From NCBI RefSeq assembly GCF_963676065.1, contig NZ_OY780933.1, positions 2,332,122 to 2,396,121 of the forward strand: 64,000 nucleotides of DNA, written 5' to 3'. The notes beneath the pieces were generated by a model. It was not told the DNA's origin. It made no database searches and was given only the letters and a program-made list of their open reading frames with translations. Of this stretch, positions 1-64,000 are shown one piece after another. Numbering within the stretch: position 1 is the first letter of the stretch; the number at the start of each line of letters is the position of its first letter. A program made the position numbers and the translations under genes. The stretch comes from Maridesulfovibrio sp. (GTDB lineage: Bacteria > Desulfobacterota > Desulfovibrionia > Desulfovibrionales > Desulfovibrionaceae).

Positions 1-118
1 AGCCGGGATTGATAATGTTAAATGAAAAGGATGCCTGGGCTATTTCAGAACAGGCACGCCGCGGAAGTCCTTTTCTCAAACAAGGTAATGTTGTTATCTG
101 CATTCCCTAGGAGTAAAT

Positions 119-1315
119 ATGTCGCTAACCAGACGCAAATTCCTCAGCGCCGCTATCTGCGGTGGGCTGAGCTTTTTTGCCTATCCGGCTCTTGCCAAAG
201 ATTTCTTCGCTGAATTCGAGCAATCAAAAAACAACAATTTTAATGAATTCGAAAGCTTAGTTCAAGAGCGGTTTGCCGAACTGGACAGGATGACCAGAGC
301 TGCATATGCCAATGCTCGTGACAAAATTGAACCTAAGTGGGGATATTCTGAAGCAATATTGCCTTCTGCCACACGCTGGGTTGGTTATGATGATGAATCC
401 AATGGACGCATTATGGTGGACTACGAGCGGCAGATTGTGAGCATTGAAGCCATTGTCCCTTCAGGTACTTCAAAACGGCATGAGGCGAAATGGATTGAAG
501 AACTTGGAACAAAGCTGCTTGATAAACGGACTAAAGAACAAAGCAGAATGGACCCGGTCCGGGAAAAGCTGCCGAGGTTTAAAGAAAACACGGAAAAATT
601 TTCTGTAGGGCGGGAAAATCTGGCTGATGCAGGTTCACTCATTCTAAAGGAAGGGCTGTCCAAAAACCCCAGGACCATTCGACAAGCGATACGTAAACAG
701 GGCAGAATCAGCAAACGTCCACTGGATAGTTATGAGCAATCAGCTGAAATTGTATCTGTTCAAATTCAGTTTGACCCAAAAGTAAATCGTCTTTCAAGCG
801 AAATATTAAAAAGGCCGGTGCAAAGATATTCCAAAAAATACAGAATCCCCGCAAATTTGATTTTCGCAGTGATCGAAACCGAGTCAGCTTTCAACCCTAG
901 AGCAATTTCTTCCGTTCCGGCATATGGCCTGATGCAACTTGTTCCCAGAAGCGGCGGAGTTGATGCCTATGAATTTGTTTTCGGCAATAAACGTGTAGTT
1001 GAAATGGAATATCTCTTTGTTCCGGAACAAAACGTACAGCTGGGGACGGCCTATCTACATCTTTTAAATTATCGTTACTTCCGAAAAATACGGGACAAGC
1101 AAACCAGACAGCACTGTACCATTGCAGGCTACAACACCGGAGCCGGCAACGTCGCCCGGGCATTGACCGGGACAACCAGTCTCAGCAAACTGGCCAAGGC
1201 TGCAAACAAACTCTCCCCGGAAGAAGTTTATGAGCAGCTGAAAACAGATTTACCTTATGATGAAACAAGACAATATCTGGTTAAAGTTTCCGATAGAATT
1301 GGGAAATATAGCTAG
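119..1315 (+). CDS. Lytic murein transglycosylase (MltC-like, SLT domain)
   Basis: 398-aa ORF with an AGGAG RBS. Signal-like N-terminus MSLTRRKFLSAAICGGLSFFAYPALA. SLT motifs IETESAFNP, YGLMQL, AGYNTG. Confidence 0.85.
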   Translation: MSLTRRKFLSAAICGGLSFFAYPALAKDFFAEFEQSKNNNFNEFESLVQERFAELDRMTRAAYANARDKIEPKWGYSEAILPSATRWVGYDDESNGRIMVDYERQIVSIEAIVPSGTSKRHEAKWIEELGTKLLDKRTKEQSRMDPVREKLPRFKENTEKFSVGRENLADAGSLILKEGLSKNPRTIRQAIRKQGRISKRPLDSYEQSAEIVSVQIQFDPKVNRLSSEILKRPVQRYSKKYRIPANLIFAVIETESAFNPRAISSVPAYGLMQLVPRSGGVDAYEFVFGNKRVVEMEYLFVPEQNVQLGTAYLHLLNYRYFRKIRDKQTRQHCTIAGYNTGAGNVARALTGTTSLSKLAKAANKLSPEEVYEQLKTDLPYDETRQYLVKVSDRIGKYS

Positions 1316-1493
1316 AGATAAGTAAATCAGCCTGTATTTATAGGCAAAATATATGATGAACTGACCAAGGTTTTTGCTGGATATAAAAGAACTTTTTCAG
1401 GTGTTGAAAATATCAACGGAAACGACGCCTATGTTCTGAAGTATGTTTTCCAGAGTGGCGTTATACCTGTGTCCGGTGAAATTTATGTTTTTT

Positions 1494-1509
1494 AACTCGA
1501 CTTTCGGAG
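1494..1509. repeat. IS left terminal inverted repeat
   Basis: aactcgactttcggag is the exact reverse complement of 2823-2838. Confidence 0.8.
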
Positions 1510-1633
1510 ATATTTTTACAGTTTAACCAACATTCAACATGTTGAAATAAGGGCTGTTTTTAATTGAAGGGTCCTTACTGCCTTGATATTCTGTTGTTCT
1601 CACGCACCAGGAATAAAAAGGAGAAGGACTCGG

Positions 1634-2782
1634 ATGCAACGTATCTCTACCAACCACGTCCTGCAAGCCTCTGAACAACAAATTCCAAGTCGAATTGACT
1701 CTTTTTTTCAGCATTTCGGGATTGGAACCCTTGCCCATAGCTGCGGAATCACGAAAACAAAGGGAGTATCCCAAACCATTCTGTTTTCCTGCATTTTTTC
1801 TTTTCCGTTTTTCAGCCTCAATCTTTACCGATGCTTTGCAACCCAGCAGAACAAGGATTTTGCTAAAGACGCAGCCTACGATTTCTTCCGTTCAAGCCGT
1901 TTCAGTTGGCGGCGTTTCTTGCTCCGTCTGGCAGCCAAAGTCTGCGCTGTATTTCAAGAACTGACCTCGGACGACCTAGAATTGGTGTTTATGATCGATG
2001 ACTCCATCGTGCATCGTCCCCGTGCAAAAAAAATCGAGTTGCTGGCCTGTGTTTTTGATTACTCGGAAAGCAAATTTCTTAAATGTTTCCGGTTGTTGAG
2101 CTTATGTTGGTCTGACGGCAACAGCCTTGCTCCCCTAGATTTTGTCCTGTTGTCTTCTCACAATGAGAAGAAGCGAATTCTAGGTGTCACCAAGCAGGTT
2201 GATAGCCGAACCTGCGGAGCCAAGCGTTGCCAAGAAGCTATACGCAAATCCACAACTTTAATCGGCCCTATGCTGCGTCGAGCTTTATTTGCCGGAATTC
2301 GGGCCAAATATTTGCTCATGGACCGTTGGTTCGACATGCCTTCAATCATCGCTGATACAAGCGAATTTTTGCCTGTTATCTGCATGGTTAAACGCACCTC
2401 CAAAATACTTTACAGGTTTGGAGAGGAACGTTTGACCGTTGATGGAATCTTCCGCACAATCAAACAGCATCTGGATTTGGAAAAAGGCTGTCAGGCCAGA
2501 TATTTCGATGCGCTTATCGCGCACACCACCATTGTTATGATGCGGTATCTCTTCCTCGCTTTGGAACAAAGGCGAAATGACGATCCACGCATTCCCGGTC
2601 TGCTTTTACACACCTGCTGCGAAGAAATGCGCGACTTGGATTACTTGGAGTCCCTTCAACTAATCCTGATTTTAGCTTCGGTAAATTTACTGAAAAACAA
2701 GCCTGTTGCAGAGAAGTTGAGCCAAGTTATGATGGCTGAAATCCTCAAGCAAGAATTTTATATTTACGGCTTAAACAGGTAG
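1634..2782 (+). CDS. IS4-family DDE transposase (likely internally deleted or degenerate)
   Basis: ATG at 1634 follows an AGGAG RBS; the ORF track starts at TTG 1583. Motifs MIDDSIVHRPRAKKIELL, LLMDRWF, and the C-terminal LDLEKGCQARYFDALIAHTTIVMMRYLF are typical of IS4-like transposases. Confidence 0.7.
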   Translation: MQRISTNHVLQASEQQIPSRIDSFFQHFGIGTLAHSCGITKTKGVSQTILFSCIFSFPFFSLNLYRCFATQQNKDFAKDAAYDFFRSSRFSWRRFLLRLAAKVCAVFQELTSDDLELVFMIDDSIVHRPRAKKIELLACVFDYSESKFLKCFRLLSLCWSDGNSLAPLDFVLLSSHNEKKRILGVTKQVDSRTCGAKRCQEAIRKSTTLIGPMLRRALFAGIRAKYLLMDRWFDMPSIIADTSEFLPVICMVKRTSKILYRFGEERLTVDGIFRTIKQHLDLEKGCQARYFDALIAHTTIVMMRYLFLALEQRRNDDPRIPGLLLHTCCEEMRDLDYLESLQLILILASVNLLKNKPVAEKLSQVMMAEILKQEFYIYGLNR

Positions 2783-2822
2783 AAATGTCAAAGATCAAAG
2801 GGAGTTATAGAATAATCTACAA

Positions 2823-2838
2823 CTCCGAAAGTCGAGTT
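2823..2838. repeat. IS right terminal inverted repeat
   Basis: ctccgaaagtcgagtt is the exact reverse complement of 1494-1509. Confidence 0.8.
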
Positions 2839-2987
2839 TTTTAGGTAAAGAAAGATCTTATGTAATAACCTATACTTCGAAAGAAGACCGCTACAAATCC
2901 AGACAGAAGTTGTTTCGGAATGCGGTCTTAGTTTTGAAATGATTGAAGATTAAATTGCGCACTTTGGAAACTAAGCAGGGGAAATTC

Positions 2988-5453
2988 ATGGCAGAACAAG
3001 GTAGTGAACTCATAGAAAAATATGGAGCAGATTTGCTGCTTTTTACCGACAGCAGGATATTGAATGGTATTATCTGGAATTATCCCGCTTATTCGGATGA
3101 AGAGTGGGCGTTAATTTTAAAGTCCGTTTCAACAGCTGCGCGTACACGGGTTCTGGATCATCTGCCGCAGGCCAGAAGAGAGAGCGTCTCTGCTCTGAGT
3201 AAGTCAATACCTCTACCTTCACATGAGCAGTTGGCCGTTCTGATTGCCGATTTTTTAAGGTGCTATAGTTTTAGTTCTTGTCTTTTTCCCGATAAGGACT
3301 TTGATGATTTTGAGCATTTTGATAGTCCGCCGCTGAAGCCCAAATTCCTTTGGATTGAAGAATCGTACAGCTCGTTTACTGCCGACCCTGAAGACACCAT
3401 AGTTCGCTGGCTGATGATAACAAATGCCTGGCGTGAGCACGGGGGGATTGTTTTTGATTCACTCCTTGAAGCTGACATAGATATTTATACACGGGAAATA
3501 CTCATGAGAGCCATGCAGACCCCAAACAGTAAAAAGTTTGAGGTCCGGGATTTGCGTGAATCCCTGCTTGGTGAAGTTAGAAATACTCTTGAAGGAATGT
3601 CGGAACTGTTCCTTGGAATATGTAAAGGTGATAGGCCGGATAAGTTTATTGCGCTACTTGCGGATAAATTTAATCTGAAGCAGTCGGAGGTGCATCCGGG
3701 GCCAATCATGCATGAAAGCATAGTGGAAGGCCCGCAAAATACAGAGTCCGTTAATTCCATGCTCGGATTGATGGATAAAGCTTTGAATGATGGAATTCTT
3801 TCCGTTGATATTGATGTTCCTAAGATCACTTCTTCTTTTTTCCGCGATGGACTTACCCATGTGACTGACGGTTTTGAACCGGAAACACTTGAGCTTTGGG
3901 CTAAGGGGCGTATCAACCTTATTTTGCAGTATGTGGGTTGGTCTTTTGACATTGTGGAAACCGGATGCCGTTGTATTTTAGGCTCGTTTTCTCCTCATAT
4001 GACCAGAGTGGCGCTTCAGGCTCATGTTTTTGAGAAATTGCCCATGACCAGAGAAACAGGCCTGCTTCCACAAGAGGGAAACAATGAAAATAAGACTGAA
4101 TATTCCGCAATACAAGGAGATGATGGTTCCAAGTTCTTTGTGGATCAAGGCGATGATCCTGCCACCCTCTTCGGCTGGTTTGTTTTTAAATTATCTCTGG
4201 ACGAAGTGAAGTCAGGCAATCCACATGATTTTGATCAACTTTCCGTTGTTGCTGAATTGGCGTCGATGATCCCTCCTAAGCGTTGGGTTGGGATGGATTA
4301 CGTGCTTTCACAGCAGCAACGCATTGATGCTTTTCACTTAGGACTTGAATTCATAGTTCAGAGTAATGAAGAGGAAATAGGCATAAGTCTTTTGAATCTG
4401 GTCCAGAATCTTCAGCCTGATTTTGACGCACTCTCTGACAATTACACCCAATACAGGGGCATGTATCAGGAATTGGCCGGACTGAAATATTGGGACGCCT
4501 TACTTTTGGAGCGAATTGAATTTGCACAACTTCTTGGTCGGCTCAGGGCAGAAGAAATTGCATCTTTTGCTTCATCTTCATGGGGCTTTTTTGCAGCAAA
4601 TGTAGGAATGCCTGTGGGGGAACAGAGGGGGGCAGGCTGTTCATGGCAGCAGGCAAGTTCAAGTCTTCTTGCAGGTCTTGCAGACATGATTATCTCGAAT
4701 TATGATTTTAAGGTGTCAGCATGCGAGCAAAGAGACAAAAAGAGCCCTGCTGTTAGGCTTATTGATACTCTGGTCAAAAAATATGCGGATACTTTTGTCT
4801 ATGGTTCCGCTCCTGTGCATAAGAGCCTCTCCGAGAAGGTAGTTGCGGGATTGTACGTGATGGATGCGCTGGAGAGGGTCTCGGTGTTCAGCAGGCTTCA
4901 TGAGAATATAATCCTTCATGTCCTGCTGGAGCTTGAGCCGTATACAGATGATTTTGACCTGATCTGTTCTCTGCTTCCACATTTGAATCAGGAGAAGCGC
5001 GAGTCGCTTCAAACTGTTATTATTGATTCCGATTGTAAAATAGCTGTGACTTTAACCAGAGTTTTAAGTTTCGGTTTTGATCAGATGATTGAATTGTCGG
5101 ATTACCAGATTCGTGAACTGCTGAAATATGTTTCCAATGTTGATTTATGTTTGGCCCTTGCGGATGCTTCCGAGGAGTTGATAGAACTTTTTATGTCCAA
5201 CATGTCGGAAAGGGCAGGGGATATGATCAGGGAAGATATGGAAATGCAGGGTTGCAGCCTTAATCAGGAACAGGTGTTTAAGGCGAAGTATAATCTGGTA
5301 AAAGTTGTGCTGGAGTATGGTCTACTTTCATCGGAACAAGATTGCGGCCAGGATAGCAATGAGAGCATCGTGCAGCGGATTGTTGCTGTGGCCAGTGATT
5401 TTGATGATGACGACCTGTTCAGTGACCCGGACGACATCTTTAGCGAAAATTAG
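2988..5453 (+). CDS. Large soluble protein with FliG-C-like and MotA-cytoplasmic-loop-like modules; function unknown
   Basis: ATG at 2988 follows a GGGGA RBS; the ORF track starts at 2943. The C-terminal segment LALADASEELIELFMSNMSERAGDMIREDMEMQG resembles the FliG C-terminal domain. Internal GILSVDIDVPKITSSFFRDGLTHVTDGFEPE resembles the MotA TM2-TM3 loop. Acidic tail. No TM segments. Confidence 0.7.
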   Translation: MAEQGSELIEKYGADLLLFTDSRILNGIIWNYPAYSDEEWALILKSVSTAARTRVLDHLPQARRESVSALSKSIPLPSHEQLAVLIADFLRCYSFSSCLFPDKDFDDFEHFDSPPLKPKFLWIEESYSSFTADPEDTIVRWLMITNAWREHGGIVFDSLLEADIDIYTREILMRAMQTPNSKKFEVRDLRESLLGEVRNTLEGMSELFLGICKGDRPDKFIALLADKFNLKQSEVHPGPIMHESIVEGPQNTESVNSMLGLMDKALNDGILSVDIDVPKITSSFFRDGLTHVTDGFEPETLELWAKGRINLILQYVGWSFDIVETGCRCILGSFSPHMTRVALQAHVFEKLPMTRETGLLPQEGNNENKTEYSAIQGDDGSKFFVDQGDDPATLFGWFVFKLSLDEVKSGNPHDFDQLSVVAELASMIPPKRWVGMDYVLSQQQRIDAFHLGLEFIVQSNEEEIGISLLNLVQNLQPDFDALSDNYTQYRGMYQELAGLKYWDALLLERIEFAQLLGRLRAEEIASFASSSWGFFAANVGMPVGEQRGAGCSWQQASSSLLAGLADMIISNYDFKVSACEQRDKKSPAVRLIDTLVKKYADTFVYGSAPVHKSLSEKVVAGLYVMDALERVSVFSRLHENIILHVLLELEPYTDDFDLICSLLPHLNQEKRESLQTVIIDSDCKIAVTLTRVLSFGFDQMIELSDYQIRELLKYVSNVDLCLALADASEELIELFMSNMSERAGDMIREDMEMQGCSLNQEQVFKAKYNLVKVVLEYGLLSSEQDCGQDSNESIVQRIVAVASDFDDDDLFSDPDDIFSEN

Positions 5454-5498
5454 GACCAGTTGAGCTTTGTATTTATGTTTTGATTCTGGAGGTTGATC

Positions 5499-6110
5499 GT
5501 GAGCCTTGTGAGAATATTGTGTTTTGTGCTGTTAATGTTGCTTGCAGCGTGTGCCTCCCATCCGCTTGATATGTCGGATGATGAATGGGGTGCGCTCACT
5601 CTGCAACAAAAGCTTGAAGCACGTGAAAAGCAGGCTGAACTTGATTTAAAGGCCAGAGAACTGGCTGTAGAGCAGGAAAAACGAAGAAATGAGGAACGAA
5701 GAATTGCCAGAGTCAAAGAGCGTGAAGCAGATATTGCCAATGGTCTGATCGTTGAGTTCTATCCTGCTAAGGCTGCCTGTATTGGCGGCGATAAGTGCCG
5801 TCCTAGGGATGTCAATGAAATCATAATCCCTTTGCATGGGTTGTGTGCCATAGACGTTGTCCATATTTATGCCGATGACCGTGTGGGAAATCGGCATGAT
5901 GGGGTGCTTGAAGTTATGGCTGACCATTACCGTTTGGAGCGTGTCGACATCTCCAAGCGTAGCAAATGGTATCAGGTCTTTGCCGGGCGCAGGGCCCGTA
6001 ATGTGGTTTTGAAGACGGTAACTGATGATGAAGTGCAGGTTTACTGGGTCAAGGTGTTTGGTTCGCGGATTGATTCGGGCCAGATTGAATACCGGGTTAT
6101 TGAAAGGTAG
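5499..6110 (+). CDS. Lipoprotein with a charged coiled-coil segment and a C-terminal beta-rich domain; unknown function
   Basis: GTG at 5499 lies 6 nt after GGAGG. Lipobox LLAAC. E/R/K-rich stretch. 45 nt downstream of the previous gene. Confidence 0.6.
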   Translation: MSLVRILCFVLLMLLAACASHPLDMSDDEWGALTLQQKLEAREKQAELDLKARELAVEQEKRRNEERRIARVKEREADIANGLIVEFYPAKAACIGGDKCRPRDVNEIIIPLHGLCAIDVVHIYADDRVGNRHDGVLEVMADHYRLERVDISKRSKWYQVFAGRRARNVVLKTVTDDEVQVYWVKVFGSRIDSGQIEYRVIER

Positions 6111-6125
6111 AGATAGGTCGTTTTA

Positions 6126-7937
6126 ATGCTGAGTTATTTTTATATCCTTCACCGCCATCTCAAAAACATAACTCCGGTGGTTGTGGGTGTTTATACTTTT
6201 ATCCTTTTTCTGGGAGCGTTTTTCACTTTTCCTTTTTCTACTTCGCCATCAGATCTCATGGGGGTCTTTTTTTTAGGGGGGGGCGGAGCTTTAATCTTGG
6301 AAACATTGTCTTTGTTGGGCCTGATCCCTGCTTACGGCTGTGCCCCGTTTAGCGAGGGACTTATAAAGTTCGGGCTGGGGGCATTTTTTGTATGGGTTGC
6401 CTTTGATATGAGTCTTGCCGGTCAGGGAACCGCTACCATTGCTGTTATCTTTTATGTATTGACTGCTGGATTCTACGCACTCACTTTCCGTAAGCACAAA
6501 TGGTATAGTGTTGTTGCAACCGGTCCGCTCGGTTCATTTGATACTTTCATGGAAAAAATGGAATCTTCCGGGGCAGAACAATTCAAATATCTCGATAATA
6601 CGAAAGAAGGCCGCCACTATACTCTCAATAAATTTTTGGTAAATTTTAATGCTATTGAAACAGATCGCTGTACTTATACTGTGAGCAATCTGATGCCGCA
6701 GAATCTGAAATGTTTGAAAAAAATATTCGGGGAGATGGAGGGTATCACATCAATATGGGAGGGCCTTGATTTTCATAGCAACTGTCGTGTTACTAACGGC
6801 AATATCCAGCGCATATTTGATGATTCAACAGAACTTGACGAAGCTTATATCTATGGCAACGGGTTATTTCTTTCTTTACGTTCGAAAAATATTCTTTCCG
6901 GGATTCATGGTTCCCTTGAAAGGGAAGTTGGGCCGGGAAGGGGGCAGCTTCACCGGATTACCGTCAGTTTTGAACCCTATCCCCAAAAGAATGATTTTTT
7001 CCTGAACCTCAATACCCATAATCCCCAGGAGCTAGTGAAACTGCGAATAGTTAATCCTGCTGATGGTGATGAGAAAATTCAATGTCCTGAATTACTGGGG
7101 GAAAATATATCCTTTTCCGTTGTCCATGAAGGCCCGCTTGATACTTTTGGAAGTCGGTTGATTTTTAAGAAACATGGCGAAGATGGACGGGAGTATTTCC
7201 TGATCTCATACTCTTATCTTGAAGGAATTATTATCAAACCGATAAGCGGAGCCGAAGCAGCAAGTCTTCCAACTGTTTCGGTGGAAAAATACCTTGATTA
7301 CTGGAGCTGCTTTACTGCTTTGGATGCCGCTTCGAATGTTGAAGAAGAGGAGATTTTTGATCCCAATATTTTTATGGCACCGCGAGGAAACTTTATTCTT
7401 TTGGGCTATGATGAAAGTATTGATGAGCACCGTCATGCTGGAATTTTCCCGTCAGAAGGAAAAACCATTACCGAAGCTTTGAGGATAACAAAAAAATCTG
7501 ATCCAGATAATTTAGTTTATCAAGTGTATGATGAAAATGGGGACTGTCTTTTTGCTACGAACCAGAAAGCTCCTGTGAAGAGAGAGCATTTTGTGGCAAA
7601 GATGATGCGCTATAGTGGGCCCTTTTGGCATGAGTTTTTTGATGACGGCTATTGGAAGCTGCTTGTTGGAAGCTATACGTTGGCCTGGGTGGCATTAATT
7701 CCTTTGTTTGTCCCTTTTATGCAGGAGAACGGCCTGATCTTTCTGGCCTATGGTTTAATCCCTATAGCACTGGCCGGTATCCACCTGAGACTTTGGGGTG
7801 ATCTTTCACTCTATGCCACAAGCAGAGGTGGAAAGCTTAGCTGCGTTCTAGTGGGCATTTTTGGAACAATTGCCTTTACGTGTCTCTTGGCAATTTTGGT
7901 TGCTTTTCGGGTTAAATTACTCTGGTGTTTGGGCTAG
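6126..7937 (+). CDS. Polytopic membrane protein (N- and C-terminal TM bundles, about 380-aa central soluble domain); unknown function
   Basis: 603-aa ORF 15 nt after the lipoprotein gene. Hydrophobic helices at both ends. No motif I recognise. Confidence 0.6.
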   Translation: MLSYFYILHRHLKNITPVVVGVYTFILFLGAFFTFPFSTSPSDLMGVFFLGGGGALILETLSLLGLIPAYGCAPFSEGLIKFGLGAFFVWVAFDMSLAGQGTATIAVIFYVLTAGFYALTFRKHKWYSVVATGPLGSFDTFMEKMESSGAEQFKYLDNTKEGRHYTLNKFLVNFNAIETDRCTYTVSNLMPQNLKCLKKIFGEMEGITSIWEGLDFHSNCRVTNGNIQRIFDDSTELDEAYIYGNGLFLSLRSKNILSGIHGSLEREVGPGRGQLHRITVSFEPYPQKNDFFLNLNTHNPQELVKLRIVNPADGDEKIQCPELLGENISFSVVHEGPLDTFGSRLIFKKHGEDGREYFLISYSYLEGIIIKPISGAEAASLPTVSVEKYLDYWSCFTALDAASNVEEEEIFDPNIFMAPRGNFILLGYDESIDEHRHAGIFPSEGKTITEALRITKKSDPDNLVYQVYDENGDCLFATNQKAPVKREHFVAKMMRYSGPFWHEFFDDGYWKLLVGSYTLAWVALIPLFVPFMQENGLIFLAYGLIPIALAGIHLRLWGDLSLYATSRGGKLSCVLVGIFGTIAFTCLLAILVAFRVKLLWCLG

Positions 7938-8491
7938 CAGTACTTTTTATAATTAAGAATTTTTGACGCTAAACGATCAGCCAACATTTTGTTGGAATCT
8001 TTCAATTGTTCATGGATCAATTTTGCTTCTTCACGGTATTTGGCGCATTTTTCCTTTGTCCAGTAGGATGGCGGCGGCTGAAGATTTACAACCCGGTCTG
8101 CAAGTTTGACCAGTTGTGCTTCATGGGGGAGTTTCTTCAAGCGTTCGAGGCTGTCGGACATTTGGGCTTTCTTGTCAGGGAGGGATTTGTCTTTGGTTAA
8201 TCCTGTTACCCCATCTGCAACCCCCTTTCCGAACAGCTCTTCTAATTTTTCATAGGTTGTCTCTGTATCTTCAATGGTGTCGTGAAGCAAAGCGCAACAG
8301 ACCGCCAGATCGCAATCCATGTCTGACGGGCTGACAGCCAATGCAGACATTACTTCCATGGCAACAGCACCGACATGCAAGATGTATGGTTTTTCTGTTC
8401 CGGGTACACATTGCCCAAGGTGCTTTTGCGCTGCAAAGTTCCAAGCTTTCATATATGTGTCTTGCGAGATGAAATTCAAATTGTTCTCCAT
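7934..8491 (-). CDS. HD-domain (p)ppGpp hydrolase-like protein (small alarmone hydrolase type)
   Basis: AAQKHLGQ, LLHDTIEDT and KLADRVVNL are typical of the RelA/SpoT hydrolase domain. 185 aa, single domain. Confidence 0.75.
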   Translation of the reverse strand: MENNLNFISQDTYMKAWNFAAQKHLGQCVPGTEKPYILHVGAVAMEVMSALAVSPSDMDCDLAVCCALLHDTIEDTETTYEKLEELFGKGVADGVTGLTKDKSLPDKKAQMSDSLERLKKLPHEAQLVKLADRVVNLQPPPSYWTKEKCAKYREEAKLIHEQLKDSNKMLADRLASKILNYKKYC

Positions 8492-8764
8492 TTGTACGGC
8501 AATGTTACATTATATAAATAATATGTTGTCTTGCCAGGTATTTGCCGAGTTCTTCAGCTAAAAAATATGATCCGATCCATAAAAAACATTTGAAGATTGC
8601 CCAAGGAGGGGTGACTATTGGCACAAAGCCTATAAGAAAAAAGCACCCCCTATTCCAAATATTCTGTCATAAAAGTCTTTTCCTATACCTATACTGTCGG
8701 GGTAATATATTGAAATAGTATTTAAAGGCTTTGATAGCTACCCAAGCCTTTTAGTTTCAAATAA

Positions 8765-9427
8765 TTAAATTTCCTTTAAAAAATATTCACCAGTCCACTT
8801 ATAGCCTTCTTCCATAAAGTCTTTAAAATGTTTTGGGTCAGTGATATTATTTTCAATAAGCCACCTGACAAAGCGACCTTTAATGTGCTTTCCCTGGTGA
8901 CCTGCCGGCATCTTCTTACCTGCTTTTTTTAGAACAAATTCAACCTCAATTCCATGATCATATTTTACAGCTTTCTTGTGTGCTTGCGGTAATAAATCAA
9001 TAACAAATTTGTTTTTCAATTGCTCTGAATTGGAATTCACCCATAACTTGGCAGCTTTTAATTTATCAATTTTTAAACGATAATTAGGAATCAAATCAGA
9101 CGGGCTTACAAGGCCAAATAGACCTGAAACAATTAACACTTTTTTATCGAAGTCAGATTTATTTTTCAAAGTTTGATAATCAATTGCGTCATAAACTACG
9201 CCTGTATACCGTTCAATAGCAGGCATTGTTTTTGAAATTAAGACTTCCTTATTTACAGTAATAGCTTTCTCGAGAGCCGTTTTCTTAAGTCCATATAGCT
9301 TTATGGGATCAGCTTCTTTAATCGCTTCAATTAAGTCGGCAGCAATACCTGATACAGACTTTAGAGGTTTATTGTGTCCGCCGTCAGCTTTACCCTCAGA
9401 TGGTGGAATTAAGATAATAGTTTTCAT
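8765..9427 (-). CDS. yaaA: YaaA/DUF328 family protein (peroxide-stress protein family)
   Basis: PPSEGK start, ERYTGVVYDAIDY, SGLFGLVSPSDLIPNYRLKI, HIKGRFVRWLIEN. The gene is markedly AT-rich compared with its neighbours. Confidence 0.7.
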   Translation of the reverse strand: MKTIILIPPSEGKADGGHNKPLKSVSGIAADLIEAIKEADPIKLYGLKKTALEKAITVNKEVLISKTMPAIERYTGVVYDAIDYQTLKNKSDFDKKVLIVSGLFGLVSPSDLIPNYRLKIDKLKAAKLWVNSNSEQLKNKFVIDLLPQAHKKAVKYDHGIEVEFVLKKAGKKMPAGHQGKHIKGRFVRWLIENNITDPKHFKDFMEEGYKWTGEYFLKEI

Positions 9428-9743
9428 AAAAATTCTTACGAGTTTAATTCGTTAAAAACGTTGGAGTTTAGCAAGTAAAATAAACGAATCAGTTAATTGC
9501 AATTTATTTGTACAAAATAAAAGTTGGGGTCCTCTTCTATATTATGGGATGAAATAGAAAGATATTGTTTTTTGAGAAGGGCCTTAATTTACATATTCTT
9601 TTCCAGTGAAAAAAATCCTGGAAATCTCCCATTCTCCGCAAATCCCGGAAAATACCCAAAACGTGTTCTCTCATGGATAAAATTAATCTTATTATGTCAA
9701 ACCCTGGCGAGCTGTCTTTTCGCATTGCATTCAAGAGGCAGTT

Positions 9744-9767
9744 GGTTCAATTTCCCCAGCTCCACCA
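9744..9767 (+). other. Remnant resembling a tmRNA (ssrA)/tRNA 3' end (T-loop to CCA); possible att site
   Basis: GGTTCAATTTCCCCAGCTCCACCA closely resembles the E. coli ssrA 3' end GGTTCAACTCCCGCCAGCTCCACCA (from memory). No matching 5' half upstream. A terminator follows. Confidence 0.45.
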
Positions 9768-9785
9768 TATAAATTTCTCATAATT

Positions 9786-9820
9786 AAGCCTAGCTATCAA
9801 AACTGGTAGTTAGGCTTTTT
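9786..9820 (+). terminator. Rho-independent terminator
   Basis: Stem aagccta/taggctt with further inner pairing, followed by a T-run. Confidence 0.6.
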
Positions 9821-9925
9821 CGTGCTGGTTAACCTGCGGGTAAACAAGGTCAACTCGGGGCTACCTCAAGCAAAGATGTACAGGCTCGAACGGTCAAATT
9901 TCTAACTGTTGATTATTCCTAAGTC

Positions 9926-9990
9926 GTAACGAAATTTTGTTGTTAATACACTAAATTTCGTTTCTTCAACGAAATAGCGTTGTTATGTTT
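9926..9990. promoter_or_regulatory. Candidate enhancer (UAS) repeats for the sigma-54 activator
   Basis: 18-nt direct repeats aacgaaatNNNgttgtta at 9928 and 9968 (15/18 identical, 40-bp period). An inverted copy aaatttcgtt lies at 9954-9963. The repeats end about 60-120 bp upstream of the -24 element. Confidence 0.5.
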
Positions 9991-10047
9991 TAGTGTCAAA
10001 AAATAAATAGTTCATTATTTCGGTGGCTTATTTGGTTTTATCTCGTA

Positions 10048-10061
10048 GGCACAGCTCTTGC
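10048..10061 (+). promoter_or_regulatory. Sigma-54 (-24/-12) promoter
   Basis: GGCAC-agctc-TTGC has exact GG-N10-GC spacing and a near-consensus TGGCAC-N5-TTGC. It lies about 125 nt upstream of the ATG at 10185. Confidence 0.75.
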
Positions 10062-10184
10062 CTTATAGCTGAATAAAATAACTTAAGCCAAAAGCCTTTG
10101 GGGTATTTTTGAGCGACAGCAATAATCGGCTTGCGTTGGTCAAAGTGCCTACCTTAGGTGAAACAGCCATCGAGGAATGCAGAA

Positions 10185-12206
10185 ATGGGAAACGAAAAGC
10201 ATACACATGAACATGATCATAGTCACGGTCACCATCATCATAGCCACGGGCACCATCATCATAACCACAACGATTTCACTGACTACAAGAATGCAGTCAA
10301 AGAATATCGTCAGTCATTTGCCAGTAAAAAGGATGTAATGGAGCAGGCCCCTGATCCGGCTGTACGGGACATGGTTAAATATATGGATGAGCAGGGTGTA
10401 GAAAACTGTTTTGATCGTTTCGACAAGCAGAAACCGCACTGCACCTTTGGGTTGGCAGGGGTCTGTTGTAAAATATGCTCCCTTGGTCCCTGTAAGATCA
10501 CTGAACGTTCTCCCCGTGGAACATGCGGTGCTGATGCTGATCTTATTGTTGCCCGAAATCTGGTCAGGTCGGCTGCAGGTGGCGTTGCCGCACATGGAGC
10601 TCGTGCGCGGGAGATCATTCTCACTCTGAAAAAAGCAGCAGAAGGCGATGTTAATCTGCCTATTGAAGGTGTGAATAAGGTCAAAGCTGTTGCCGACATG
10701 TTCAATCTTGATGTTAAGAACAGCACTATCGAAGAGCTGGCTGGACAAATCGCAGACATTCTTTTGGAAGATTTAAGTAGAGCAGTCCCCGGAACTCATA
10801 AGACGCTTGATGCTGTAGCTACGTATGAAAGAAAATTAGTTTGGGAGAATCTGGATTTACTTCCTGTTGGTTCATACCATGAAGTTTTCGAAGCCCTGCA
10901 TCAGACCACCGTCGGCACTCAGGGAGATTGGCGTAAAGCCATGGATCAATTCATGCGCCTTGGTGTCGCATTTTCAATGAACAGCGTTGTTGGCGGTTCT
11001 ATTGCAAGCGACTGTCTTTACGGTGTGCCTCAGCGGACCACCGTCAAAGCCAATTTGGGGGCATTGAAAACAGACACAGTAAATATTGCAGTCCATGGAC
11101 ACGCCCCTCAGATGGCAATGGAAGTGATAAAAACAGCCCGCAGTGAGAAGTTCGTTGAAATGGCGAAAGAAGCGGGAGCAACTGGTATTCAGTTTTACGG
11201 TATTTGTTGTTCCGGATTGTCATCTCTGTACAGGCTTGGAGGAGTAATTCCCCTTTCCAACGCCAACGGATCTGAACTTGTTCTCGCAACAGGTGCTCTT
11301 GATCTTTGGATGGCTGATATTCAGGAAATATTTCCGGGTATTATGGATGTTGCAAACTGCTACAAGACTGTAGTCGTGACAACTAACGAGTCAAACCGTC
11401 TGCCCGGAGCAGAGCATATCGGTTATAAACGTGACCTTTCTGATCTGGACAAACTTCCAGAAATGGCAGAGCGCATTGTTACCCGCGCAATTGAAAGCTT
11501 TAAGAATCGTCGCGATGTAAAGAGACATATTCCCGAGCATGAGGTTGAGGCTGAAGTTGGATTTAACCTTGAAACACTCAAGGCCCGCTATGGTTCACTT
11601 TCAACAATAGCCTCGGCATTGATTGAAGGAAAGATCAAGGGAATCATCAACCTCGCAGGATGCACAAACACCAGAATCGTATTTGAAAAAGCGATCGTGG
11701 ATATCGTCGATATCCTGTTGAAAAACAACGTACTGGTCTTTACCAACGGATGCGCTTCCTTTCCTATGGCCAAGTTGGGATATTGTTCCAGCAAAGGGCA
11801 GGAAAAATGCGGCGACAAGCTGCTTAGATTCCTAGGTCCTAAAATGCCTCCTGTCTGGCATTTTGGTGAATGCATAGATAATGCACACTCTGTATCTGTG
11901 TTTAGAGAAATAGCAAAGTATACCGGACGTCATTTGAAAGATCTGCCTTTTGCCGAAGTGACCCCGGAATGGTCCAATGAAAAAGGTGTGGGAGCAGCTC
12001 TCGCTTATCGCATGCTCGGTTTCAATTCCTATCACTGCGTTCATGCCCCAGTTCAAGGTTCTAAAAAAGTTGAAGAATTCCTTTATAACGGCACAAAGGA
12101 ATTGCTCGGCTCGTGCATGAACGTTGATCCCGATCCTGCAAAAGTAGCCGCAATGATCCTCAGGGATTTTGACGAAGCCAGATCTAATGTGTGCTGGCGG
12201 TCATAG
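10185..12206 (+). CDS. cooS: CooS-family (Ni-CODH/prismane family) protein, deviant: poly-His N-terminus and one cluster Cys replaced by Glu
   Basis: ATG at 10185 follows a GAGGA RBS. Motifs CTFGLAGVCCKICSLGPCKI, GTCGADA, IAVHGH, GICCSG, LAGCTN, TNGCAS, HFGECIDN. DIQEIFP occurs where canonical enzymes have D-x-Q-C. Confidence 0.85.
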   Translation: MGNEKHTHEHDHSHGHHHHSHGHHHHNHNDFTDYKNAVKEYRQSFASKKDVMEQAPDPAVRDMVKYMDEQGVENCFDRFDKQKPHCTFGLAGVCCKICSLGPCKITERSPRGTCGADADLIVARNLVRSAAGGVAAHGARAREIILTLKKAAEGDVNLPIEGVNKVKAVADMFNLDVKNSTIEELAGQIADILLEDLSRAVPGTHKTLDAVATYERKLVWENLDLLPVGSYHEVFEALHQTTVGTQGDWRKAMDQFMRLGVAFSMNSVVGGSIASDCLYGVPQRTTVKANLGALKTDTVNIAVHGHAPQMAMEVIKTARSEKFVEMAKEAGATGIQFYGICCSGLSSLYRLGGVIPLSNANGSELVLATGALDLWMADIQEIFPGIMDVANCYKTVVVTTNESNRLPGAEHIGYKRDLSDLDKLPEMAERIVTRAIESFKNRRDVKRHIPEHEVEAEVGFNLETLKARYGSLSTIASALIEGKIKGIINLAGCTNTRIVFEKAIVDIVDILLKNNVLVFTNGCASFPMAKLGYCSSKGQEKCGDKLLRFLGPKMPPVWHFGECIDNAHSVSVFREIAKYTGRHLKDLPFAEVTPEWSNEKGVGAALAYRMLGFNSYHCVHAPVQGSKKVEEFLYNGTKELLGSCMNVDPDPAKVAAMILRDFDEARSNVCWRS

Positions 12207-12349
12207 TCCAATTAGCAATAACGTTTGTTTGTAGCCTCGATGGCTTACGCAGCCGGCTCCGGTCTTTCCGACCACATCACCGGGGTCGGCTGTGCAACCA
12301 TCCGGTTTGCTATCAAGACTAATTCGTAATGATGTCCTTGGGGTAATAG

Positions 12350-13111
12350 ATGCATTTCAGATCAACTTCGGTACAGTTCAGATTATCCAGACCATGCCGC
12401 GAAGAATTTTCAAAAGAATTATATCGTCCGGGAGTTGTTTCTCTGACGCGTATAATCTGGGGCTCTCTTGGTGGTGGGCTACTGCTGTGGTTCATCGCTA
12501 TTCTTTCCGGAAAAACAGGAATCAATGTCCTTTATCCTCCTCTTGCAGCAACATGTTTCATAAACACTACCTGTGTCTTTTTGCGTGTTGCACGTCCAAA
12601 GTCAGTAATAGTCGGACATACGGTAGCTTCAATCTGCGGATTGGCTGGAGTCTGGATAGGAAATTATATCGCCCCGGGGCCCGAATTCATAATCCCTGTG
12701 AAGCTTGGACTTTCCGTCATGCTCGCGGCTGTCTTCATGCAGATATTTGATGCCGACCACCCACCTGCAGCCGCCACTGCAGCCATACCGGCGATACTCC
12801 CACTCCCCATGCCTTGGTACTTGCTCCCACTGCACATGGCATGGGGTGCCACAATAACCGTTATCTTTGCGTTTATCTGGAATAGAATCTGGTTTGAATT
12901 TCCTGTCCGGGATAGTGATAACTGCGTCAAAAACGCAGGGCTATACATGGAAAAGGTTCAAATTGCGGGCTTAGCAATATGTATAGTCAGTTGTATGATT
13001 ATGTGCTTTCAATCCATATCCCCTACAATCAGAATGTCCGGTCTCTGGGGTATGGCTGTAGGGAATATAATTCTCGGGACACATCATTTTTATAATATTA
13101 CCTCAAGTTAA
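12350..13111 (+). CDS. HPP-family integral membrane protein
   Basis: Signature FDADHPPAAATAAIP plus PKSVIVGHTVASICGL. Multiple TM helices. Confidence 0.75.
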   Translation: MHFRSTSVQFRLSRPCREEFSKELYRPGVVSLTRIIWGSLGGGLLLWFIAILSGKTGINVLYPPLAATCFINTTCVFLRVARPKSVIVGHTVASICGLAGVWIGNYIAPGPEFIIPVKLGLSVMLAAVFMQIFDADHPPAAATAAIPAILPLPMPWYLLPLHMAWGATITVIFAFIWNRIWFEFPVRDSDNCVKNAGLYMEKVQIAGLAICIVSCMIMCFQSISPTIRMSGLWGMAVGNIILGTHHFYNITSS

Positions 13112-13232
13112 TTAAAAGGAGGGATTGTCATTAGAAATTAATAAAGGCAGGACATGGATTAGCGGATGTTTATAATCTGAGATATACCTACCAACCTCAA
13201 AAAAATATCTCCATGTCCTGTCTCATAAGACT

Positions 13233-14900
13233 ATGTTACTGCCATTTCTATTGTCAGTCGGAATAATTATGTTTAGAACTTCAGGCATGGCTGACGAAAA
13301 AACTTTTCACTTCAGAAATGAGAAAATTCAATCTCTTTTGCTGGAGATGGGGCAACAAAGGTCTACCGGATCTCTTTTCACTCTTATAGTAAATGGGCTG
13401 GCCCAATTCCCGAATATTTCCCTCGCTCGAATATGGCTAATCAAAAATGGCGATATCTGTCCCTCATGCCCTTTACAAGATGAGTGTCTGAATCAAAAAG
13501 AATGTCTGCACTTGGTTGCCAGCGCCGGACAGTCCGTTTTTGATTCTGCTGTAGATTGGGCACGTATAGACGGTGATCATCGACGTTTTCCTTTGGGAGC
13601 CAGAAAGGTAGGGCATATCGCTGCTACAGGAACTCCCGTCATAGTGAAATCAATATCCAAAGACTCCAAGTGGATACTCCATCAAGATTGGGCAAAGCGG
13701 GAAGGAATAAATGGATTTGCCGGTCAACCGATGGTTTACCATGGTGCAACTATGGGGGTTCTGGCTGTTTTTACCAAGAGTGAAATAGCCCAACCCGCTC
13801 TTGAGATACTGAATATTATCTCAAACCATGCTGCTGCTGCACTTGTTAACGCACGGGCTTTTGAGAAAATAGAAGAACTGAGACGACGTCTTGAGTCCGA
13901 AAACAGCTATTTGCGTGAAGAGTTGATGAGTTCAACCTCTTTCGGCGGATTCATTGGTCAAAGTGCTCCACTACAAAGAATTATCCAGCAGATAGACCTT
14001 GTAGCGTCCACAGACGCAAGCGTATTGATACTGGGCGAATCTGGAACAGGAAAAGAACTGGTCGCCCGAGAACTTCACCAGCGAAGCGCACGCCGAAGCA
14101 GTCCCATGATCAAGGTGAATTGTGCTTCCATTCCCAAAGATTTATTTTCGAGTGAATTTTTCGGCCATGTTAAAGGTGCATTCTCCGGTGCTGTCGCTAA
14201 CAGGGTTGGTAAGTTCGGTGCCGCGCACAAGGGGACTCTGTTTCTTGATGAAATAGGGGAAATCCCCCTTGAGCAGCAGGCTCATCTACTTAGGATTTTG
14301 CAGGAAGGAGAGTACGAACGTGTCGGAGAGGAAAAGACTCGTAAGGTTGATGTAAGAATTATTGCCGCAACCAACAAGGATCTTAAAACCGAGATTGAAA
14401 ACGGTAGATTCAGGGAAGATCTCTATTTTCGGCTTAATGTCTTTCCTATTGATGTCCCGCCGCTACGAGAGCGAAAGGAAGATATCGTGCTCTTGGCAAA
14501 TCATTTCTTAAAGCAATTTCTTTTAGAAATTAAACGGCCTGTATTTCAATTTACAGATGCGCAGCTACAAAAGCTGGAACAGTATTCATGGCCCGGTAAT
14601 GTTAGAGAGCTTCAAAATATAGTTGAACGTTTTGCTATCACCTCCAGCTCTGATCCAAGAAATCTAGATTTTTTTAACAGTCTGAAGTCAGAGCTGCCGT
14701 CCGTAGAACAATTCCAAACCAGCGATTCCAGTGAACAGATATTAACTGAGCATGAACTGGAGCAGATACAGAAAAAAAACATAGAAAGAGCCCTTAAATT
14801 GTGCCGGGGTAAGATTTATGGAACTGATGGCGCCGCGAAATTGTTGGGTTTAAAGCCCACAACTCTTGCCAGTCGTATAAAGAAGATGGATATTAGTTAG
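13233..14900 (+). CDS. Sigma-54-dependent transcriptional activator (GAF + AAA+ + Fis-type HTH; NorR-like architecture)
   Basis: GESGTGKE Walker A, GAFSGA (GAFTGA variant), ELQN, C-terminal AAKLLGLKPTTLASRIKK. The N-terminal GAF-like region carries a Cys-rich insert. The start is uncertain (alternative ATGs at 13269 and 13287). Confidence 0.85.
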   Translation: MLLPFLLSVGIIMFRTSGMADEKTFHFRNEKIQSLLLEMGQQRSTGSLFTLIVNGLAQFPNISLARIWLIKNGDICPSCPLQDECLNQKECLHLVASAGQSVFDSAVDWARIDGDHRRFPLGARKVGHIAATGTPVIVKSISKDSKWILHQDWAKREGINGFAGQPMVYHGATMGVLAVFTKSEIAQPALEILNIISNHAAAALVNARAFEKIEELRRRLESENSYLREELMSSTSFGGFIGQSAPLQRIIQQIDLVASTDASVLILGESGTGKELVARELHQRSARRSSPMIKVNCASIPKDLFSSEFFGHVKGAFSGAVANRVGKFGAAHKGTLFLDEIGEIPLEQQAHLLRILQEGEYERVGEEKTRKVDVRIIAATNKDLKTEIENGRFREDLYFRLNVFPIDVPPLRERKEDIVLLANHFLKQFLLEIKRPVFQFTDAQLQKLEQYSWPGNVRELQNIVERFAITSSSDPRNLDFFNSLKSELPSVEQFQTSDSSEQILTEHELEQIQKKNIERALKLCRGKIYGTDGAAKLLGLKPTTLASRIKKMDIS

Positions 14901-15107
14901 GTTCTAAAATATGGAGAACCGCTCACAGCCGCAAATTCCAAAAAATTACGCAATGTGTTCCCAATAGTTAAAATTAATCCAATTCTTTCAAATGTTGGAG
15001 CACTAGGGTCGTGCATGGTATAGCAAGAGGCTGTGGGGCCAGAAGTGTGCACCATCTGTTGGATCATAGGATGCATTTTTGAAGTTTTCGGTGTTATTGG
15101 GAAACGG

Positions 15108-16121
15108 TTAAGCTACGTCCTTACTTTGATTCTTCGCCATAATATTTAACGCAATCCTTAATTGTTTCGCAGTTTCAAGATCGTTGCGTGCATTAGCTGC
15201 CTCCAGTCCCAATCGTGCCTTCTCCTCGAAATTAATACGCGTCTGGTCGGTCTCCATGCTCATGGATTGTCCTGTTGTTGCGGATATCTTGAGCGTCATG
15301 GACATTAGCGGAAAACTTTCATCCAATGACATCCGTCCGCCTCGAACTTCTCCATTCATCCAATCTAGCAGCTCCTTTCGGGTCGCATCAGAGAAATTAA
15401 TGGTGGAGGACTCATCAGCCTTGTCGGGGGTTGATTCATTTGTTGCTGTAGAATTCTTTGGTATGGCAGTTTCTTCCACCTGAGTCGCTTTAACATCTGC
15501 CGAATTTTCGGGCTGTCCCTGCAAGTTCGTCTGGTCGGCCTGAGATGATAATGTGGATGATGCACCCACAGTCATTATGAACGCATCATTATTATTTTGC
15601 CCAAAGAGTTGCTCCCCGAACTGGGCAACCGCAGCATAAGGGTTCTTCTTGTATTGCTTAGCAAATTCCGTGTGGGTATGTCCTGCCTCAACCATGCTGG
15701 ACATAGCGCTAACCCTTTTGAAATCATTTTCAAGATCAGCGTTGTCTGCAAAGAGTTGTTCTATTTGTTCGGCTTGGGGATGGTTACCTGAAACCCGCAC
15801 ATGCCCCTCTTCATCGGACGTTAACTGTACCTCCGGGGGAGTGTTTATGCCGTTTTCAAGAAACATGGCCGTAATATCACTGTTCAGGTTCTGCCGTTTC
15901 TGTTGCAGTCCGGTTTCAATATCATCCAGAGAAACGCTTTTCCCGGGAGTGTAGGCAACGCCCATATCGGCAAAGAAGCCTGATATTAGTTTGCCAGTCT
16001 TTGATATGCTGACTTTATCCTGATTGGCAGCTGGTTGCGTCTGTTGTCTGGTGGTATATGACTTTTGTGAGTCGTAGCTGACCTGCTGCAACTGTGTGTT
16101 GGCTCTCAATGAATTGATCAT
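15108..16121 (-). CDS. Hypothetical Q/S/T-rich protein, no signal peptide
   Basis: 337-aa ORF with a GGAGGA RBS. No motif I recognise. Confidence 0.5.
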   Translation of the reverse strand: MINSLRANTQLQQVSYDSQKSYTTRQQTQPAANQDKVSISKTGKLISGFFADMGVAYTPGKSVSLDDIETGLQQKRQNLNSDITAMFLENGINTPPEVQLTSDEEGHVRVSGNHPQAEQIEQLFADNADLENDFKRVSAMSSMVEAGHTHTEFAKQYKKNPYAAVAQFGEQLFGQNNNDAFIMTVGASSTLSSQADQTNLQGQPENSADVKATQVEETAIPKNSTATNESTPDKADESSTINFSDATRKELLDWMNGEVRGGRMSLDESFPLMSMTLKISATTGQSMSMETDQTRINFEEKARLGLEAANARNDLETAKQLRIALNIMAKNQSKDVA

Positions 16122-16274
16122 ACATTCCTCCAGTAAGAATTTTTTTCCTAACTGGATAGAAAAGCAAAAAATATTCCGAGGGATATGTTTTCCTGTATGG
16201 CAATAAACGTTGCCCGGTTATTAACGGTATTCAATAGGGCACGGAGTCAATTGTCCTCTGTTCTTCCGCCATAA

Positions 16275-16312
16275 TATAAAGGACTTACAATGAAAATTGT
16301 AAGTCCTTTATA
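16275..16312. terminator. Stem-loop / probable terminator downstream of the rubredoxin gene
   Basis: 17-bp perfect arms tataaaggacttacaat/attgtaagtcctttata with a 4-nt loop. Confidence 0.5.
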
Positions 16313-16349
16313 TTAGGATGAATAGAAATTACGTTGTAGCACTTGCGGC

Positions 16350-16559
16350 TTAAGCGCCTTCAGCTAGGGTTGAACCCGGGCCGGCCAGTGGCCGGAAGGA
16401 TTTTTTAGTAGCCCCGCAATGCGGACACTTCCAATCGTCAGGAATATCGGCGAAAGCTGTTCCGGGAGCGGTTCCGGTTTTAGGCTCTCCTTTATCGGGG
16501 TCGTAAATGTAACCGCAGTTGCTTACTTGGCATTGGTACATATCTTTGGGTGCAGCCAT
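16350..16559 (-). CDS. Rubredoxin (C-x4-C ... C-x2-C variant)
   Basis: [14 protein letters not shown] and [16 protein letters not shown] at 16559 follows an AGGAGG RBS; the ORF track starts at 16574. Confidence 0.85.
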
Positions 16560-17020
16560 AATGTCCTCCTGCAATGATAGGGTGTTAGAAGTGTTAGTTA
16601 GCTAGTTGATGCTTTCAGAGTAGCATAAAATTAAACAAGTTGGGTATGTTTTTTAATTGATTAGTGTTTGAAGTATGGGCGCTGTCTGACTGCCATCAAT
16701 TTCCGTGTACGGAACCTTTTGGGCATGATAACCGAGAATACGTCCTGAGGATCTGGGTATGTCTATATGTATGGTCCTTTTTTATCGATTTTATAATTAA
16801 AAATAAAAAAGCTTTACTTCTTGCTGAGAATGGTTGATTACTTACCAACTCAGCGTGACTGGACGCACGATTACTTCTTAGCCCCACTTGGGTAACATAC
16901 GTTCCACGTAAGCTTTAGATTTACTCTCCCCGTACCAGAGCCTTCCAAATATTACCCGGTAAATCCGGGCTCGACCGTTGTCACGTTTCGTCGTATTTCT
17001 TACTTTTTTCCAAGGCTTTT

Positions 17021-18235
17021 ATGACCTTTACAGATTTTTCGTTTGACCGTCGCATCAACGCCGGCGTCAAACTCTGCGGCTATGACACTCCCACACCCAT
17101 TCAACGCAAAGCCATACCGCTGGTTCAGAGTGGGCATGATGTGATGGGATTGGCACAGACGGGCACAGGCAAGACTGCCGCGTTCGCTCTGCCTATTATG
17201 CAAAAGCTCCTTACCAGTACTTCCTCTAATAGAGGCCCGCGTGTACTGGTACTGGCCCCTACGCGTGAGTTGGCTATTCAGATTGATGAGAGTTTCAGAG
17301 CTCTTGCCCGCCAAACAGACATCACCAGTAGTATCGTTATCGGCGGCGTTGGCATGCGGCCGCAAATCAAGGCATTCAGCACTTCTAATATCATCGTTGC
17401 CTGTCCGGGACGGCTGGTCAGACTCATGGCAAGTGGGGACGTTGATCTTAAAGATGTAGATACACTTGTGCTGGATGAAGCGGATAGAATGCTTGATATG
17501 GGTTTTCTGCCTGACATCAAGCGGGTTATCGCTAAACTTCCGGTAAAGAGGCAGAATCTGCTTTTTTCCGCGACCATGCCTAAATCCATCCTGGCTTTGA
17601 CGAAGCGCATCCTTGTGAATCCCAAAACTGTTCAGATTAATGCAACTTCTCCTGTCTCTAGCGTAGAGCATGTCTTCTACAAGACGCAGAATGCCAGAAA
17701 GAGCGCATTGCTGGATGAAATCATTACAAGATCAGAGCATAAGAGCATGCTGATTTTTACCCGTACCAAGCACAAAGCCAAAAATCTTTCTCGAAAGCTT
17801 GGCGATAGCGGGTATAACACCACAGTCCTGCAGGGAAATATGAGTCAAGGACAGCGTGAAAGAGCATTAAAAGGCTTTCGCGATGGTCGTTACTCGATTC
17901 TGGTCGCGACTGATATCGTTGCTCGCGGTATTGATTGTGATCGTATCACCCACGTCGTAAATTACGATATGCCTGACTCTGTCGAAACTTACACGCACCG
18001 AATTGGCAGGACTGGCAGGGCAGGGCGCTCCGGCCATGCAATAAGCCTGGTTACATCGGAAGACGCATCTCAACTTCGTGACATTCAAAGGGTAATGGAT
18101 GTGTCGATTGAACAAGATGCCCATTCTGCTCATGGAACAAGCAGAGACAAAAGTGCAAAACCAATAAAGTTATCTTCACATTCACCTGTGAGGACAACTG
18201 GAAGACGGCGCAAACGCAAGCCTTTACGCGCTTAG
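17021..18235 (+). CDS. rhlE: DEAD-box ATP-dependent RNA helicase (RhlE-like)
   Basis: AQTGTGKT, DEAD, SAT, HRIGRTGRAG. Basic C-terminal tail. Confidence 0.9.
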   Translation: MTFTDFSFDRRINAGVKLCGYDTPTPIQRKAIPLVQSGHDVMGLAQTGTGKTAAFALPIMQKLLTSTSSNRGPRVLVLAPTRELAIQIDESFRALARQTDITSSIVIGGVGMRPQIKAFSTSNIIVACPGRLVRLMASGDVDLKDVDTLVLDEADRMLDMGFLPDIKRVIAKLPVKRQNLLFSATMPKSILALTKRILVNPKTVQINATSPVSSVEHVFYKTQNARKSALLDEIITRSEHKSMLIFTRTKHKAKNLSRKLGDSGYNTTVLQGNMSQGQRERALKGFRDGRYSILVATDIVARGIDCDRITHVVNYDMPDSVETYTHRIGRTGRAGRSGHAISLVTSEDASQLRDIQRVMDVSIEQDAHSAHGTSRDKSAKPIKLSSHSPVRTTGRRRKRKPLRA

Positions 18236-18376
18236 CGATCTGCTGCCTGATATTTTTCTATCCTGCCAATATCTTTTTGATGGGTAGGATTGGATGTTTG
18301 AATTAGAAATAAACAATCACAAAGACGGATCATCTTAAAGTAAAGGTGAGCGTCACAACAAGAATAGGTAAAAATT

Positions 18377-18643
18377 ATGTCTAAGAATATTTATGTCGGT
18401 AATCTCGCATGGTCCACCACTGAAGATGAAGTTCGTAACGCTTTTGAAGCTCATGGTGAAGTTCTTTCCGTTAAATTGATCGAAGATCGTGAAACCGGCC
18501 GTCCTCGTGGCTTCGGTTTCGTCGAAATGAGCGACGATTCTGCTGCTCTGTCCGCCATCGATGCTCTGGATGGTCAGGATATGGGTGGTCGTAACCTTAA
18601 GGTTAATGAAGCCAAGCCTAAAGTCGAACGTCCGCGTTGGTAG
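18377..18643 (+). CDS. RRM-type RNA-binding protein
   Basis: RNP2 IYVGNL and RNP1 RGFGFVEM. 88 aa. Confidence 0.9.
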   Translation: MSKNIYVGNLAWSTTEDEVRNAFEAHGEVLSVKLIEDRETGRPRGFGFVEMSDDSAALSAIDALDGQDMGGRNLKVNEAKPKVERPRW

Positions 18644-18672
18644 TTTTTTCTGCTTCTTAGCAGGTTATATTG

Positions 18673-18697
18673 ACCGCCCCTCCTGGTGAGGGGCGGT
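18673..18697 (+). terminator. Rho-independent terminator
   Basis: 10-bp GC-rich stem accgcccctc/gaggggcggt followed by T-rich sequence. Confidence 0.65.
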
Positions 18698-18739
18698 TCT
18701 TACTTATTTATAGATTTAATAACAAAAAAGGAGATCGCT

Positions 18740-18892
18740 ATGGCAAAGCCGAATTATTCATTTGCTAAACGTCAGAAAGAGTTGGCTAAGAAGAAAAAAA
18801 AGGAAGAAAAAAAGCAACGCAAGTTGGCGAAAAAACAAGATGATCAGGAAAGGGCAGAAGAAGATGTTGTGCTGGAAAATGACGCCGAGTAG
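18740..18892 (+). CDS. Small Lys/Glu-rich protein (50 aa)
   Basis: ATG follows an AAGGAG RBS. MAKPNYSFAKRQKELAKKKKKEEKKQRKLAKK. A strong terminator follows. Confidence 0.5.
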   Translation: MAKPNYSFAKRQKELAKKKKKEEKKQRKLAKKQDDQERAEEDVVLENDAE

Positions 18893-18991
18893 CTGCTTCT
18901 TCATGAAGTGCAGTAATGATTTTAATCCCTTAACTGCGCTAAAGAGGCCGTGGGTTCAAGCTCCCCCAAGTATAAGATTAAAATTGACCAT

Positions 18992-19034
18992 AAAAAAGGC
19001 TGTTTAGCACTGGATGCTGAATAGCCTTTTTTTT
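18992..19034. terminator. Bidirectional rho-independent terminator
   Basis: 13-bp stem (aggctgtttagca/tgctgaatagcct, with wobbles) flanked by an A-run and a T-run. Confidence 0.7.
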
Positions 19035-19234
19035 ATTGTAGAAGACGTCGATAGCAGTCTTATACTTTTCAGATGTACTAAGAGTTAGGGACAGGTAAGC
19101 CCTTATATTGGCCGTTGCTGCGGTTTTTATGTACACATATTTATGGTCCGGACTTGACTCCACTGGTAGCAGCGGTAAAAATGAAATATTAAATTCGAGA
19201 TCCAGTTAGTATCCATATATTTCAAGGAGAATAA

Positions 19235-21367
19235 ATGTTCCGGTCAATCAGTACTAGAATTTCATACATAGTCGCTGCTGTTGTTGTTGCCTCAACTCTG
19301 GCTACACTGCTGTTAACCGGCTCCACCCTTGAAGATGATATGGTTGAGGCGCAGGGCCGCACTGCCCGTAATACCATCAGAATGGGCATGCTTTATCTTC
19401 AGGAAGGCTATCAGGCACTTGATCGCTACCGTGATCACGCTTTCGATGATCGCAAACAGGCCATTAAAGATGCCATGTCTATTTTTGTAGGGCAGATTGA
19501 TAATTTTTATGCCCTGTATAAGTCCGGCAAGCTCACTGAGGATCAGGCCAAGGAAGCCGCCTATCGCCTTGCCCGGCAGACCAGATATTTCAATAATGAT
19601 TATTTTTTTATTCATACGGACAAGTTGTTATCGCTTGCACACCCTAACCGGAGTCTTGAAGGGCACGATTTATCAAAACTGGTGGATAAAAACGGGTATG
19701 CTTTCGGACCGGATATGATACGTAAGGCCACAGAGGAAGGAGGAGGGTATCTGGAGCTCCTGTGGCCGCGATTAGATGAGTCCGATTCCAATTCCAAAAT
19801 TCTCTATGTAAAAGGTTATCCGCAGTGGAACTGGATTATCGGAACCGGTGCTTACGTTGATGATATTGAGGCCGCAGTAGAAAGACAGCGGAGAGATCTG
19901 ATCGCGGAAATGCGTAAAGGTTTTTCCCGGATTCGTCTTGCCGATACAGGGCGGCTTTTTATTTTTGATAATGATAAAAATGTTCTGGTGCCTCCACTCG
20001 GTGCCGGTCCTGATTTCAAAAACACCATAAACCTGAACACCGGGCATACACTGATTCATGATTTAAAAGAAGTCGGTAAGCTTGGAGAATGGCGTCTTGA
20101 TTTTAAGGTGCGCCGGCATGACGGTGAAATTGTCGATCGTCAATCGTATGTTCGTTTTTACGCTCCCATGGGCTGGTATGTGGCTTCCACTGTTCCCATG
20201 GCGGAAATTTATGCTCCGATGAAAGAATTGATCATGAAACAGGGCGCGATCAGTTTAATTATCCTTCTGCTGACAATTCTAGTAATTTATTATGTTGTCC
20301 GCAGAATCTGTTTACCTATTCGCAGTGTCTCCAAGGTAGCTTTTCATGTATCCAAGGGAGATTTGCGTGAAGCGAAAAAAGTTTTTGCCATGTCTACGGA
20401 CAAGGGACATCTGAAAAAGGTTGTTGATTCTTTTGAAACCGGTAGGGAAAAAAGGTTTGATGAAGTCGACCATCTAGTTAAATCCATTCACACCATGCTG
20501 ATGACTCTTAATTCATTGGTCAGTCAGGTTCAGATTTCCGGGGATCAGGTTGCCGGTTCCGCCCTCAAACTTGGAACCGCTATCAATCAGCTTGAAGCCG
20601 CGGTGGAGAATCAGGCTGCGGCCACACAGGAACTGGGCAGTTCTTCCCGTGAGATTTCCGCCACTTCTCAGGAGTTGGCCCGGACCATGAACGAATCAAC
20701 AACTGTAGCCGTCTCAACAGGCGAACTGGCCGCTCAGGGAGTTCGCGATCTTAATGAGATGGGGGTTACCATGGATGTCATGAGTGATGCATCCGGAGGC
20801 ATCTTTTCAAAATTGTCGGTTATTAATTCCAAGGCAGCCAATATCAGTTCGGTGGTAACTTCTATTTCTAAAATTTCAGAACAGATTAACCTGCTTTCCC
20901 TGAATGCTGCTATTGAAGCGGAAAAGGCCGGTGAGTTCGGTCAGGGATTTTCCGTGGTTGCACGGGAAATCCGTAAGCTCGCCGATCAGACTGCCATGTC
21001 TACACTTGATATTGAGAAGATTGTGGCCGAAATGCTTTCCGCCGTTTCCGCCGGGGTTATGGAAATGGATAAATTCCGCAAGCAGGTGGAAAACGGGGTC
21101 AGCAATGTAGCCGCGCTCGGCGAGGGAATCTCAGGTGTCGTCACTCAGGTACAGACTCTGACACCCCGTTTTGAATCGGTTAATGAGGGCATGCAGAACC
21201 AGAGCGAGGGTGCGGAGCAGATCAGCAAGGCCATGGTCCAGCTCAGCGAAACTTCCATTCAGACCAAGGATACTTTGGCTGAATTTGCGAGCATTACAGA
21301 GCAGCTTGCCAATTCAGTTGGCAGTCTTGAGGAAGAAGTCGCCGCATTTAGGGTTGATAAGGATTAG
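19235..21367 (+). CDS. Methyl-accepting chemotaxis protein with a Cache-type periplasmic sensor
   Basis: Cache-like NDYFFIH...GGGYLELLW...WIIGTGAYVDDIE, a TM helix, and signalling domain LLSLNAAIEAEKAGEFGQGFSVVAREIRKLADQT. Confidence 0.9.
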   Translation: MFRSISTRISYIVAAVVVASTLATLLLTGSTLEDDMVEAQGRTARNTIRMGMLYLQEGYQALDRYRDHAFDDRKQAIKDAMSIFVGQIDNFYALYKSGKLTEDQAKEAAYRLARQTRYFNNDYFFIHTDKLLSLAHPNRSLEGHDLSKLVDKNGYAFGPDMIRKATEEGGGYLELLWPRLDESDSNSKILYVKGYPQWNWIIGTGAYVDDIEAAVERQRRDLIAEMRKGFSRIRLADTGRLFIFDNDKNVLVPPLGAGPDFKNTINLNTGHTLIHDLKEVGKLGEWRLDFKVRRHDGEIVDRQSYVRFYAPMGWYVASTVPMAEIYAPMKELIMKQGAISLIILLLTILVIYYVVRRICLPIRSVSKVAFHVSKGDLREAKKVFAMSTDKGHLKKVVDSFETGREKRFDEVDHLVKSIHTMLMTLNSLVSQVQISGDQVAGSALKLGTAINQLEAAVENQAAATQELGSSSREISATSQELARTMNESTTVAVSTGELAAQGVRDLNEMGVTMDVMSDASGGIFSKLSVINSKAANISSVVTSISKISEQINLLSLNAAIEAEKAGEFGQGFSVVAREIRKLADQTAMSTLDIEKIVAEMLSAVSAGVMEMDKFRKQVENGVSNVAALGEGISGVVTQVQTLTPRFESVNEGMQNQSEGAEQISKAMVQLSETSIQTKDTLAEFASITEQLANSVGSLEEEVAAFRVDKD

Positions 21368-21394
21368 CTGGGCGACCGAAATGTTCTTCCGTGT

Positions 21395-22228
21395 TTAACC
21401 TGCTAACAGCTCAGAAAGTGCCCCGCCAGCATTATGGACCGGAATGCGTTCGGTGCCGAGAAATTCCGGGAAACTATGTTTTAATTCCGGTTCAAGCAGA
21501 GCTTTTAAACGAGGATCATCTGCCAGCATTTTGAATCCGCACTGGGGATTTTTGTACATAATTTTGAAGCGTGCAGGGGTTGACGGTGGCAGATCCAGCG
21601 AGAAGAGCATCTCGTAGAACGAGTTCTCAGGATTCTCTTTGTCATATCTCGTTTTGAGCACAATTTCCTGATTCATCCCGCAGGGAACCAGCCACGGCAT
21701 GTAGTATAGTTTTGTGGATGAAAGCACTGAATTGAGCTGGGCTGCGCAGCTTAGCGTCTTAAAAAACATAACCGCGGTTTTTACGTCATTTTTGAGCATA
21801 TCCAGAAATTTCTCTTTGCGCTCTTCCGCGCCGGCGATCTTTTCCGCTTGAATCAGCTTGAAAATAGAGCTTGCCTGAGATTGGAACGCGGCCCGGTTGC
21901 TTACGAATCTACGGGTCGCCTCCGCCGGATTAATGTATGCTCCCTGATTTGTAAGATGTGCAGGGTCGATTTCTTTGAGGATTATGTCCGGATATAGTTG
22001 CTCGACATGAAAGGTGAGTATGTCTCCGGGGGATGCGTTGGTCTGGATGCTTGCCAGCAGTTCAAGGTCCTGAATTAATATCCAGCCTAGCTTTGGCTGA
22101 TACCATTTGAGCAGTTTGCCTTGAAGTATATCACCAACTGAAAATTTTTTTCGAAATATGGCTGATCTTGCCGAGGGTTTATTGCCGCCTCCGCTGAATT
22201 CCCGCTTTCCGTACCTTGAAATTTTCAT
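21395..22228 (-). CDS. Hypothetical protein at the tail of the flagellar operon
   Basis: 277-aa ORF co-oriented with the flagellar genes. No motif I recognise. Confidence 0.55.
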   Translation of the reverse strand: MKISRYGKREFSGGGNKPSARSAIFRKKFSVGDILQGKLLKWYQPKLGWILIQDLELLASIQTNASPGDILTFHVEQLYPDIILKEIDPAHLTNQGAYINPAEATRRFVSNRAAFQSQASSIFKLIQAEKIAGAEERKEKFLDMLKNDVKTAVMFFKTLSCAAQLNSVLSSTKLYYMPWLVPCGMNQEIVLKTRYDKENPENSFYEMLFSLDLPPSTPARFKIMYKNPQCGFKMLADDPRLKALLEPELKHSFPEFLGTERIPVHNAGGALSELLAG

Positions 22229-22289
22229 GACGGGTCAATCCTGATTTATATTTTGCCTTTGGCGGCTGAAGTTATTTTGCAGTTTGAAT

Positions 22290-22700
22290 TCAACTATGCT
22301 GGTCGATAATAAGTTCTACTTCTTCAATGGACAGACCGGTTGCCTTGGCAAGCCTGCTTATAGGCTTACCTTCTTTATGCCCGGTCAGGATGATCTGGCG
22401 CAGGAATTGCGGCGAACGTGAGAATTCTTCAGCCTGGGAGAGAATCTTTTTAAGCTTTTTGGACTTGCGGTCGAGCATCATATCAAGCTGGGCCAGCTCT
22501 TCCTGCCGTTCGGCAAAAGAGTTCATCAATTCATTTTCAAGCTGGGTGTTGAACTGAAGCTTCTTAACAAATTCTTCCTGCTTGGTCTGAAGTTGTGTGA
22601 CCAGCTCTTCGGATTTGCGCAGCCTGAGAAAGAAAAAGATTACAGTGATCAGCAGGGCGATCTCTGTTACGGAAAAGAAAATGAGCAGGAATACAGTCAT
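22290..22700 (-). CDS. Membrane-anchored coiled-coil protein with an HTH-like C-terminus (DUF2802-like?)
   Basis: N-terminal TM helix, heptad-like middle, C-terminal ISRLAKATGLSIEEVELII. Confidence 0.55.
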   Translation of the reverse strand: MTVFLLIFFSVTEIALLITVIFFFLRLRKSEELVTQLQTKQEEFVKKLQFNTQLENELMNSFAERQEELAQLDMMLDRKSKKLKKILSQAEEFSRSPQFLRQIILTGHKEGKPISRLAKATGLSIEEVELIIDQHS

Positions 22701-22777
22701 AATTAGCTATGGTAGAGGTTTATCGAATCCACAACAGTTTGCCCTGTTTGCTGGAGAAGGGCAATAGGCTCGTAAGA

Positions 22778-23092
22778 TCAAATCCTTACATTGATTATAT
22801 TTCCGGACCACGGGGACTGCTTTTCTTCTTCCGGTTCTTCTTCTTTTTGCTTCTTCTGGCGCTTGGAATGCTGTCCGCCGTTGTTTCCTGCTTTTTCATC
22901 GCTTACGGAAATGGCGGCTTCGTCCTTTTCGGCCTTCTGTATCTGCTTCTGGGCGTTTTTGTTATTTTCCTGCTCTTGAGGGTTGATCATGAGTGTCTGC
23001 TGAAGTTGCGCCTTCGTAACTTCAGAGTTGGAAATCTTCTGGACATTCGCAAGTTGCGAAATGATCAGGGGCATATCCAAGGTACCGGGCAT
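22778..23092 (-). CDS. Small hydrophilic hypothetical protein (104 aa)
   Basis: ORF 5 nt downstream of fliL, Q/K/E-rich. A competing plus-strand ORF was rejected. Confidence 0.45.
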   Translation of the reverse strand: MPGTLDMPLIISQLANVQKISNSEVTKAQLQQTLMINPQEQENNKNAQKQIQKAEKDEAAISVSDEKAGNNGGQHSKRQKKQKEEEPEEEKQSPWSGNIINVRI

Positions 23093-23097
23093 GATTT

Positions 23098-23793
23098 TTA
23101 CCTCACGAGATACTCCTCAAACAGGATTTTCTCAAATTCGCCAGCAACTATATACTGGTTGATAACCATAAGCAGATCTTTTTTCAGCTTATCTGCATTT
23201 TTCTTATCGGCCAAAAACTGTAAATCTTTATTTTTGAGATAAAAGTATACCGCATCACGCAGAATCAGAGTCTTGCGGCCATATTCAGCAACAACTCTTT
23301 CATCCGTTGTGGTCATGGCGAAGCGGGCAATAAGGAATCTGGTATGGTTATCCCCATCTTTTTGTTCAATCCAGAAAGGTTCCATACGCAGCAGCGTCAC
23401 CCCCGGTTCTTCCGGCGGCGGAGGCGGCGGTGGGGCTTGTGTGGGAATTTCTTCCACTTTTTCTTCAACAGCGGGCTTTTTTTCAGGCGGTGGAGGGGAG
23501 TCAAATAAGAAAAGTTTTACCAGAATAGCGCCCAGTAAGAGGATAATAACGCCGATTCCGATGAAAATCAAAAGCTTGGTTTTTGATTTTTTCTCGACAG
23601 GTGCTTCTTCAAGCGAATCAAGTTCTTCCGGTTCTTCTTCCGGAAGATCGTCCTCTTCGTCCTCATCTTCTAGAAAAGGTGCGTCATCAAGGTCCAGCTC
23701 TACCTTTCGGGCTGCTTTGTTATCAGGGGCCGAAGATTGAGTCTCTTCCCCAGATTCAGAGTCATCATTATCATCAAGAGCGAGGAAGATCAT
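23098..23793 (-). CDS. fliL: Flagellar basal-body-associated protein FliL (long acidic N-terminus, Pro-rich linker)
   Basis: TM helix plus a C-terminal FliL-like region FLIARFAMTT...LRDAVYFYLKNKD...LKKDLLMVINQ. Confidence 0.7.
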   Translation of the reverse strand: MIFLALDDNDDSESGEETQSSAPDNKAARKVELDLDDAPFLEDEDEEDDLPEEEPEELDSLEEAPVEKKSKTKLLIFIGIGVIILLLGAILVKLFLFDSPPPPEKKPAVEEKVEEIPTQAPPPPPPPEEPGVTLLRMEPFWIEQKDGDNHTRFLIARFAMTTTDERVVAEYGRKTLILRDAVYFYLKNKDLQFLADKKNADKLKKDLLMVINQYIVAGEFEKILFEEYLVR

Positions 23794-23851
23794 GCGCGTA
23801 TCCTGAAGGACAAGGTTCCGGACGGAAAATGTTTAATTGCCGTCTGAAAGA

Positions 23852-23885
23852 GTCCGGCAGGTAAGTAGGAAAATACCTGCCGGAC
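23852..23885 (-). terminator. Stem-loop / weak terminator after cheY
   Basis: 12-bp stem gtccggcaggta/tacctgccggac. Only a partial U-tract on the minus strand. Confidence 0.4.
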
Positions 23886-23894
23886 AGGATCTTT

Positions 23895-24278
23895 TTATTC
23901 AAAAATTTTGTTGATTTTCTGGCCGAGGGTGTCAGGAGTGAAAGGTTTTACAATGTAGTTGGAAACCTTTGCCTGAACAGCTTCGATGATGTTTTCCTGC
24001 TGTGCTTCAGCTGTAACCATCAGGAACGGGAGATCTGCGAATTCTTCACTCGCTCTTACTTTTCGCAGGAGCTCGATGCCAGTCATCTGCGGCATGTTCC
24101 AGTCGGAAACGATAAATTCGATGCTGTCATCTTTATTCAGAGTTTCCCATGCTGTGGTTCCGTCATCAGCTTCTACTATGTTTGTGAAACCGATCTGGCG
24201 GAGTATGTTTTTGATAATACGCCGCATAGTTGCGAAGTCATCCACAACAAGAACTTTCATAGAGTAATTAATCGCCAT
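23895..24278 (-). CDS. cheY: CheY-like single-domain response regulator
   Basis: KVLVVDDFATMRR, DWNMPQMTG, VKPFT. AAGGAG RBS. Confidence 0.9.
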   Translation of the reverse strand: MAINYSMKVLVVDDFATMRRIIKNILRQIGFTNIVEADDGTTAWETLNKDDSIEFIVSDWNMPQMTGIELLRKVRASEEFADLPFLMVTAEAQQENIIEAVQAKVSNYIVKPFTPDTLGQKINKIFE

Positions 24279-24288
24279 TTATTTCTCC

Positions 24289-25080
24289 TTAAGGTTCCGT
24301 ATGATATTTATCTTGGAACATTTTTCTCAATTTTTTCAAGGCCTGAGAATGTAACTGTGAAACCCTGCCTTCTGTAATCTCCATAACTTCGGAGGTCTCT
24401 TTCATATTGAGTTCCTCTCCGTAGTACAGAGATAATACCAGTTTTTCTCTCGGCGTCAAATTATCAATCAGATCAGCTACCTTGTCCACTGTTTCTTGAA
24501 AAACAGCATTTTGGAAAGGTTCATCGTCTAGCTGTGAATCTTTATTGCTGGGAATATTATCATTAAAGGCATCAAGATTGACGCAGAGTTGGTTTTGCAG
24601 GGCCTCAAGTCCCTGCTGCACTTCTTTGGCAGAGAATCCGGTCGCTTCTGCAATTTGAGCGCTGGTCGGTTTTTCACCTGTTTCGTGCTCAAGTTCATGG
24701 ATGCTGTTTTCAATGGTCTTTACTTTATGCCGCAGTCCGCGTGAAAACCAGTCCATGCGCCTTAGCTCGTCAAGCATGGCACCTTTGATGCGGTTTTCCG
24801 CATAGGTTTCAAACTTGATTTTCAGCTCAGGCCGAAATTTTCCAAGTGATTCTACTAGTCCCAGACTTCCGGCACTAATCAGCTCTCCTAGCTCCACATT
24901 CTGCGGGAGCTTGGCTTTCATGCGGAGTGCAATAATACGGATTTTGGGTGAATAATGCCGTACTATCGCCTCTTGATCTGCGGGCGGAAAATCTTCCCAA
25001 TCAGTAGCCCCGGACTCTAAATTAAGCCACGGACTGTTCTTGGAAGAGAAGTTTTTTCCAGAAGAACTTGATATTACCAT
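24289..25080 (-). CDS. fliA: Flagellar sigma factor FliA (sigma-28)
   Basis: Sigma-70 region 2-4 motifs. EVMEITEGRVSQLHSQALKKLR. Confidence 0.9.
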   Translation of the reverse strand: MVISSSSGKNFSSKNSPWLNLESGATDWEDFPPADQEAIVRHYSPKIRIIALRMKAKLPQNVELGELISAGSLGLVESLGKFRPELKIKFETYAENRIKGAMLDELRRMDWFSRGLRHKVKTIENSIHELEHETGEKPTSAQIAEATGFSAKEVQQGLEALQNQLCVNLDAFNDNIPSNKDSQLDDEPFQNAVFQETVDKVADLIDNLTPREKLVLSLYYGEELNMKETSEVMEITEGRVSQLHSQALKKLRKMFQDKYHTEP

Positions 25081-25858
25081 CTAGCTCGGATGTCGCTTTC
25101 CATTTAGTTATTTTTTTAGCAGCTTCAGCAATTTGAACACAAGCAGGACTTGAGGGAGCAAAACTGCATAGCGGGGTTTGTTTAATAACCGCTTGGCGCA
25201 TGTTCTGATCGCGAGGGATAACCCCCACAAGATCCAGTGAAACTCCGCTCAGGAAATGGTCACAGGCCATGTAGAGCTTTTTGAATACTTCTTTGGCACT
25301 TTTTACGTCCGGTGCCATGTTTACCATAACCTTGAATTTGTCAACCCCGTGATTAAGCTTCATTACTTTGATCAGGGCGTAGGCATCGGTAAGGGATGTC
25401 GGCTCCGGGGTCAAAACCAGGAGGCGTTCCTGAACTGCAAGATTGAAGTACAGTACATTATCGTTAATGCCCGCTCCGGTATCGACAATAAGGTAATCAA
25501 TTTCTTCTTCAAGGTGATCCATGGCTTCCAGCAGGTCCAGTTTTTGGCCAGTAGAAAGGGAGACCATGTCGCTTACTCCGGAAGAAGCCGGGAGAATATG
25601 GAATCCGTAATCTGTCTTGTAGAGGACTTCCCTGATTCCGGTCCCTTCGTGGAAGAGGTGAAACAGGTTGTACTTGGGTGCAATACCAAGCAGAACGTCG
25701 ACATTTGCAAGGCCGAGGTCGGCATCCAGCAGCAAGACTTTCTTGCCCATGCGGCTTAAGTTGTAGGCTAGGTTTACGGAAATATTTGTCTTGCCTACCC
25801 CCCCCTTACCGGAGGTTACTGAAAATACCATGGGAAGATTGGAACTCATTTGTATCAC
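25022..25858 (-). CDS. flhG: MinD/ParA-type ATPase FlhG (FleN)
   Basis: Deviant Walker A SGKGGVGKT. LLLDADLGLANVD. Confidence 0.9.
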   Translation of the reverse strand: MIQMSSNLPMVFSVTSGKGGVGKTNISVNLAYNLSRMGKKVLLLDADLGLANVDVLLGIAPKYNLFHLFHEGTGIREVLYKTDYGFHILPASSGVSDMVSLSTGQKLDLLEAMDHLEEEIDYLIVDTGAGINDNVLYFNLAVQERLLVLTPEPTSLTDAYALIKVMKLNHGVDKFKVMVNMAPDVKSAKEVFKKLYMACDHFLSGVSLDLVGVIPRDQNMRQAVIKQTPLCSFAPSSPACVQIAEAAKKITKWKATSELDGNIKFFWKKLLFQEQSVA

Positions 25859-25951
25859 CCTATTCTTATTTATCTATACTGTTTACGTTGCCATCTGTTT
25901 TTATGCAACGAATATTGTGCTCTATTTGCCTAATTTTCCGGAAAAAGGCTT

Positions 25952-27040
25952 TTAAACAGCCTTGGCAAATTCCAGCTTTTCTTCGGTTGGGAGCTGGTGC
26001 TTGAAGACCAGTCTCCAGAAGTCTTTTTCACTGGCCGGTTTCATGCTGTTCCGCAGGCGGGAACCGTATGAAAGCAGGGAAACAGGAAGTCCGCTTTCGT
26101 AAGATGTGTTAACCAGTGCGCCGAAGTTGCAGGCTTCATCCAGTTTAGTCCAGATGAGGCTTTTTACTTTGTCGGATTTAAATTTTTTCAGGAAGGCCGT
26201 GTATTGTGCCGGGGCGTAGTATGGATTGAGGACCAGATGTACAGCGAGATCGCATGGCCCGTGCATTCCGCAGGCGGCCAGCCAGCCTTCCAGTTCCGCA
26301 TTGCCTGATAGTCCGGGCAGGTCGATAAAAACCCGGTCAAATTTTTGGCTCTCGCCGATCAGCTTGGCGAAATCTTCACGGCTGGACAGTTCCCTGAATT
26401 CAAGTCCGGAAAGGTCGGCATAGTGGCGAAGGACGAGGCGTCCTTTTCCATGTCCCTGATCTGCAGAGGCAAGGCAGATGCGTGCTGCCGGATTTTCTTT
26501 CTTTTCCTTGAGGGCTAAGCGGATGATGGTTGATGTCTTTCCTGCGCCGTGCGGTCCGGCGAGGGCCTGCAATTTCTGGGGCCAGTTGCGTGAATCAAGA
26601 GCGCGTACCGGAGCGATCTTCTCAAGCTCAGGCAGGATAGCCATGGACTTGTCACCGCGCAGTTGCTGAAAAAGGTCGAGGATGACTTTATTCTCGACGC
26701 CTTCACGCTCAAGGTATTCCAGCGCAAGGCGCTGGCGGGGGGCCAGCAGGTTCAGATTCATTTGGGGCTTCAGAAGCGCCATCATGTGTCCCTTGATCTG
26801 GTTCCATTCCTGATTCCAGTCCGGGATGTTATTCATGGCGTCATCGAGAACTTCCTCGCGTGTCTCTGCTGCCGGAGCAGGGGCTTCCTGAGTGTCAACG
26901 CCGACCATGATCTCGTGGATCTTGCGTCCATCCTCTTCAACAGATTTGTTGCTGAGGATGATAGCGTCGTCGCCGAATTCCGCCTTGATTTCGGCGAAGA
27001 CCGCTGCAGTGCTGTTACCTCTGAATGTTTTTACCCGCAT
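25952..27040 (-). CDS. flhF: Flagellar SRP-type GTPase FlhF
   Basis: GPHGAGKTST, DLPG, TKLDE. Confidence 0.9.
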   Translation of the reverse strand: MRVKTFRGNSTAAVFAEIKAEFGDDAIILSNKSVEEDGRKIHEIMVGVDTQEAPAPAAETREEVLDDAMNNIPDWNQEWNQIKGHMMALLKPQMNLNLLAPRQRLALEYLEREGVENKVILDLFQQLRGDKSMAILPELEKIAPVRALDSRNWPQKLQALAGPHGAGKTSTIIRLALKEKKENPAARICLASADQGHGKGRLVLRHYADLSGLEFRELSSREDFAKLIGESQKFDRVFIDLPGLSGNAELEGWLAACGMHGPCDLAVHLVLNPYYAPAQYTAFLKKFKSDKVKSLIWTKLDEACNFGALVNTSYESGLPVSLLSYGSRLRNSMKPASEKDFWRLVFKHQLPTEEKLEFAKAV

Positions 27041-27053
27041 GTTACCAACCTTT

Positions 27054-29141
27054 TTAAATCTCTACGGTTCCCGCAGACATGATTCTTACGCTTGCAGGAA
27101 TCTCTGCCTGCGATATTACAGGTATGTTAGGCAAGAAGCGTACCATCAGTTGAGCCAAGTGGCTTCTCAGCTGAGGAGCACAGAGAAGTACGGGCTGACC
27201 GTCAGTTTCAACTACACCTTCAGCCGTATTGTTGACACTTTGAATGAGCTGCTGGGCGCTGCCCGGATCAAGGGCCAGAAAGCCGCCTGTTTCGGAAGAA
27301 CGTATAGCTTCATTGAGCTTGTTATCCGCGTTGGGCCCGAAGGTCAGGATCGGCAGGCTGCCGTCACTGGCAAGGTAGGGCTTGATAATGGTCCGGCTCA
27401 TGTGGGAGCGCACGTATTCAGTAAGCTGGTTGGGGTCCTGAATGGAAGGACCGTAGTCAGCCAGAGCTTCAACAATGGTCAGCAGGTCACGGATGGAAAC
27501 ACTTTCGCGGACAAGGTTCTGGAGCACTTTCTGAACCACGCCCAGAGAAAGGATGTTGGGTACGAGATCCTCAACTGCCTTGGGAGCGCGCTTGGAAAGG
27601 TTATCCAGCAGATCCTGTGTTTCCTGTCTGCCGAGGAATTCACCGAGGTTGCGGCGGAATACTTCGGTAAGGTGGGTTGCAATAACCGTTGAAGGATCGA
27701 CAACAGTGTATCCTGCGAGCATTGCTTCTTCCTTCTGGGTATCTGGAATCCAGATGGCGGGAAGGTTGAATGCGGGCTCGACGGTTTCGATACCTTTAAT
27801 TCTGTGTTTGGCATCGCCCGGGTCCATGGCCAACTGGTGGTCGATAAGGATTTCCGCGGAGGCCACAGCGTTGCCTTTGATGATTACGCGATATTCACCG
27901 GGTTTAAGCTGCAGGTTGTCACGCAAATGCAGTGACGGAATAATGACACCCATGTCCAAAGCGTACTGTCGGCGGATGGAGCGGATGCGCGAGAGCAGGT
28001 TTCCGCTCTGTTCTTCGTCCACCAGCGGTATAAGTCCGTATCCGACTTCCAGTTCCAGAGAGTCGAGAGGCAGCAGGGCCTGAACTTCTTCTGGGCTGTC
28101 CAGTGCAGGCTGGTCCGCTTTGGCTTTTTGGGCCTTCTCTTCTGTTTTCTGGTCCTCTGCTTCAAGATCACGACCGAGCATGGATACAGCGTAGATCAGG
28201 GCTGCAAGGGTCAGGAACGGTATGGTGGGCATGCCCGGAACTATACCGAATACGATGAGGATAATTGATACCAGTTTAAGTGCCCGGGAGTGAAAAGTAA
28301 GCTGACCGATGAACTCTTCACCCATCTTGGCTTCAGCTGCCGCGCGGGAAACAATAATACCGGCGGAAGTAGAAATAATAAGTGAAGGGATGGTGGAAAC
28401 GAGACCGTCACCGATAGTCAGCAGGGTGTAAGTCTGTGCGGCGTCTGTCCAAGCCATGTTTTTCTGCAGTACACCGATAAGAATTCCGCCGATGATGTTG
28501 ATGGCGGTAATGATCAGGCCCGCGTTAACGTCCCCCTGTACGAACTTACCGGCACCGTCCATAGCACCGTAAAAGTCAGATTCGCGGCGCAGGTTCTCAC
28601 GCTGGCCTCTTGCCTCGTCTTCATCAATCAGGCCGGAGTTGAGGTCCGCCTCAATAGCCATCTGTTTACCGGGCATGGCATCAAGGGTAAATCTTGCGGC
28701 TACTTCTGCGATACGTGTTGTACCGGATACGATAACGGTTTTGTTCAAGATGAACAGGATCATGAAAATGACAATACCGATTACGTAGTTACCACCGACA
28801 ACAAATTCACCGAAACTCTGAATAACGCTACCCGCTGCCGAAGTACCTTCATCACCGTGCAGCAGGATGGCACGGGTGGTGGCAACGTTCAGTGCCAGCC
28901 GGAGCAGTGTGGTAACCAGTAATAATGTAGGGAAGATGGAAAATTCTAGAGGAGACTGCAGAAACATGGAGGTAATCAGGATTACCAGTCCCAGTGAGAT
29001 ACTGACACTGAGCATGAAGTCGATAAACATCGTAGGCAGTGGGATGAGCATGACGAAGAGAATAACAACAACTCCGCCCGCGAGAAGGATATCGCCCTGT
29101 TTGGCAAATTTCTCATAATTTATCGCTTTTGATGTAGCCAT
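27054..29141 (-). CDS. flhA: Flagellar export gate protein FlhA
   Basis: 695 aa. N-terminal TM domain with FPTLLLVTTLLRLALNVATTR. Cytoplasmic C-domain. Confidence 0.95.
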   Translation of the reverse strand: MATSKAINYEKFAKQGDILLAGGVVVILFVMLIPLPTMFIDFMLSVSISLGLVILITSMFLQSPLEFSIFPTLLLVTTLLRLALNVATTRAILLHGDEGTSAAGSVIQSFGEFVVGGNYVIGIVIFMILFILNKTVIVSGTTRIAEVAARFTLDAMPGKQMAIEADLNSGLIDEDEARGQRENLRRESDFYGAMDGAGKFVQGDVNAGLIITAINIIGGILIGVLQKNMAWTDAAQTYTLLTIGDGLVSTIPSLIISTSAGIIVSRAAAEAKMGEEFIGQLTFHSRALKLVSIILIVFGIVPGMPTIPFLTLAALIYAVSMLGRDLEAEDQKTEEKAQKAKADQPALDSPEEVQALLPLDSLELEVGYGLIPLVDEEQSGNLLSRIRSIRRQYALDMGVIIPSLHLRDNLQLKPGEYRVIIKGNAVASAEILIDHQLAMDPGDAKHRIKGIETVEPAFNLPAIWIPDTQKEEAMLAGYTVVDPSTVIATHLTEVFRRNLGEFLGRQETQDLLDNLSKRAPKAVEDLVPNILSLGVVQKVLQNLVRESVSIRDLLTIVEALADYGPSIQDPNQLTEYVRSHMSRTIIKPYLASDGSLPILTFGPNADNKLNEAIRSSETGGFLALDPGSAQQLIQSVNNTAEGVVETDGQPVLLCAPQLRSHLAQLMVRFLPNIPVISQAEIPASVRIMSAGTVEI

Positions 29142-29208
29142 GATTTTGACACCCCTTTCAGGTCTATTTTACTGTGGCATTTTAACCCCGGAAGAGGTGT
29201 ACAGGCCT

Positions 29209-30270
29209 TTATTTGCGGGTAAATTTATTCAGTTTCGCAAGTATCGCCGCAACAGCCTTATAAAGTTCTTCCGGAATGATGTCACCGATCTCAACCTGTT
29301 TATACAAGGCCTGTGCCAAAGGTTTATTTTCTCGAATTGGGACTTTGTTTTCGCGGGCAACGTCCTTAATGCGTTCTGCTACTTTATCCATTCCCTTCGC
29401 TAGAACAAGCGGCGCGGGAGCTACCAATGGATCATATTTCAAGGCGATGGCGAAGTGTGTGGGGTTGGTGATGACTACGTCCGCGTTGGGCACTTCCGCC
29501 ATCATACGTTGCTGAAGGATTTCCATCATTTTTTGTTTCTGCTGCTGCTTTACTTTCGGGTCACCCTGTGACTGCTTATGTTCATCTTTGACTTCGTCCT
29601 TGGTCATCTTCATCTCTTCGTGATAATTGTAGCGTTGATACCACAGGTCTGCCAGAGCAAGAACCAGCATGGGCAGCATGGTATAGGTGACCATTTTATA
29701 TCCGATTTTCAGTATGTAAATAGCCAGCTGATGCGCATCCGTGTAGAAGAGTGGCAGGAAATTACCGACTTCATTCTTGATGACTAAGTAAGGGGCAATT
29801 CCTACGATAATCGCGAAAAGCATGCTTTTGATAAGTCTGATTGCTGTTTTGATGTCGAACATCAGCCTTTTCAGGCCCTGCATAAGATTAAACATCTTCG
29901 AAAATTTGGGCTTGAATACCTTTGTGGTCCACAGATGTCCAACCTGCAGACGCAGTACGATAAAAGCGATAAAAGCGATGAAGAGGAATAAAGGCAGCAG
30001 GATTGCAGCCAGTTTCTGAGAAGACCATTGGAACAGCTGGTAGACGGACTGCTTATCCAGTTGAGTAAAAATACCTTTGGTAAAGAACCAGTGGAAAATT
30101 TCATAGAACTGTTCGTAATAGTAGTCCATGATAACCCGCAGGCAGACGACTCCCGCAATGAGGGTCATGACCTTGCCCATCTCTTCACCTTTGGCGACAC
30201 TCCCGTCCCTACGGGCTTTATTCAGTCGTTTGGGGGTCGCCTTCTCGGTTTTACTAGGATCTTTAGACAT
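29209..30270 (-). CDS. flhB: Flagellar export protein FlhB
   Basis: KTEKATPKRL start. Autocleavage motif NPTH. Confidence 0.95.
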   Translation of the reverse strand: MSKDPSKTEKATPKRLNKARRDGSVAKGEEMGKVMTLIAGVVCLRVIMDYYYEQFYEIFHWFFTKGIFTQLDKQSVYQLFQWSSQKLAAILLPLFLFIAFIAFIVLRLQVGHLWTTKVFKPKFSKMFNLMQGLKRLMFDIKTAIRLIKSMLFAIIVGIAPYLVIKNEVGNFLPLFYTDAHQLAIYILKIGYKMVTYTMLPMLVLALADLWYQRYNYHEEMKMTKDEVKDEHKQSQGDPKVKQQQKQKMMEILQQRMMAEVPNADVVITNPTHFAIALKYDPLVAPAPLVLAKGMDKVAERIKDVARENKVPIRENKPLAQALYKQVEIGDIIPEELYKAVAAILAKLNKFTRK

Positions 30271-30281
30271 TAAGCCGCCTC

Positions 30282-31085
30282 CTAGTTGCCTATTGGCGGG
30301 CTTACCGGGCTGGCCGCCTTGATGATGCTCAAAAGATACGCCGGCATGTCGGCTACAAAATCGTGTACATGAATTGATAGAACGGTGAAGACAAGGCTGA
30401 GCACGAAAAATCCGGTTAAGATTTTAAGGGGAAATCCAAGCATAAGAACGTTCATCTGCGGGGCCATTTTACCGATCAAGGCGAGTCCGAGGTCTACAAC
30501 AAAGATGCTGGCAATGATGGGTGAAGCCACTTTAACCGCAAGTACGAACAGGTCTTTGGAAATCAACATGATCTGGCTGGTCAGGGTGGACGATATAAAA
30601 ACCTGCCCCGGTGGGATGTATTTAAAGCTCTCCACCATGGCTGACATCAGGTATAGGTGACCGTTGATGCTCAGGAAAACCAGAATTGCGCACATATATA
30701 GGAAGTGGGCGGTTACCGATTCATTTGTACCGGTTAATGGATCAAGGACGTTGACCATGGAAAATCCCATGAGTACGCCGATGAGGTTACCACCGGTCTG
30801 GATCGCTGCGAACATGACGTGAACGGATATCCCTATTATCAGGCCAAGTACCAGTTCGCCAAGTATCATTAGTGCGATGTTGTATGGGCTGGCCGGCATG
30901 AGGCTGCCGTCGAAAGAAACATGAGGCCATATTCCCAGCGTCAAAACAATGGTCAGCGCAGCCTTCACTGGATTTGGTATTGAGTTTCCCCCGAAAAAAG
31001 GCATTAAAAACAGCACAATACTTACCCTGAAGAGGGTAAGGTAAAAGCTCATAAGATCACTGGGATTGAAATCAAAAAAAGTCAT
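30282..31085 (-). CDS. fliR: Flagellar export protein FliR
   Basis: 267-aa polytopic protein directly upstream of flhB. Confidence 0.85.
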   Translation of the reverse strand: MTFFDFNPSDLMSFYLTLFRVSIVLFLMPFFGGNSIPNPVKAALTIVLTLGIWPHVSFDGSLMPASPYNIALMILGELVLGLIIGISVHVMFAAIQTGGNLIGVLMGFSMVNVLDPLTGTNESVTAHFLYMCAILVFLSINGHLYLMSAMVESFKYIPPGQVFISSTLTSQIMLISKDLFVLAVKVASPIIASIFVVDLGLALIGKMAPQMNVLMLGFPLKILTGFFVLSLVFTVLSIHVHDFVADMPAYLLSIIKAASPVSPPIGN

Positions 31086-31108
31086 GCTGTCCTCGTTTCA
31101 GATGAGTC

Positions 31109-31125
31109 TGCAAAATAGGGACCCA
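31109..31125 (-). promoter_or_regulatory. Possible sigma-54 promoter for fliR-flhBA
   Basis: The minus strand reads tgGGtccctattttGCa (GG-N10-GC, TTGCA -12 element). The -24 half is poor and the leader would be very short. Confidence 0.25.
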
Positions 31126-31211
31126 TTCTTGAAAATCTATTACCACCAAGAGAGGCGGAGAGCAAAGGGCGGCTCAAAGGAAAAGTTATTTTTTTTTGCA
31201 TCCGCTACAAT

Positions 31212-31247
31212 GAAAAAGGTCCGTAAAGATTTCTCTTTACGGACCTT
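31212..31247 (-). terminator. Rho-independent terminator after the M23 peptidase gene
   Basis: 13-bp stem aaggtccgtaaag/ctttacggacctt followed by a U-run on the minus strand. Confidence 0.7.
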
Positions 31248-31267
31248 TGCAGTTGATTTTATGCGCT

Positions 31268-32173
31268 CTAGTTCAGGATGTAGCGCATCGGGTTTACCGG
31301 AACTCCGCCGAGGCGCACTTCATAATGGACATGCGGTCCGGTGGAACGTCCTGTATTACCTGTGTAGCCGATAAGTTCGCCTCTGGTTACAACCTGTCCC
31401 TTCTTGACGATCTGCTGTTTCATGTGACCGTAACGTGTAGAGAGGTTTGCGCCATGATTGATTTTGATGAGCTTACCGTAACCGCCTTGCGTTCCTGAGA
31501 ACGAAACGGTTCCTTTAGCAGGTGCGTAAATGGGAGTTCCCATGGGGCAGGAGATATCTACACCTTTGTGGTATTCACGTTTTCCTGTAAAGGGTGAACT
31601 TCTCCAGCCGAAGGGGGAGGTTACCCAGCCTTCAGCAGGCCAGATGGACGGTGTGGCATCCAGCGCGTCCTGCTTGGAACGCATTGAATGGATGATTTCC
31701 TGCTGTCTAACTTCCTCAAGCTTGGCTTCAGTTCCGAGCTGGGCAAGGAAGTCATGCATTTTACGGACGAGGAGTTCCTGTCTGTAAAGGGGCAGGTAAT
31801 TGTTGGAAAAATCAGCTCCGGAAGATCCACCTTTGGGGGCGGTCTTTTGCACACTTCCCTGATCAAGATTGATCATTACCCGCAGTTTTGAGTCAAAGTT
31901 GCGGACCCTGTCGAGGTCCTGTGAAATATTCTGCATTTTCTGGGAAAGGGAAAGTAATTGCGCTTTCTGCTCTTGAACGGCCTTTTCCGCGTGGGCAAGG
32001 TTGTTCTCAAGGCCGGAATAATTCTGGTAATATTTCCATAAGTAAATGTTACCCCCGGCCAGACCTGCAATAAGTGCGAAAAAGAAGAAAAAGAGCCAGC
32101 CTCGCAGTTGGAATTTGCGGGCGTTATCGCAGGGATTTTTAAAAATTACTACGTGGTATTTCTTAAATAGCAT
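31268..32173 (-). CDS. M23-family peptidoglycan metalloendopeptidase (TM + coiled coil + LytM domain)
   Basis: HKGVDI...GHMK...TGRSTGPHVHYEV. Confidence 0.9.
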   Translation of the reverse strand: MLFKKYHVVIFKNPCDNARKFQLRGWLFFFFFALIAGLAGGNIYLWKYYQNYSGLENNLAHAEKAVQEQKAQLLSLSQKMQNISQDLDRVRNFDSKLRVMINLDQGSVQKTAPKGGSSGADFSNNYLPLYRQELLVRKMHDFLAQLGTEAKLEEVRQQEIIHSMRSKQDALDATPSIWPAEGWVTSPFGWRSSPFTGKREYHKGVDISCPMGTPIYAPAKGTVSFSGTQGGYGKLIKINHGANLSTRYGHMKQQIVKKGQVVTRGELIGYTGNTGRSTGPHVHYEVRLGGVPVNPMRYILN

Positions 32174-32247
32174 AATCGGTTGAAGCCTTGCTTTGTAATG
32201 ACGTTTATTTGTCTCTGATTAACAGGCGTAATTAATTTTAAAAATTT

Positions 32248-32997
32248 TTATGTTGTTTTCATATTTAAGTCAAGCTGCCAGCGCCTTAAAGCATTAAAAG
32301 TATTGTTTCTTGATCCGGGCATTTTGCGCCATTCCTGCTCCAGCCAGTTGTTTATTTCGCTGCGTTTGGTGTTGTCGTTGGATGGGCACTTATTGTTCCA
32401 GATGGGCAGTTCCCACTGACGGGCAGCCGCCTTGATATACTTCTTTTCGAGCATCAGGGTCGGACGGATAAGGTTAAGTTTTCCTTGAAAAAAAGATTCG
32501 TTGGCGGAAAGGCCCTGAACCCGTCCATTATGAAGCATGTTCATATGAAAGGTAGTAACCAGGTCGTCGGCAGTATGGCCGAGAGCCAGATGGGTCAGGT
32601 CGTATTGGTCACAGAGCTCGAAGAGTCTTTTGCGCCTTAATCTGCTGCAATAAAAACATGCCGATTTTTTTTTATTCTCAGGTCCATGGGCTCTAGGTCC
32701 GAAGTCTGTAAGCTCAATGTGTGAGGCCACTCCGTTTTCAAGGCACCATTTTGATAGCGGGTAATGACTGTCCGGGATGAAGCCGGGGTTGACGTGTAAC
32801 ACCATCAGTTCTATATTAAATGGTATAATGGCCTGTCTTATGAGCATGGTGCGGATGAGTACGAAACTGTCCACGCCTCCGGAAACGGCGATCCCGATGC
32901 GGTCTCCGTCCTTGATCATCTCGGTCTTCTGCATGAGCATTCCGACGGTTGATACACATTTTTTCTGGGCAAAGCTTAGTTTTCCCCATTTCGCCAT
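32248..32997 (-). CDS. ttcA: PP-loop ATPase, TtcA-like tRNA thiolation enzyme
   Basis: SGGVDS, CFYCSRLRR, ALGHTADDLVTTFHMNM. ATG at 32997 has a GGAG RBS; the ORF track starts at 33015. Confidence 0.7.
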   Translation of the reverse strand: MAKWGKLSFAQKKCVSTVGMLMQKTEMIKDGDRIGIAVSGGVDSFVLIRTMLIRQAIIPFNIELMVLHVNPGFIPDSHYPLSKWCLENGVASHIELTDFGPRAHGPENKKKSACFYCSRLRRKRLFELCDQYDLTHLALGHTADDLVTTFHMNMLHNGRVQGLSANESFFQGKLNLIRPTLMLEKKYIKAAARQWELPIWNNKCPSNDNTKRSEINNWLEQEWRKMPGSRNNTFNALRRWQLDLNMKTT

Positions 32998-33140
32998 TTT
33001 GGTTCTCCGAATCATGTTTAATAAGTAGTAGAAAAAAACAGTGTAATGTTTAATAATAATAGCAGACCGGAAATTCCAGACTGATTAGATGTGGATTATG
33101 CCTTAAAAGATATTGACATGCAAGCTTATGTCACATATAG

Positions 33141-34508
33141 TTGCAAATTGCTCCGTTGTTGAAGTGTCGTGAGTCTATTAATACCAAGGTGCTGTTTGTG
33201 CTGAAAAGGTTTTTATTTTTTTTGACTCTGGTCTCCATTGTTTGCGGAGCCTTTTATTTGAGTTCCCCGAAAAAATCGGTGGAGCGCGTTGAGCCTGTTT
33301 GGCCTGTTGTCGATGTGAAGCAGGTAGACAGGCTAGATGTGTGTCCTCAGGGAGAGGTCTGCTTTTCTCTTGTTCGCAGGGCGGACGGGTGGGGCGTAGT
33401 CCAGCACGGCTGGAATGGAACTCTTGAAGCCGACCCTGAAAAAGTGGAGACTCTTCTTAACGTACTGAAGCAGGATAAGGCCTTTCGATGTCTCGGTTCT
33501 GTCGAGGGCGGCAGTGTAGCAGAATATGGGCTTGAAAAGCCTCGTGTACGGATTGATGTAGGCGGGGGGCATGAGCAGACCGTTGTCGTCGGTTCCCGGA
33601 ATCCTTCGGGTGAAGGCTTTTACGCTCTAAACTCCAAGGCAAAAAACAGTTTATTTCTTATAGATAAAGATTTTGTGAGTCGCTGCGAATTTCCCGCAGA
33701 ACATTATTATAATTTATTCCTGTTACCGGGGCAGCCGGACAGTGTTCAATCTGTTTCACTTGGACACGGAGGTTCTGTTTCATGGACTCTTATCCGCAGG
33801 AAAGGCTCTTTCCAATTTTCTTTTCCGGCGCCGTTAAGCGGTAAAACCGCCAGTGACGGGGATGTGGATCTCTTTCTTCATTCCCTGCTTGAGGTTCCGG
33901 CCAAGGGACTTGTTGTCCACGGTCCGGGAGCTGACAGCAAACTTGCTGTCAATATTGAAATTTCCATGCCCGGAAATAAGGTCCAAACTCTTGAAGTTTT
34001 TGAACCTGACGGGGAAGACGGACTGTATACTGCCCGGTCTTCATCCCAAAGCGGTTTTTTTGTTTTAAGCAAAGAACATTTTGAACAATTGGATAAACAG
34101 GCTTTCGCCATGCAACAGCGAAATGTGGTTTCCGTTGCCACTGGAAAGCTTGGTTCTGTGAAGGTTGTTCAAGGCAACCAGACTTTTATCGGAGTTAAAT
34201 CCGATAAGAGTTGGATTAATTTTGAGGATAAAAAGCCGCTGTTGGGCATTGACATGTCACTTTGGCGACTTAATGAATTAAAATTCGAGGCGGAACCGGT
34301 GGCGACTCTTTCGGAAAGTTCCGAAAAAGTCATGGACCTGGACTTACTGGACGAAAACGGCGCTCGTGTCGTGAAAGTGTCCTTTTTTTCAGATCCAGAA
34401 CTTCCCACCGGACAATGCTGGCTCTCTCTGGGCGACGGCAGCGGATACTACCCTGTTTCCGATAAGCTGCTTGAAGACCTGCAGGGGCAGATCCCTCTCA
34501 GAAAATAA
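33141..34508 (+). CDS. Membrane-anchored DUF4340-like protein
   Basis: N-terminal TM helix and repeated beta-rich segments (YGLEKPRVRIDV, GSRNPSGEGFYAL). The start is uncertain (GTG at 33189 is possible). Confidence 0.5.
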   Translation: MQIAPLLKCRESINTKVLFVLKRFLFFLTLVSIVCGAFYLSSPKKSVERVEPVWPVVDVKQVDRLDVCPQGEVCFSLVRRADGWGVVQHGWNGTLEADPEKVETLLNVLKQDKAFRCLGSVEGGSVAEYGLEKPRVRIDVGGGHEQTVVVGSRNPSGEGFYALNSKAKNSLFLIDKDFVSRCEFPAEHYYNLFLLPGQPDSVQSVSLGHGGSVSWTLIRRKGSFQFSFPAPLSGKTASDGDVDLFLHSLLEVPAKGLVVHGPGADSKLAVNIEISMPGNKVQTLEVFEPDGEDGLYTARSSSQSGFFVLSKEHFEQLDKQAFAMQQRNVVSVATGKLGSVKVVQGNQTFIGVKSDKSWINFEDKKPLLGIDMSLWRLNELKFEAEPVATLSESSEKVMDLDLLDENGARVVKVSFFSDPELPTGQCWLSLGDGSGYYPVSDKLLEDLQGQIPLRK

Positions 34509-34548
34509 CCGGTCTTTGTACCGGTAAAACCATTGTGTTGGAGATAAC

Positions 34549-34770
34549 ATGGCAAGAGTCACCGTTGAAGATTGTCTGGCTGAGGTTGGTAACAGATTCC
34601 TTATTGTCCAGATGGCCATTAAAAGAGTGAAGCAGTACCGTGAAGGTTACACTCCTCTTGTTGAATCCAAAAACAAAGAAATCGTAACAGCTCTTAGGGA
34701 GATTGCGGCTACCAAAGTTATCCCCGAGAGCTACCACACTGCTGACGGAAAAAAGCCCGGCAGCGAATAA
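34549..34770 (+). CDS. rpoZ: RNA polymerase omega subunit
   Basis: [10 protein letters not shown]...[15 protein letters not shown]. Confidence 0.9.
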
Positions 34771-34773
34771 GCT

Positions 34774-35892
34774 ATGTCAAAACGTTGTTATTATGAAGTA
34801 TTAGAGGTTTCCAGGGAAGCCCAGGAAGGGGAAATTAAAAAGGCCTACCGCAAGAAGGCCATGGAATTCCACCCCGACCGTAATCCGGGTAACGCGGAAG
34901 CTGAAGAGAAATTCAAGGAAGCTGCAGAAGCATACGATATTCTGCGTGATCCTGAGAAAAGAAGTCGTTATGACCGTTTCGGCCATGAAGGCATGAACGG
35001 TATGAACGGCGGCTTTGGCGGATTCCAGTCTTCCGAAGATATTTTCGGTGCTTTCGGTGATATTTTCGGCGATATATTCGGATTTTCCGGCGGACGCGGC
35101 GCAAACCGCATGCAGGCCGGTTCCGATTTAAGGTATAATCTGACCGTTTCTTTCCGAGAAGCGGCCAAAGGTACCGAAGTCGAGCTGAATATCCCGGTTA
35201 CTGATACCTGTGAAACATGTGATGGAAGCGGATCTGAACCCGGAACTACTCCTGAAACCTGCTCCCATTGCGGCGGCAGGGGTGCAGTGGAACAGACTCA
35301 GGGATTCTTCCGCATATCTGTTCCCTGTCCTTCTTGTAACGGTCGGGGTAAGGTTATCACCAAGCCCTGTCATGACTGTCACGGCGCAGGATATGTGCGT
35401 AAGAAGAAGGACTTGAATGTCCGCATCCCTGCAGGTGTGGATAACGGTTCCCGACTGCGTCTGCGCGGTGAGGGTGAAGCCGGAATGAACGGCGGTCCTC
35501 ACGGTGACCTGTATGTGGTCATCACAGTTGAGCCGGATAAGGTTTTCAAACGTCAGGGACAGGATCTGGTTCTGAGTTCCGAGGTTACCTTTGTGCAGGC
35601 CGCACTTGGGTATAAGATGGAAATTCCCACCCTTGATGAGCCCATTGAAATGGATATCCCCAAGGGCACGCAAAGTGGTGAAGTTTTTCAATTGCGCGGA
35701 CTCGGTCTTCCTTATCTCGGCAGCTCCCATAAGGGTGACCTGCTGGTAGAGATCAAGGTCAAGACTCCTACCGGTTTAAGTAGCAGGCAGGAAGAGCTCC
35801 TCAGGGAATTTCAGGCTCTTGACGAAGAGAAGCCTATGAAAAAGGTCAAGAAGCTTTTCAAAAAAGCAAAAGATAAAGTGATGGGTGAGTAG
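34774..35892 (+). CDS. dnaJ: Chaperone DnaJ
   Basis: J-domain HPD, G/F region, four CxxCxGxG zinc motifs. Confidence 0.95.
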
Positions 35893-36370
35893 CATGAGTG
35901 AGTTTTCCCACATTGATGCCGAAGGCAATGCTGTTATGGTAGACGTGGCCGCCAAGGCTGATACCAAAAGAACTGCCATCGCCAAGGGACGGGTCATCCT
36001 CAACGAGGAGACCTTCAATCTGTTGCGGAAGCAGGCTCTCCCTAAAGGGGATGCCCTTGCCTCTGCGAAGATAGCAGGCATCATGGGAGCGAAGGAAACT
36101 CATCGTCTCATTCCTCTTTGTCACCCCATTGCGCTCAGTTATGTTGATGTGCGTTTTGCCGTTAACGAAGCTGAGCTTAGCATTGAAGTGGAAGGCGAGG
36201 CCCGCTGTACCGGGAAAACCGGGGTCGAAATGGAAGCTTTGGTGGCTGTTCAAGTCGCCTGTGCCACCATTTACGACATGTGCAAGGCTGTACAGAAGGA
36301 TGTCATTATCACCGATGTACGACTCGTCTACAAAGAAGGCGGCAAGTCCGGGGTGTTTAAGGCAGAGTAG
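35885..36370 (+). CDS. moaC: Cyclic pyranopterin monophosphate synthase MoaC
   Basis: [14 protein letters not shown] and LIPLCHPI. Alternative start at 35894. Confidence 0.9.
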
Positions 36371-36394
36371 CCTTATAGTACTACGAACTATTAA

Positions 36395-36437
36395 AGCGGC
36401 GGGACTGAATTATCAGTCCCGCCGCTTTTCTTTTTTC
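36395..36437 (+). terminator. Rho-independent terminator
   Basis: 14-bp stem agcggcgggactga/tcagtcccgccgct plus a T-run. Confidence 0.8.
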
Positions 36438-36549
36438 AGCTACTTGCGTTTATTCATTAAAATGATTAGTTCGTAAACCAAAGACAATTCCCCTATTGAA
36501 TAGGGTCCTATTCAGTAGTTATGTAAATCTCAAAACAGAGGTTCGGTTC

Positions 36550-38256
36550 ATGTCAGAACATGTAGTTGTCATTGGTGCTGTCGCACTCGGTCCTAAAGCG
36601 GCCTGTCGATATAAAAGGCTCAATCAGGATGCCAAAGTAACCCTCATCGACAGGGACGAAATATTTTCTTACGGCGGTTGCGGTATTCCCTATTATGTTT
36701 CAGGTGATGTTTCAGAGGCCAATCAGCTTCGTTCGACTGCCTTTCATATGGTACGGGATGAGCCTTTTTTTCAGGATATTAAAGGCGTATCAGTCGTCTC
36801 CTCCACGGAAGTCACCAAAATCGATCGTAAGAGTAAACAGGTTCATACCCGGAATGTGAAGACCGGTGAAGAGGGCGTTGTTGATTACGACCAACTCGTC
36901 ATTGGTACCGGAGCAACTCCGCGTAAATTGAACCTTCCCGGTGAAGATCTGGATAATGTTTTTTATGTCGGGAATATGCATGATGCTGAAAAGATCAAAG
37001 AAGGCATCACCAAGGGACAATACGGAAAAGCTGTTGTTATCGGTGCCGGATTTATCGGCTTGGAAATGGCTGAAGCCTTTGCCGACATGTGGGGCATTGA
37101 AACAACCGTTGTTGAAATTTTTGATCAGATCCTGCCGCGGATGTGCAGTCCCGTGCTGGCGCGTATGGGCCAGAAACATATGGAAGAGGAAGGCGTCGCC
37201 TTCCAATTGGGACAGACTGTTTCCCGTATTGAGGGTGACGGCAAGGCTGAGCGCGTTGTAACTTCCGAAGGAACCATTGAAGCTGATATCGTAATCGTAT
37301 CAGCCGGGGTTATTCCGAATGATAAGCTGGCCCGTGATTGCGGACTTGAATGCAGTGAGCGCGGCGGCATTCTTGTCGATGAAACCATGCGCACTTCCGA
37401 TCCCCTGATTTTTGCCGGCGGTGACTGCGTGATTATTAAAAACGCCATTGACGGCTCCCCGCTTTTTCTGCCCATGGGTTCCATGGCAAACAGGCAGGGC
37501 CGCGTAATCGGCGGTAATCTTGCCGGACGTAAGGAAACTTTCCCTGCGGCGGCCGGTTCATGGTGTGTTAAGATTTTTGAGAATGCCATGTCCGGTACCG
37601 GAATGAGTCTCGGCAGCGCAAAACAGGCCGGATTTGATGCCATCAGCGTAATTTTGATAATGGCTGACCGTGCTCATTTCTATCCTGAAAAGGATATGAT
37701 GACCCTTGAAATGGTTGTGGATAAGGCAACCCGGCGTGTTTTAGGCATTCAGGGTATATCAAAAGGGGGCGATGCTCTCGTTGGGCGTATCAATGCTGTG
37801 GCCGCTATAATGAAATACGAGCCCACGATTGAAGACGTAAGCAATATCGAAGTAGCTTACTCTCCGCCGTATGCTTCCGCCATGGACGTGCTTAACGCCA
37901 TTGCCAACATGGCAGATAACGCAATCCATGGGCTGAACCATGGTCATGGACCGGATATCTTCGCACAGTATTGGGATGAACGCGAAAGCGGTAAATACTG
38001 TTTCCTTGATGTTCGGGAAAAAGCAGATGCTGAACCTTTCCTCGAAAAATATCCTGAGTACTGGCACAACATTCCGCAGGGAGAGATTCCTAAAAGGTAT
38101 GAAGAACTGCCTAAAGATAAAAAGCTGGTGTTAGTCTGTAACACCGGTGGTCGTTCTTACGAAGCGCAAATCATGCTCGATGCCTTAGGTTTTGATGAAG
38201 TCCTCAATACCCAGGGCGGTATGGCTGTAATCAAAGCCTACGGTGTGGATATTTAA
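36550..38256 (+). CDS. CoA-disulfide reductase-type flavoprotein fused to a C-terminal rhodanese domain
   Basis: VVIGAVALGPKAA, redox Cys in SYGGCGIPYY, second NAD fold VVIGAGFIGLE, rhodanese loop CNTGGRS. Confidence 0.85.
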   Translation: MSEHVVVIGAVALGPKAACRYKRLNQDAKVTLIDRDEIFSYGGCGIPYYVSGDVSEANQLRSTAFHMVRDEPFFQDIKGVSVVSSTEVTKIDRKSKQVHTRNVKTGEEGVVDYDQLVIGTGATPRKLNLPGEDLDNVFYVGNMHDAEKIKEGITKGQYGKAVVIGAGFIGLEMAEAFADMWGIETTVVEIFDQILPRMCSPVLARMGQKHMEEEGVAFQLGQTVSRIEGDGKAERVVTSEGTIEADIVIVSAGVIPNDKLARDCGLECSERGGILVDETMRTSDPLIFAGGDCVIIKNAIDGSPLFLPMGSMANRQGRVIGGNLAGRKETFPAAAGSWCVKIFENAMSGTGMSLGSAKQAGFDAISVILIMADRAHFYPEKDMMTLEMVVDKATRRVLGIQGISKGGDALVGRINAVAAIMKYEPTIEDVSNIEVAYSPPYASAMDVLNAIANMADNAIHGLNHGHGPDIFAQYWDERESGKYCFLDVREKADAEPFLEKYPEYWHNIPQGEIPKRYEELPKDKKLVLVCNTGGRSYEAQIMLDALGFDEVLNTQGGMAVIKAYGVDI

Positions 38257-38276
38257 TATCTGTAAAATGTACTTTA

Positions 38277-38309
38277 AACGCCGTCTTTTTAATAAAAGGC
38301 GGCGTTTTT
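38277..38309 (+). terminator. Rho-independent terminator
   Basis: 13-bp stem aacgccgtctttt/aaaaggcggcgtt plus a T-run. Confidence 0.75.
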
Positions 38310-38493
38310 ATGTATATGACGAAAAGAATATTTTTCTTGTATCAATCATATCTTCTCGTTCTCTCTCAGGTCTTTTTTCCAATTTAGCGTTGCTATGGAT
38401 TTACATTTATTCTAAAGTATGATGCAGAAATTAAAAACGAATTGTTGGATATGTTGCCTGTAACCAAATTCATTCTGTGCCAAGTGAGGGGAT

Positions 38494-38889
38494 ATGAGGT
38501 TTCTTATTATAGACGATGATGAAACCGTTCACATGTACTTGAGCAAGCTGCTTTCACCATATGCCCGCTGTGAAGCTGTGTTTAATGGAAGCGATGCCAT
38601 AAAGTTGTACAAAAAAGCGTATGAGGACAATGACCCATTCGATACGGTTTTTATGGATATCCTTATGCCTGAAATGGACGGACATGAGGTTACTAAAAAG
38701 TTGCGCGATCTTGAACACGAGTTGGGGATAGACGGCCCGGATGAGTTCAAGCTGGTCATGATTACTTCTTTGAAGGATACTAAAAATGTGAGTCAGGCCT
38801 TTTTTAAGGGCTACGCCAGTTGCTACATTGTAAAGCCTTTTAATAAAGTACAGGTCATAAACGAGTTACGAGAGAACAATATTTTTTAA
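38494..38889 (+). CDS. Single-domain response regulator (receiver only)
   Basis: FLIIDDD, FMDILMPEMDG, VKPF. Confidence 0.85.
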   Translation: MRFLIIDDDETVHMYLSKLLSPYARCEAVFNGSDAIKLYKKAYEDNDPFDTVFMDILMPEMDGHEVTKKLRDLEHELGIDGPDEFKLVMITSLKDTKNVSQAFFKGYASCYIVKPFNKVQVINELRENNIF

Positions 38890-38905
38890 GTTTAAAATTT
38901 TTAGG

Positions 38906-38930
38906 GCCGGTAATTTAACCGGCTTTTTTT
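38906..38930 (+). terminator. Rho-independent terminator
   Basis: gccggt/accggc stem plus a T7 run. Confidence 0.65.
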
Positions 38931-38946
38931 ATAAAGGAGATATTGT

Positions 38947-39333
38947 ATGTTTAAGAATAGAATTCTGGCTGTTTTTTTCGCACTTTTATTGTGCGTGTCG
39001 GTTTCCGGGTGTGCTGCGGTCGTTCTTGGCGGCGCGGCCGCAGGAGGCACATATGTTTATGTTACCGGTCAGGCCAAGCAGAAATACAATGCTGATCTGA
39101 ACAGTACTTATCAGGCTGCCCTGAAGGCCTGCCAGAGCCTGAATTTAAAGGTTGAAACTAAAAAGAAGAGATTAAGCGACGCATCTATAAAAGCAGTTGA
39201 TGTCGATAAGGATGTCTACATCGATCTCAGTTATGTTTCCACAAAGGTGACTGAAGTTACGGTAAGATATGGAATGTTTGGTGATGAAGATGCTTCGTTG
39301 AAGATTCTGAACACAATCAACAAAAAATTCTAA
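38947..39333 (+). CDS. DUF3568-like lipoprotein
   Basis: Lipobox VSGC, then AAVVLGGAAAGGTYVYVTG. Confidence 0.6.
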   Translation: MFKNRILAVFFALLLCVSVSGCAAVVLGGAAAGGTYVYVTGQAKQKYNADLNSTYQAALKACQSLNLKVETKKKRLSDASIKAVDVDKDVYIDLSYVSTKVTEVTVRYGMFGDEDASLKILNTINKKF

Positions 39334-39359
39334 TTGTTACGGCAATAGTAATTCTTTAA

Positions 39360-39393
39360 GCATCCTGCTGTATAAGGCAGGGTGCTTTTTTTT
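39360..39393 (+). terminator. Rho-independent terminator
   Basis: gcatcctgc/gcagggtgc stem plus a T9 run. Confidence 0.75.
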
Positions 39394-39467
39394 ATCCCTT
39401 CATCCCCCCTTTTCAGGGATTTGATTTCAAAGGGGGGAGCAACTGGGCTGACTGCGCCTGAGATCAT

Positions 39468-39647
39468 TTATTTGCTGTCTCTTGCAGAGTGCATCTGGTG
39501 AAAATCAGCATTGATGATGAAGCTGCGGTCATCCTGATTGTACCAGCTGTGGTCAGAAATCATGACCAGATTGTCATTCTCTTTAAGGGTTATGAGGAGA
39601 CAGGCCTTCACTTTAGGCTTTTTGGGGGTGCGCTTGGTCTTTTTCAT
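39468..39647 (-). CDS. Small basic protein, 59 aa (below the ORF-track cutoff)
   Basis: Hand translation gives MKKTKRTPKKPKVKACLLITLKENDNLVMISDHSWYNQDDRSFIINADFHQMHSARDSK. GGAG RBS 7 nt upstream. Confidence 0.4.
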   Translation of the reverse strand: MKKTKRTPKKPKVKACLLITLKENDNLVMISDHSWYNQDDRSFIINADFHQMHSARDSK

Positions 39648-39847
39648 GATTTTCTCCGGTATAAGGTTAAATTATTCCTTAGTAGGAGAATAGCCTTTTA
39701 AACAGGATATAACAATCTTTGAAATCAAAAAAATGGATATAATCCGGATCTGACCGGATTATAAGAGAATTTTGTGTTTGGTATATAAGTTATCTAAATA
39801 ACAGTATTTATTGCTGGTAGTCGGACTAAGTGCATGTAATCTAGCGG

Positions 39848-40882
39848 CTATTTTCCGTTGCGTTTCTCCAGTTTAAAAAGAGAGAGGAGAGTGTGCTGCA
39901 TGGGTGAAAAATTATCGTCTGAAATTATATAAATCCAGATGTTACCTTCAGAGTCGACGGCAATATCAAGACCTTCGTAATTATCACGCGGGATAGGTGG
40001 AAGCAGTTCGCAGAACAGGTCCGGGTTAATTACAGCCCCTTCTTTGATTTTGTCTTGCGGGAAAGTGTTGAAACGTATGCCAAGAGTACCGAGGCCCTTA
40101 TATCTGCGTTCAAGAATAAGGATCTTTCCGCCTGCGAGGTAAGCTGCGGATGTCGGCCGGTAGCCGGAATTACGCTTGTATTGAAAGTTGATCCATTTTC
40201 CGTCTTTCAGTAAAGCGGCTGAAGTGGGCTGGGTGCTGAAATTTTTACCTTCTGTAAGTGCCAGAATACTGTGGTCGGGAAGCAGTGCCATACTTTCTAT
40301 GCCGCCGTTAACTGGTGCTTTTTTTATCTGCTTAGGCAGTGGCAATGGAGATGGCCTGCCTGATAGGTCTAAACTTTTACCGGAATCATAGCGGTTAATG
40401 CGGTGAACCCGCTCAAATGCGACGAGATATCCGGAGCCGGGAGCCCTGCATAATGCCTCAGCATCAGCATCATTCTTGACAGTGAAGGTCTTACCCTGTC
40501 CATTGAGAAGCTCCCCCAGTTCAGCCTTACGTTCGACTCCTTTCAGTCGTCCGGAGGGTGTGTATTGTAATTTGCCTTTGAGCCAAAATCCCATGTCTGA
40601 TACGGCCAGAAATGATTTACGGTTCTCACTGATCAGAAGGTCGGAGAAGCCTCCAAAGGCAGGATGGGGACTGCTTAACAGCAGTGAACCATAATATTTT
40701 AATTGCGGGCGGGATAATGTTACAGTTTCATCTGTATGTGGTCCGATCTGTTCGCTTACCAGTGTAATAGCGACCGGATTGAGCAGCGGCTGGTCTGGAG
40801 TATTCAGTTTGCTTGAGGCTCCGAAGAGTAAGGAAAGAGGCGTGCAGCACAGAATCAACACAAAAAGTAAAATTTTTTTCAT
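39848..40882 (-). CDS. Secreted esterase-like-activity-of-phytase family protein
   Basis: Signal peptide. GGIESMALLPD. YEGLDIAVDSEGNIWIYIISDDNF. Confidence 0.5.
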   Translation of the reverse strand: MKKILLFVLILCCTPLSLLFGASSKLNTPDQPLLNPVAITLVSEQIGPHTDETVTLSRPQLKYYGSLLLSSPHPAFGGFSDLLISENRKSFLAVSDMGFWLKGKLQYTPSGRLKGVERKAELGELLNGQGKTFTVKNDADAEALCRAPGSGYLVAFERVHRINRYDSGKSLDLSGRPSPLPLPKQIKKAPVNGGIESMALLPDHSILALTEGKNFSTQPTSAALLKDGKWINFQYKRNSGYRPTSAAYLAGGKILILERRYKGLGTLGIRFNTFPQDKIKEGAVINPDLFCELLPPIPRDNYEGLDIAVDSEGNIWIYIISDDNFSPMQHTLLSLFKLEKRNGK

Positions 40883-41058
40883 TTTTTCAGAAAACGGATG
40901 TTTTAAGTTTAAAATATCTCAATTATGATAATTTAGATGTTAGCGGTACATTTCTTGTATGTCGGTATAAGTGTTCAGAATAGCAGCCCCGGACTTCTCC
41001 AGACTGTTTCTGACGTTGAATAAGTGCTTTATTGTACATTAACCGGAGTAAATGAAAA

Positions 41059-43719
41059 GTGAAACAGTTACTAGCTGTAACTCTTCTTATTTTAAGCATA
41101 TTATTTTCCACTGTCGCCATGGCGGACAGTGAAAAACGTAATGTTCTTTATTTGAATTCTTACCAGAACGGATACAAGTGGTCTGATGATATTTTGCAAG
41201 GACTGCGTGACAGCTTTCTTGAAAGCGGGCAGAACATTGATCTGCACATCGAGTACATGGATACCAAACGGTTCAAGGACCGTGATTTCATGGAAATACT
41301 GCACTCATATTATGTGTTCAAATATCAGAAATATAAATTCTCTGCCATTGTAGTTTCAGATAACAATGCGCTCAATTTCATGCTCCGGTATCAGGATTCG
41401 TTTTTTCCCGGCGTTCCTGTGATCTTCTGTGGTGTTAATGATTTTCATGAAGGACTCATCAAAGGTTTGGATAATTATTGCGGAGTTCTGGAAAACCCTG
41501 ACATTAAAGATAATATTGATTTGGCTCTTAAGGTTAATCCGGGTCTGAGAAAGGTGGTCGTGGTCGGTGACCAGTCAGTTACATCTAGAGCCATTAAGGC
41601 GCAGATAAAAAAGGCGGAACCGCTGTTCAAGGGGGTTCTGAAGTTTGAATACTGGAACGATATGCCGCTGGTCGATCTGCTGGCCAATTCGCGTAAAATG
41701 ACTAAAAACGAGATGCTGCTTTTTACGCCTTTTTATAAAGGGGCGCACGGAGAGCTTTTTTCGTCCGAAGAGGTTCTTAATATTATCTATAAGAACTCTC
41801 CGGTTATGATTTTCAGTGTGTGGGAGTTTTTGCTTGGGCATGGTATTGTAGGTGGTAAGCTGCTTTCCGGTCATGATCAGGGACGCAAGGCTGCGGAAAT
41901 GGCGTTGTATGTACTAAAGAACGGAAAAATGCCTGAGCAAAGGGTCATCACTGCTACCAATGAATATTATATGTTCGATTATAATGTTTTGGAGAGATTT
42001 AATATTAACAGTGATTTGCTTCCGGGTGACAGCGTAATAATCAACGAGCCGGATTATTTCTATAAGCTGGATAAGCAGGTGTTTTGGACCATTATTGTCT
42101 CCATTCTCGGTTTGAGTATGATTCTGGTCATGCTGGTCATTTCGATTCTGCAGCGGCGAAAGGTGGAGAAACGTATAAAGGCCCAGCTCTCTTTTCAGGA
42201 AATCCTCATGGATACCATACCCCTGCTGATCTGTTGGAAGGATAAGAAGCAGCGCTACCTCGGGGCCAACCATTCCTTTACTGATTTTTTCGGACTGGGA
42301 TCTCCGTGGTCGCTTGTGGGGCTTACCGATAGCAATATCGATCTTCATCGAAGATTTGCGGAGCAGGCTGCGGTCTGGGATAAGAAGGTGGTTCAGTCCG
42401 GCAAACCACGTATGGGGATCAGCTGGTCTTTGATTCGCGATGGAGAAGATCCTGTTTGGCTGGAGATCAACAAAGTTCCTCTTTACAACGAAAAGGGAGA
42501 GGTTGTAGGCACACTGTCTACTGCTGAGGATGTGACCCGTAAGGTCAACCTTGAAAAACAGCTGCTGCAATCACAGAAGATGGAGGCCATCGGGACTCTT
42601 GCCGGCGGAATTGCGCATGATTTCAATAATATCCTGACATCCATAATGAACTCTGTTGAATTGGCCTTAAGTGACATTGAAGAAGGAACCATAACCTGGA
42701 AAGATCTTGACCGAGCTATCAAGGCCGCACAGCGCGGAAGCCATGTTGTTAAGCAGATCCTGACTTTCAGCCGTCCTTCGCAGGAAGGTTTCAAGGCCAC
42801 AGACATCGGCGAAGTGGTTAAAGAAACAGTTGATTTTATTAAAGCTTCCTTGCCGCGTAATATTAGGGTCTCTGCCAATGTTCCAGAGGGTGCTCCTCTG
42901 GTTATGGCCGATCCGACCCAGATTCATCAGGTTATTATGAACCTCTGTACCAACTCTTTCCAATCACTGAAAGGAAGGGGAGGAAGCATTGACGTTACCC
43001 TGACCACTGTGGAAGTAGAAGAGGAACAGGCGCAGTTCATGCGAGTTGCTCCCGGAGTTTATCTCCGGCTGGAAATATCGGATGACGGTCCGGGAATACC
43101 CGTTGAAATATTGGATAAAATATTTGACCCGTTTTTTACCACCAAGGGCAAGGCGGAAGGAACCGGACTGGGGCTGGCAGTTGTTCACGGACTGATTAAA
43201 GGTCATGGCGGCGGCATTTCGGTCAGCAGTACTCCGGAAGTGAAAACTAGTTTTGAGATATTTCTCCCGGTGCAGGGAAAGCTTCGTGATATTGTGCGTA
43301 AAAGTTACGGTGCCTTACCGCTCGGTCAGGAGAGCATTCTTTTTGTTGAGGATGATGAAGATCAGCTGGAAACAACGCCTCGTATTCTGGAAAGTCTCGG
43401 GTATGAGGTTACAGCTCTTGCTTCTCCGGAAAGAGCGTTTAACCTGATTGTCGACGAACCGGAACGCTTTGATTTGATGATAACCGATTATGATATGCCG
43501 CAGACCAATGGGCTGGAGTTGGCCCGCATGGTTCAGGATGTGGCTCCTGCCTTGCCGATTCTTGTTGTCTCGGGAAGGCGTAATGTGCTCAGTTATGTCG
43601 CGGATGTTGAATATGATGTTAAAAGTGTCAGAAAGGTTTTGATGAAGCCGTATAATAAAATTGGTATCGCTGACGCGATTCGAGAAGTTCTTTCCTCTAC
43701 GGAGAACATAGATGGGTAA
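41059..43719 (+). CDS. Hybrid sensor histidine kinase (periplasmic ABC-substrate-binding-like domain, PAS, HisKA, HATPase, receiver)
   Basis: YLNSYQNGYKWSD, H-box GGIAHDFNNIL, G-boxes DDGPGI and GTGLGLA, receiver FVEDDED...DYDMPQTNG. Confidence 0.9.
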   Translation: MKQLLAVTLLILSILFSTVAMADSEKRNVLYLNSYQNGYKWSDDILQGLRDSFLESGQNIDLHIEYMDTKRFKDRDFMEILHSYYVFKYQKYKFSAIVVSDNNALNFMLRYQDSFFPGVPVIFCGVNDFHEGLIKGLDNYCGVLENPDIKDNIDLALKVNPGLRKVVVVGDQSVTSRAIKAQIKKAEPLFKGVLKFEYWNDMPLVDLLANSRKMTKNEMLLFTPFYKGAHGELFSSEEVLNIIYKNSPVMIFSVWEFLLGHGIVGGKLLSGHDQGRKAAEMALYVLKNGKMPEQRVITATNEYYMFDYNVLERFNINSDLLPGDSVIINEPDYFYKLDKQVFWTIIVSILGLSMILVMLVISILQRRKVEKRIKAQLSFQEILMDTIPLLICWKDKKQRYLGANHSFTDFFGLGSPWSLVGLTDSNIDLHRRFAEQAAVWDKKVVQSGKPRMGISWSLIRDGEDPVWLEINKVPLYNEKGEVVGTLSTAEDVTRKVNLEKQLLQSQKMEAIGTLAGGIAHDFNNILTSIMNSVELALSDIEEGTITWKDLDRAIKAAQRGSHVVKQILTFSRPSQEGFKATDIGEVVKETVDFIKASLPRNIRVSANVPEGAPLVMADPTQIHQVIMNLCTNSFQSLKGRGGSIDVTLTTVEVEEEQAQFMRVAPGVYLRLEISDDGPGIPVEILDKIFDPFFTTKGKAEGTGLGLAVVHGLIKGHGGGISVSSTPEVKTSFEIFLPVQGKLRDIVRKSYGALPLGQESILFVEDDEDQLETTPRILESLGYEVTALASPERAFNLIVDEPERFDLMITDYDMPQTNGLELARMVQDVAPALPILVVSGRRNVLSYVADVEYDVKSVRKVLMKPYNKIGIADAIREVLSSTENIDG

Positions 43720-45202
43720 AATTCTTATTATTGATGATGATGTGCAGGTTTGCGAAACTATTGAAAGTCTTGTCGCCCGAACCGGACATAACTCGGTCAG
43801 TTCGTACAACCTCACCGATGGTCTGGCTAAAGTAAAAAAAGATGATTTCGATCTGGTCTTCCTTGATATTTCGCTCCCGGACGGCAACGGGCTTGATTAT
43901 CTGCAGCAGGTTAAGGATTCAGCAGGTAATCCTGAAATTATTATCCTGACGGGTAAAGGTGATGCTGACGGAGCTGAGCTGGCCATTCAGGGCGGGGCAT
44001 GGGATTTTCTGGTAAAGCCGTCTTCTGTGAAGCAGATAACTCTTTCCATGAGCCGTGCCCTTGAGTTTCACAAAGAAAGGCAGAATAAGGCGCAGTGCGT
44101 GGCCCTTAATCTCGACAATATTGTTGGTAAAAGTGCCGAGATCAAAAGTTGTTATGATCTAGTGGCCCATGCCTCCGGCTCTGATGCCAACGTGCTGCTG
44201 AACGGAGAGACCGGAACCGGTAAAGAACTTTTTGCCCAGACTATTCACGAAAATTCAAAACGTTCAGTTAAAAATTTTGTAGTCGTCGACTGTGCGTCGT
44301 TGACCGAAACCCTTGTGGAATCGACGCTTTTCGGGCACAAGCGCGGTTCTTTTACCGGTGCTCAGGCTGATCGCAAGGGGCTGATACCTTTGGCGGATAA
44401 AGGAACCCTGTTTCTTGATGAGGTAGGGGAGATGCCGCTCGCAGTGCAGAAATCTTTTCTGCGCGTTTTACAGGAGCGTACTTATCGTCCCGTGGGAGAG
44501 AACCGGGAATTTAAATCTGATTTCCGCTTAATTGCCGCTACAAACCGGGATCTTGAGGCCATGGTCAGCCGCGGAGATTTCAGGCAGGATCTGTTATACC
44601 GCATCCAGACTATTCATATTCACCTGCCTCCCTTGCGGGACAGGGAAGGGGATATCCGCGAACTCACTTCCTATCACCTTGCGCGTCTCAGCGCTCAATA
44701 CGGGGTGCCGCCCAAGGTTGCGAATTCCGATTTTTATGAAGTGCTGGAGAATTATGATTGGCCGGGAAATGTCCGTCAACTGTTCAATATCGTTGAGCAG
44801 GCCTTTGTAGCTGCGGGAGTGGGCAATACCATTTATGCCATGCATCTTTCCGATAATCTGCGTATTAAGATGGCAAAGTCCAACTTACAGAAAAGTGGAA
44901 GTTACAACTTAAAAAATGTTCAGACTGAGCCTCGGTTTGTTTCAAGTCCGGACTCAGAATTAGTGTCTGAAAAAAAAGACTCATCTGGATTGAATAAAAA
45001 TTCAATATTTGAGGATACGGTATCTGCTGTTCTCACTGAAGAACTGCCTCCTCTAAAAGTTTTTAAAAAGATGGCTGAGAAAAAATATTTGGAAGAGTTA
45101 CTCTTGAGGCACCAAGGAGATATTGTGTCTATCCTAAAAATTTCAGGACTTTCCCGCTCTCATTTTTATGCTCTTTTGAAGAAATATGAGATCAATGATT
45201 AG
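43712..45202 (+). CDS. NtrC-family sigma-54-dependent response regulator
   Basis: Receiver ILIIDDD...DISLPDGNG, GETGTGKE, GSFTGA, C-terminal HTH. Overlaps the kinase gene by 8 nt. Confidence 0.9.
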   Translation: MGKILIIDDDVQVCETIESLVARTGHNSVSSYNLTDGLAKVKKDDFDLVFLDISLPDGNGLDYLQQVKDSAGNPEIIILTGKGDADGAELAIQGGAWDFLVKPSSVKQITLSMSRALEFHKERQNKAQCVALNLDNIVGKSAEIKSCYDLVAHASGSDANVLLNGETGTGKELFAQTIHENSKRSVKNFVVVDCASLTETLVESTLFGHKRGSFTGAQADRKGLIPLADKGTLFLDEVGEMPLAVQKSFLRVLQERTYRPVGENREFKSDFRLIAATNRDLEAMVSRGDFRQDLLYRIQTIHIHLPPLRDREGDIRELTSYHLARLSAQYGVPPKVANSDFYEVLENYDWPGNVRQLFNIVEQAFVAAGVGNTIYAMHLSDNLRIKMAKSNLQKSGSYNLKNVQTEPRFVSSPDSELVSEKKDSSGLNKNSIFEDTVSAVLTEELPPLKVFKKMAEKKYLEELLLRHQGDIVSILKISGLSRSHFYALLKKYEIND

Positions 45203-45279
45203 CGTAAGTGAGCGTTTAGTATAATCTCTTTATCTGAAGATAATCATTGAATAACTGTTCAGTCTGGTTTTTAAGACGA

Positions 45280-45313
45280 AGCGTTGTCCTTTTTTAAAGA
45301 CAACGCTTTTTTT
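45280..45313 (+). terminator. Rho-independent terminator
   Basis: agcgttgtc/gacaacgct stem plus a T7 run. Confidence 0.75.
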
Positions 45314-45333
45314 GTATGCTCCGGCTTGAACAC

Positions 45334-45361
45334 CTTTGGATGCGGGGTTTTCTCCAAAGGT
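45334..45361. promoter_or_regulatory. Inverted repeat; candidate activator binding site upstream of por
   Basis: cctttgga-N12-tccaaagg lies about 70-95 bp upstream of the candidate -24 element at 45429. Confidence 0.3.
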
Positions 45362-45427
45362 TTCATTTCAGTTAAGTGATAATGACATTTTTAAGCTTGG
45401 AGAGTTGTCTTAAATTTCAGACAAATC

Positions 45428-45443
45428 AGGACTTGTGATTGCT
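45428..45443 (+). promoter_or_regulatory. Candidate sigma-54 promoter for the por operon
   Basis: aGGacttgtgatTGCt has correct GG-N10-GC spacing and a TTGCT -12 element, but a weak -24 flank. Confidence 0.4.
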
Positions 45444-45506
45444 TAGATAAGGTTGAATGTTTCTTAACTAACTGAATATTCAGCTTTTTATCTCTGTTTA
45501 TGAGTT

Positions 45507-45521
45507 TGGCATGCAAATTGT
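45507..45521 (+). promoter_or_regulatory. Alternative sigma-54-like element
   Basis: TGGCAT-gcaaa-TTGT has a good -24 half, but the -12 reads GT instead of the invariant GC. Confidence 0.3.
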
Positions 45522-45622
45522 AAAATAAGGGCACATGTGAGTGTTCAACCTTGCGCTTGGGTTCCGATTGTTTCAGCAAGGTTTTTATTACTCGGTGAGG
45601 TTACTACATTAAAATCTCTTAA

Positions 45623-49159
<3,537 letters not shown>

Positions 49160-49171
49160 TAACACCCGCGT

Positions 49172-49206
49172 CTGCAGACGGGCCTACACAGGTGGCCCGT
49201 CTGCAG
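49172..49206 (+). other. Intercistronic stem-loop (no U-tract)
   Basis: 13-bp perfect arms ctgcagacgggcc/ggcccgtctgcag. Two more hairpins follow before lctP. Confidence 0.7.
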
Positions 49207-49381
49207 CACCCCCTCTATCTGCGATTAGAAGGTGTATCGCAGCGAGAGGAGGGCAGGGTGAAAGTCTTCTCAACGGACTTTAAAAACGTTGAGCCTACGT
49301 CGTCTTTATGTGGTATGATGAAGCGTTTTCATCAGAGGACGACGTGAACATAAGCGATTTGTTTTGCTTTAAGGAGGAAAC

Positions 49382-51094
49382 ATGTCTGTAGGAATTTTAG
49401 CCCTTGTTGCACTCATTCCGATTGCACTGGCCCTTATCCTGATGGTCGGCCTTCGCTGGCCTGCTACTAAAGCTATGCCCGTTTCATGGCTTTCTGCTGT
49501 TGTCGGCGCAATTGCCGTATGGAACCTGCCCGCAGGTTACGTTGCAGCTCTTACTGTCCACGGTTTTATTACCGCTATCGGCGTCCTGATCATTGTATTC
49601 GGGGCCATTATCATTCTTTACACACTGCAATATTCCGGCGGTATGGAAACCATCCAGTATGGCTTCCAGAATATCAGCCGTGACCGTCGCGTACAGGTTA
49701 TGATCATCGGTTTCCTGTTTGCCGCATTTATTGAAGGTGCAGCAGGTTTCGGTACTCCCGCAGCTCTTGCAGCTCCGCTGCTCTTGAGCCTTGGGTTCCC
49801 CCCCTTATGCGCAGTCGTAATGTGTCTGGTTTTCAACTCCTTCCCTGTAACCTTCGGTGCTGTTGGTACTCCGGTTATCCTCGGTATGAAATACCTGACA
49901 ACTTATGTTGATCAGGCTGTTGCTGCAGCTGTACCCGGCCTGAACTTCCACTCCATGGAAGCTTTCAACGCAGTAGTAGGTCAGTGGTCCACCGTAATGC
50001 ACGTTCCCATGATTTACATCCTGCCCCTTTTCATGCTCGGCTTCATGACCCGTTTCTTCGGTCAGAACAAGAGCTGGTCTGAAGGTCTGGGCGCATGGAA
50101 ATTCTCTCTTTTCTCTTCTACTGCATTCACCATTCCTTACCTCTTCACAGCATGGTTTGTTGGACCCGAGTTCCCCTCTCTGATCGGTGGTCTCGTTGGT
50201 CTCGGAGTGGCTGTACTCGGTGCTAAAAACGGTTTCTGCGTTCCCGAGAAAACTTGGGATTTCGGCGCACCTTCTACTTGGGATGCTGAGTGGACTGGTT
50301 CCGTTTCCGCTGAAAACACCGGTGAATTCAAAGCTCACATGAGTCAGCTTAAAGCATGGACTCCTTACATTCTTATCGGTCTCATTCTCGTTGTTACCCG
50401 TATTCCTGACCTCGGCCTCAAAGGTATGCTGGCCGGTGTTGCAATTCCTTTCAAGAACATCCTTGGTTATGGAAGCGTAAATAACGCTATCAAAATCCTG
50501 TACCTCCCCGGTACCATTCCTTTCGCACTGGTTGCAGTCCTGACCATTTTCATCCACGGAATGCCTGGTGATAAAGCTGCAGCAGCTTGGAAAGAAGCTA
50601 TTGTTAAAATGAAGAACCCCACAATCGCGCTGTTCTTCTCCGTAGCACTGGTATCCATCTTCCGCGGTTCCGGTATCGCTGACGCTGCTCTTAACCCCAA
50701 CGGTTACATGTCCATGCCTCTGGCACTGGCTGAAGCTGTTTCCGGTATCGCCGGTCAGACCTGGCCCATGTTCGCATCCTTTGTTGGTGGACTCGGTTCC
50801 TTCATCACCGGTTCCAACACTGTTTCCGACCTGCTCTTCGCTGAATTCCAGTGGGGCGTAGCTGCACAGCTCGAACTGCCCCGTCAGATCATCGTATCTG
50901 CACAGGCTGTTGGTGGTGCAATGGGTAACATGATTTGTATCCACAACATCGTTGCAGCATGCGCAGTTGTCGGCCTCTCCGGTATGGAAGGTCAGATCCT
51001 CAAGCGTACTGTATGGCCTTTCCTCCTTTACGGTGCTGTTGTAGGTGTTATCGCCTGCGTACTTTCCTTTGTAATGTACCCCGGCCTGTTCTAA
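49382..51094 (+). CDS. lctP: L-lactate permease (LctP family)
   Basis: 570-aa polytopic protein with [11 protein letters not shown] and ITGSNTVSD. Confidence 0.9.
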
Positions 51095-51107
51095 TTAAAT
51101 ACGTCCC

Positions 51108-51137
51108 CTCAGGGCCGGAGACGTCTCCGGCCCTGAG
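51108..51137 (+). other. Intercistronic perfect palindrome / stem-loop
   Basis: ctcagggccggagac|gtctccggccctgag (15-bp arms). Confidence 0.7.
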
Positions 51138-51197
51138 AGTTTAATTAGTTCGGATTTATATAAATGATTGTTTTTTAGATTCAGGAGCAAAAAAAAC

Positions 51198-52583
51198 ATG
51201 TCCAACGCTAAATTAGCAAAAGACTTTGAGAAAATTGTAGGTGCTGGAAATGTCATGCACGAAGAAGCTGACCTCCACTCTTACTCTTATGATTCCGCAG
51301 TACTCGATCCCCAGGTACCTGCACTCGTAATTAAACCTACCACTACTGAGCAGCTTGGCCCCGTAACTGCTCTCTGTAACGAACATGGCCTGCCTATGAC
51401 CGTTCGCGGCGCAGGAACCAACCTTTCCGGCGGAACCATTCCCCATCCCGGCGGTGTTGTTGTCCTGACCAACGGCCTTAATAAAATCCTCGAAATCAAC
51501 GAGCAGGACCTCTATGCAGTTGTTGAACCCGGCGTTGTTACCGCTCAGTTCGCAGCTCAGGTTGCTTCTAAAGGACTTTTCTATCCCCCGGATCCGGGTT
51601 CCCAGGCTGTTTCCACAATCGGTGGTAACGTTGCCGAGAACGCTGGCGGACTCCGTGGACTCAAATACGGTGTTACCAAAGATTACGTCATGGGTATGGA
51701 TTTCTATGATGTAAACGGTGACCTGATTAAATCCGGCTCCCGCACTGTTAAATGTGTAACCGGTTACAACCTTGCCGGTCTTATGGTCGCATCCGAAGGA
51801 ACTCTGGGAGTATTTTCCAACATCATTCTCAAGCTCGTTCCGCCGCCAAAGGCTTCCAAGGCAATGATGGCTGTGTTCCCCGATGTACATAAAGCATCTG
51901 AAACCGTTGCTTCCATCATCGCGAACCACATTGTTCCCTGTACTCTTGAATTTCTCGATAATTCCACCATTCGTTACGTGGAAGATTTCACCAAAGCCGG
52001 CCTGCCCACTGATGCCGGTGCTATCCTGCTCATCGAAGTTGACGGCCATCAGGCTGAAGTCATCGAAGATGCTGAAAAAGTTGTTAACATATGCAAAAAA
52101 TGCGGTGCTAACGAAGTTAAAATGGCGGAAACAGCTGAAGAGCGTGAAGCTCTCTGGACTGCACGTCGTAACGCTCTGCCTGCTCTTGCTCGTGCGAAAC
52201 CGACTACCGTTCTCGAAGACGCAACTGTTCCGCGTTCCCAGATACCTGCAATGATGGACGGTCTGGAAAGAATCGCTGAGAAATACAAAATCGACATCGG
52301 AACCTTCGGTCACGCCGGTGATGGTAACCTTCATCCCACCATCCTCTGCGATAACCGTAACAAGGAAGAGTTCCACCGTGTAGAAGAAGCAGTTAACGAA
52401 ATCTTCGATGTCGCTCTTTCCCTTAAGGGAACACTTTCCGGTGAACACGGTATAGGCATGGCTAAATCCAAATGGATGGAAAAAGAAACTTCCAGAGCTA
52501 CCCTTGATTACTCCTTGAAAATGAAAAGAGCTATTGATCCGAAAGGCATCCTGAACCCCACCAAGATAATCGGAGAAGTTTAG
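51198..52583 (+). CDS. glcD: FAD-linked oxidase, GlcD-type (D-lactate dehydrogenase subunit)
   Basis: ATG at 51198 follows an AGGAG RBS. FAD-binding RGAGTNLSGG. C-terminal GEHGIG. Confidence 0.9.
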   Translation: MSNAKLAKDFEKIVGAGNVMHEEADLHSYSYDSAVLDPQVPALVIKPTTTEQLGPVTALCNEHGLPMTVRGAGTNLSGGTIPHPGGVVVLTNGLNKILEINEQDLYAVVEPGVVTAQFAAQVASKGLFYPPDPGSQAVSTIGGNVAENAGGLRGLKYGVTKDYVMGMDFYDVNGDLIKSGSRTVKCVTGYNLAGLMVASEGTLGVFSNIILKLVPPPKASKAMMAVFPDVHKASETVASIIANHIVPCTLEFLDNSTIRYVEDFTKAGLPTDAGAILLIEVDGHQAEVIEDAEKVVNICKKCGANEVKMAETAEEREALWTARRNALPALARAKPTTVLEDATVPRSQIPAMMDGLERIAEKYKIDIGTFGHAGDGNLHPTILCDNRNKEEFHRVEEAVNEIFDVALSLKGTLSGEHGIGMAKSKWMEKETSRATLDYSLKMKRAIDPKGILNPTKIIGEV

Positions 52584-52584
52584 G

Positions 52585-53880
52585 ATGGAAGATCTCAAGC
52601 AATTAGCTCAAAATCTTATGGAGCTGGACGACCAGATGGTCGCCTGTATGAAGTGCGGTATGTGTCAGGCTGTTTGTCCTGTTTTTGCCGAAACCATGCA
52701 GGAAGCTGACGTTACCCGTGGTAAGATTGCTCTTCTGGAGAAGCTTGCCCACGAATTGGTCAAAGATGCTGATCAGGTTAACGAAAAGCTTAACAGGTGT
52801 CTGCTTTGCGGTTCCTGTGCTGCCAATTGTCCTTCCGGCGTAAAAATTATGGACATCTTCATGAAGGCTCGTGTGATCGTTACCACTTATAAGGGACTTT
52901 CACCTGCTAAGAAGATGATTTTCAAGGGACTGCTCACCCGTCCTAAACTGTTTAACGCTCTCACCGAGATGAGTGCGAAGTTCCAGGGCCCGTTTGCAAA
53001 GATCGCCGACCAGGCCTCCGGCGCTGCAAGCTGTGCCATGCTGAACCCGCTGCTCGGAGAACGTCACTTTATGCCTCTGGCTAAAAAGCCTTTCCGCAAG
53101 GATTATCCCGAACTGGATACTCCCCGCGGTAAAAGCGGTCTTAAAGTGGCTTTCTACCCCGGCTGCGTTGTGGACAAAATGTTCCCGCATGTCGGTCACG
53201 CGGCAATTAAGATTCTCGAACACCACGGAGTGGGAATCTTCCTGCCCAAGGGACAGGCCTGCTGTGGTATCCCGACACTGGCTTCCGGTGATGCAGATAC
53301 CATGGTTGCTCTCATGAAACAGAACATCAAAGCCTTTGAAGACGGCGATTACGATTATCTGGTGACTCCCTGCGCAACCTGCACAGCCACACTTCATGAA
53401 ACATGGCCTAAAATGATTGATAATGAAGATCCTATTTTCATTGAAAAAGTTAAGGATCTTGCAGCTAAGACTATGGACATTAACGCATTCCTCGTTGATA
53501 TCGTGGGCGTTAAGGCTCCTGCGGAACCCAAGAAAGGCGGAAAGGTCGTCACCTACCACGACCCCTGTCACCTCTCTAAGTCTCTTGGTGTTACCGCACA
53601 GCCCCGTACCTTGCTGAAAATGAATGAGAATGTTGAATTCAAGGAAATGAATGAAGCTAACCGTTGCTGCGGCTGCGGTGGTTCTTTCAACCTTTATCAC
53701 TACGACCTCTCTAAGAGCATCGGTGAGCGTAAGGCGGGTAACGTCCGCGACGTCGGTGCCCAGATTGCTGCAACCGGTTGTCCTGCATGTATGATGCAGC
53801 TCGGTGACATGCTTTCCCAGTCAGGTGGTGGAGTAGAGGTAAAACATGTCCTTGAAATCTACGCCGAATCCCTGAAGTAG
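52585..53880 (+). CDS. Fe-S oxidoreductase partner (GlpC/HdrD-like; 2x[4Fe-4S] + two CCG domains)
   Basis: CMKCGMCQAVCP, CLLCGSCAANCP, CCGIP, CCGCGGSF. Confidence 0.85.
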   Translation: MEDLKQLAQNLMELDDQMVACMKCGMCQAVCPVFAETMQEADVTRGKIALLEKLAHELVKDADQVNEKLNRCLLCGSCAANCPSGVKIMDIFMKARVIVTTYKGLSPAKKMIFKGLLTRPKLFNALTEMSAKFQGPFAKIADQASGAASCAMLNPLLGERHFMPLAKKPFRKDYPELDTPRGKSGLKVAFYPGCVVDKMFPHVGHAAIKILEHHGVGIFLPKGQACCGIPTLASGDADTMVALMKQNIKAFEDGDYDYLVTPCATCTATLHETWPKMIDNEDPIFIEKVKDLAAKTMDINAFLVDIVGVKAPAEPKKGGKVVTYHDPCHLSKSLGVTAQPRTLLKMNENVEFKEMNEANRCCGCGGSFNLYHYDLSKSIGERKAGNVRDVGAQIAATGCPACMMQLGDMLSQSGGGVEVKHVLEIYAESLK

Positions 53881-53886
53881 TATACG

Positions 53887-53922
53887 AAAGTAGTCCAGAA
53901 TGATTTCATTCTGGACTACTTT
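53887..53922 (+). other. Strong intercistronic stem-loop (no U-tract)
   Basis: 17-nt perfect arms aaagtagtccagaatga/tcattctggactacttt, at the start of the 207-nt gap before pta. Confidence 0.7.
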
Positions 53923-54087
53923 ACAGAAAAACGTTCAAATAGGGATTGGCTGGAAGCAAATTTCAGGGTTTGTAGGATCGTCTGTAGTCAGATCCGGCCC
54001 AAGATTAACTAAATGAAATAGTGTGGACTCTTCAAATGCGGCTCTGAAGGTTCCAGTCGTTCACGCTTTACACAGGAGATAATCCCA

Positions 54088-56205
54088 GTGTCAAAAAACC
54101 TTTACATCACTGCCACTGAAGAGAAGAGCGGTAAATCTGCAATAGCTCTGGGCGTGATGCAACTGTTGCTGAGAGACCTGCAGCATGTCGCCATCTTTCG
54201 CCCCATCATCAACGATAACCAGACAGGCTCACGTGATCACGATATCAATCTGATCATGGAATATTTCAATCTGGATATCAATTATGAAGACACCTATGCT
54301 TATACTCTGAAGGAAGCAAGGGAACTGATCAACAGCGGCAAACATTCACTGCTGCTTGAGAACATTCTCAATAAGTACAGCTTGCTTGAAGAAAAGTATG
54401 ATTTCGTGCTTTGCGAAGGAACCGACTTTCAGGGTAAAGATCAGAACTTTGAGTTCGATATCAACGCTGAAATTGCCGCTAACCTCAGCTGTCCCGTTCT
54501 TCTTGTTGCCAACGGAAGAGGCAAAACAGCTGACGACATCATTGCATCCACACAGCTGGTAATTGATGCACTCGAAGACAAGGGTGTAGATACCGTTGCC
54601 GCGATCATCAACAGACTGACCGCTACTGACGAAGAGAAGAAAGAAATCCTCTCCAGTCTCACCTGCAACACAAGGTGTACCCAGGAACTTCTCGTTTACG
54701 GTATCGATGAAAATGAATCTCTGGGCAATCCCAGCATGAACGATGTCCGCAAATGGCTGAACGGTTCTGTCTTATATGGTCATGGAAGACTTGATACCCT
54801 CGTTGATGACTATGTCATCGCAGCGATGCGTATCGGCAACTTCCTTGAGTACATTGAAGACGGCAGCCTGATTATTACTCCCGGTGACCGCTCCGATATC
54901 ATCCTGAGCTCACTTGCATCCCGTCTTTCAAGCTCTTTCCCGGATATTTCCGGTATCCTGCTTACCGGCGGACTTCAGCCCAGCGCAAGCGTACATCGTC
55001 TGATCGAAGGTTGGACCGGTGTTCCTACTCCTATTCTTTCCGTCTCCACCAACACTTACCGTACCACCCAGCTGCTGAGCGAACTGTACGGAAGAATTGA
55101 TCCCGACGATCAGCGCAAGACAGCTTCCGCTCTGGGAACATTTGAAGCAAACGTTAAAGCTGACGAACTCAGACATCGTCTCGTTTCCAGAAAGTCCGAC
55201 AAAGTTACTCCCAAAATGTTCGAGTACAAACTGGTCCAGAAGGCTAAAGCCAACAAGCAGACTATCGTTCTGCCTGAAGGTACCGGTGAAAGAGTACTGC
55301 GCGCAGCAGATATCTTAACTCGTCGCGGCGTTGCAGATATCGTTCTGCTCGGTAAGGCTGACGAAGTGGCTGGTAAGATTTCCCAGCTTGGTCTTGAAAT
55401 GAGCAATGTGCGAATTCTCGATCCCGAGTCCGCACCTCAGTTCGACGATTATTGCGAAACATATTTCAAGCTTCGTGAGCACAAGGGAATCCGTATGTCA
55501 GACGCCCGTGACCGCATGCTTGATCCTACCTACTTCGCATCCATGATGGTCCATAAGGGTGATGCAGACGGAATGGTTTCCGGTTCTGTTACCACTACTG
55601 CCCAGACCATCCGTCCCGCTTTCGAGTTTATCAAAACAAAGCCCGACGCTTCCATCGTATCCAGTGTCTTCCTGATGTGTCTCAAAGACAAAGTACTGGT
55701 TTTCGGTGACTGCGCAGTTAACCCGAACCCCAATGCAGAACAGCTGGCCGAGATCGCACTGAACTCCGCTCAGACTGCAAAGATCTTCGGTGTTGAACCC
55801 CGTGTGGCTCTGATGTCTTACTCCACCGGTCAGTCCGGTAAGGGCGCCGATGTCGAGAAGGTTAAAGAAGCAGTTAAAATAGCCAAGGAACGTAATCCTG
55901 AGCTTAAGCTCGAAGGCCCCCTGCAGTACGATGCTGCAATTGATCCTTCTGTAGCAAAAACCAAGCTTCCTGACAGTGAAGTTGCCGGACAGGCTACTGT
56001 ATTTATTTTCCCCGACCTGAACACAGGTAACAACACCTACAAGGCTGTACAGCGCTCCGCAGAGCAGTCCGTGGCAATCGGCCCCGTTCTTCAGGGTCTG
56101 AATAAACCCGTAAACGACCTTTCAAGAGGTTGTACTGTTCCGGATATCGTTAACACTGTTGCAATCACTGCAGTTCAGGCAGCAGCCGAAAAAGGACTTA
56201 TTTAA
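54088..56205 (+). CDS. pta: Phosphate acetyltransferase (long form with N-terminal CobQ/DRTGG-like region)
   Basis: GTG start. 705 aa. C-terminal PTA_PTB motifs SGSVTTTAQTIRPAF and ANPN. Confidence 0.9.
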   Translation: MSKNLYITATEEKSGKSAIALGVMQLLLRDLQHVAIFRPIINDNQTGSRDHDINLIMEYFNLDINYEDTYAYTLKEARELINSGKHSLLLENILNKYSLLEEKYDFVLCEGTDFQGKDQNFEFDINAEIAANLSCPVLLVANGRGKTADDIIASTQLVIDALEDKGVDTVAAIINRLTATDEEKKEILSSLTCNTRCTQELLVYGIDENESLGNPSMNDVRKWLNGSVLYGHGRLDTLVDDYVIAAMRIGNFLEYIEDGSLIITPGDRSDIILSSLASRLSSSFPDISGILLTGGLQPSASVHRLIEGWTGVPTPILSVSTNTYRTTQLLSELYGRIDPDDQRKTASALGTFEANVKADELRHRLVSRKSDKVTPKMFEYKLVQKAKANKQTIVLPEGTGERVLRAADILTRRGVADIVLLGKADEVAGKISQLGLEMSNVRILDPESAPQFDDYCETYFKLREHKGIRMSDARDRMLDPTYFASMMVHKGDADGMVSGSVTTTAQTIRPAFEFIKTKPDASIVSSVFLMCLKDKVLVFGDCAVNPNPNAEQLAEIALNSAQTAKIFGVEPRVALMSYSTGQSGKGADVEKVKEAVKIAKERNPELKLEGPLQYDAAIDPSVAKTKLPDSEVAGQATVFIFPDLNTGNNTYKAVQRSAEQSVAIGPVLQGLNKPVNDLSRGCTVPDIVNTVAITAVQAAAEKGLI

Positions 56206-57395
56206 TGAAAGTATTAGTAATTAACGCTGGTAGCTCCTCTATCAAATACCAGCTTCTGGACATGGCTTCCGGTAACGATCTCGCTTCCGGTATTGTAGAA
56301 CGTATCGGTGAAGCGATGGGCAGCATCTCTTACAAGACCACTGAGAAATATACCGCAGAACAGCCTTTCCCCACACATCGCGAAGGTATGGTTGAAGTCA
56401 TCAACCTGCTTACCGATGACGAGAAGGGTGTTGTTAAAGACAAAGCCGAAATCGCAGCTATCGGTCATCGTATCGTTCATGGCGGCGAGCTCTTCTTCAA
56501 ACCTGTTGAAGTCGATGAAAAAGTTCTGCAGGGCATCAGGGACTGCATCCCTCTCGCACCTCTGCACAACCCCGGTCACGTTATCGGCATTGAAACCGCT
56601 ATGGAACTGTTCCCCGGCGTAAGACAGGTTGTCGTATTCGACACTTCTTTTCACCAGACCATGGAACCCAAAGCATACATGTACGGTGTTCCTTACGAAT
56701 ATTATGAAAAATGGGGCCTCAGAAGATACGGCGCTCACGGAACTTCTCATAAATACGTTGCCCGTGAAACAGCTAAACTTCTGGGCAAACCTCTTGAAGA
56801 GTCCAACATCATCACCGTTCACCTCGGCAATGGAGCTTCCATTTCCGCAGTCAAGAACGGTAAATGTTACGATACTTCCATGGGTTTGACCCCTCTCGGC
56901 GGCATCATCATGGGTACCCGTTGCGGTGATATCGACCCCGCTATTGTGGGCTTCATTGCTGAAAGAACCAAGCAGAGTGCAGCTGAAGTTGTAGCGACCC
57001 TTACTAACGAAAGCGGTCTGAAAGGTATCTGCGGTTCCAACGACCTGCGTGATATCCACGCCCGTATCGAAGAAGGCGACGAAAAAGCTAAGCTGGCTCT
57101 TGATATGGCCTGCCACCGTGTTCGCCAGTTTATAGGTGCTTACGCATTTGAACTGGGCCGGGTAGATGCTATCGTATTTACCGCTGGTATCGGTGAAAAT
57201 GATGAAGTTTATCGTGCTAACTGCCTCTCCGGCCTCGAAAACTTCGGCATCACCATCAATAAAGAAAAGAACGAAAACTGGGATAGAACTCCCTCTTTCA
57301 TCAGTGAAGATGACGGCGAAGTTAAAGTTGCCATCATCGCAACAAATGAAGAGCTTGAAATAGCAAATGATACCGTAGCAGTTCTCGGACTGTAA
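56205..57395 (+). CDS. ackA: Acetate kinase
   Basis: VLVINAGSSSIKYQL, GHRIVHGG, HLGNGASI. TAATG overlap with pta. Confidence 0.95.
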   Translation: MKVLVINAGSSSIKYQLLDMASGNDLASGIVERIGEAMGSISYKTTEKYTAEQPFPTHREGMVEVINLLTDDEKGVVKDKAEIAAIGHRIVHGGELFFKPVEVDEKVLQGIRDCIPLAPLHNPGHVIGIETAMELFPGVRQVVVFDTSFHQTMEPKAYMYGVPYEYYEKWGLRRYGAHGTSHKYVARETAKLLGKPLEESNIITVHLGNGASISAVKNGKCYDTSMGLTPLGGIIMGTRCGDIDPAIVGFIAERTKQSAAEVVATLTNESGLKGICGSNDLRDIHARIEEGDEKAKLALDMACHRVRQFIGAYAFELGRVDAIVFTAGIGENDEVYRANCLSGLENFGITINKEKNENWDRTPSFISEDDGEVKVAIIATNEELEIANDTVAVLGL

Positions 57396-57411
57396 AAAGT
57401 ATATATAGAAA

Positions 57412-57447
57412 AACCGGGATGAAGTTTTGGAAGGCTTCATCCCGGTT
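57412..57447 (+). other. Stem-loop between ackA and lutC
   Basis: 13-bp arms aaccgggatgaag/cttcatcccggtt, followed by an A-run rather than a U-tract. Confidence 0.6.
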
Positions 57448-57611
57448 AAAAATGGACAGGCCTCTTTTAGAAGAATTGCCTGAAGGAAACGGTCCGTAAC
57501 AGCCTTGAAGGAAGGGCTGGATCGCCAGTCTTGTGGAAGGGATACGGCGACATTACGGAAATATTAACGGAAGATGTAATTATAACATCGTCCATCGTAT
57601 TTGGGGGAAAA

Positions 57612-58235
57612 ATGACAGCTAAATCTGAAAGTGTAAAGCTTTTTACCGATAAAGCTGAGCTTGCATCCGCTGTAGTTACAGAGATTTCTTCTCTGGATGA
57701 AGCTTATAAGTACACAATGGATCTCTGCGGAAAAAAAGAAGCCTGTAAATTGCTCGTATCCGGTTGTGAGCAGAATCTTTCAAACGAAGCTGAAAAGCTT
57801 TGTGCAACGAAAACCGGTAAAACTCTTGCAGCTCCCGCGCTTACAAAGAAAGAATTTGCAACGCTGGATAAGCAGTGTGAAGAAAACGGATTTTCTCTGA
57901 TCAAAGACAGCGTTCGTAATCATCTCGGCGGCATTGATATTGCTTTTTCTTATGCTGACCGCGGCATTGCCGAGACCGGAACTATTGTACTCAACTGTCC
58001 CAGTGAAGAATTGAGATTGGCCACCATGGTCAGTGAATTTCATGTGGCTGTTCTGCCCAAGTCCAAGATTGTGGCAAACTCTTATGATCTCGAATCATGG
58101 ATGGAAGGCAATATGATGAAAGGCAACTACACAGCATTCATCACCGGACCCAGCCGTACAGCTGACATCGAGCGCGTTCTTGCAATCGGTGTACACGGTC
58201 CCCTTGAACTTCATATTCTTCTTTTGGAGGACTAA
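57612..58235 (+). CDS. lutC: LutC-like lactate-utilisation protein (LUD domain)
   Basis: ATG at 57612; the ORF track starts at 57531. GIAETGTIVL motif. Confidence 0.75.
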   Translation: MTAKSESVKLFTDKAELASAVVTEISSLDEAYKYTMDLCGKKEACKLLVSGCEQNLSNEAEKLCATKTGKTLAAPALTKKEFATLDKQCEENGFSLIKDSVRNHLGGIDIAFSYADRGIAETGTIVLNCPSEELRLATMVSEFHVAVLPKSKIVANSYDLESWMEGNMMKGNYTAFITGPSRTADIERVLAIGVHGPLELHILLLED

Positions 58236-58237
58236 TC

Positions 58238-60397
58238 ATGCAGGACGCAAAAAATCTTAAAGAGTACAGAAAAGATATAAGAGAATCTCTCGATAATGAT
58301 TTTCTGAGAACAGCAATGGACAAATTTGCTGTTGCTTACCGCGGCAGTCGCGCCAATGCTTTCAAAGACATGGACGAAAAAGCTCTGATCCAGGAAATTG
58401 CTGATGCCAAAGATGCTTCAGCTGCCAGATTTGACGAACTTTACGCCCAGTTTAAGGAAGAGGCTGAAAAACGTGGTGCTGTTGTTCATCTTGCTAAGGA
58501 TGCGAAAGAAGCCAATGAAATTATTGGTCGTATCGCTGTAGAAGAGAACTGCAAGACCATCGTAAAATCCAAGTCTATGACCGCTGAAGAAACTCTGCTT
58601 AACCATCATCTTGAAGATGATCTGAACCTCAAAGTGGTTGAAACCGACCTCGGTGAGTGGATCATCCAGATGCGCCATGAAGGCCCCAGCCACATGGTTA
58701 TGCCGGCGATCCATCTTTCCCGCCATCAGGTTAGCGACCTTTTTTCAGAAGTAACAGGCCAGAAACAGGATGATGACATCCAGAAGCTTGTTAAGGTCGC
58801 ACGGCGTGAACTTCGTCAGCAATTTGTCCAAGCCGATATGGGTATTTCCGGCGGTAACTTTGCTATCGCTGAAACCGGTTCCATCGGTCTTGTTACCAAC
58901 GAAGGTAACGCCCGACTGGTTACCACACTGCCCAGAGTTCATGTAGCTCTCATGGGTCTTGATAAACTGACCCCCAAACTGCATGACGCTCTGCGCGTTC
59001 TGAAAGCACTGCCCCGTAATGCTACCGGGCAGGCAATCACCTCTTATGTTACCTGGGTCACCGGGTCCAACGAGTGTGCTGCGGCTGAGGATGACAGGAA
59101 GAAAGTGCACTTCGTGTTTTTGGACAATGGAAGACGCGCTCTCGCTAAGGACCCGGTGTTCTCTCAGGTTCATCGCTGCGTACGTTGCGGTGCCTGTGCT
59201 AACGTTTGTCCTGTCTATCGTATGGTCGGCGGCCACAAAATGGGCCATATTTATATCGGGGCTATCGGCCTCATCCTTACCTACTTTTATCACGGTACTG
59301 AAAAGGCCAAAAACCTTGTTCAAAACTGCATTAACTGTGGAGCATGTAAGGAAGTTTGCGCAGGTGGAATCGACCTGCCCGGTCTGATTAAAGATATTCA
59401 GGCCCGCATTCTGGAGGAAGAAGGACATCCCATGTACTCTTCCTTCCTGGCAAAAATGATGAAGAACAGAAAACTCTTCCACAAGTTCCTGCGCATCGCT
59501 AAGACCGCCCAGAAACCTGTGAAGGCCAAAGACGGCTTCATGCGTCATCTGCCCATGATTTTTGTTCCCGATCATGATTTCCGCGCACTGCCTACTGTTG
59601 CTGAAGTTCCTTTCCGCGATATGTGGGCCAAGGTTCAGCCTGCTAAGGTTGCTAACCCTAAACACAAAGTTGCTATCTTCTCCGGCTGCGTACAGGATTT
59701 TGTTTATCCTGAACAATCCGTTGCCACTGTTGAAAGCATGCGCGGCAAGGATGTTAATCTCGAATTCCCCATGGATCAGTCCTGTTGTGGCCTGCCCCTG
59801 CAGATGATGGGTGAAGTCACTGCTGCGAGAGATGTTGCCATCCAGAATATGGAAGCTTTTGAAGGTTCTGATTGTGAATACATCGTGACCATGTGTGCTT
59901 CCTGTGCATCTCACCTGAAACATAACTATGTGAAGATGCTTGGCAAAGATCCTCAGTACGCTGTTCGTGTACAGGAATTTGCAGACAAGGTAATCGATTA
60001 CAGCTCTTTTATGAACGATGTCCTCAAAGTGGAAGAAAGTGATTTTCTTGATTCCAAAGGTGATTCTGTCACCTATCATGCTCCTTGCCACCTCTGCCGT
60101 GGACTGGGTGTTAAATCCGCTCCCCGTGAACTGATGGCAAAAGCAGGACTTGATTACAAGGAAAGTGCTGAAGAAGAAGTATGTTGCGGTTTTGGCGGAA
60201 CTTACTCTGTTAAGTTTCCCAAGATTTCCGAGCAGCTGCTTGAAAAGAAAATTAACAATGCGAAAGAAAGCGGCGCGAATGTACTGCTTACCGACTGCCC
60301 CGGATGTGTAATGCAGATTCGTGGTGGTGCCAAGAAGCAGGGTGCTGATCTTGAAGTAAAGCACATTGCTGAATACATGGCAGAACGCAGAAAATAA
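58238..60397 (+). CDS. LutB-LutA fusion (LUD/DUF162 + 2x[4Fe-4S] + two CCG domains); L-lactate dehydrogenase Fe-S subunit
   Basis: GISGGNFAIAETGSIGLVTNEGNARL, CVRCGACANVCP, CINCGACKEVC, CCGLP, CCGFGGTY. Confidence 0.85.
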   Translation: MQDAKNLKEYRKDIRESLDNDFLRTAMDKFAVAYRGSRANAFKDMDEKALIQEIADAKDASAARFDELYAQFKEEAEKRGAVVHLAKDAKEANEIIGRIAVEENCKTIVKSKSMTAEETLLNHHLEDDLNLKVVETDLGEWIIQMRHEGPSHMVMPAIHLSRHQVSDLFSEVTGQKQDDDIQKLVKVARRELRQQFVQADMGISGGNFAIAETGSIGLVTNEGNARLVTTLPRVHVALMGLDKLTPKLHDALRVLKALPRNATGQAITSYVTWVTGSNECAAAEDDRKKVHFVFLDNGRRALAKDPVFSQVHRCVRCGACANVCPVYRMVGGHKMGHIYIGAIGLILTYFYHGTEKAKNLVQNCINCGACKEVCAGGIDLPGLIKDIQARILEEEGHPMYSSFLAKMMKNRKLFHKFLRIAKTAQKPVKAKDGFMRHLPMIFVPDHDFRALPTVAEVPFRDMWAKVQPAKVANPKHKVAIFSGCVQDFVYPEQSVATVESMRGKDVNLEFPMDQSCCGLPLQMMGEVTAARDVAIQNMEAFEGSDCEYIVTMCASCASHLKHNYVKMLGKDPQYAVRVQEFADKVIDYSSFMNDVLKVEESDFLDSKGDSVTYHAPCHLCRGLGVKSAPRELMAKAGLDYKESAEEEVCCGFGGTYSVKFPKISEQLLEKKINNAKESGANVLLTDCPGCVMQIRGGAKKQGADLEVKHIAEYMAERRK

Positions 60398-60410
60398 TAT
60401 AACACACGCT

Positions 60411-60448
60411 CACTGTCCGTGACTATGTTTGCCGGTCACGGACAGTGG
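60411..60448 (+). other. Stem-loop after the lut genes
   Basis: 13-bp arms cactgtccgtgac/gtcacggacagtg. Weak U-tract. Confidence 0.55.
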
Positions 60449-60530
60449 TTTAAGCTGCGGCATGTAATATGCCTCCAAATCCGGAACCTTCACCTCGCAA
60501 CTGAAAACACCGGTTACAGGCCGCACACTT

Positions 60531-60573
60531 AAGGCTTTTCCATTCGCTCGCCCGATGGAAAAGCCTTTTTTTT
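60531..60573 (+). terminator. Rho-independent terminator
   Basis: 13-bp stem aaggcttttccat/atggaaaagcctt plus a T8 run. Confidence 0.8.
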
Positions 60574-60586
60574 GAGCACGATATAT

Positions 60587-60613
60587 TAACTTTTATTGTT
60601 TTATTGCCGATGG
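60587..60613 (+). promoter_or_regulatory. Sigma-28 (FliA)-type promoter candidate
   Basis: TAAC-N15-GCCGATGG compared with consensus TAAA-N15-GCCGATAA. About 100 nt upstream of the MCP ATG. Confidence 0.45.
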
Positions 60614-60710
60614 GTGTGTATTGTGTCTATGAATAAATTTTGGTTTCTTTTGGCTGCACCTTAGAATTTTAATTGTTTTTTATGTCAGGTTTTAGAATTG
60701 GGAGAGTGGT

Positions 60711-62516
60711 ATGTTGAAAAATTTATCTATCGGTGGGCGTTTTGTTCTGCTGCTGGCGTCAATGCTTTTATTCTTGATAATCTGCGGGGGTATGTTTCTG
60801 TATGAGATCAGTGCTGTTGTGGATTCGGGTATCAGCGAAGTCGAGACAGGCATGGTTCAGGGGCATAAGGACAAGATTAAGGTCGCAACCCGTGCCGCAG
60901 CCGATATGCTGGGTGCACACATCAAAGATCTTGATGATGAAGCGGAAAAGGTAAATTTTGCACGCAAGGTTGTTGATAACTACCGCTTTGAAAAAGATAA
61001 ATCCGGATACTTTTTTATTTACCGGGGCACCAGGGTTATTACCGTCCCGACAAAGAAGTCTTTGCAGGGTAAGGATTTAAGCGGGGCAAAGGATAAGAAC
61101 GGTGTTTATTTTGTCAAAGAGCTCTCGAAGGTTGCTCATGATGGCGGCGGTTTCGTAGAGTATGTATTTGATAAGCCCGGTATGGGGCTGCAGCCTAAGC
61201 TGGCATACGCAACCATGATTCCGGGTAGTGATATGTGGATCGGAACCGGTGTTTATATTGATAACGTTGAAGCTGAGAAAACCCGCATCAATAAAGAGAT
61301 GGGCGATGAAGTTAAAGCTGATACGATTAAAATTGTTATGGTTCTGATAGCGTTGCTGCTGTTTATTATTACTCCGTTATGTATTGTTATTGTCCGGTCG
61401 ATTGTACGACCTGTTCAGGAAGCTACTGCCGCGGCTGCTCGAGTTGCGGAAGGCGATCTGACTATCACTCTTAAGCCCGCCGGCAAAAATGAGATTTCTG
61501 TTCTGCAGCGGGCTATTAATACCATGACAAAAACACTTGATGAAAATCTGACGGATATTAAAAGTAAAGAAGCCGAATCCGCGAAACAGGCTCGTGTGGC
61601 CGAGAATGCGGCCAAGGAAGCCAATGAAGCTCGTCACGAAGCTGAAGGGGCCAAACGGGAAGGTATGCTGGCAGCTGCCACAAAGCTTGAAAGTGTTCTC
61701 AATAACATCGTTAAAATTTCGCGGGAAGTTGAAAGTTCCACTAATGAAATCATGAACGGCAGTGAATTCCAGAAGCAGCGTATAGCCGAAACCGCCACAG
61801 CCATGGAAGAAATGAATGCAACTGTTCTGGAAGTCGCACGCAATGCAACAGAAACCAACGAAGACACCGAACTGACCAGAGATAAGGCCAGTGAGGGACA
61901 GAGCGTTGTTCAGGGAACCATCGAATCCATGGTCAGTATCCAAAACCAGACCAATGAGCTGGAAAAACTCATGGCTGACCTTAACGCCCAATCCATTGAG
62001 ATAGGTAACGTAATGAGCGTTATCAATGATATTGCTGACCAGACAAATCTACTGGCTTTGAACGCAGCGATCGAGGCTGCTCGTGCCGGTGAGGCTGGCA
62101 GGGGATTCGCCGTCGTTGCAGATGAGGTCCGCAAGCTCGCTGAAAAAACCATCGGCGCTACCGATGAAGTCGATAAAAGCATCTCATCTATTCAGGTTCT
62201 GGCTTCAAAGAATATTGAAGGTATGCGTACTGCTGTGGAAGCCATTGGGGGAGCCACTGACCACTCCAGGGCTTCCGGTGATGTCTTAAGCGAGATTGTG
62301 TCTCTGGCCTCCAACGCAGCCGGGCAGGTGCAGTCCATTGCCACAGCAGCTGAGGAGCAGTCTGCCACTTCTGATGAAATCAACCGCAGTATCTCTGAAA
62401 TAGATACCATGACTGAAGATAACGCCCGCAACAGCATGCGTGCGGCCGAGGCTGCATCCGACCTTTCCCGTGAAGTCGATGAGTTGGTGGCATTAGTGGA
62501 AGAACTCAGAAGTTAA
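60711..62516 (+). CDS. Methyl-accepting chemotaxis protein with an sCache_2-type sensor
   Basis: [11 protein letters not shown]...GGGFVEYVF...[16 protein letters not shown] domain, [34 protein letters not shown]. Confidence 0.9.
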
Positions 62517-62619
62517 GTGGATTTTGACTTGTAGAGCATGTAAAAATAGGCTCTAATACAATAACAAGATATTGAATCCATTGTCGTATTTTCATATGCA
62601 CTTAAGGAACGGAGGGAAA

Positions 62620-62922
62620 ATGATCAAACATATCGTAATCTGGAATTTGAAAGAGGAAGCTGCCGGTGGTACAGCAGCGGAAAACGGAGCTAAAATTAAA
62701 GAAATGATTGAAGCTTTGAATGGCAAGATCGCCGAACTTAAGCATGTTGAAGTTAGTGTGGATATCTTTGAAGCCACTCAGGAGTGGGGCGTGGTTCTCT
62801 ATTCTGAGTTTGACAGCAAGGAAGATCTTCATACTTATGCTGTGCATCCCCTGCATCAGGAGTGCGTCGCTTTTATCAAGGAAGTGGTGACTTCCAGAGA
62901 TGCGATCGATTATGTGATTTAA
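62620..62922 (+). CDS. Dabb (stress-responsive A/B-barrel) protein
   Basis: ATG at 62620 follows a GGAGGG RBS. MIKHIVIWNLKEE...HPLHQE. Confidence 0.8.
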   Translation: MIKHIVIWNLKEEAAGGTAAENGAKIKEMIEALNGKIAELKHVEVSVDIFEATQEWGVVLYSEFDSKEDLHTYAVHPLHQECVAFIKEVVTSRDAIDYVI

Positions 62923-62949
62923 TATCTTATCTGGATATAATTCTCATTG

Positions 62950-62980
62950 GGCCGGAAACTTTTGTTTCCGGCCTTTTTTT
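62950..62980 (+). terminator. Rho-independent terminator
   Basis: ggccggaaac/gtttccggcc stem plus a T7 run. Confidence 0.8.
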
Positions 62981-63097
62981 ATACTGGTCCATTTGGGTAA
63001 TGATGCTTATATTATATTTAAAGACTGTTTGTAATGGGTAAAAGCAATTGTGAGTGTCGGTCAGGTAAATTAATTAACCTGATTTTATCTAAATGTT

Positions 63098-63126
63098 TTG
63101 AGATTTTTAATTTAAAATTGTATAAT
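63098..63126 (+). promoter_or_regulatory. Sigma-70-type promoter candidate
   Basis: TTGAGA-N17-TATAAT, about 55 nt upstream of the ATG at 63180. Confidence 0.5.
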
Positions 63127-63179
63127 TTTAGTAAGGCTGAGTTCTGTATCTTAAATCCGATAAATACAGGGGGAGGACT

Positions 63180-64000
63180 ATGTTGAAGAATTTATCGATA
63201 GGCGCGAGATTCTTTTTGCTGCTTTCGTTAATGGTGCTTTTCCTGATTGTTACCGGTATTTTTTTCATGGGTGCAATCCGTGAAATTACTGCGCACGGAG
63301 TAAGTTCTACCGAAAAGATTATGCTTCAGGATCAGAAGGATAAGATTTTTGTGGCGACCAGAAGCATGGCATTATCACTTGGTAAGGAAATAGCACATAT
63401 TACCGACCCTGCCGAACGTCTGGAATTTATTCGCGAGGCACTTGATCCGGTGCGGTTCGAAAAGGATAATTCCGGATATTTTTTCGTTTACAAGGGCACA
63501 GTGAATATGGTTATGCCGCCCAAGAAGTCCCTACAAGGTAAGGATCTCAGCGGTCTTAAGGATCAGAACGGGCTGCTGGTAATATCTGAGCTAAGTAAGG
63601 TTGCCCATTCCGGCGGCGGTTATGTGAAGTATTTTTTTGAAAAGCCCGGTGCCGGAGTGCAGCCTAAGATCAGCTATTCGATGATGATCCCCGGAACTGA
63701 TATGTGGATCGGTACCGGCGTTTACATCGATAATATTGATAAGGAAGCAGGAATTATGGGTGGCGCAATGCGTGATAACGCAAACGCCTTTACCATGAAG
63801 ATCGTCATCGGGGCCGGAGTGGTGCTGCTGTTTCTGGTTCTGCCTCTCTCAATTTATCTGATCCGCTCCATTGTACGGCCGCTTGTGGAATCAACCGAAG
63901 CCGCTACTGAAGTTGCTCAGGGGAATCTTGATGTTTCCCTGACCCCTGAAGGACGTAATGAAATAGCTACGTTACAGACCGCTTTGAATACCATGGTGGG
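63180..64000 (+). CDS. Methyl-accepting chemotaxis protein paralog (5' part; runs off the window)
   Basis: Hand translation gives [21 protein letters not shown]...DNSGYFFVYKG...GGGYVKYFFEKPG...[12 protein letters not shown]...HAMP. By eye about 60-65% identical to the 60711 MCP sensor. GGGGAGG RBS. Confidence 0.85.
   Translation, partial: MLKNLSIGARFFLLLSLMVLFLIVTGIFFMGAIREITAHGVSSTEKIMLQDQKDKIFVATRSMALSLGKEIAHITDPAERLEFIREALDPVRFEKDNSGYFFVYKGTVNMVMPPKKSLQGKDLSGLKDQNGLLVISELSKVAHSGGGYVKYFFEKPGAGVQPKISYSMMIPGTDMWIGTGVYIDNIDKEAGIMGGAMRDNANAFTMKIVIGAGVVLLFLVLPLSIYLIRSIVRPLVESTEAATEVAQGNLDVSLTPEGRNEIATLQTALNTMV

What the first reader, a model, noticed from the sequence alone, without database searches (positions are those of the whole stretch)
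11316..11336. C-cluster cysteine position reads Glu (DIQEIFP instead of D-x-Q-C-I-x-P)
I aligned by eye to Carboxydothermus hydrogenoformans CODH-II, using its sequence and ligand numbering from memory. His261, Cys295, Cys446, Cys476 and Cys526 all have equivalents here (IAVHGH, GICCSG, LAGCTN, TNGCAS, GECIDN). The Cys333 position (ILDYQCIQP) reads ADIQEIFP, with the Glu codon GAA at 11325-11327. As I recall the literature, CooS homologs lacking one canonical Cys (CooS-V of C. hydrogenoformans) carry an Fe-S-O hybrid cluster, do not oxidise CO, and slowly turn over hydroxylamine. A carboxylate ligand is also an HCP-like feature.
Basis: partly seen in the sequence, partly recalled or inferred. 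Interest (0 to 1): 0.75.

Follow-up and report, generated by a model that had tools for sequence, protein, structure and literature searches.

The report
Known clade B CODH carboxylate variant
The Glu is real, but it is the already catalogued hallmark (Asp or Glu for one cluster cysteine) of "clade B" CO-dehydrogenase-like enzymes; the part I could not find published is that in sulfate reducers this enzyme travels as a small sigma-54-controlled cassette with an HPP membrane protein.

Summary
Observation confirmed. GAA at 11325-11327 encodes a Glu (E381 from ATG 10185; E390 from GTG 10158). In every alignment to solved CODHs it falls on Cys333 of C. hydrogenoformans CODH-II. The other five C-cluster ligands, His93 and Lys563 are kept.

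It is not new. Inoue et al. 2019 define Ni-CODH structural group B-1 as H-C-(D/E)-C-C-C with a His-rich N-terminus. Their supplementary table lists members of this protein's own 90% cluster as "B-1 ... E".

The CooS-V/HCP analogy points to the wrong ligand: CooS-V replaces Cys295, which is kept here. The one characterised clade B enzyme, RfCODH (Asp at this site; Bohm et al. 2026), binds some Ni, oxidises CO about 10^4-fold more slowly than CODH-II, and reduces hydroxylamine slowly.

Beyond the finding: in sulfate reducers of three phyla, the Glu sub-lineage (>=72% identity) is always followed by an HPP-family membrane protein. It sits beside a GAF/sigma-54 activator carrying a conserved 4-Cys motif. 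Upstream lie a conserved -24/-12 promoter and three ACG-N6-CGT sites. Asp-type relatives carry the known NitT/TauT ABC importer instead.

The physiological substrate is unknown. My inference is an imported small anion.

The parts
9929..9980 (+). Upstream activator sites: three ACG-N6-CGT dyads (9929-9940 ACGAAATTTTGT, imperfect; 9950-9961 ACTAAATTTCGT, imperfect; 9969-9980 ACGAAATAGCGT). They lie at -118, -97 and -78 from the -24 element.
   Evidence: The same dyads occur at about -119/-97/-78 in 22 of 24 orthologous loci scanned (23 fetched plus the window), from three phyla. The AACG and CGTT columns are invariant in the Maridesulfovibrio alignment. About 0.05 are expected per 220 nt by chance. 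Binding by the neighbouring activator is inferred.
10047..10061 (+). Sigma-54 type -24/-12 promoter element, aGGCACagctcTTGC
   Evidence: A TGGCAC-N5-TTGC element scoring at least 8 of 10 was found at a similar distance upstream of cooS in the window and in 25 of 26 fetched gene copies. In the window as a whole such loose matches are not enriched. The evidence is therefore the conserved position, not the match itself.
10185..12206 (+). cooS-like gene: Ni-CODH homolog, clade B, structural group B-1 (673 aa; the mechanical ORF starts at GTG 10158)
   Evidence: Pfam Prismane 441 bits. TIGR01702 477.9 bits against a cutoff of 478. PDB hits to CODHs down to 1.9e-113. Model TM 0.86-0.94 to CODHs. 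Cluster-mates are listed as B-1 in Inoue 2019 Supplementary Table 1.
10200..10268 (+). His-rich N-terminal region (HTHEHDHSHGHHHHSHGHHHHNH; 15 His in 23 residues)
   Evidence: Nearly all of the 120 closest homologs have such a His-rich N-terminus. Residues 1-28 are disordered in the model, pLDDT below 50. This region is a defining feature of group B-1.
10593..10595 (+). H137, the equivalent of acid-base His93 of CODH-II. Downstream, His96, His99 and His102 are replaced by Arg, Glu and Leu.
   Evidence: Alignment and codons. Glu and Leu at the His99 and His102 positions are reported as clade B signatures.
11094..11096 (+). H304, the equivalent of C-cluster ligand His261
   Evidence: invariant in the family.
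11208..11210 (+). C342, the equivalent of C-cluster ligand Cys295. This is the residue replaced in CooS-V; it is kept here.
   Evidence: for CooS-V.
11325..11327 (+). E381 (GAA), at the position of C-cluster ligand Cys333. This is the finding.
   Evidence: D or E in 119 of the 120 closest homologs and never C. Synonymous codon use across loci.
11661..11663 (+). C493, the equivalent of Cys446
11751..11753 (+). C523, the equivalent of Cys476
11871..11873 (+). C563, the equivalent of Cys526 (the Ni ligand in CODH-II)
11982..11984 (+). K600, the equivalent of acid-base Lys563
12250..12292 (+). Stable hairpin in the cooS-HPP spacer, with no U-tract after it
   Evidence: Fold of 12207-12349: -49.4 kcal/mol, z = -3.5. 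No intrinsic terminator was found between the two genes. Its role is unknown.
12350..13111 (+). HPP-family membrane protein (253 aa; HPP motif at 12758-12766), probably co-transcribed with cooS
   Evidence: Pfam TM_HPP 91.5 bits. It lies directly downstream of cooS at every Glu-subclade locus not cut by a contig end, or of the downstream copy where cooS is duplicated; 34 gene copies in all. The motif Q[IV]FDADHPPAAATA is conserved. Model pLDDT 91.6, eight helices, no solved structural analogue.
13233..14900 (+). Sigma-54 enhancer-binding protein: GAF-like sensor with a C-x2-C-x5-C-x5-C motif (13458-13505), an AAA+ domain with GAFSGA (14175-14192), and a Fis-type HTH
   Evidence: Pfam hits. Below the NorR, NifA and FhlA equivalog cutoffs. 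It is adjacent to cooS in most of the fetched Glu-subclade loci, upstream, downstream or on the opposite strand. The Cys motif is kept in all 24 orthologs examined. A sigma-70-like promoter lies at 13149-13176.

Best explanation
**What it is (shown).** The ORF encodes a clade B, structural group B-1 member of the CooS-type Ni-CODH family. In this lineage the second cysteine ligand of the C-cluster, Cys333 in CODH-II numbering, is replaced by a carboxylate. That cysteine ligates one Fe of the [Ni3Fe4S] cubane. The replacement is usually Asp; here it is Glu. The family also carries a His-rich N-terminal tail.

**What the enzyme is probably like (inferred from RfCODH).** It probably assembles a Ni-containing but altered and more labile C-cluster, has restricted gas and proton paths, and is not a physiological CO oxidiser or CO2 reducer.

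**The cassette.** In this genome the gene is the first gene of a self-contained unit of about 5 kb, window about 9880-14900:
- three activator sites,
- a sigma-54 promoter,
- cooS(B-1, Glu),
- an HPP-family membrane protein,
- a GAF/sigma-54 activator with a 4-Cys motif.

**How it probably works (inferred).** The activator senses a signal through a metal or Fe-S site in its GAF domain and switches on cooS-HPP. HPP plays the part that the NitT/TauT ABC importer plays in Asp-type clade B operons: it brings a small solute, most likely an anion, to the cytoplasmic enzyme. The enzyme then reduces or transforms that solute at the modified cluster. Nitrite or a related N-oxyanion is the leading candidate, but it is untested.

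**Asp versus Glu.** The choice looks like a conservative and recurrent swap, not a change of function.
For: **Classification**
- Alignments to solved CODHs, the Pfam and NCBIfam hits and the fold match place it in the CooS family.
- Inoue 2019 Table 2 defines B-1 as type II D-cluster, H C D/E C C C, His and Lys kept, and a His-rich N-terminus.
- Their Supplementary Table 1 lists WP_085101402 as 'B, B-1 ... H C E C C C'. That protein is in the same 90% cluster as the window protein. The Pseudodesulfovibrio, D. longus and Desulfosporosinus orthologs are listed the same way.
- The clade B signatures Glu and Leu at the His99 and His102 positions are present.

**Enzyme behaviour, by analogy with RfCODH**
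- 0.2-0.5 Ni and 6-8 Fe per monomer.
- CO oxidation 0.013 U/mg, against 280-900 U/mg for CODH-II.
- No detectable CO2 reduction.
- NH2OH reduction 0.066 U/mg.
- A Ni(I)-like EPR signal and Cred1.

**Cassette**
- cooS-HPP adjacency: 34 of 34 uncut Glu-subclade gene copies, 0 of 59 uncut Asp-type copies. Of those 59, 42 carry NMT1_2/permease/ATPase genes.
- The -24/-12 element was found upstream of the window gene and 25 of 26 fetched copies.
- The ACG-N6-CGT triplet sits at fixed positions in 22 of 24 loci.
- The 4-Cys motif is kept in 24 of 24 activators examined.
- DNA homology to other Maridesulfovibrio genomes is almost wholly confined to 9880-14900.
- No cooC, cooF or Ni-transporter genes are nearby.

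**Recurrent D/E swap**
- Two Clostridial-type B-1 lineages carry Glu together with an ABC importer.

**Candidate solute**
- HPP proteins transport nitrite in cyanobacteria and plastids (Maeda 2014, cited in PMC7438415).
- An HPP gene is NO-induced in D. desulfuricans.
- The NitT/TauT-type binding proteins of clade B resemble nitrate and bicarbonate binders.
Against: - No biochemical data exist for any Glu-type member. RfCODH has Asp, is less than 60% identical, and was incompletely matured in E. coli, so its low activity may understate the native enzyme.
- The C-cluster was not resolved in the RfCODH structure. Ligation of Fe by the carboxylate is therefore assumed, not seen.
- HPP's role as a transporter of the enzyme's substrate is inferred from gene order alone.
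- The closest non-cassette HPP relatives sit beside Tat-less PsrA/PhsA-like molybdoenzymes. That pattern would fit a sulfur, selenium or arsenic oxyanion, or a membrane-anchor role, as well as it fits nitrite.
- RfCODH did not reduce nitrate or bicarbonate. Nitrite is not among the substrates the paper reports testing.
- The Glu-HPP association is confined to one sub-lineage, so it may be phylogenetic rather than functional.
- Co-transcription, sigma-54 dependence and activator binding are predicted from sequence conservation only.
Confidence: 0.75

Rival explanations
1. This is a CooS-V/HCP-like enzyme that lacks Ni, carries an Fe-S-O hybrid cluster held partly by the carboxylate, and acts as a hydroxylamine or NO-type reductase.
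For: - A carboxylate replaces one cluster cysteine.
- RfCODH has sub-stoichiometric Ni, unusual oxidised-cluster EPR signals and some NH2OH reductase activity.
- Carboxylate ligation tends to make clusters labile.
- The HPP and NitT-type transporters fit N-oxyanion chemistry.
Against: - The substituted ligand differs. CooS-V and HCP have Glu at the Cys295 position and Cys at the Cys333 position. Here Cys295 is kept.
- His93 is kept here, whereas group D-1 has Tyr.
- RfCODH shows Ni(I)-like and Cred1 EPR signals and cyanide binding at Ni.
- The family has a His-rich tail of the Ni-chaperone kind.
- CooS-V is the most distant of the CooS-type (CODH) chains matched in the PDB search.
- RfCODH's NH2OH rate is lower than those reported for CooS-V and PfHCP, and the authors call NH2OH 'a rather questionable substrate'.
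Confidence: 0.12
2. It is a genuine CO dehydrogenase. Glu is a tolerated substitute for the Fe-ligating cysteine, and with proper maturation in the native host the enzyme oxidises CO at useful rates, for example for CO detoxification in sulfate reducers.
For: - Five of the six ligands and both acid-base residues are kept.
- The His-rich tail could load Ni without CooC.
- RfCODH oxidises CO measurably and gives a Cred1 signal with CO.
- RfCODH's maturation in E. coli was incomplete.
Against: - The activity is 10^3 to 10^5 times lower, which the authors say is not explained by Ni content alone.
- Gas channels are blocked and the His99/His102 proton relay is replaced, here as well.
- No cooC, cooF, hydrogenase or ACS partner is nearby.
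- The family is consistently linked to solute transporters, which a freely diffusing gas would not need.
- One genome with the Glu-type gene (L010) also carries a canonical DYQCIMP CODH nearby.
Confidence: 0.12
3. HPP is not a substrate channel. It is a membrane anchor or electron-transfer partner that docks the soluble enzyme to the membrane, as PsrC or NrfD does for PsrAB-type enzymes.
For: - The closest HPP relatives outside the cassette (53-57% identity) lie next to a Tat-less PsrA/PhsA-like catalytic subunit and a four-cluster Fe-S subunit. No PsrC-like gene was seen. This held in 4 of 4 lineages checked.
- The HPP fold has no solved analogue, so a transporter mechanism is unproven.
Against: - The only experimental function for an HPP protein is nitrite transport.
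- HPP occupies the operon slot held by an ABC importer in sister lineages at 69-75% identity.
- No haem or quinone-site motifs are known for the family (my own knowledge).
Confidence: 0.15
4. It is an artefact: a misalignment, a sequencing error or a decaying pseudogene.
For: - The TIGR01702 score falls just under its cutoff (477.9 against 478).
- Many RefSeq copies are named 'hypothetical protein'.
- One relative has Gly at the site and has lost HPP.
Against: - The alignments around the site are gap-free.
- The 673-codon ORF is intact.
- Identity is 75-98% across three phyla.
- The carboxylate is conserved with synonymous codon variation.
Confidence: 0.01

Closest known systems
Ni-CODH clade B, structural group B-1 (Inoue et al. 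2019, Front Microbiol, PMC6344411)
   Same: - Every defining sequence feature matches: type II D-cluster cysteines, C-cluster pattern H-C-(D/E)-C-C-C, His93 and Lys563 kept, His-rich N-terminus.
- Members of the same 90% cluster are listed there explicitly with 'E' at this position.
   Different: - The usual clade B neighbour, a NitT/TauT ABC transporter (64% of clade B operons), is absent here.
- An HPP membrane protein and a GAF/sigma-54 activator take its place.
- In Inoue's context table the downstream gene appears without a COG, so the COG-based network could not register it.
RfCODH of Ruminococcus flavefaciens, the first characterised clade B enzyme (Bohm et al. 2026, PMC13592312)
   Same: - A carboxylate at the Cys333 position.
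- A His-rich disordered N-terminus followed by an extra N-terminal extension.
- Glu and Leu at the His99 and His102 positions.
- No maturase genes nearby.
- A transporter-linked operon.
   Different: - Asp415 rather than Glu.
- The nearest Clostridial-type relatives of the window protein are about 55-60% identical to it. RfCODH itself was not compared.
- An ABC importer plus two hypothetical proteins rather than HPP plus an activator.
- A gut fermenter rather than a marine sulfate reducer.
CooS-V of C. hydrogenoformans (group D-1; Jeoung et al. 2022, PMC9311411)
   Same: - A CooS scaffold with one C-cluster cysteine replaced by Glu.
- Annotated as a CODH.
- Slow NH2OH reduction in the characterised enzyme.
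   Different: - The replaced residue is Cys295, the ligand of the exo Fe, not Cys333.
- Tyr instead of His93.
- A [2Fe-2S] D-cluster.
- A Ni-free [4Fe-3S-nO] hybrid cluster.
- The most distant of the CooS-type (CODH) chains matched in the PDB search.
Hybrid cluster protein (HCP)
   Same: The same Prismane superfamily (PF03063), with carboxylate ligands in the active-site cluster.
   Different: According to Inoue et al., HCP shares the D-1 pattern: Glu at the Cys295 position, Cys at the Cys333 position, and an extra Glu near the Lys. The window protein has the opposite arrangement. I did not make a direct alignment to HCP.
NorR-type three-site sigma-54 control (E. coli norVW)
   Same: A GAF-domain sigma-54 activator next to its target operon, with three evenly spaced dyad sites upstream of a -24/-12 promoter. 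The comparison with NorR rests on my own knowledge.
   Different: - Not a NorR equivalog (381 bits against a cutoff of 476, and the match is mostly in the AAA+ domain).
- The dyad is ACG-N6-CGT rather than GT-N7-AC.
- The GAF region carries a 4-Cys motif not found in NorR.

Membership tests
Ni-CODH clade B / structural group B-1 (Inoue 2019) | CooS/Prismane fold | tested here: met
   PF03063 441 bits. PDB CODH hits to 1.9e-113. Model TM 0.86-0.94.
Ni-CODH clade B / structural group B-1 (Inoue 2019) | C-cluster ligand pattern His-Cys-(Asp/Glu)-Cys-Cys-Cys | tested here: met
   H304, C342, E381, C493, C523, C563.
Ni-CODH clade B / structural group B-1 (Inoue 2019) | Acid-base His93 and Lys563 retained | tested here: met
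   H137 and K600.
Ni-CODH clade B / structural group B-1 (Inoue 2019) | [quoted passage not shown] | tested here: met
   15 His in residues 6-28. Also seen in nearly all of the 120 closest homologs.
Ni-CODH clade B / structural group B-1 (Inoue 2019) | Type II D-cluster cysteines (equivalents of Cys39 and Cys47 of CODH-II) | tested here: met
   C86 and C94 align to them. The B-cluster cysteines C95, C98, C103 and C114 are also present.
Ni-CODH clade B / structural group B-1 (Inoue 2019) | Placement in clade B by the authors' own phylogeny | tested here: met
   Cluster-mate WP_085101402 and orthologs WP_066801790/91, WP_022660290/92, WP_014186667, WP_014904234 and WP_007785302 are listed as clade B, B-1, 'E'. 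I did not build my own tree.
Ni-CODH clade B / structural group B-1 (Inoue 2019) | Neighbouring NitT/TauT ABC transporter (typical but not universal: 64% of clade B) | tested here: not met
   No NMT1_2, permease or ATPase genes lie near cooS in the window or in any Glu-subclade locus. HPP is there instead. Asp-type relatives at 69-75% identity do have the ABC genes.
Ni-CODH clade B (Bohm 2026 signatures) | Glu and Leu at the His99 and His102 positions of the proton relay | tested here: met
   AAH-GAR-ARE-IIL aligns to GH-SGH-AKH-LAH of CODH-II (the signatures are described).
Canonical Ni,Fe-CODH (CODH-II type; NCBIfam TIGR01702 equivalog) | All six C-cluster ligands: His261, Cys295, Cys333, Cys446, Cys476, Cys526 | tested here: not met
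   Glu at the Cys333 position.
Canonical Ni,Fe-CODH (CODH-II type; NCBIfam TIGR01702 equivalog) | Score at or above the curated equivalog cutoff | tested here: not met
   477.9 bits against a cutoff of 478. The miss is marginal.
Canonical Ni,Fe-CODH (CODH-II type; NCBIfam TIGR01702 equivalog) | Stoichiometric Ni and fast CO oxidation | not testable with these tools
   The only analogue is RfCODH: 0.2-0.5 Ni per monomer and 0.013 U/mg.
CooS-V type (group D-1) | Cys295 replaced by Glu | tested here: not met
   Cys295 is retained as C342.
CooS-V type (group D-1) | Tyr at the His93 position | tested here: not met
   His (H137) is present.
Hybrid cluster protein | Glu at the Cys295-equivalent position and Cys at the Cys333-equivalent position | tested here: not met
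   The window protein has the opposite arrangement. The HCP pattern is taken from Inoue 2019, not from an alignment of my own.
HPP family (PF04982), for the downstream gene | Pfam model above the gathering score, and the HPP motif | tested here: met
   91.5 bits against 27.2. The motif DADHPPAAATA is at residues 134-144.
HPP family (PF04982), for the downstream gene | Nitrite transport activity | not testable with these tools
   Known only for cyanobacterial and plastid members.
Sigma-54-dependent operon | -24/-12 element (GG-N10-GC) upstream, and an adjacent AAA+ activator with a GAFTGA-type loop | tested here: met
   aGGCAC-N5-TTGC at 10047-10061, conserved upstream of 25 of 26 fetched gene copies. 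The activator has PF00158 at 238 bits and a GAFSGA loop. Activity itself was not tested.

The most novel reading that the evidence does not exclude
The Glu itself is catalogued. The cassette around it does not appear in any paper I could search. A sub-lineage of clade B CODH-like enzymes has replaced the NitT/TauT ABC importer with an HPP-family membrane protein. It has also acquired a dedicated sigma-54 activator whose GAF domain carries a conserved 4-Cys site, possibly Fe-S.

The unit of about 5 kb has spread among sulfate reducers of three phyla: Desulfovibrionaceae, Desulforhopalus, and Desulfosporosinus/Pelotomaculum.

If HPP and the ABC importer deliver the same solute, the cassette gives an independent handle on the unknown physiological substrate of clade B enzymes. 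Bohm et al. 2026 state explicitly that this substrate is an open question. The handle points to a small anion. Nitrite is the only solute shown experimentally for an HPP protein, and it is not among the substrates the RfCODH paper reports testing. Cyanate, thiocyanate or sulfur oxyanions remain possible.

The same HPP subfamily also partners Tat-less PsrA-like molybdoenzymes in bacteria and in an Asgard archaeon. That suggests a general role as a supply channel for cytoplasmic reductases.
Probability: 0.3. Interest if true: 0.65.

Novelty: already known. Interest (0 to 1): 0.3.

Why it matters
The finding as stated adds nothing new. The Cys-to-Asp/Glu change at the Cys333 position was catalogued in 2019, and the first enzyme of the clade was characterised in 2026.

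It does matter for annotation. The gene should not be read as evidence of CO metabolism in this sulfate reducer, nor as a CooS-V or HCP analogue.

The useful by-product is the conserved cooS-HPP-activator cassette with its predicted promoter and operator sites. It offers genetically tractable hosts such as Pseudodesulfovibrio and Desulfosporosinus. It also offers a single-gene transporter and a dedicated regulator whose inducer could be screened. All three could help identify the still unknown substrate of clade B enzymes.

Tried and rejected
- **Misregistered by-eye alignment:** rejected.
- **Strict Glu-HPP coupling, that is, Glu as an adaptation to the HPP-delivered substrate:** rejected as a rule. 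Two Clostridial-type lineages have Glu with an ABC importer. The 20 positions that separate the E and D groups are confounded by phylogeny.
- **Activator = NorR, NifA or FhlA:** all are below the equivalog cutoffs. The PDB search of its sensor domain gave only marginal GAF hits.
- **Inferring the HPP mechanism from structure:** the model is confident, but Foldseek found no PDB analogue (best TM 0.26). There was no sequence hit in the PDB either.
- **Identifying the Mo-enzyme next to HPP relatives:** the nearest matches are PsrA/PhsA, but all are far below the equivalog cutoffs, so no substrate could be assigned.
- **Riboswitch or known RNA in the leader:** none.
- **Compositional island:** GC is unremarkable.
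- **Nearby cooC, cooF, Ni-transport or ABC genes in the window:** none. The ParA-like gene at 25022-25858 sits in the flagellar cluster and is presumably FlhG.
- **Sigma-54 promoter from a window-wide pattern count:** uninformative. There were 22 loose matches against 34 expected. Only the cross-locus conservation is evidence.
- **Ligand geometry in the AlphaFold model:** could not be inspected, because the tool returns no coordinates and the model has no metals.
- **Direct alignment to CooS-V or HCP sequences:** not made. Those comparisons rest on published tables.

Full report
**1. The observation**

The window carries a + strand ORF at 10158..12206. The database copy P0001, which is 100% identical, starts at ATG 10185, nine codons downstream of the GTG. 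That ATG is preceded by GAGG. Bases 11316-11336 encode D-I-Q-E-I-F-P, with GAA at 11325-11327.

phmmer against all PDB chains gives CooS-type CODHs as the only strong hits. They include 6t7j (Thermococcus sp. AM4) at 1.9e-113, 6elq (CODH-IV) at 1.8e-112, and CODH-II at about 1e-91 to 1e-95. CooS-V (7b7q) is the weakest of them at 5e-72. In all five printed alignments 'DiQEifP' lies opposite 'D(y/v)QCi.P' without gaps.

They add His93 = H137, Lys563 = K600, and the B- and D-cluster cysteines.

**2. Is it more than chance?**

- Among the 120 closest proteins in a database of 5.8 billion sequences, the site is Asp in 93, Glu in 26 and Gly in 1. It is never Cys.
- In 100 distinct genomic and metagenomic loci the codons are GAT 35, GAC 28, GAA 25, GAG 11 and GGA 1.
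- Both synonymous codons of each residue are in use, so selection maintains the carboxylate.
- The Glu-bearing sequences are 72-98% identical to the window protein. They come from Maridesulfovibrio (the source genus; L001 is 96-98% identical), Pseudodesulfovibrio, Salidesulfovibrio, Halodesulfovibrio, Desulfocurvus, Desulforhopalus, Desulfosporosinus and Pelotomaculum.

**3. It is already catalogued**

Inoue et al. 2019 (PMC6344411) sorted 1,942 Ni-CODHs into structural groups. Group B-1 of clade B has these features:
- a type II D-cluster,
- C-cluster residues 'H C D/E C C C',
- the acid-base residues His and Lys,

The window protein has all of them, including 15 His in residues 6-28.

Their Supplementary Table 1 lists WP_085101402 (Desulfovibrio sp. 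[quoted passage not shown] That protein is a member of the window protein's own 90% cluster. The Pseudodesulfovibrio indicus, D. longus and Desulfosporosinus orthologs are listed the same way.

Bohm et al. [quoted passage not shown] The further clade B signatures they describe, Glu and Leu at the His99 and His102 positions, are present here as well.

**4.

- CooS-V belongs to group D-1. Its missing cysteine is Cys295, replaced by Glu295. It has Tyr in place of His93.
- By Inoue's alignment, HCP shares the D-1 pattern.
- The window protein keeps Cys295 and His93. The CooS-V/HCP analogy therefore concerns a different ligand.
- The one characterised clade B enzyme, RfCODH (Asp415), gave these values:
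  - 0.2-0.5 Ni and 6-8 Fe per monomer,
  - CO oxidation at 0.013 U/mg, against 280-900 U/mg for CODH-II,
  - no detectable CO2 reduction,
  - NH2OH reduction at 0.066 U/mg,
  - no nitrate or bicarbonate reduction,
  - a Ni(I)-like EPR signal, a Cred1 signal with CO, and cyanide binding at Ni,
  - new oxidised-cluster EPR signals,
  - blocked gas channels,
  - an unresolved C-cluster.
- 'Not a normal CODH, slow hydroxylamine turnover' therefore holds by analogy. 'Ni-free Fe-S-O hybrid cluster' is not supported.

**5. What surrounds the gene**

The usual clade B partner is a NitT/TauT ABC importer (64% of clade B operons). It is absent here.

Instead cooS is followed after 143 nt by an HPP-family membrane protein at 12350-13111 (PF04982, 91.5 bits). 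No terminator lies between the two genes. Next comes a sigma-54 enhancer-binding protein at 13233-14900.

I fetched 26 genome loci and 80 metagenome loci and scored their neighbours by tblastn. The numbers are cooS gene copies, including a few duplicate records, and the 'cut' class is by an automatic distance-to-contig-end rule.

| Residue at the site | HPP next to it | ABC genes next to it | Neither | Cut by contig end |
|---|---|---|---|---|
| Glu | 34 | 2 | 1 | 5 |
| Asp | 0 | 42 | 17 | 16 |
| Gly | 0 | 0 | 1 | 0 |

- Asp-type Desulfovibrionaceae relatives at 69-75% identity carry NMT1_2/permease/ATPase genes.
- The two Glu-plus-ABC loci are Clostridial-type sequences at 57-59% identity.
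- Glu has therefore arisen more than once, and HPP marks a single sub-lineage. Asp and Glu look interchangeable.
- The single Gly variant has lost HPP but kept the activator.

**6. Regulation**

- A TGGCAC-N5-TTGC element lies upstream of cooS in the window (10047-10061) and upstream of 25 of 26 fetched gene copies.
- Up to three ACG-N6-CGT dyads sit at about -119, -97 and -78 from that element in 22 of 24 loci, across three phyla.
- The activator is adjacent in most of the fetched Glu-subclade loci, upstream, downstream or on the opposite strand.
- All 24 activator orthologs examined keep C-x2-C-x5-C-x5-C inside 'GDIC..C.....C.....CLHL' of the GAF-like domain.
- The activator is not a NorR, NifA or FhlA equivalog.
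- Fe-S clusters in the GAF domains of sigma-54 activators have a precedent in VnfA (my own knowledge).
- DNA similarity between the window and other Maridesulfovibrio genomes runs only from about 9880 to 14900, apart from two ~340-bp matches in L002; the flanks are otherwise unrelated. The cassette is therefore a discrete unit that sits in different neighbourhoods. Its presence in Firmicutes at 75-77% protein identity implies lateral transfer.

**7. What might HPP do?**

- The only demonstrated HPP function is nitrite transport in cyanobacteria and plastids (Maeda 2014, cited in PMC7438415).
- An HPP gene is NO-induced within the HcpR1 cluster of D. desulfuricans.
- The nearest HPP relatives outside the cassette are 53-57% identical. 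They come from Desulfocurvibacter africanus, an Anaerolineae bacterium, a Hodarchaeales archaeon and one other lineage.
- All four lie beside a PsrA/PhsA-like molybdoenzyme of about 711 aa and a four-cluster Fe-S subunit. The molybdoenzyme's alignments begin at about residue 40 of PhsA and PsrA, past where their Tat signal peptides should lie (my reading), so it is probably cytoplasmic.
- In D. africanus that cluster is preceded by an ECF sigma factor fused to an NMT1_2/SsuA-like domain.
- This HPP subfamily is thus a recurrent partner of cytoplasmic redox enzymes.
- Whether it supplies substrate (my preferred reading) or anchors the enzyme cannot be decided here. Its confidently predicted eight-helix fold has no solved analogue.

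**8. Verdict**

- The finding is accurate but ordinary. It is the published signature of clade B/B-1 CODH-like proteins, and the CooS-V/HCP comparison is misplaced.
- In the full-text library I searched, the only paper that mentions both the HPP family and carbon monoxide dehydrogenase does so in unrelated rows of one gene-expression table; none links them. In Inoue's context table the downstream gene appears only as a gene without a COG.
- The cooS-HPP-activator cassette is therefore a modest new lead towards the unknown substrate of clade B enzymes.
- Function, metal content and regulation remain inferred.

Noticed in passing
L023:7998-9995 and L025:8046-9635 (Desulfovibrio sp. PCE-4 and 7SRBS1): A degenerate paralog about 50% identical to the window CooS. 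In L023 the Cys295 pair is lost (FYGLSNSNL instead of FYGICCSG), HGH becomes HGY, there is no His-rich tail and no HPP gene. It still sits next to a 65-68% identical 4-Cys activator, and in L023 behind a perfect TGGCAC-N5-TTGC promoter with three ACG-N6-CGT sites (L025: weak promoter match, no dyads). This could be a non-catalytic or sensor derivative.
   Followed up: partly
L036-L039 (Desulfocurvibacter africanus, Anaerolineae, Hodarchaeales archaeon, one other): HPP proteins 53-57% identical to the window HPP lie next to a Tat-less PsrA/PhsA-like molybdopterin oxidoreductase (about 711 aa) and a four-cluster ferredoxin subunit in 4 of 4 lineages checked. In D. africanus the cluster follows an ECF sigma factor fused to an NMT1_2/SsuA-like binding domain. 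This appears to be an undescribed HPP-molybdoenzyme module.
   Followed up: partly
L007, L009, L028, L029 (Pseudodesulfovibrio karagichevae and indicus, Desulfovibrio caledoniensis): Two tandem Glu-type cooS copies (about 80% identical to the window protein) are separated by a DUF169 gene on the opposite strand. Only the second copy is followed by HPP and the activator, but each copy has its own sigma-54 promoter and dyads. The Gly-variant locus L035 keeps DUF169 and the activator but lacks HPP, and has a transposase nearby.
   Followed up: partly
window 12250-12292: A 15-bp GC-rich hairpin lies in the cooS-HPP spacer with no U-tract after it (spacer fold -49.4 kcal/mol, z = -3.5). It might set the ratio of enzyme to membrane protein. 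I did not check whether it is conserved in other loci.
   Followed up: no
window 10185-12206: The protein scores 477.9 bits against the 478-bit cutoff of the NCBIfam equivalog TIGR01702. That marginal miss may explain why RefSeq names many orthologs 'hypothetical protein' while others are called anaerobic CODH catalytic subunit.
   Followed up: yes
window 9880-14900 versus L001-L006: Nucleotide homology to other Maridesulfovibrio genomes runs from just upstream of (or, in the more distant genomes, just inside) the leader to the activator's stop codon. Apart from two ~340-bp matches in L002, the flanking genes here (YaaA-like 8765-9427, HD-domain 7934-8491, an unknown 337-aa ORF 15108-16121 with no family hit, a DEAD-box helicase 17021-18235) have no match in the fetched flanks of those loci. 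No repeats or integrase genes were looked for at the borders.
   Followed up: partly
window 2943-5453 (+): An 836-aa ORF whose only family hit is a FliG C-terminal domain near its C-terminus (residues 706-790). It is followed by two ORFs with no family hits (5493-6110 and 6126-7937). This is unusually long for a FliG-like protein.
   Followed up: no
window 24289-31085 (-) and 45635-53880 (+): Ordinary Desulfovibrio-type content. There is a flagellar export and regulation cluster (FliA, FlhG-like ParA, FlhF, FlhA, FlhB, FliR). There is also a pyruvate:ferredoxin oxidoreductase, lactate permease and FAD/CCG lactate dehydrogenase cluster, downstream of a histidine kinase and sigma-54 response regulator pair (41059-45202). 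A CoA-disulfide-reductase-like protein with a rhodanese domain lies at 36496-38256.
   Followed up: no
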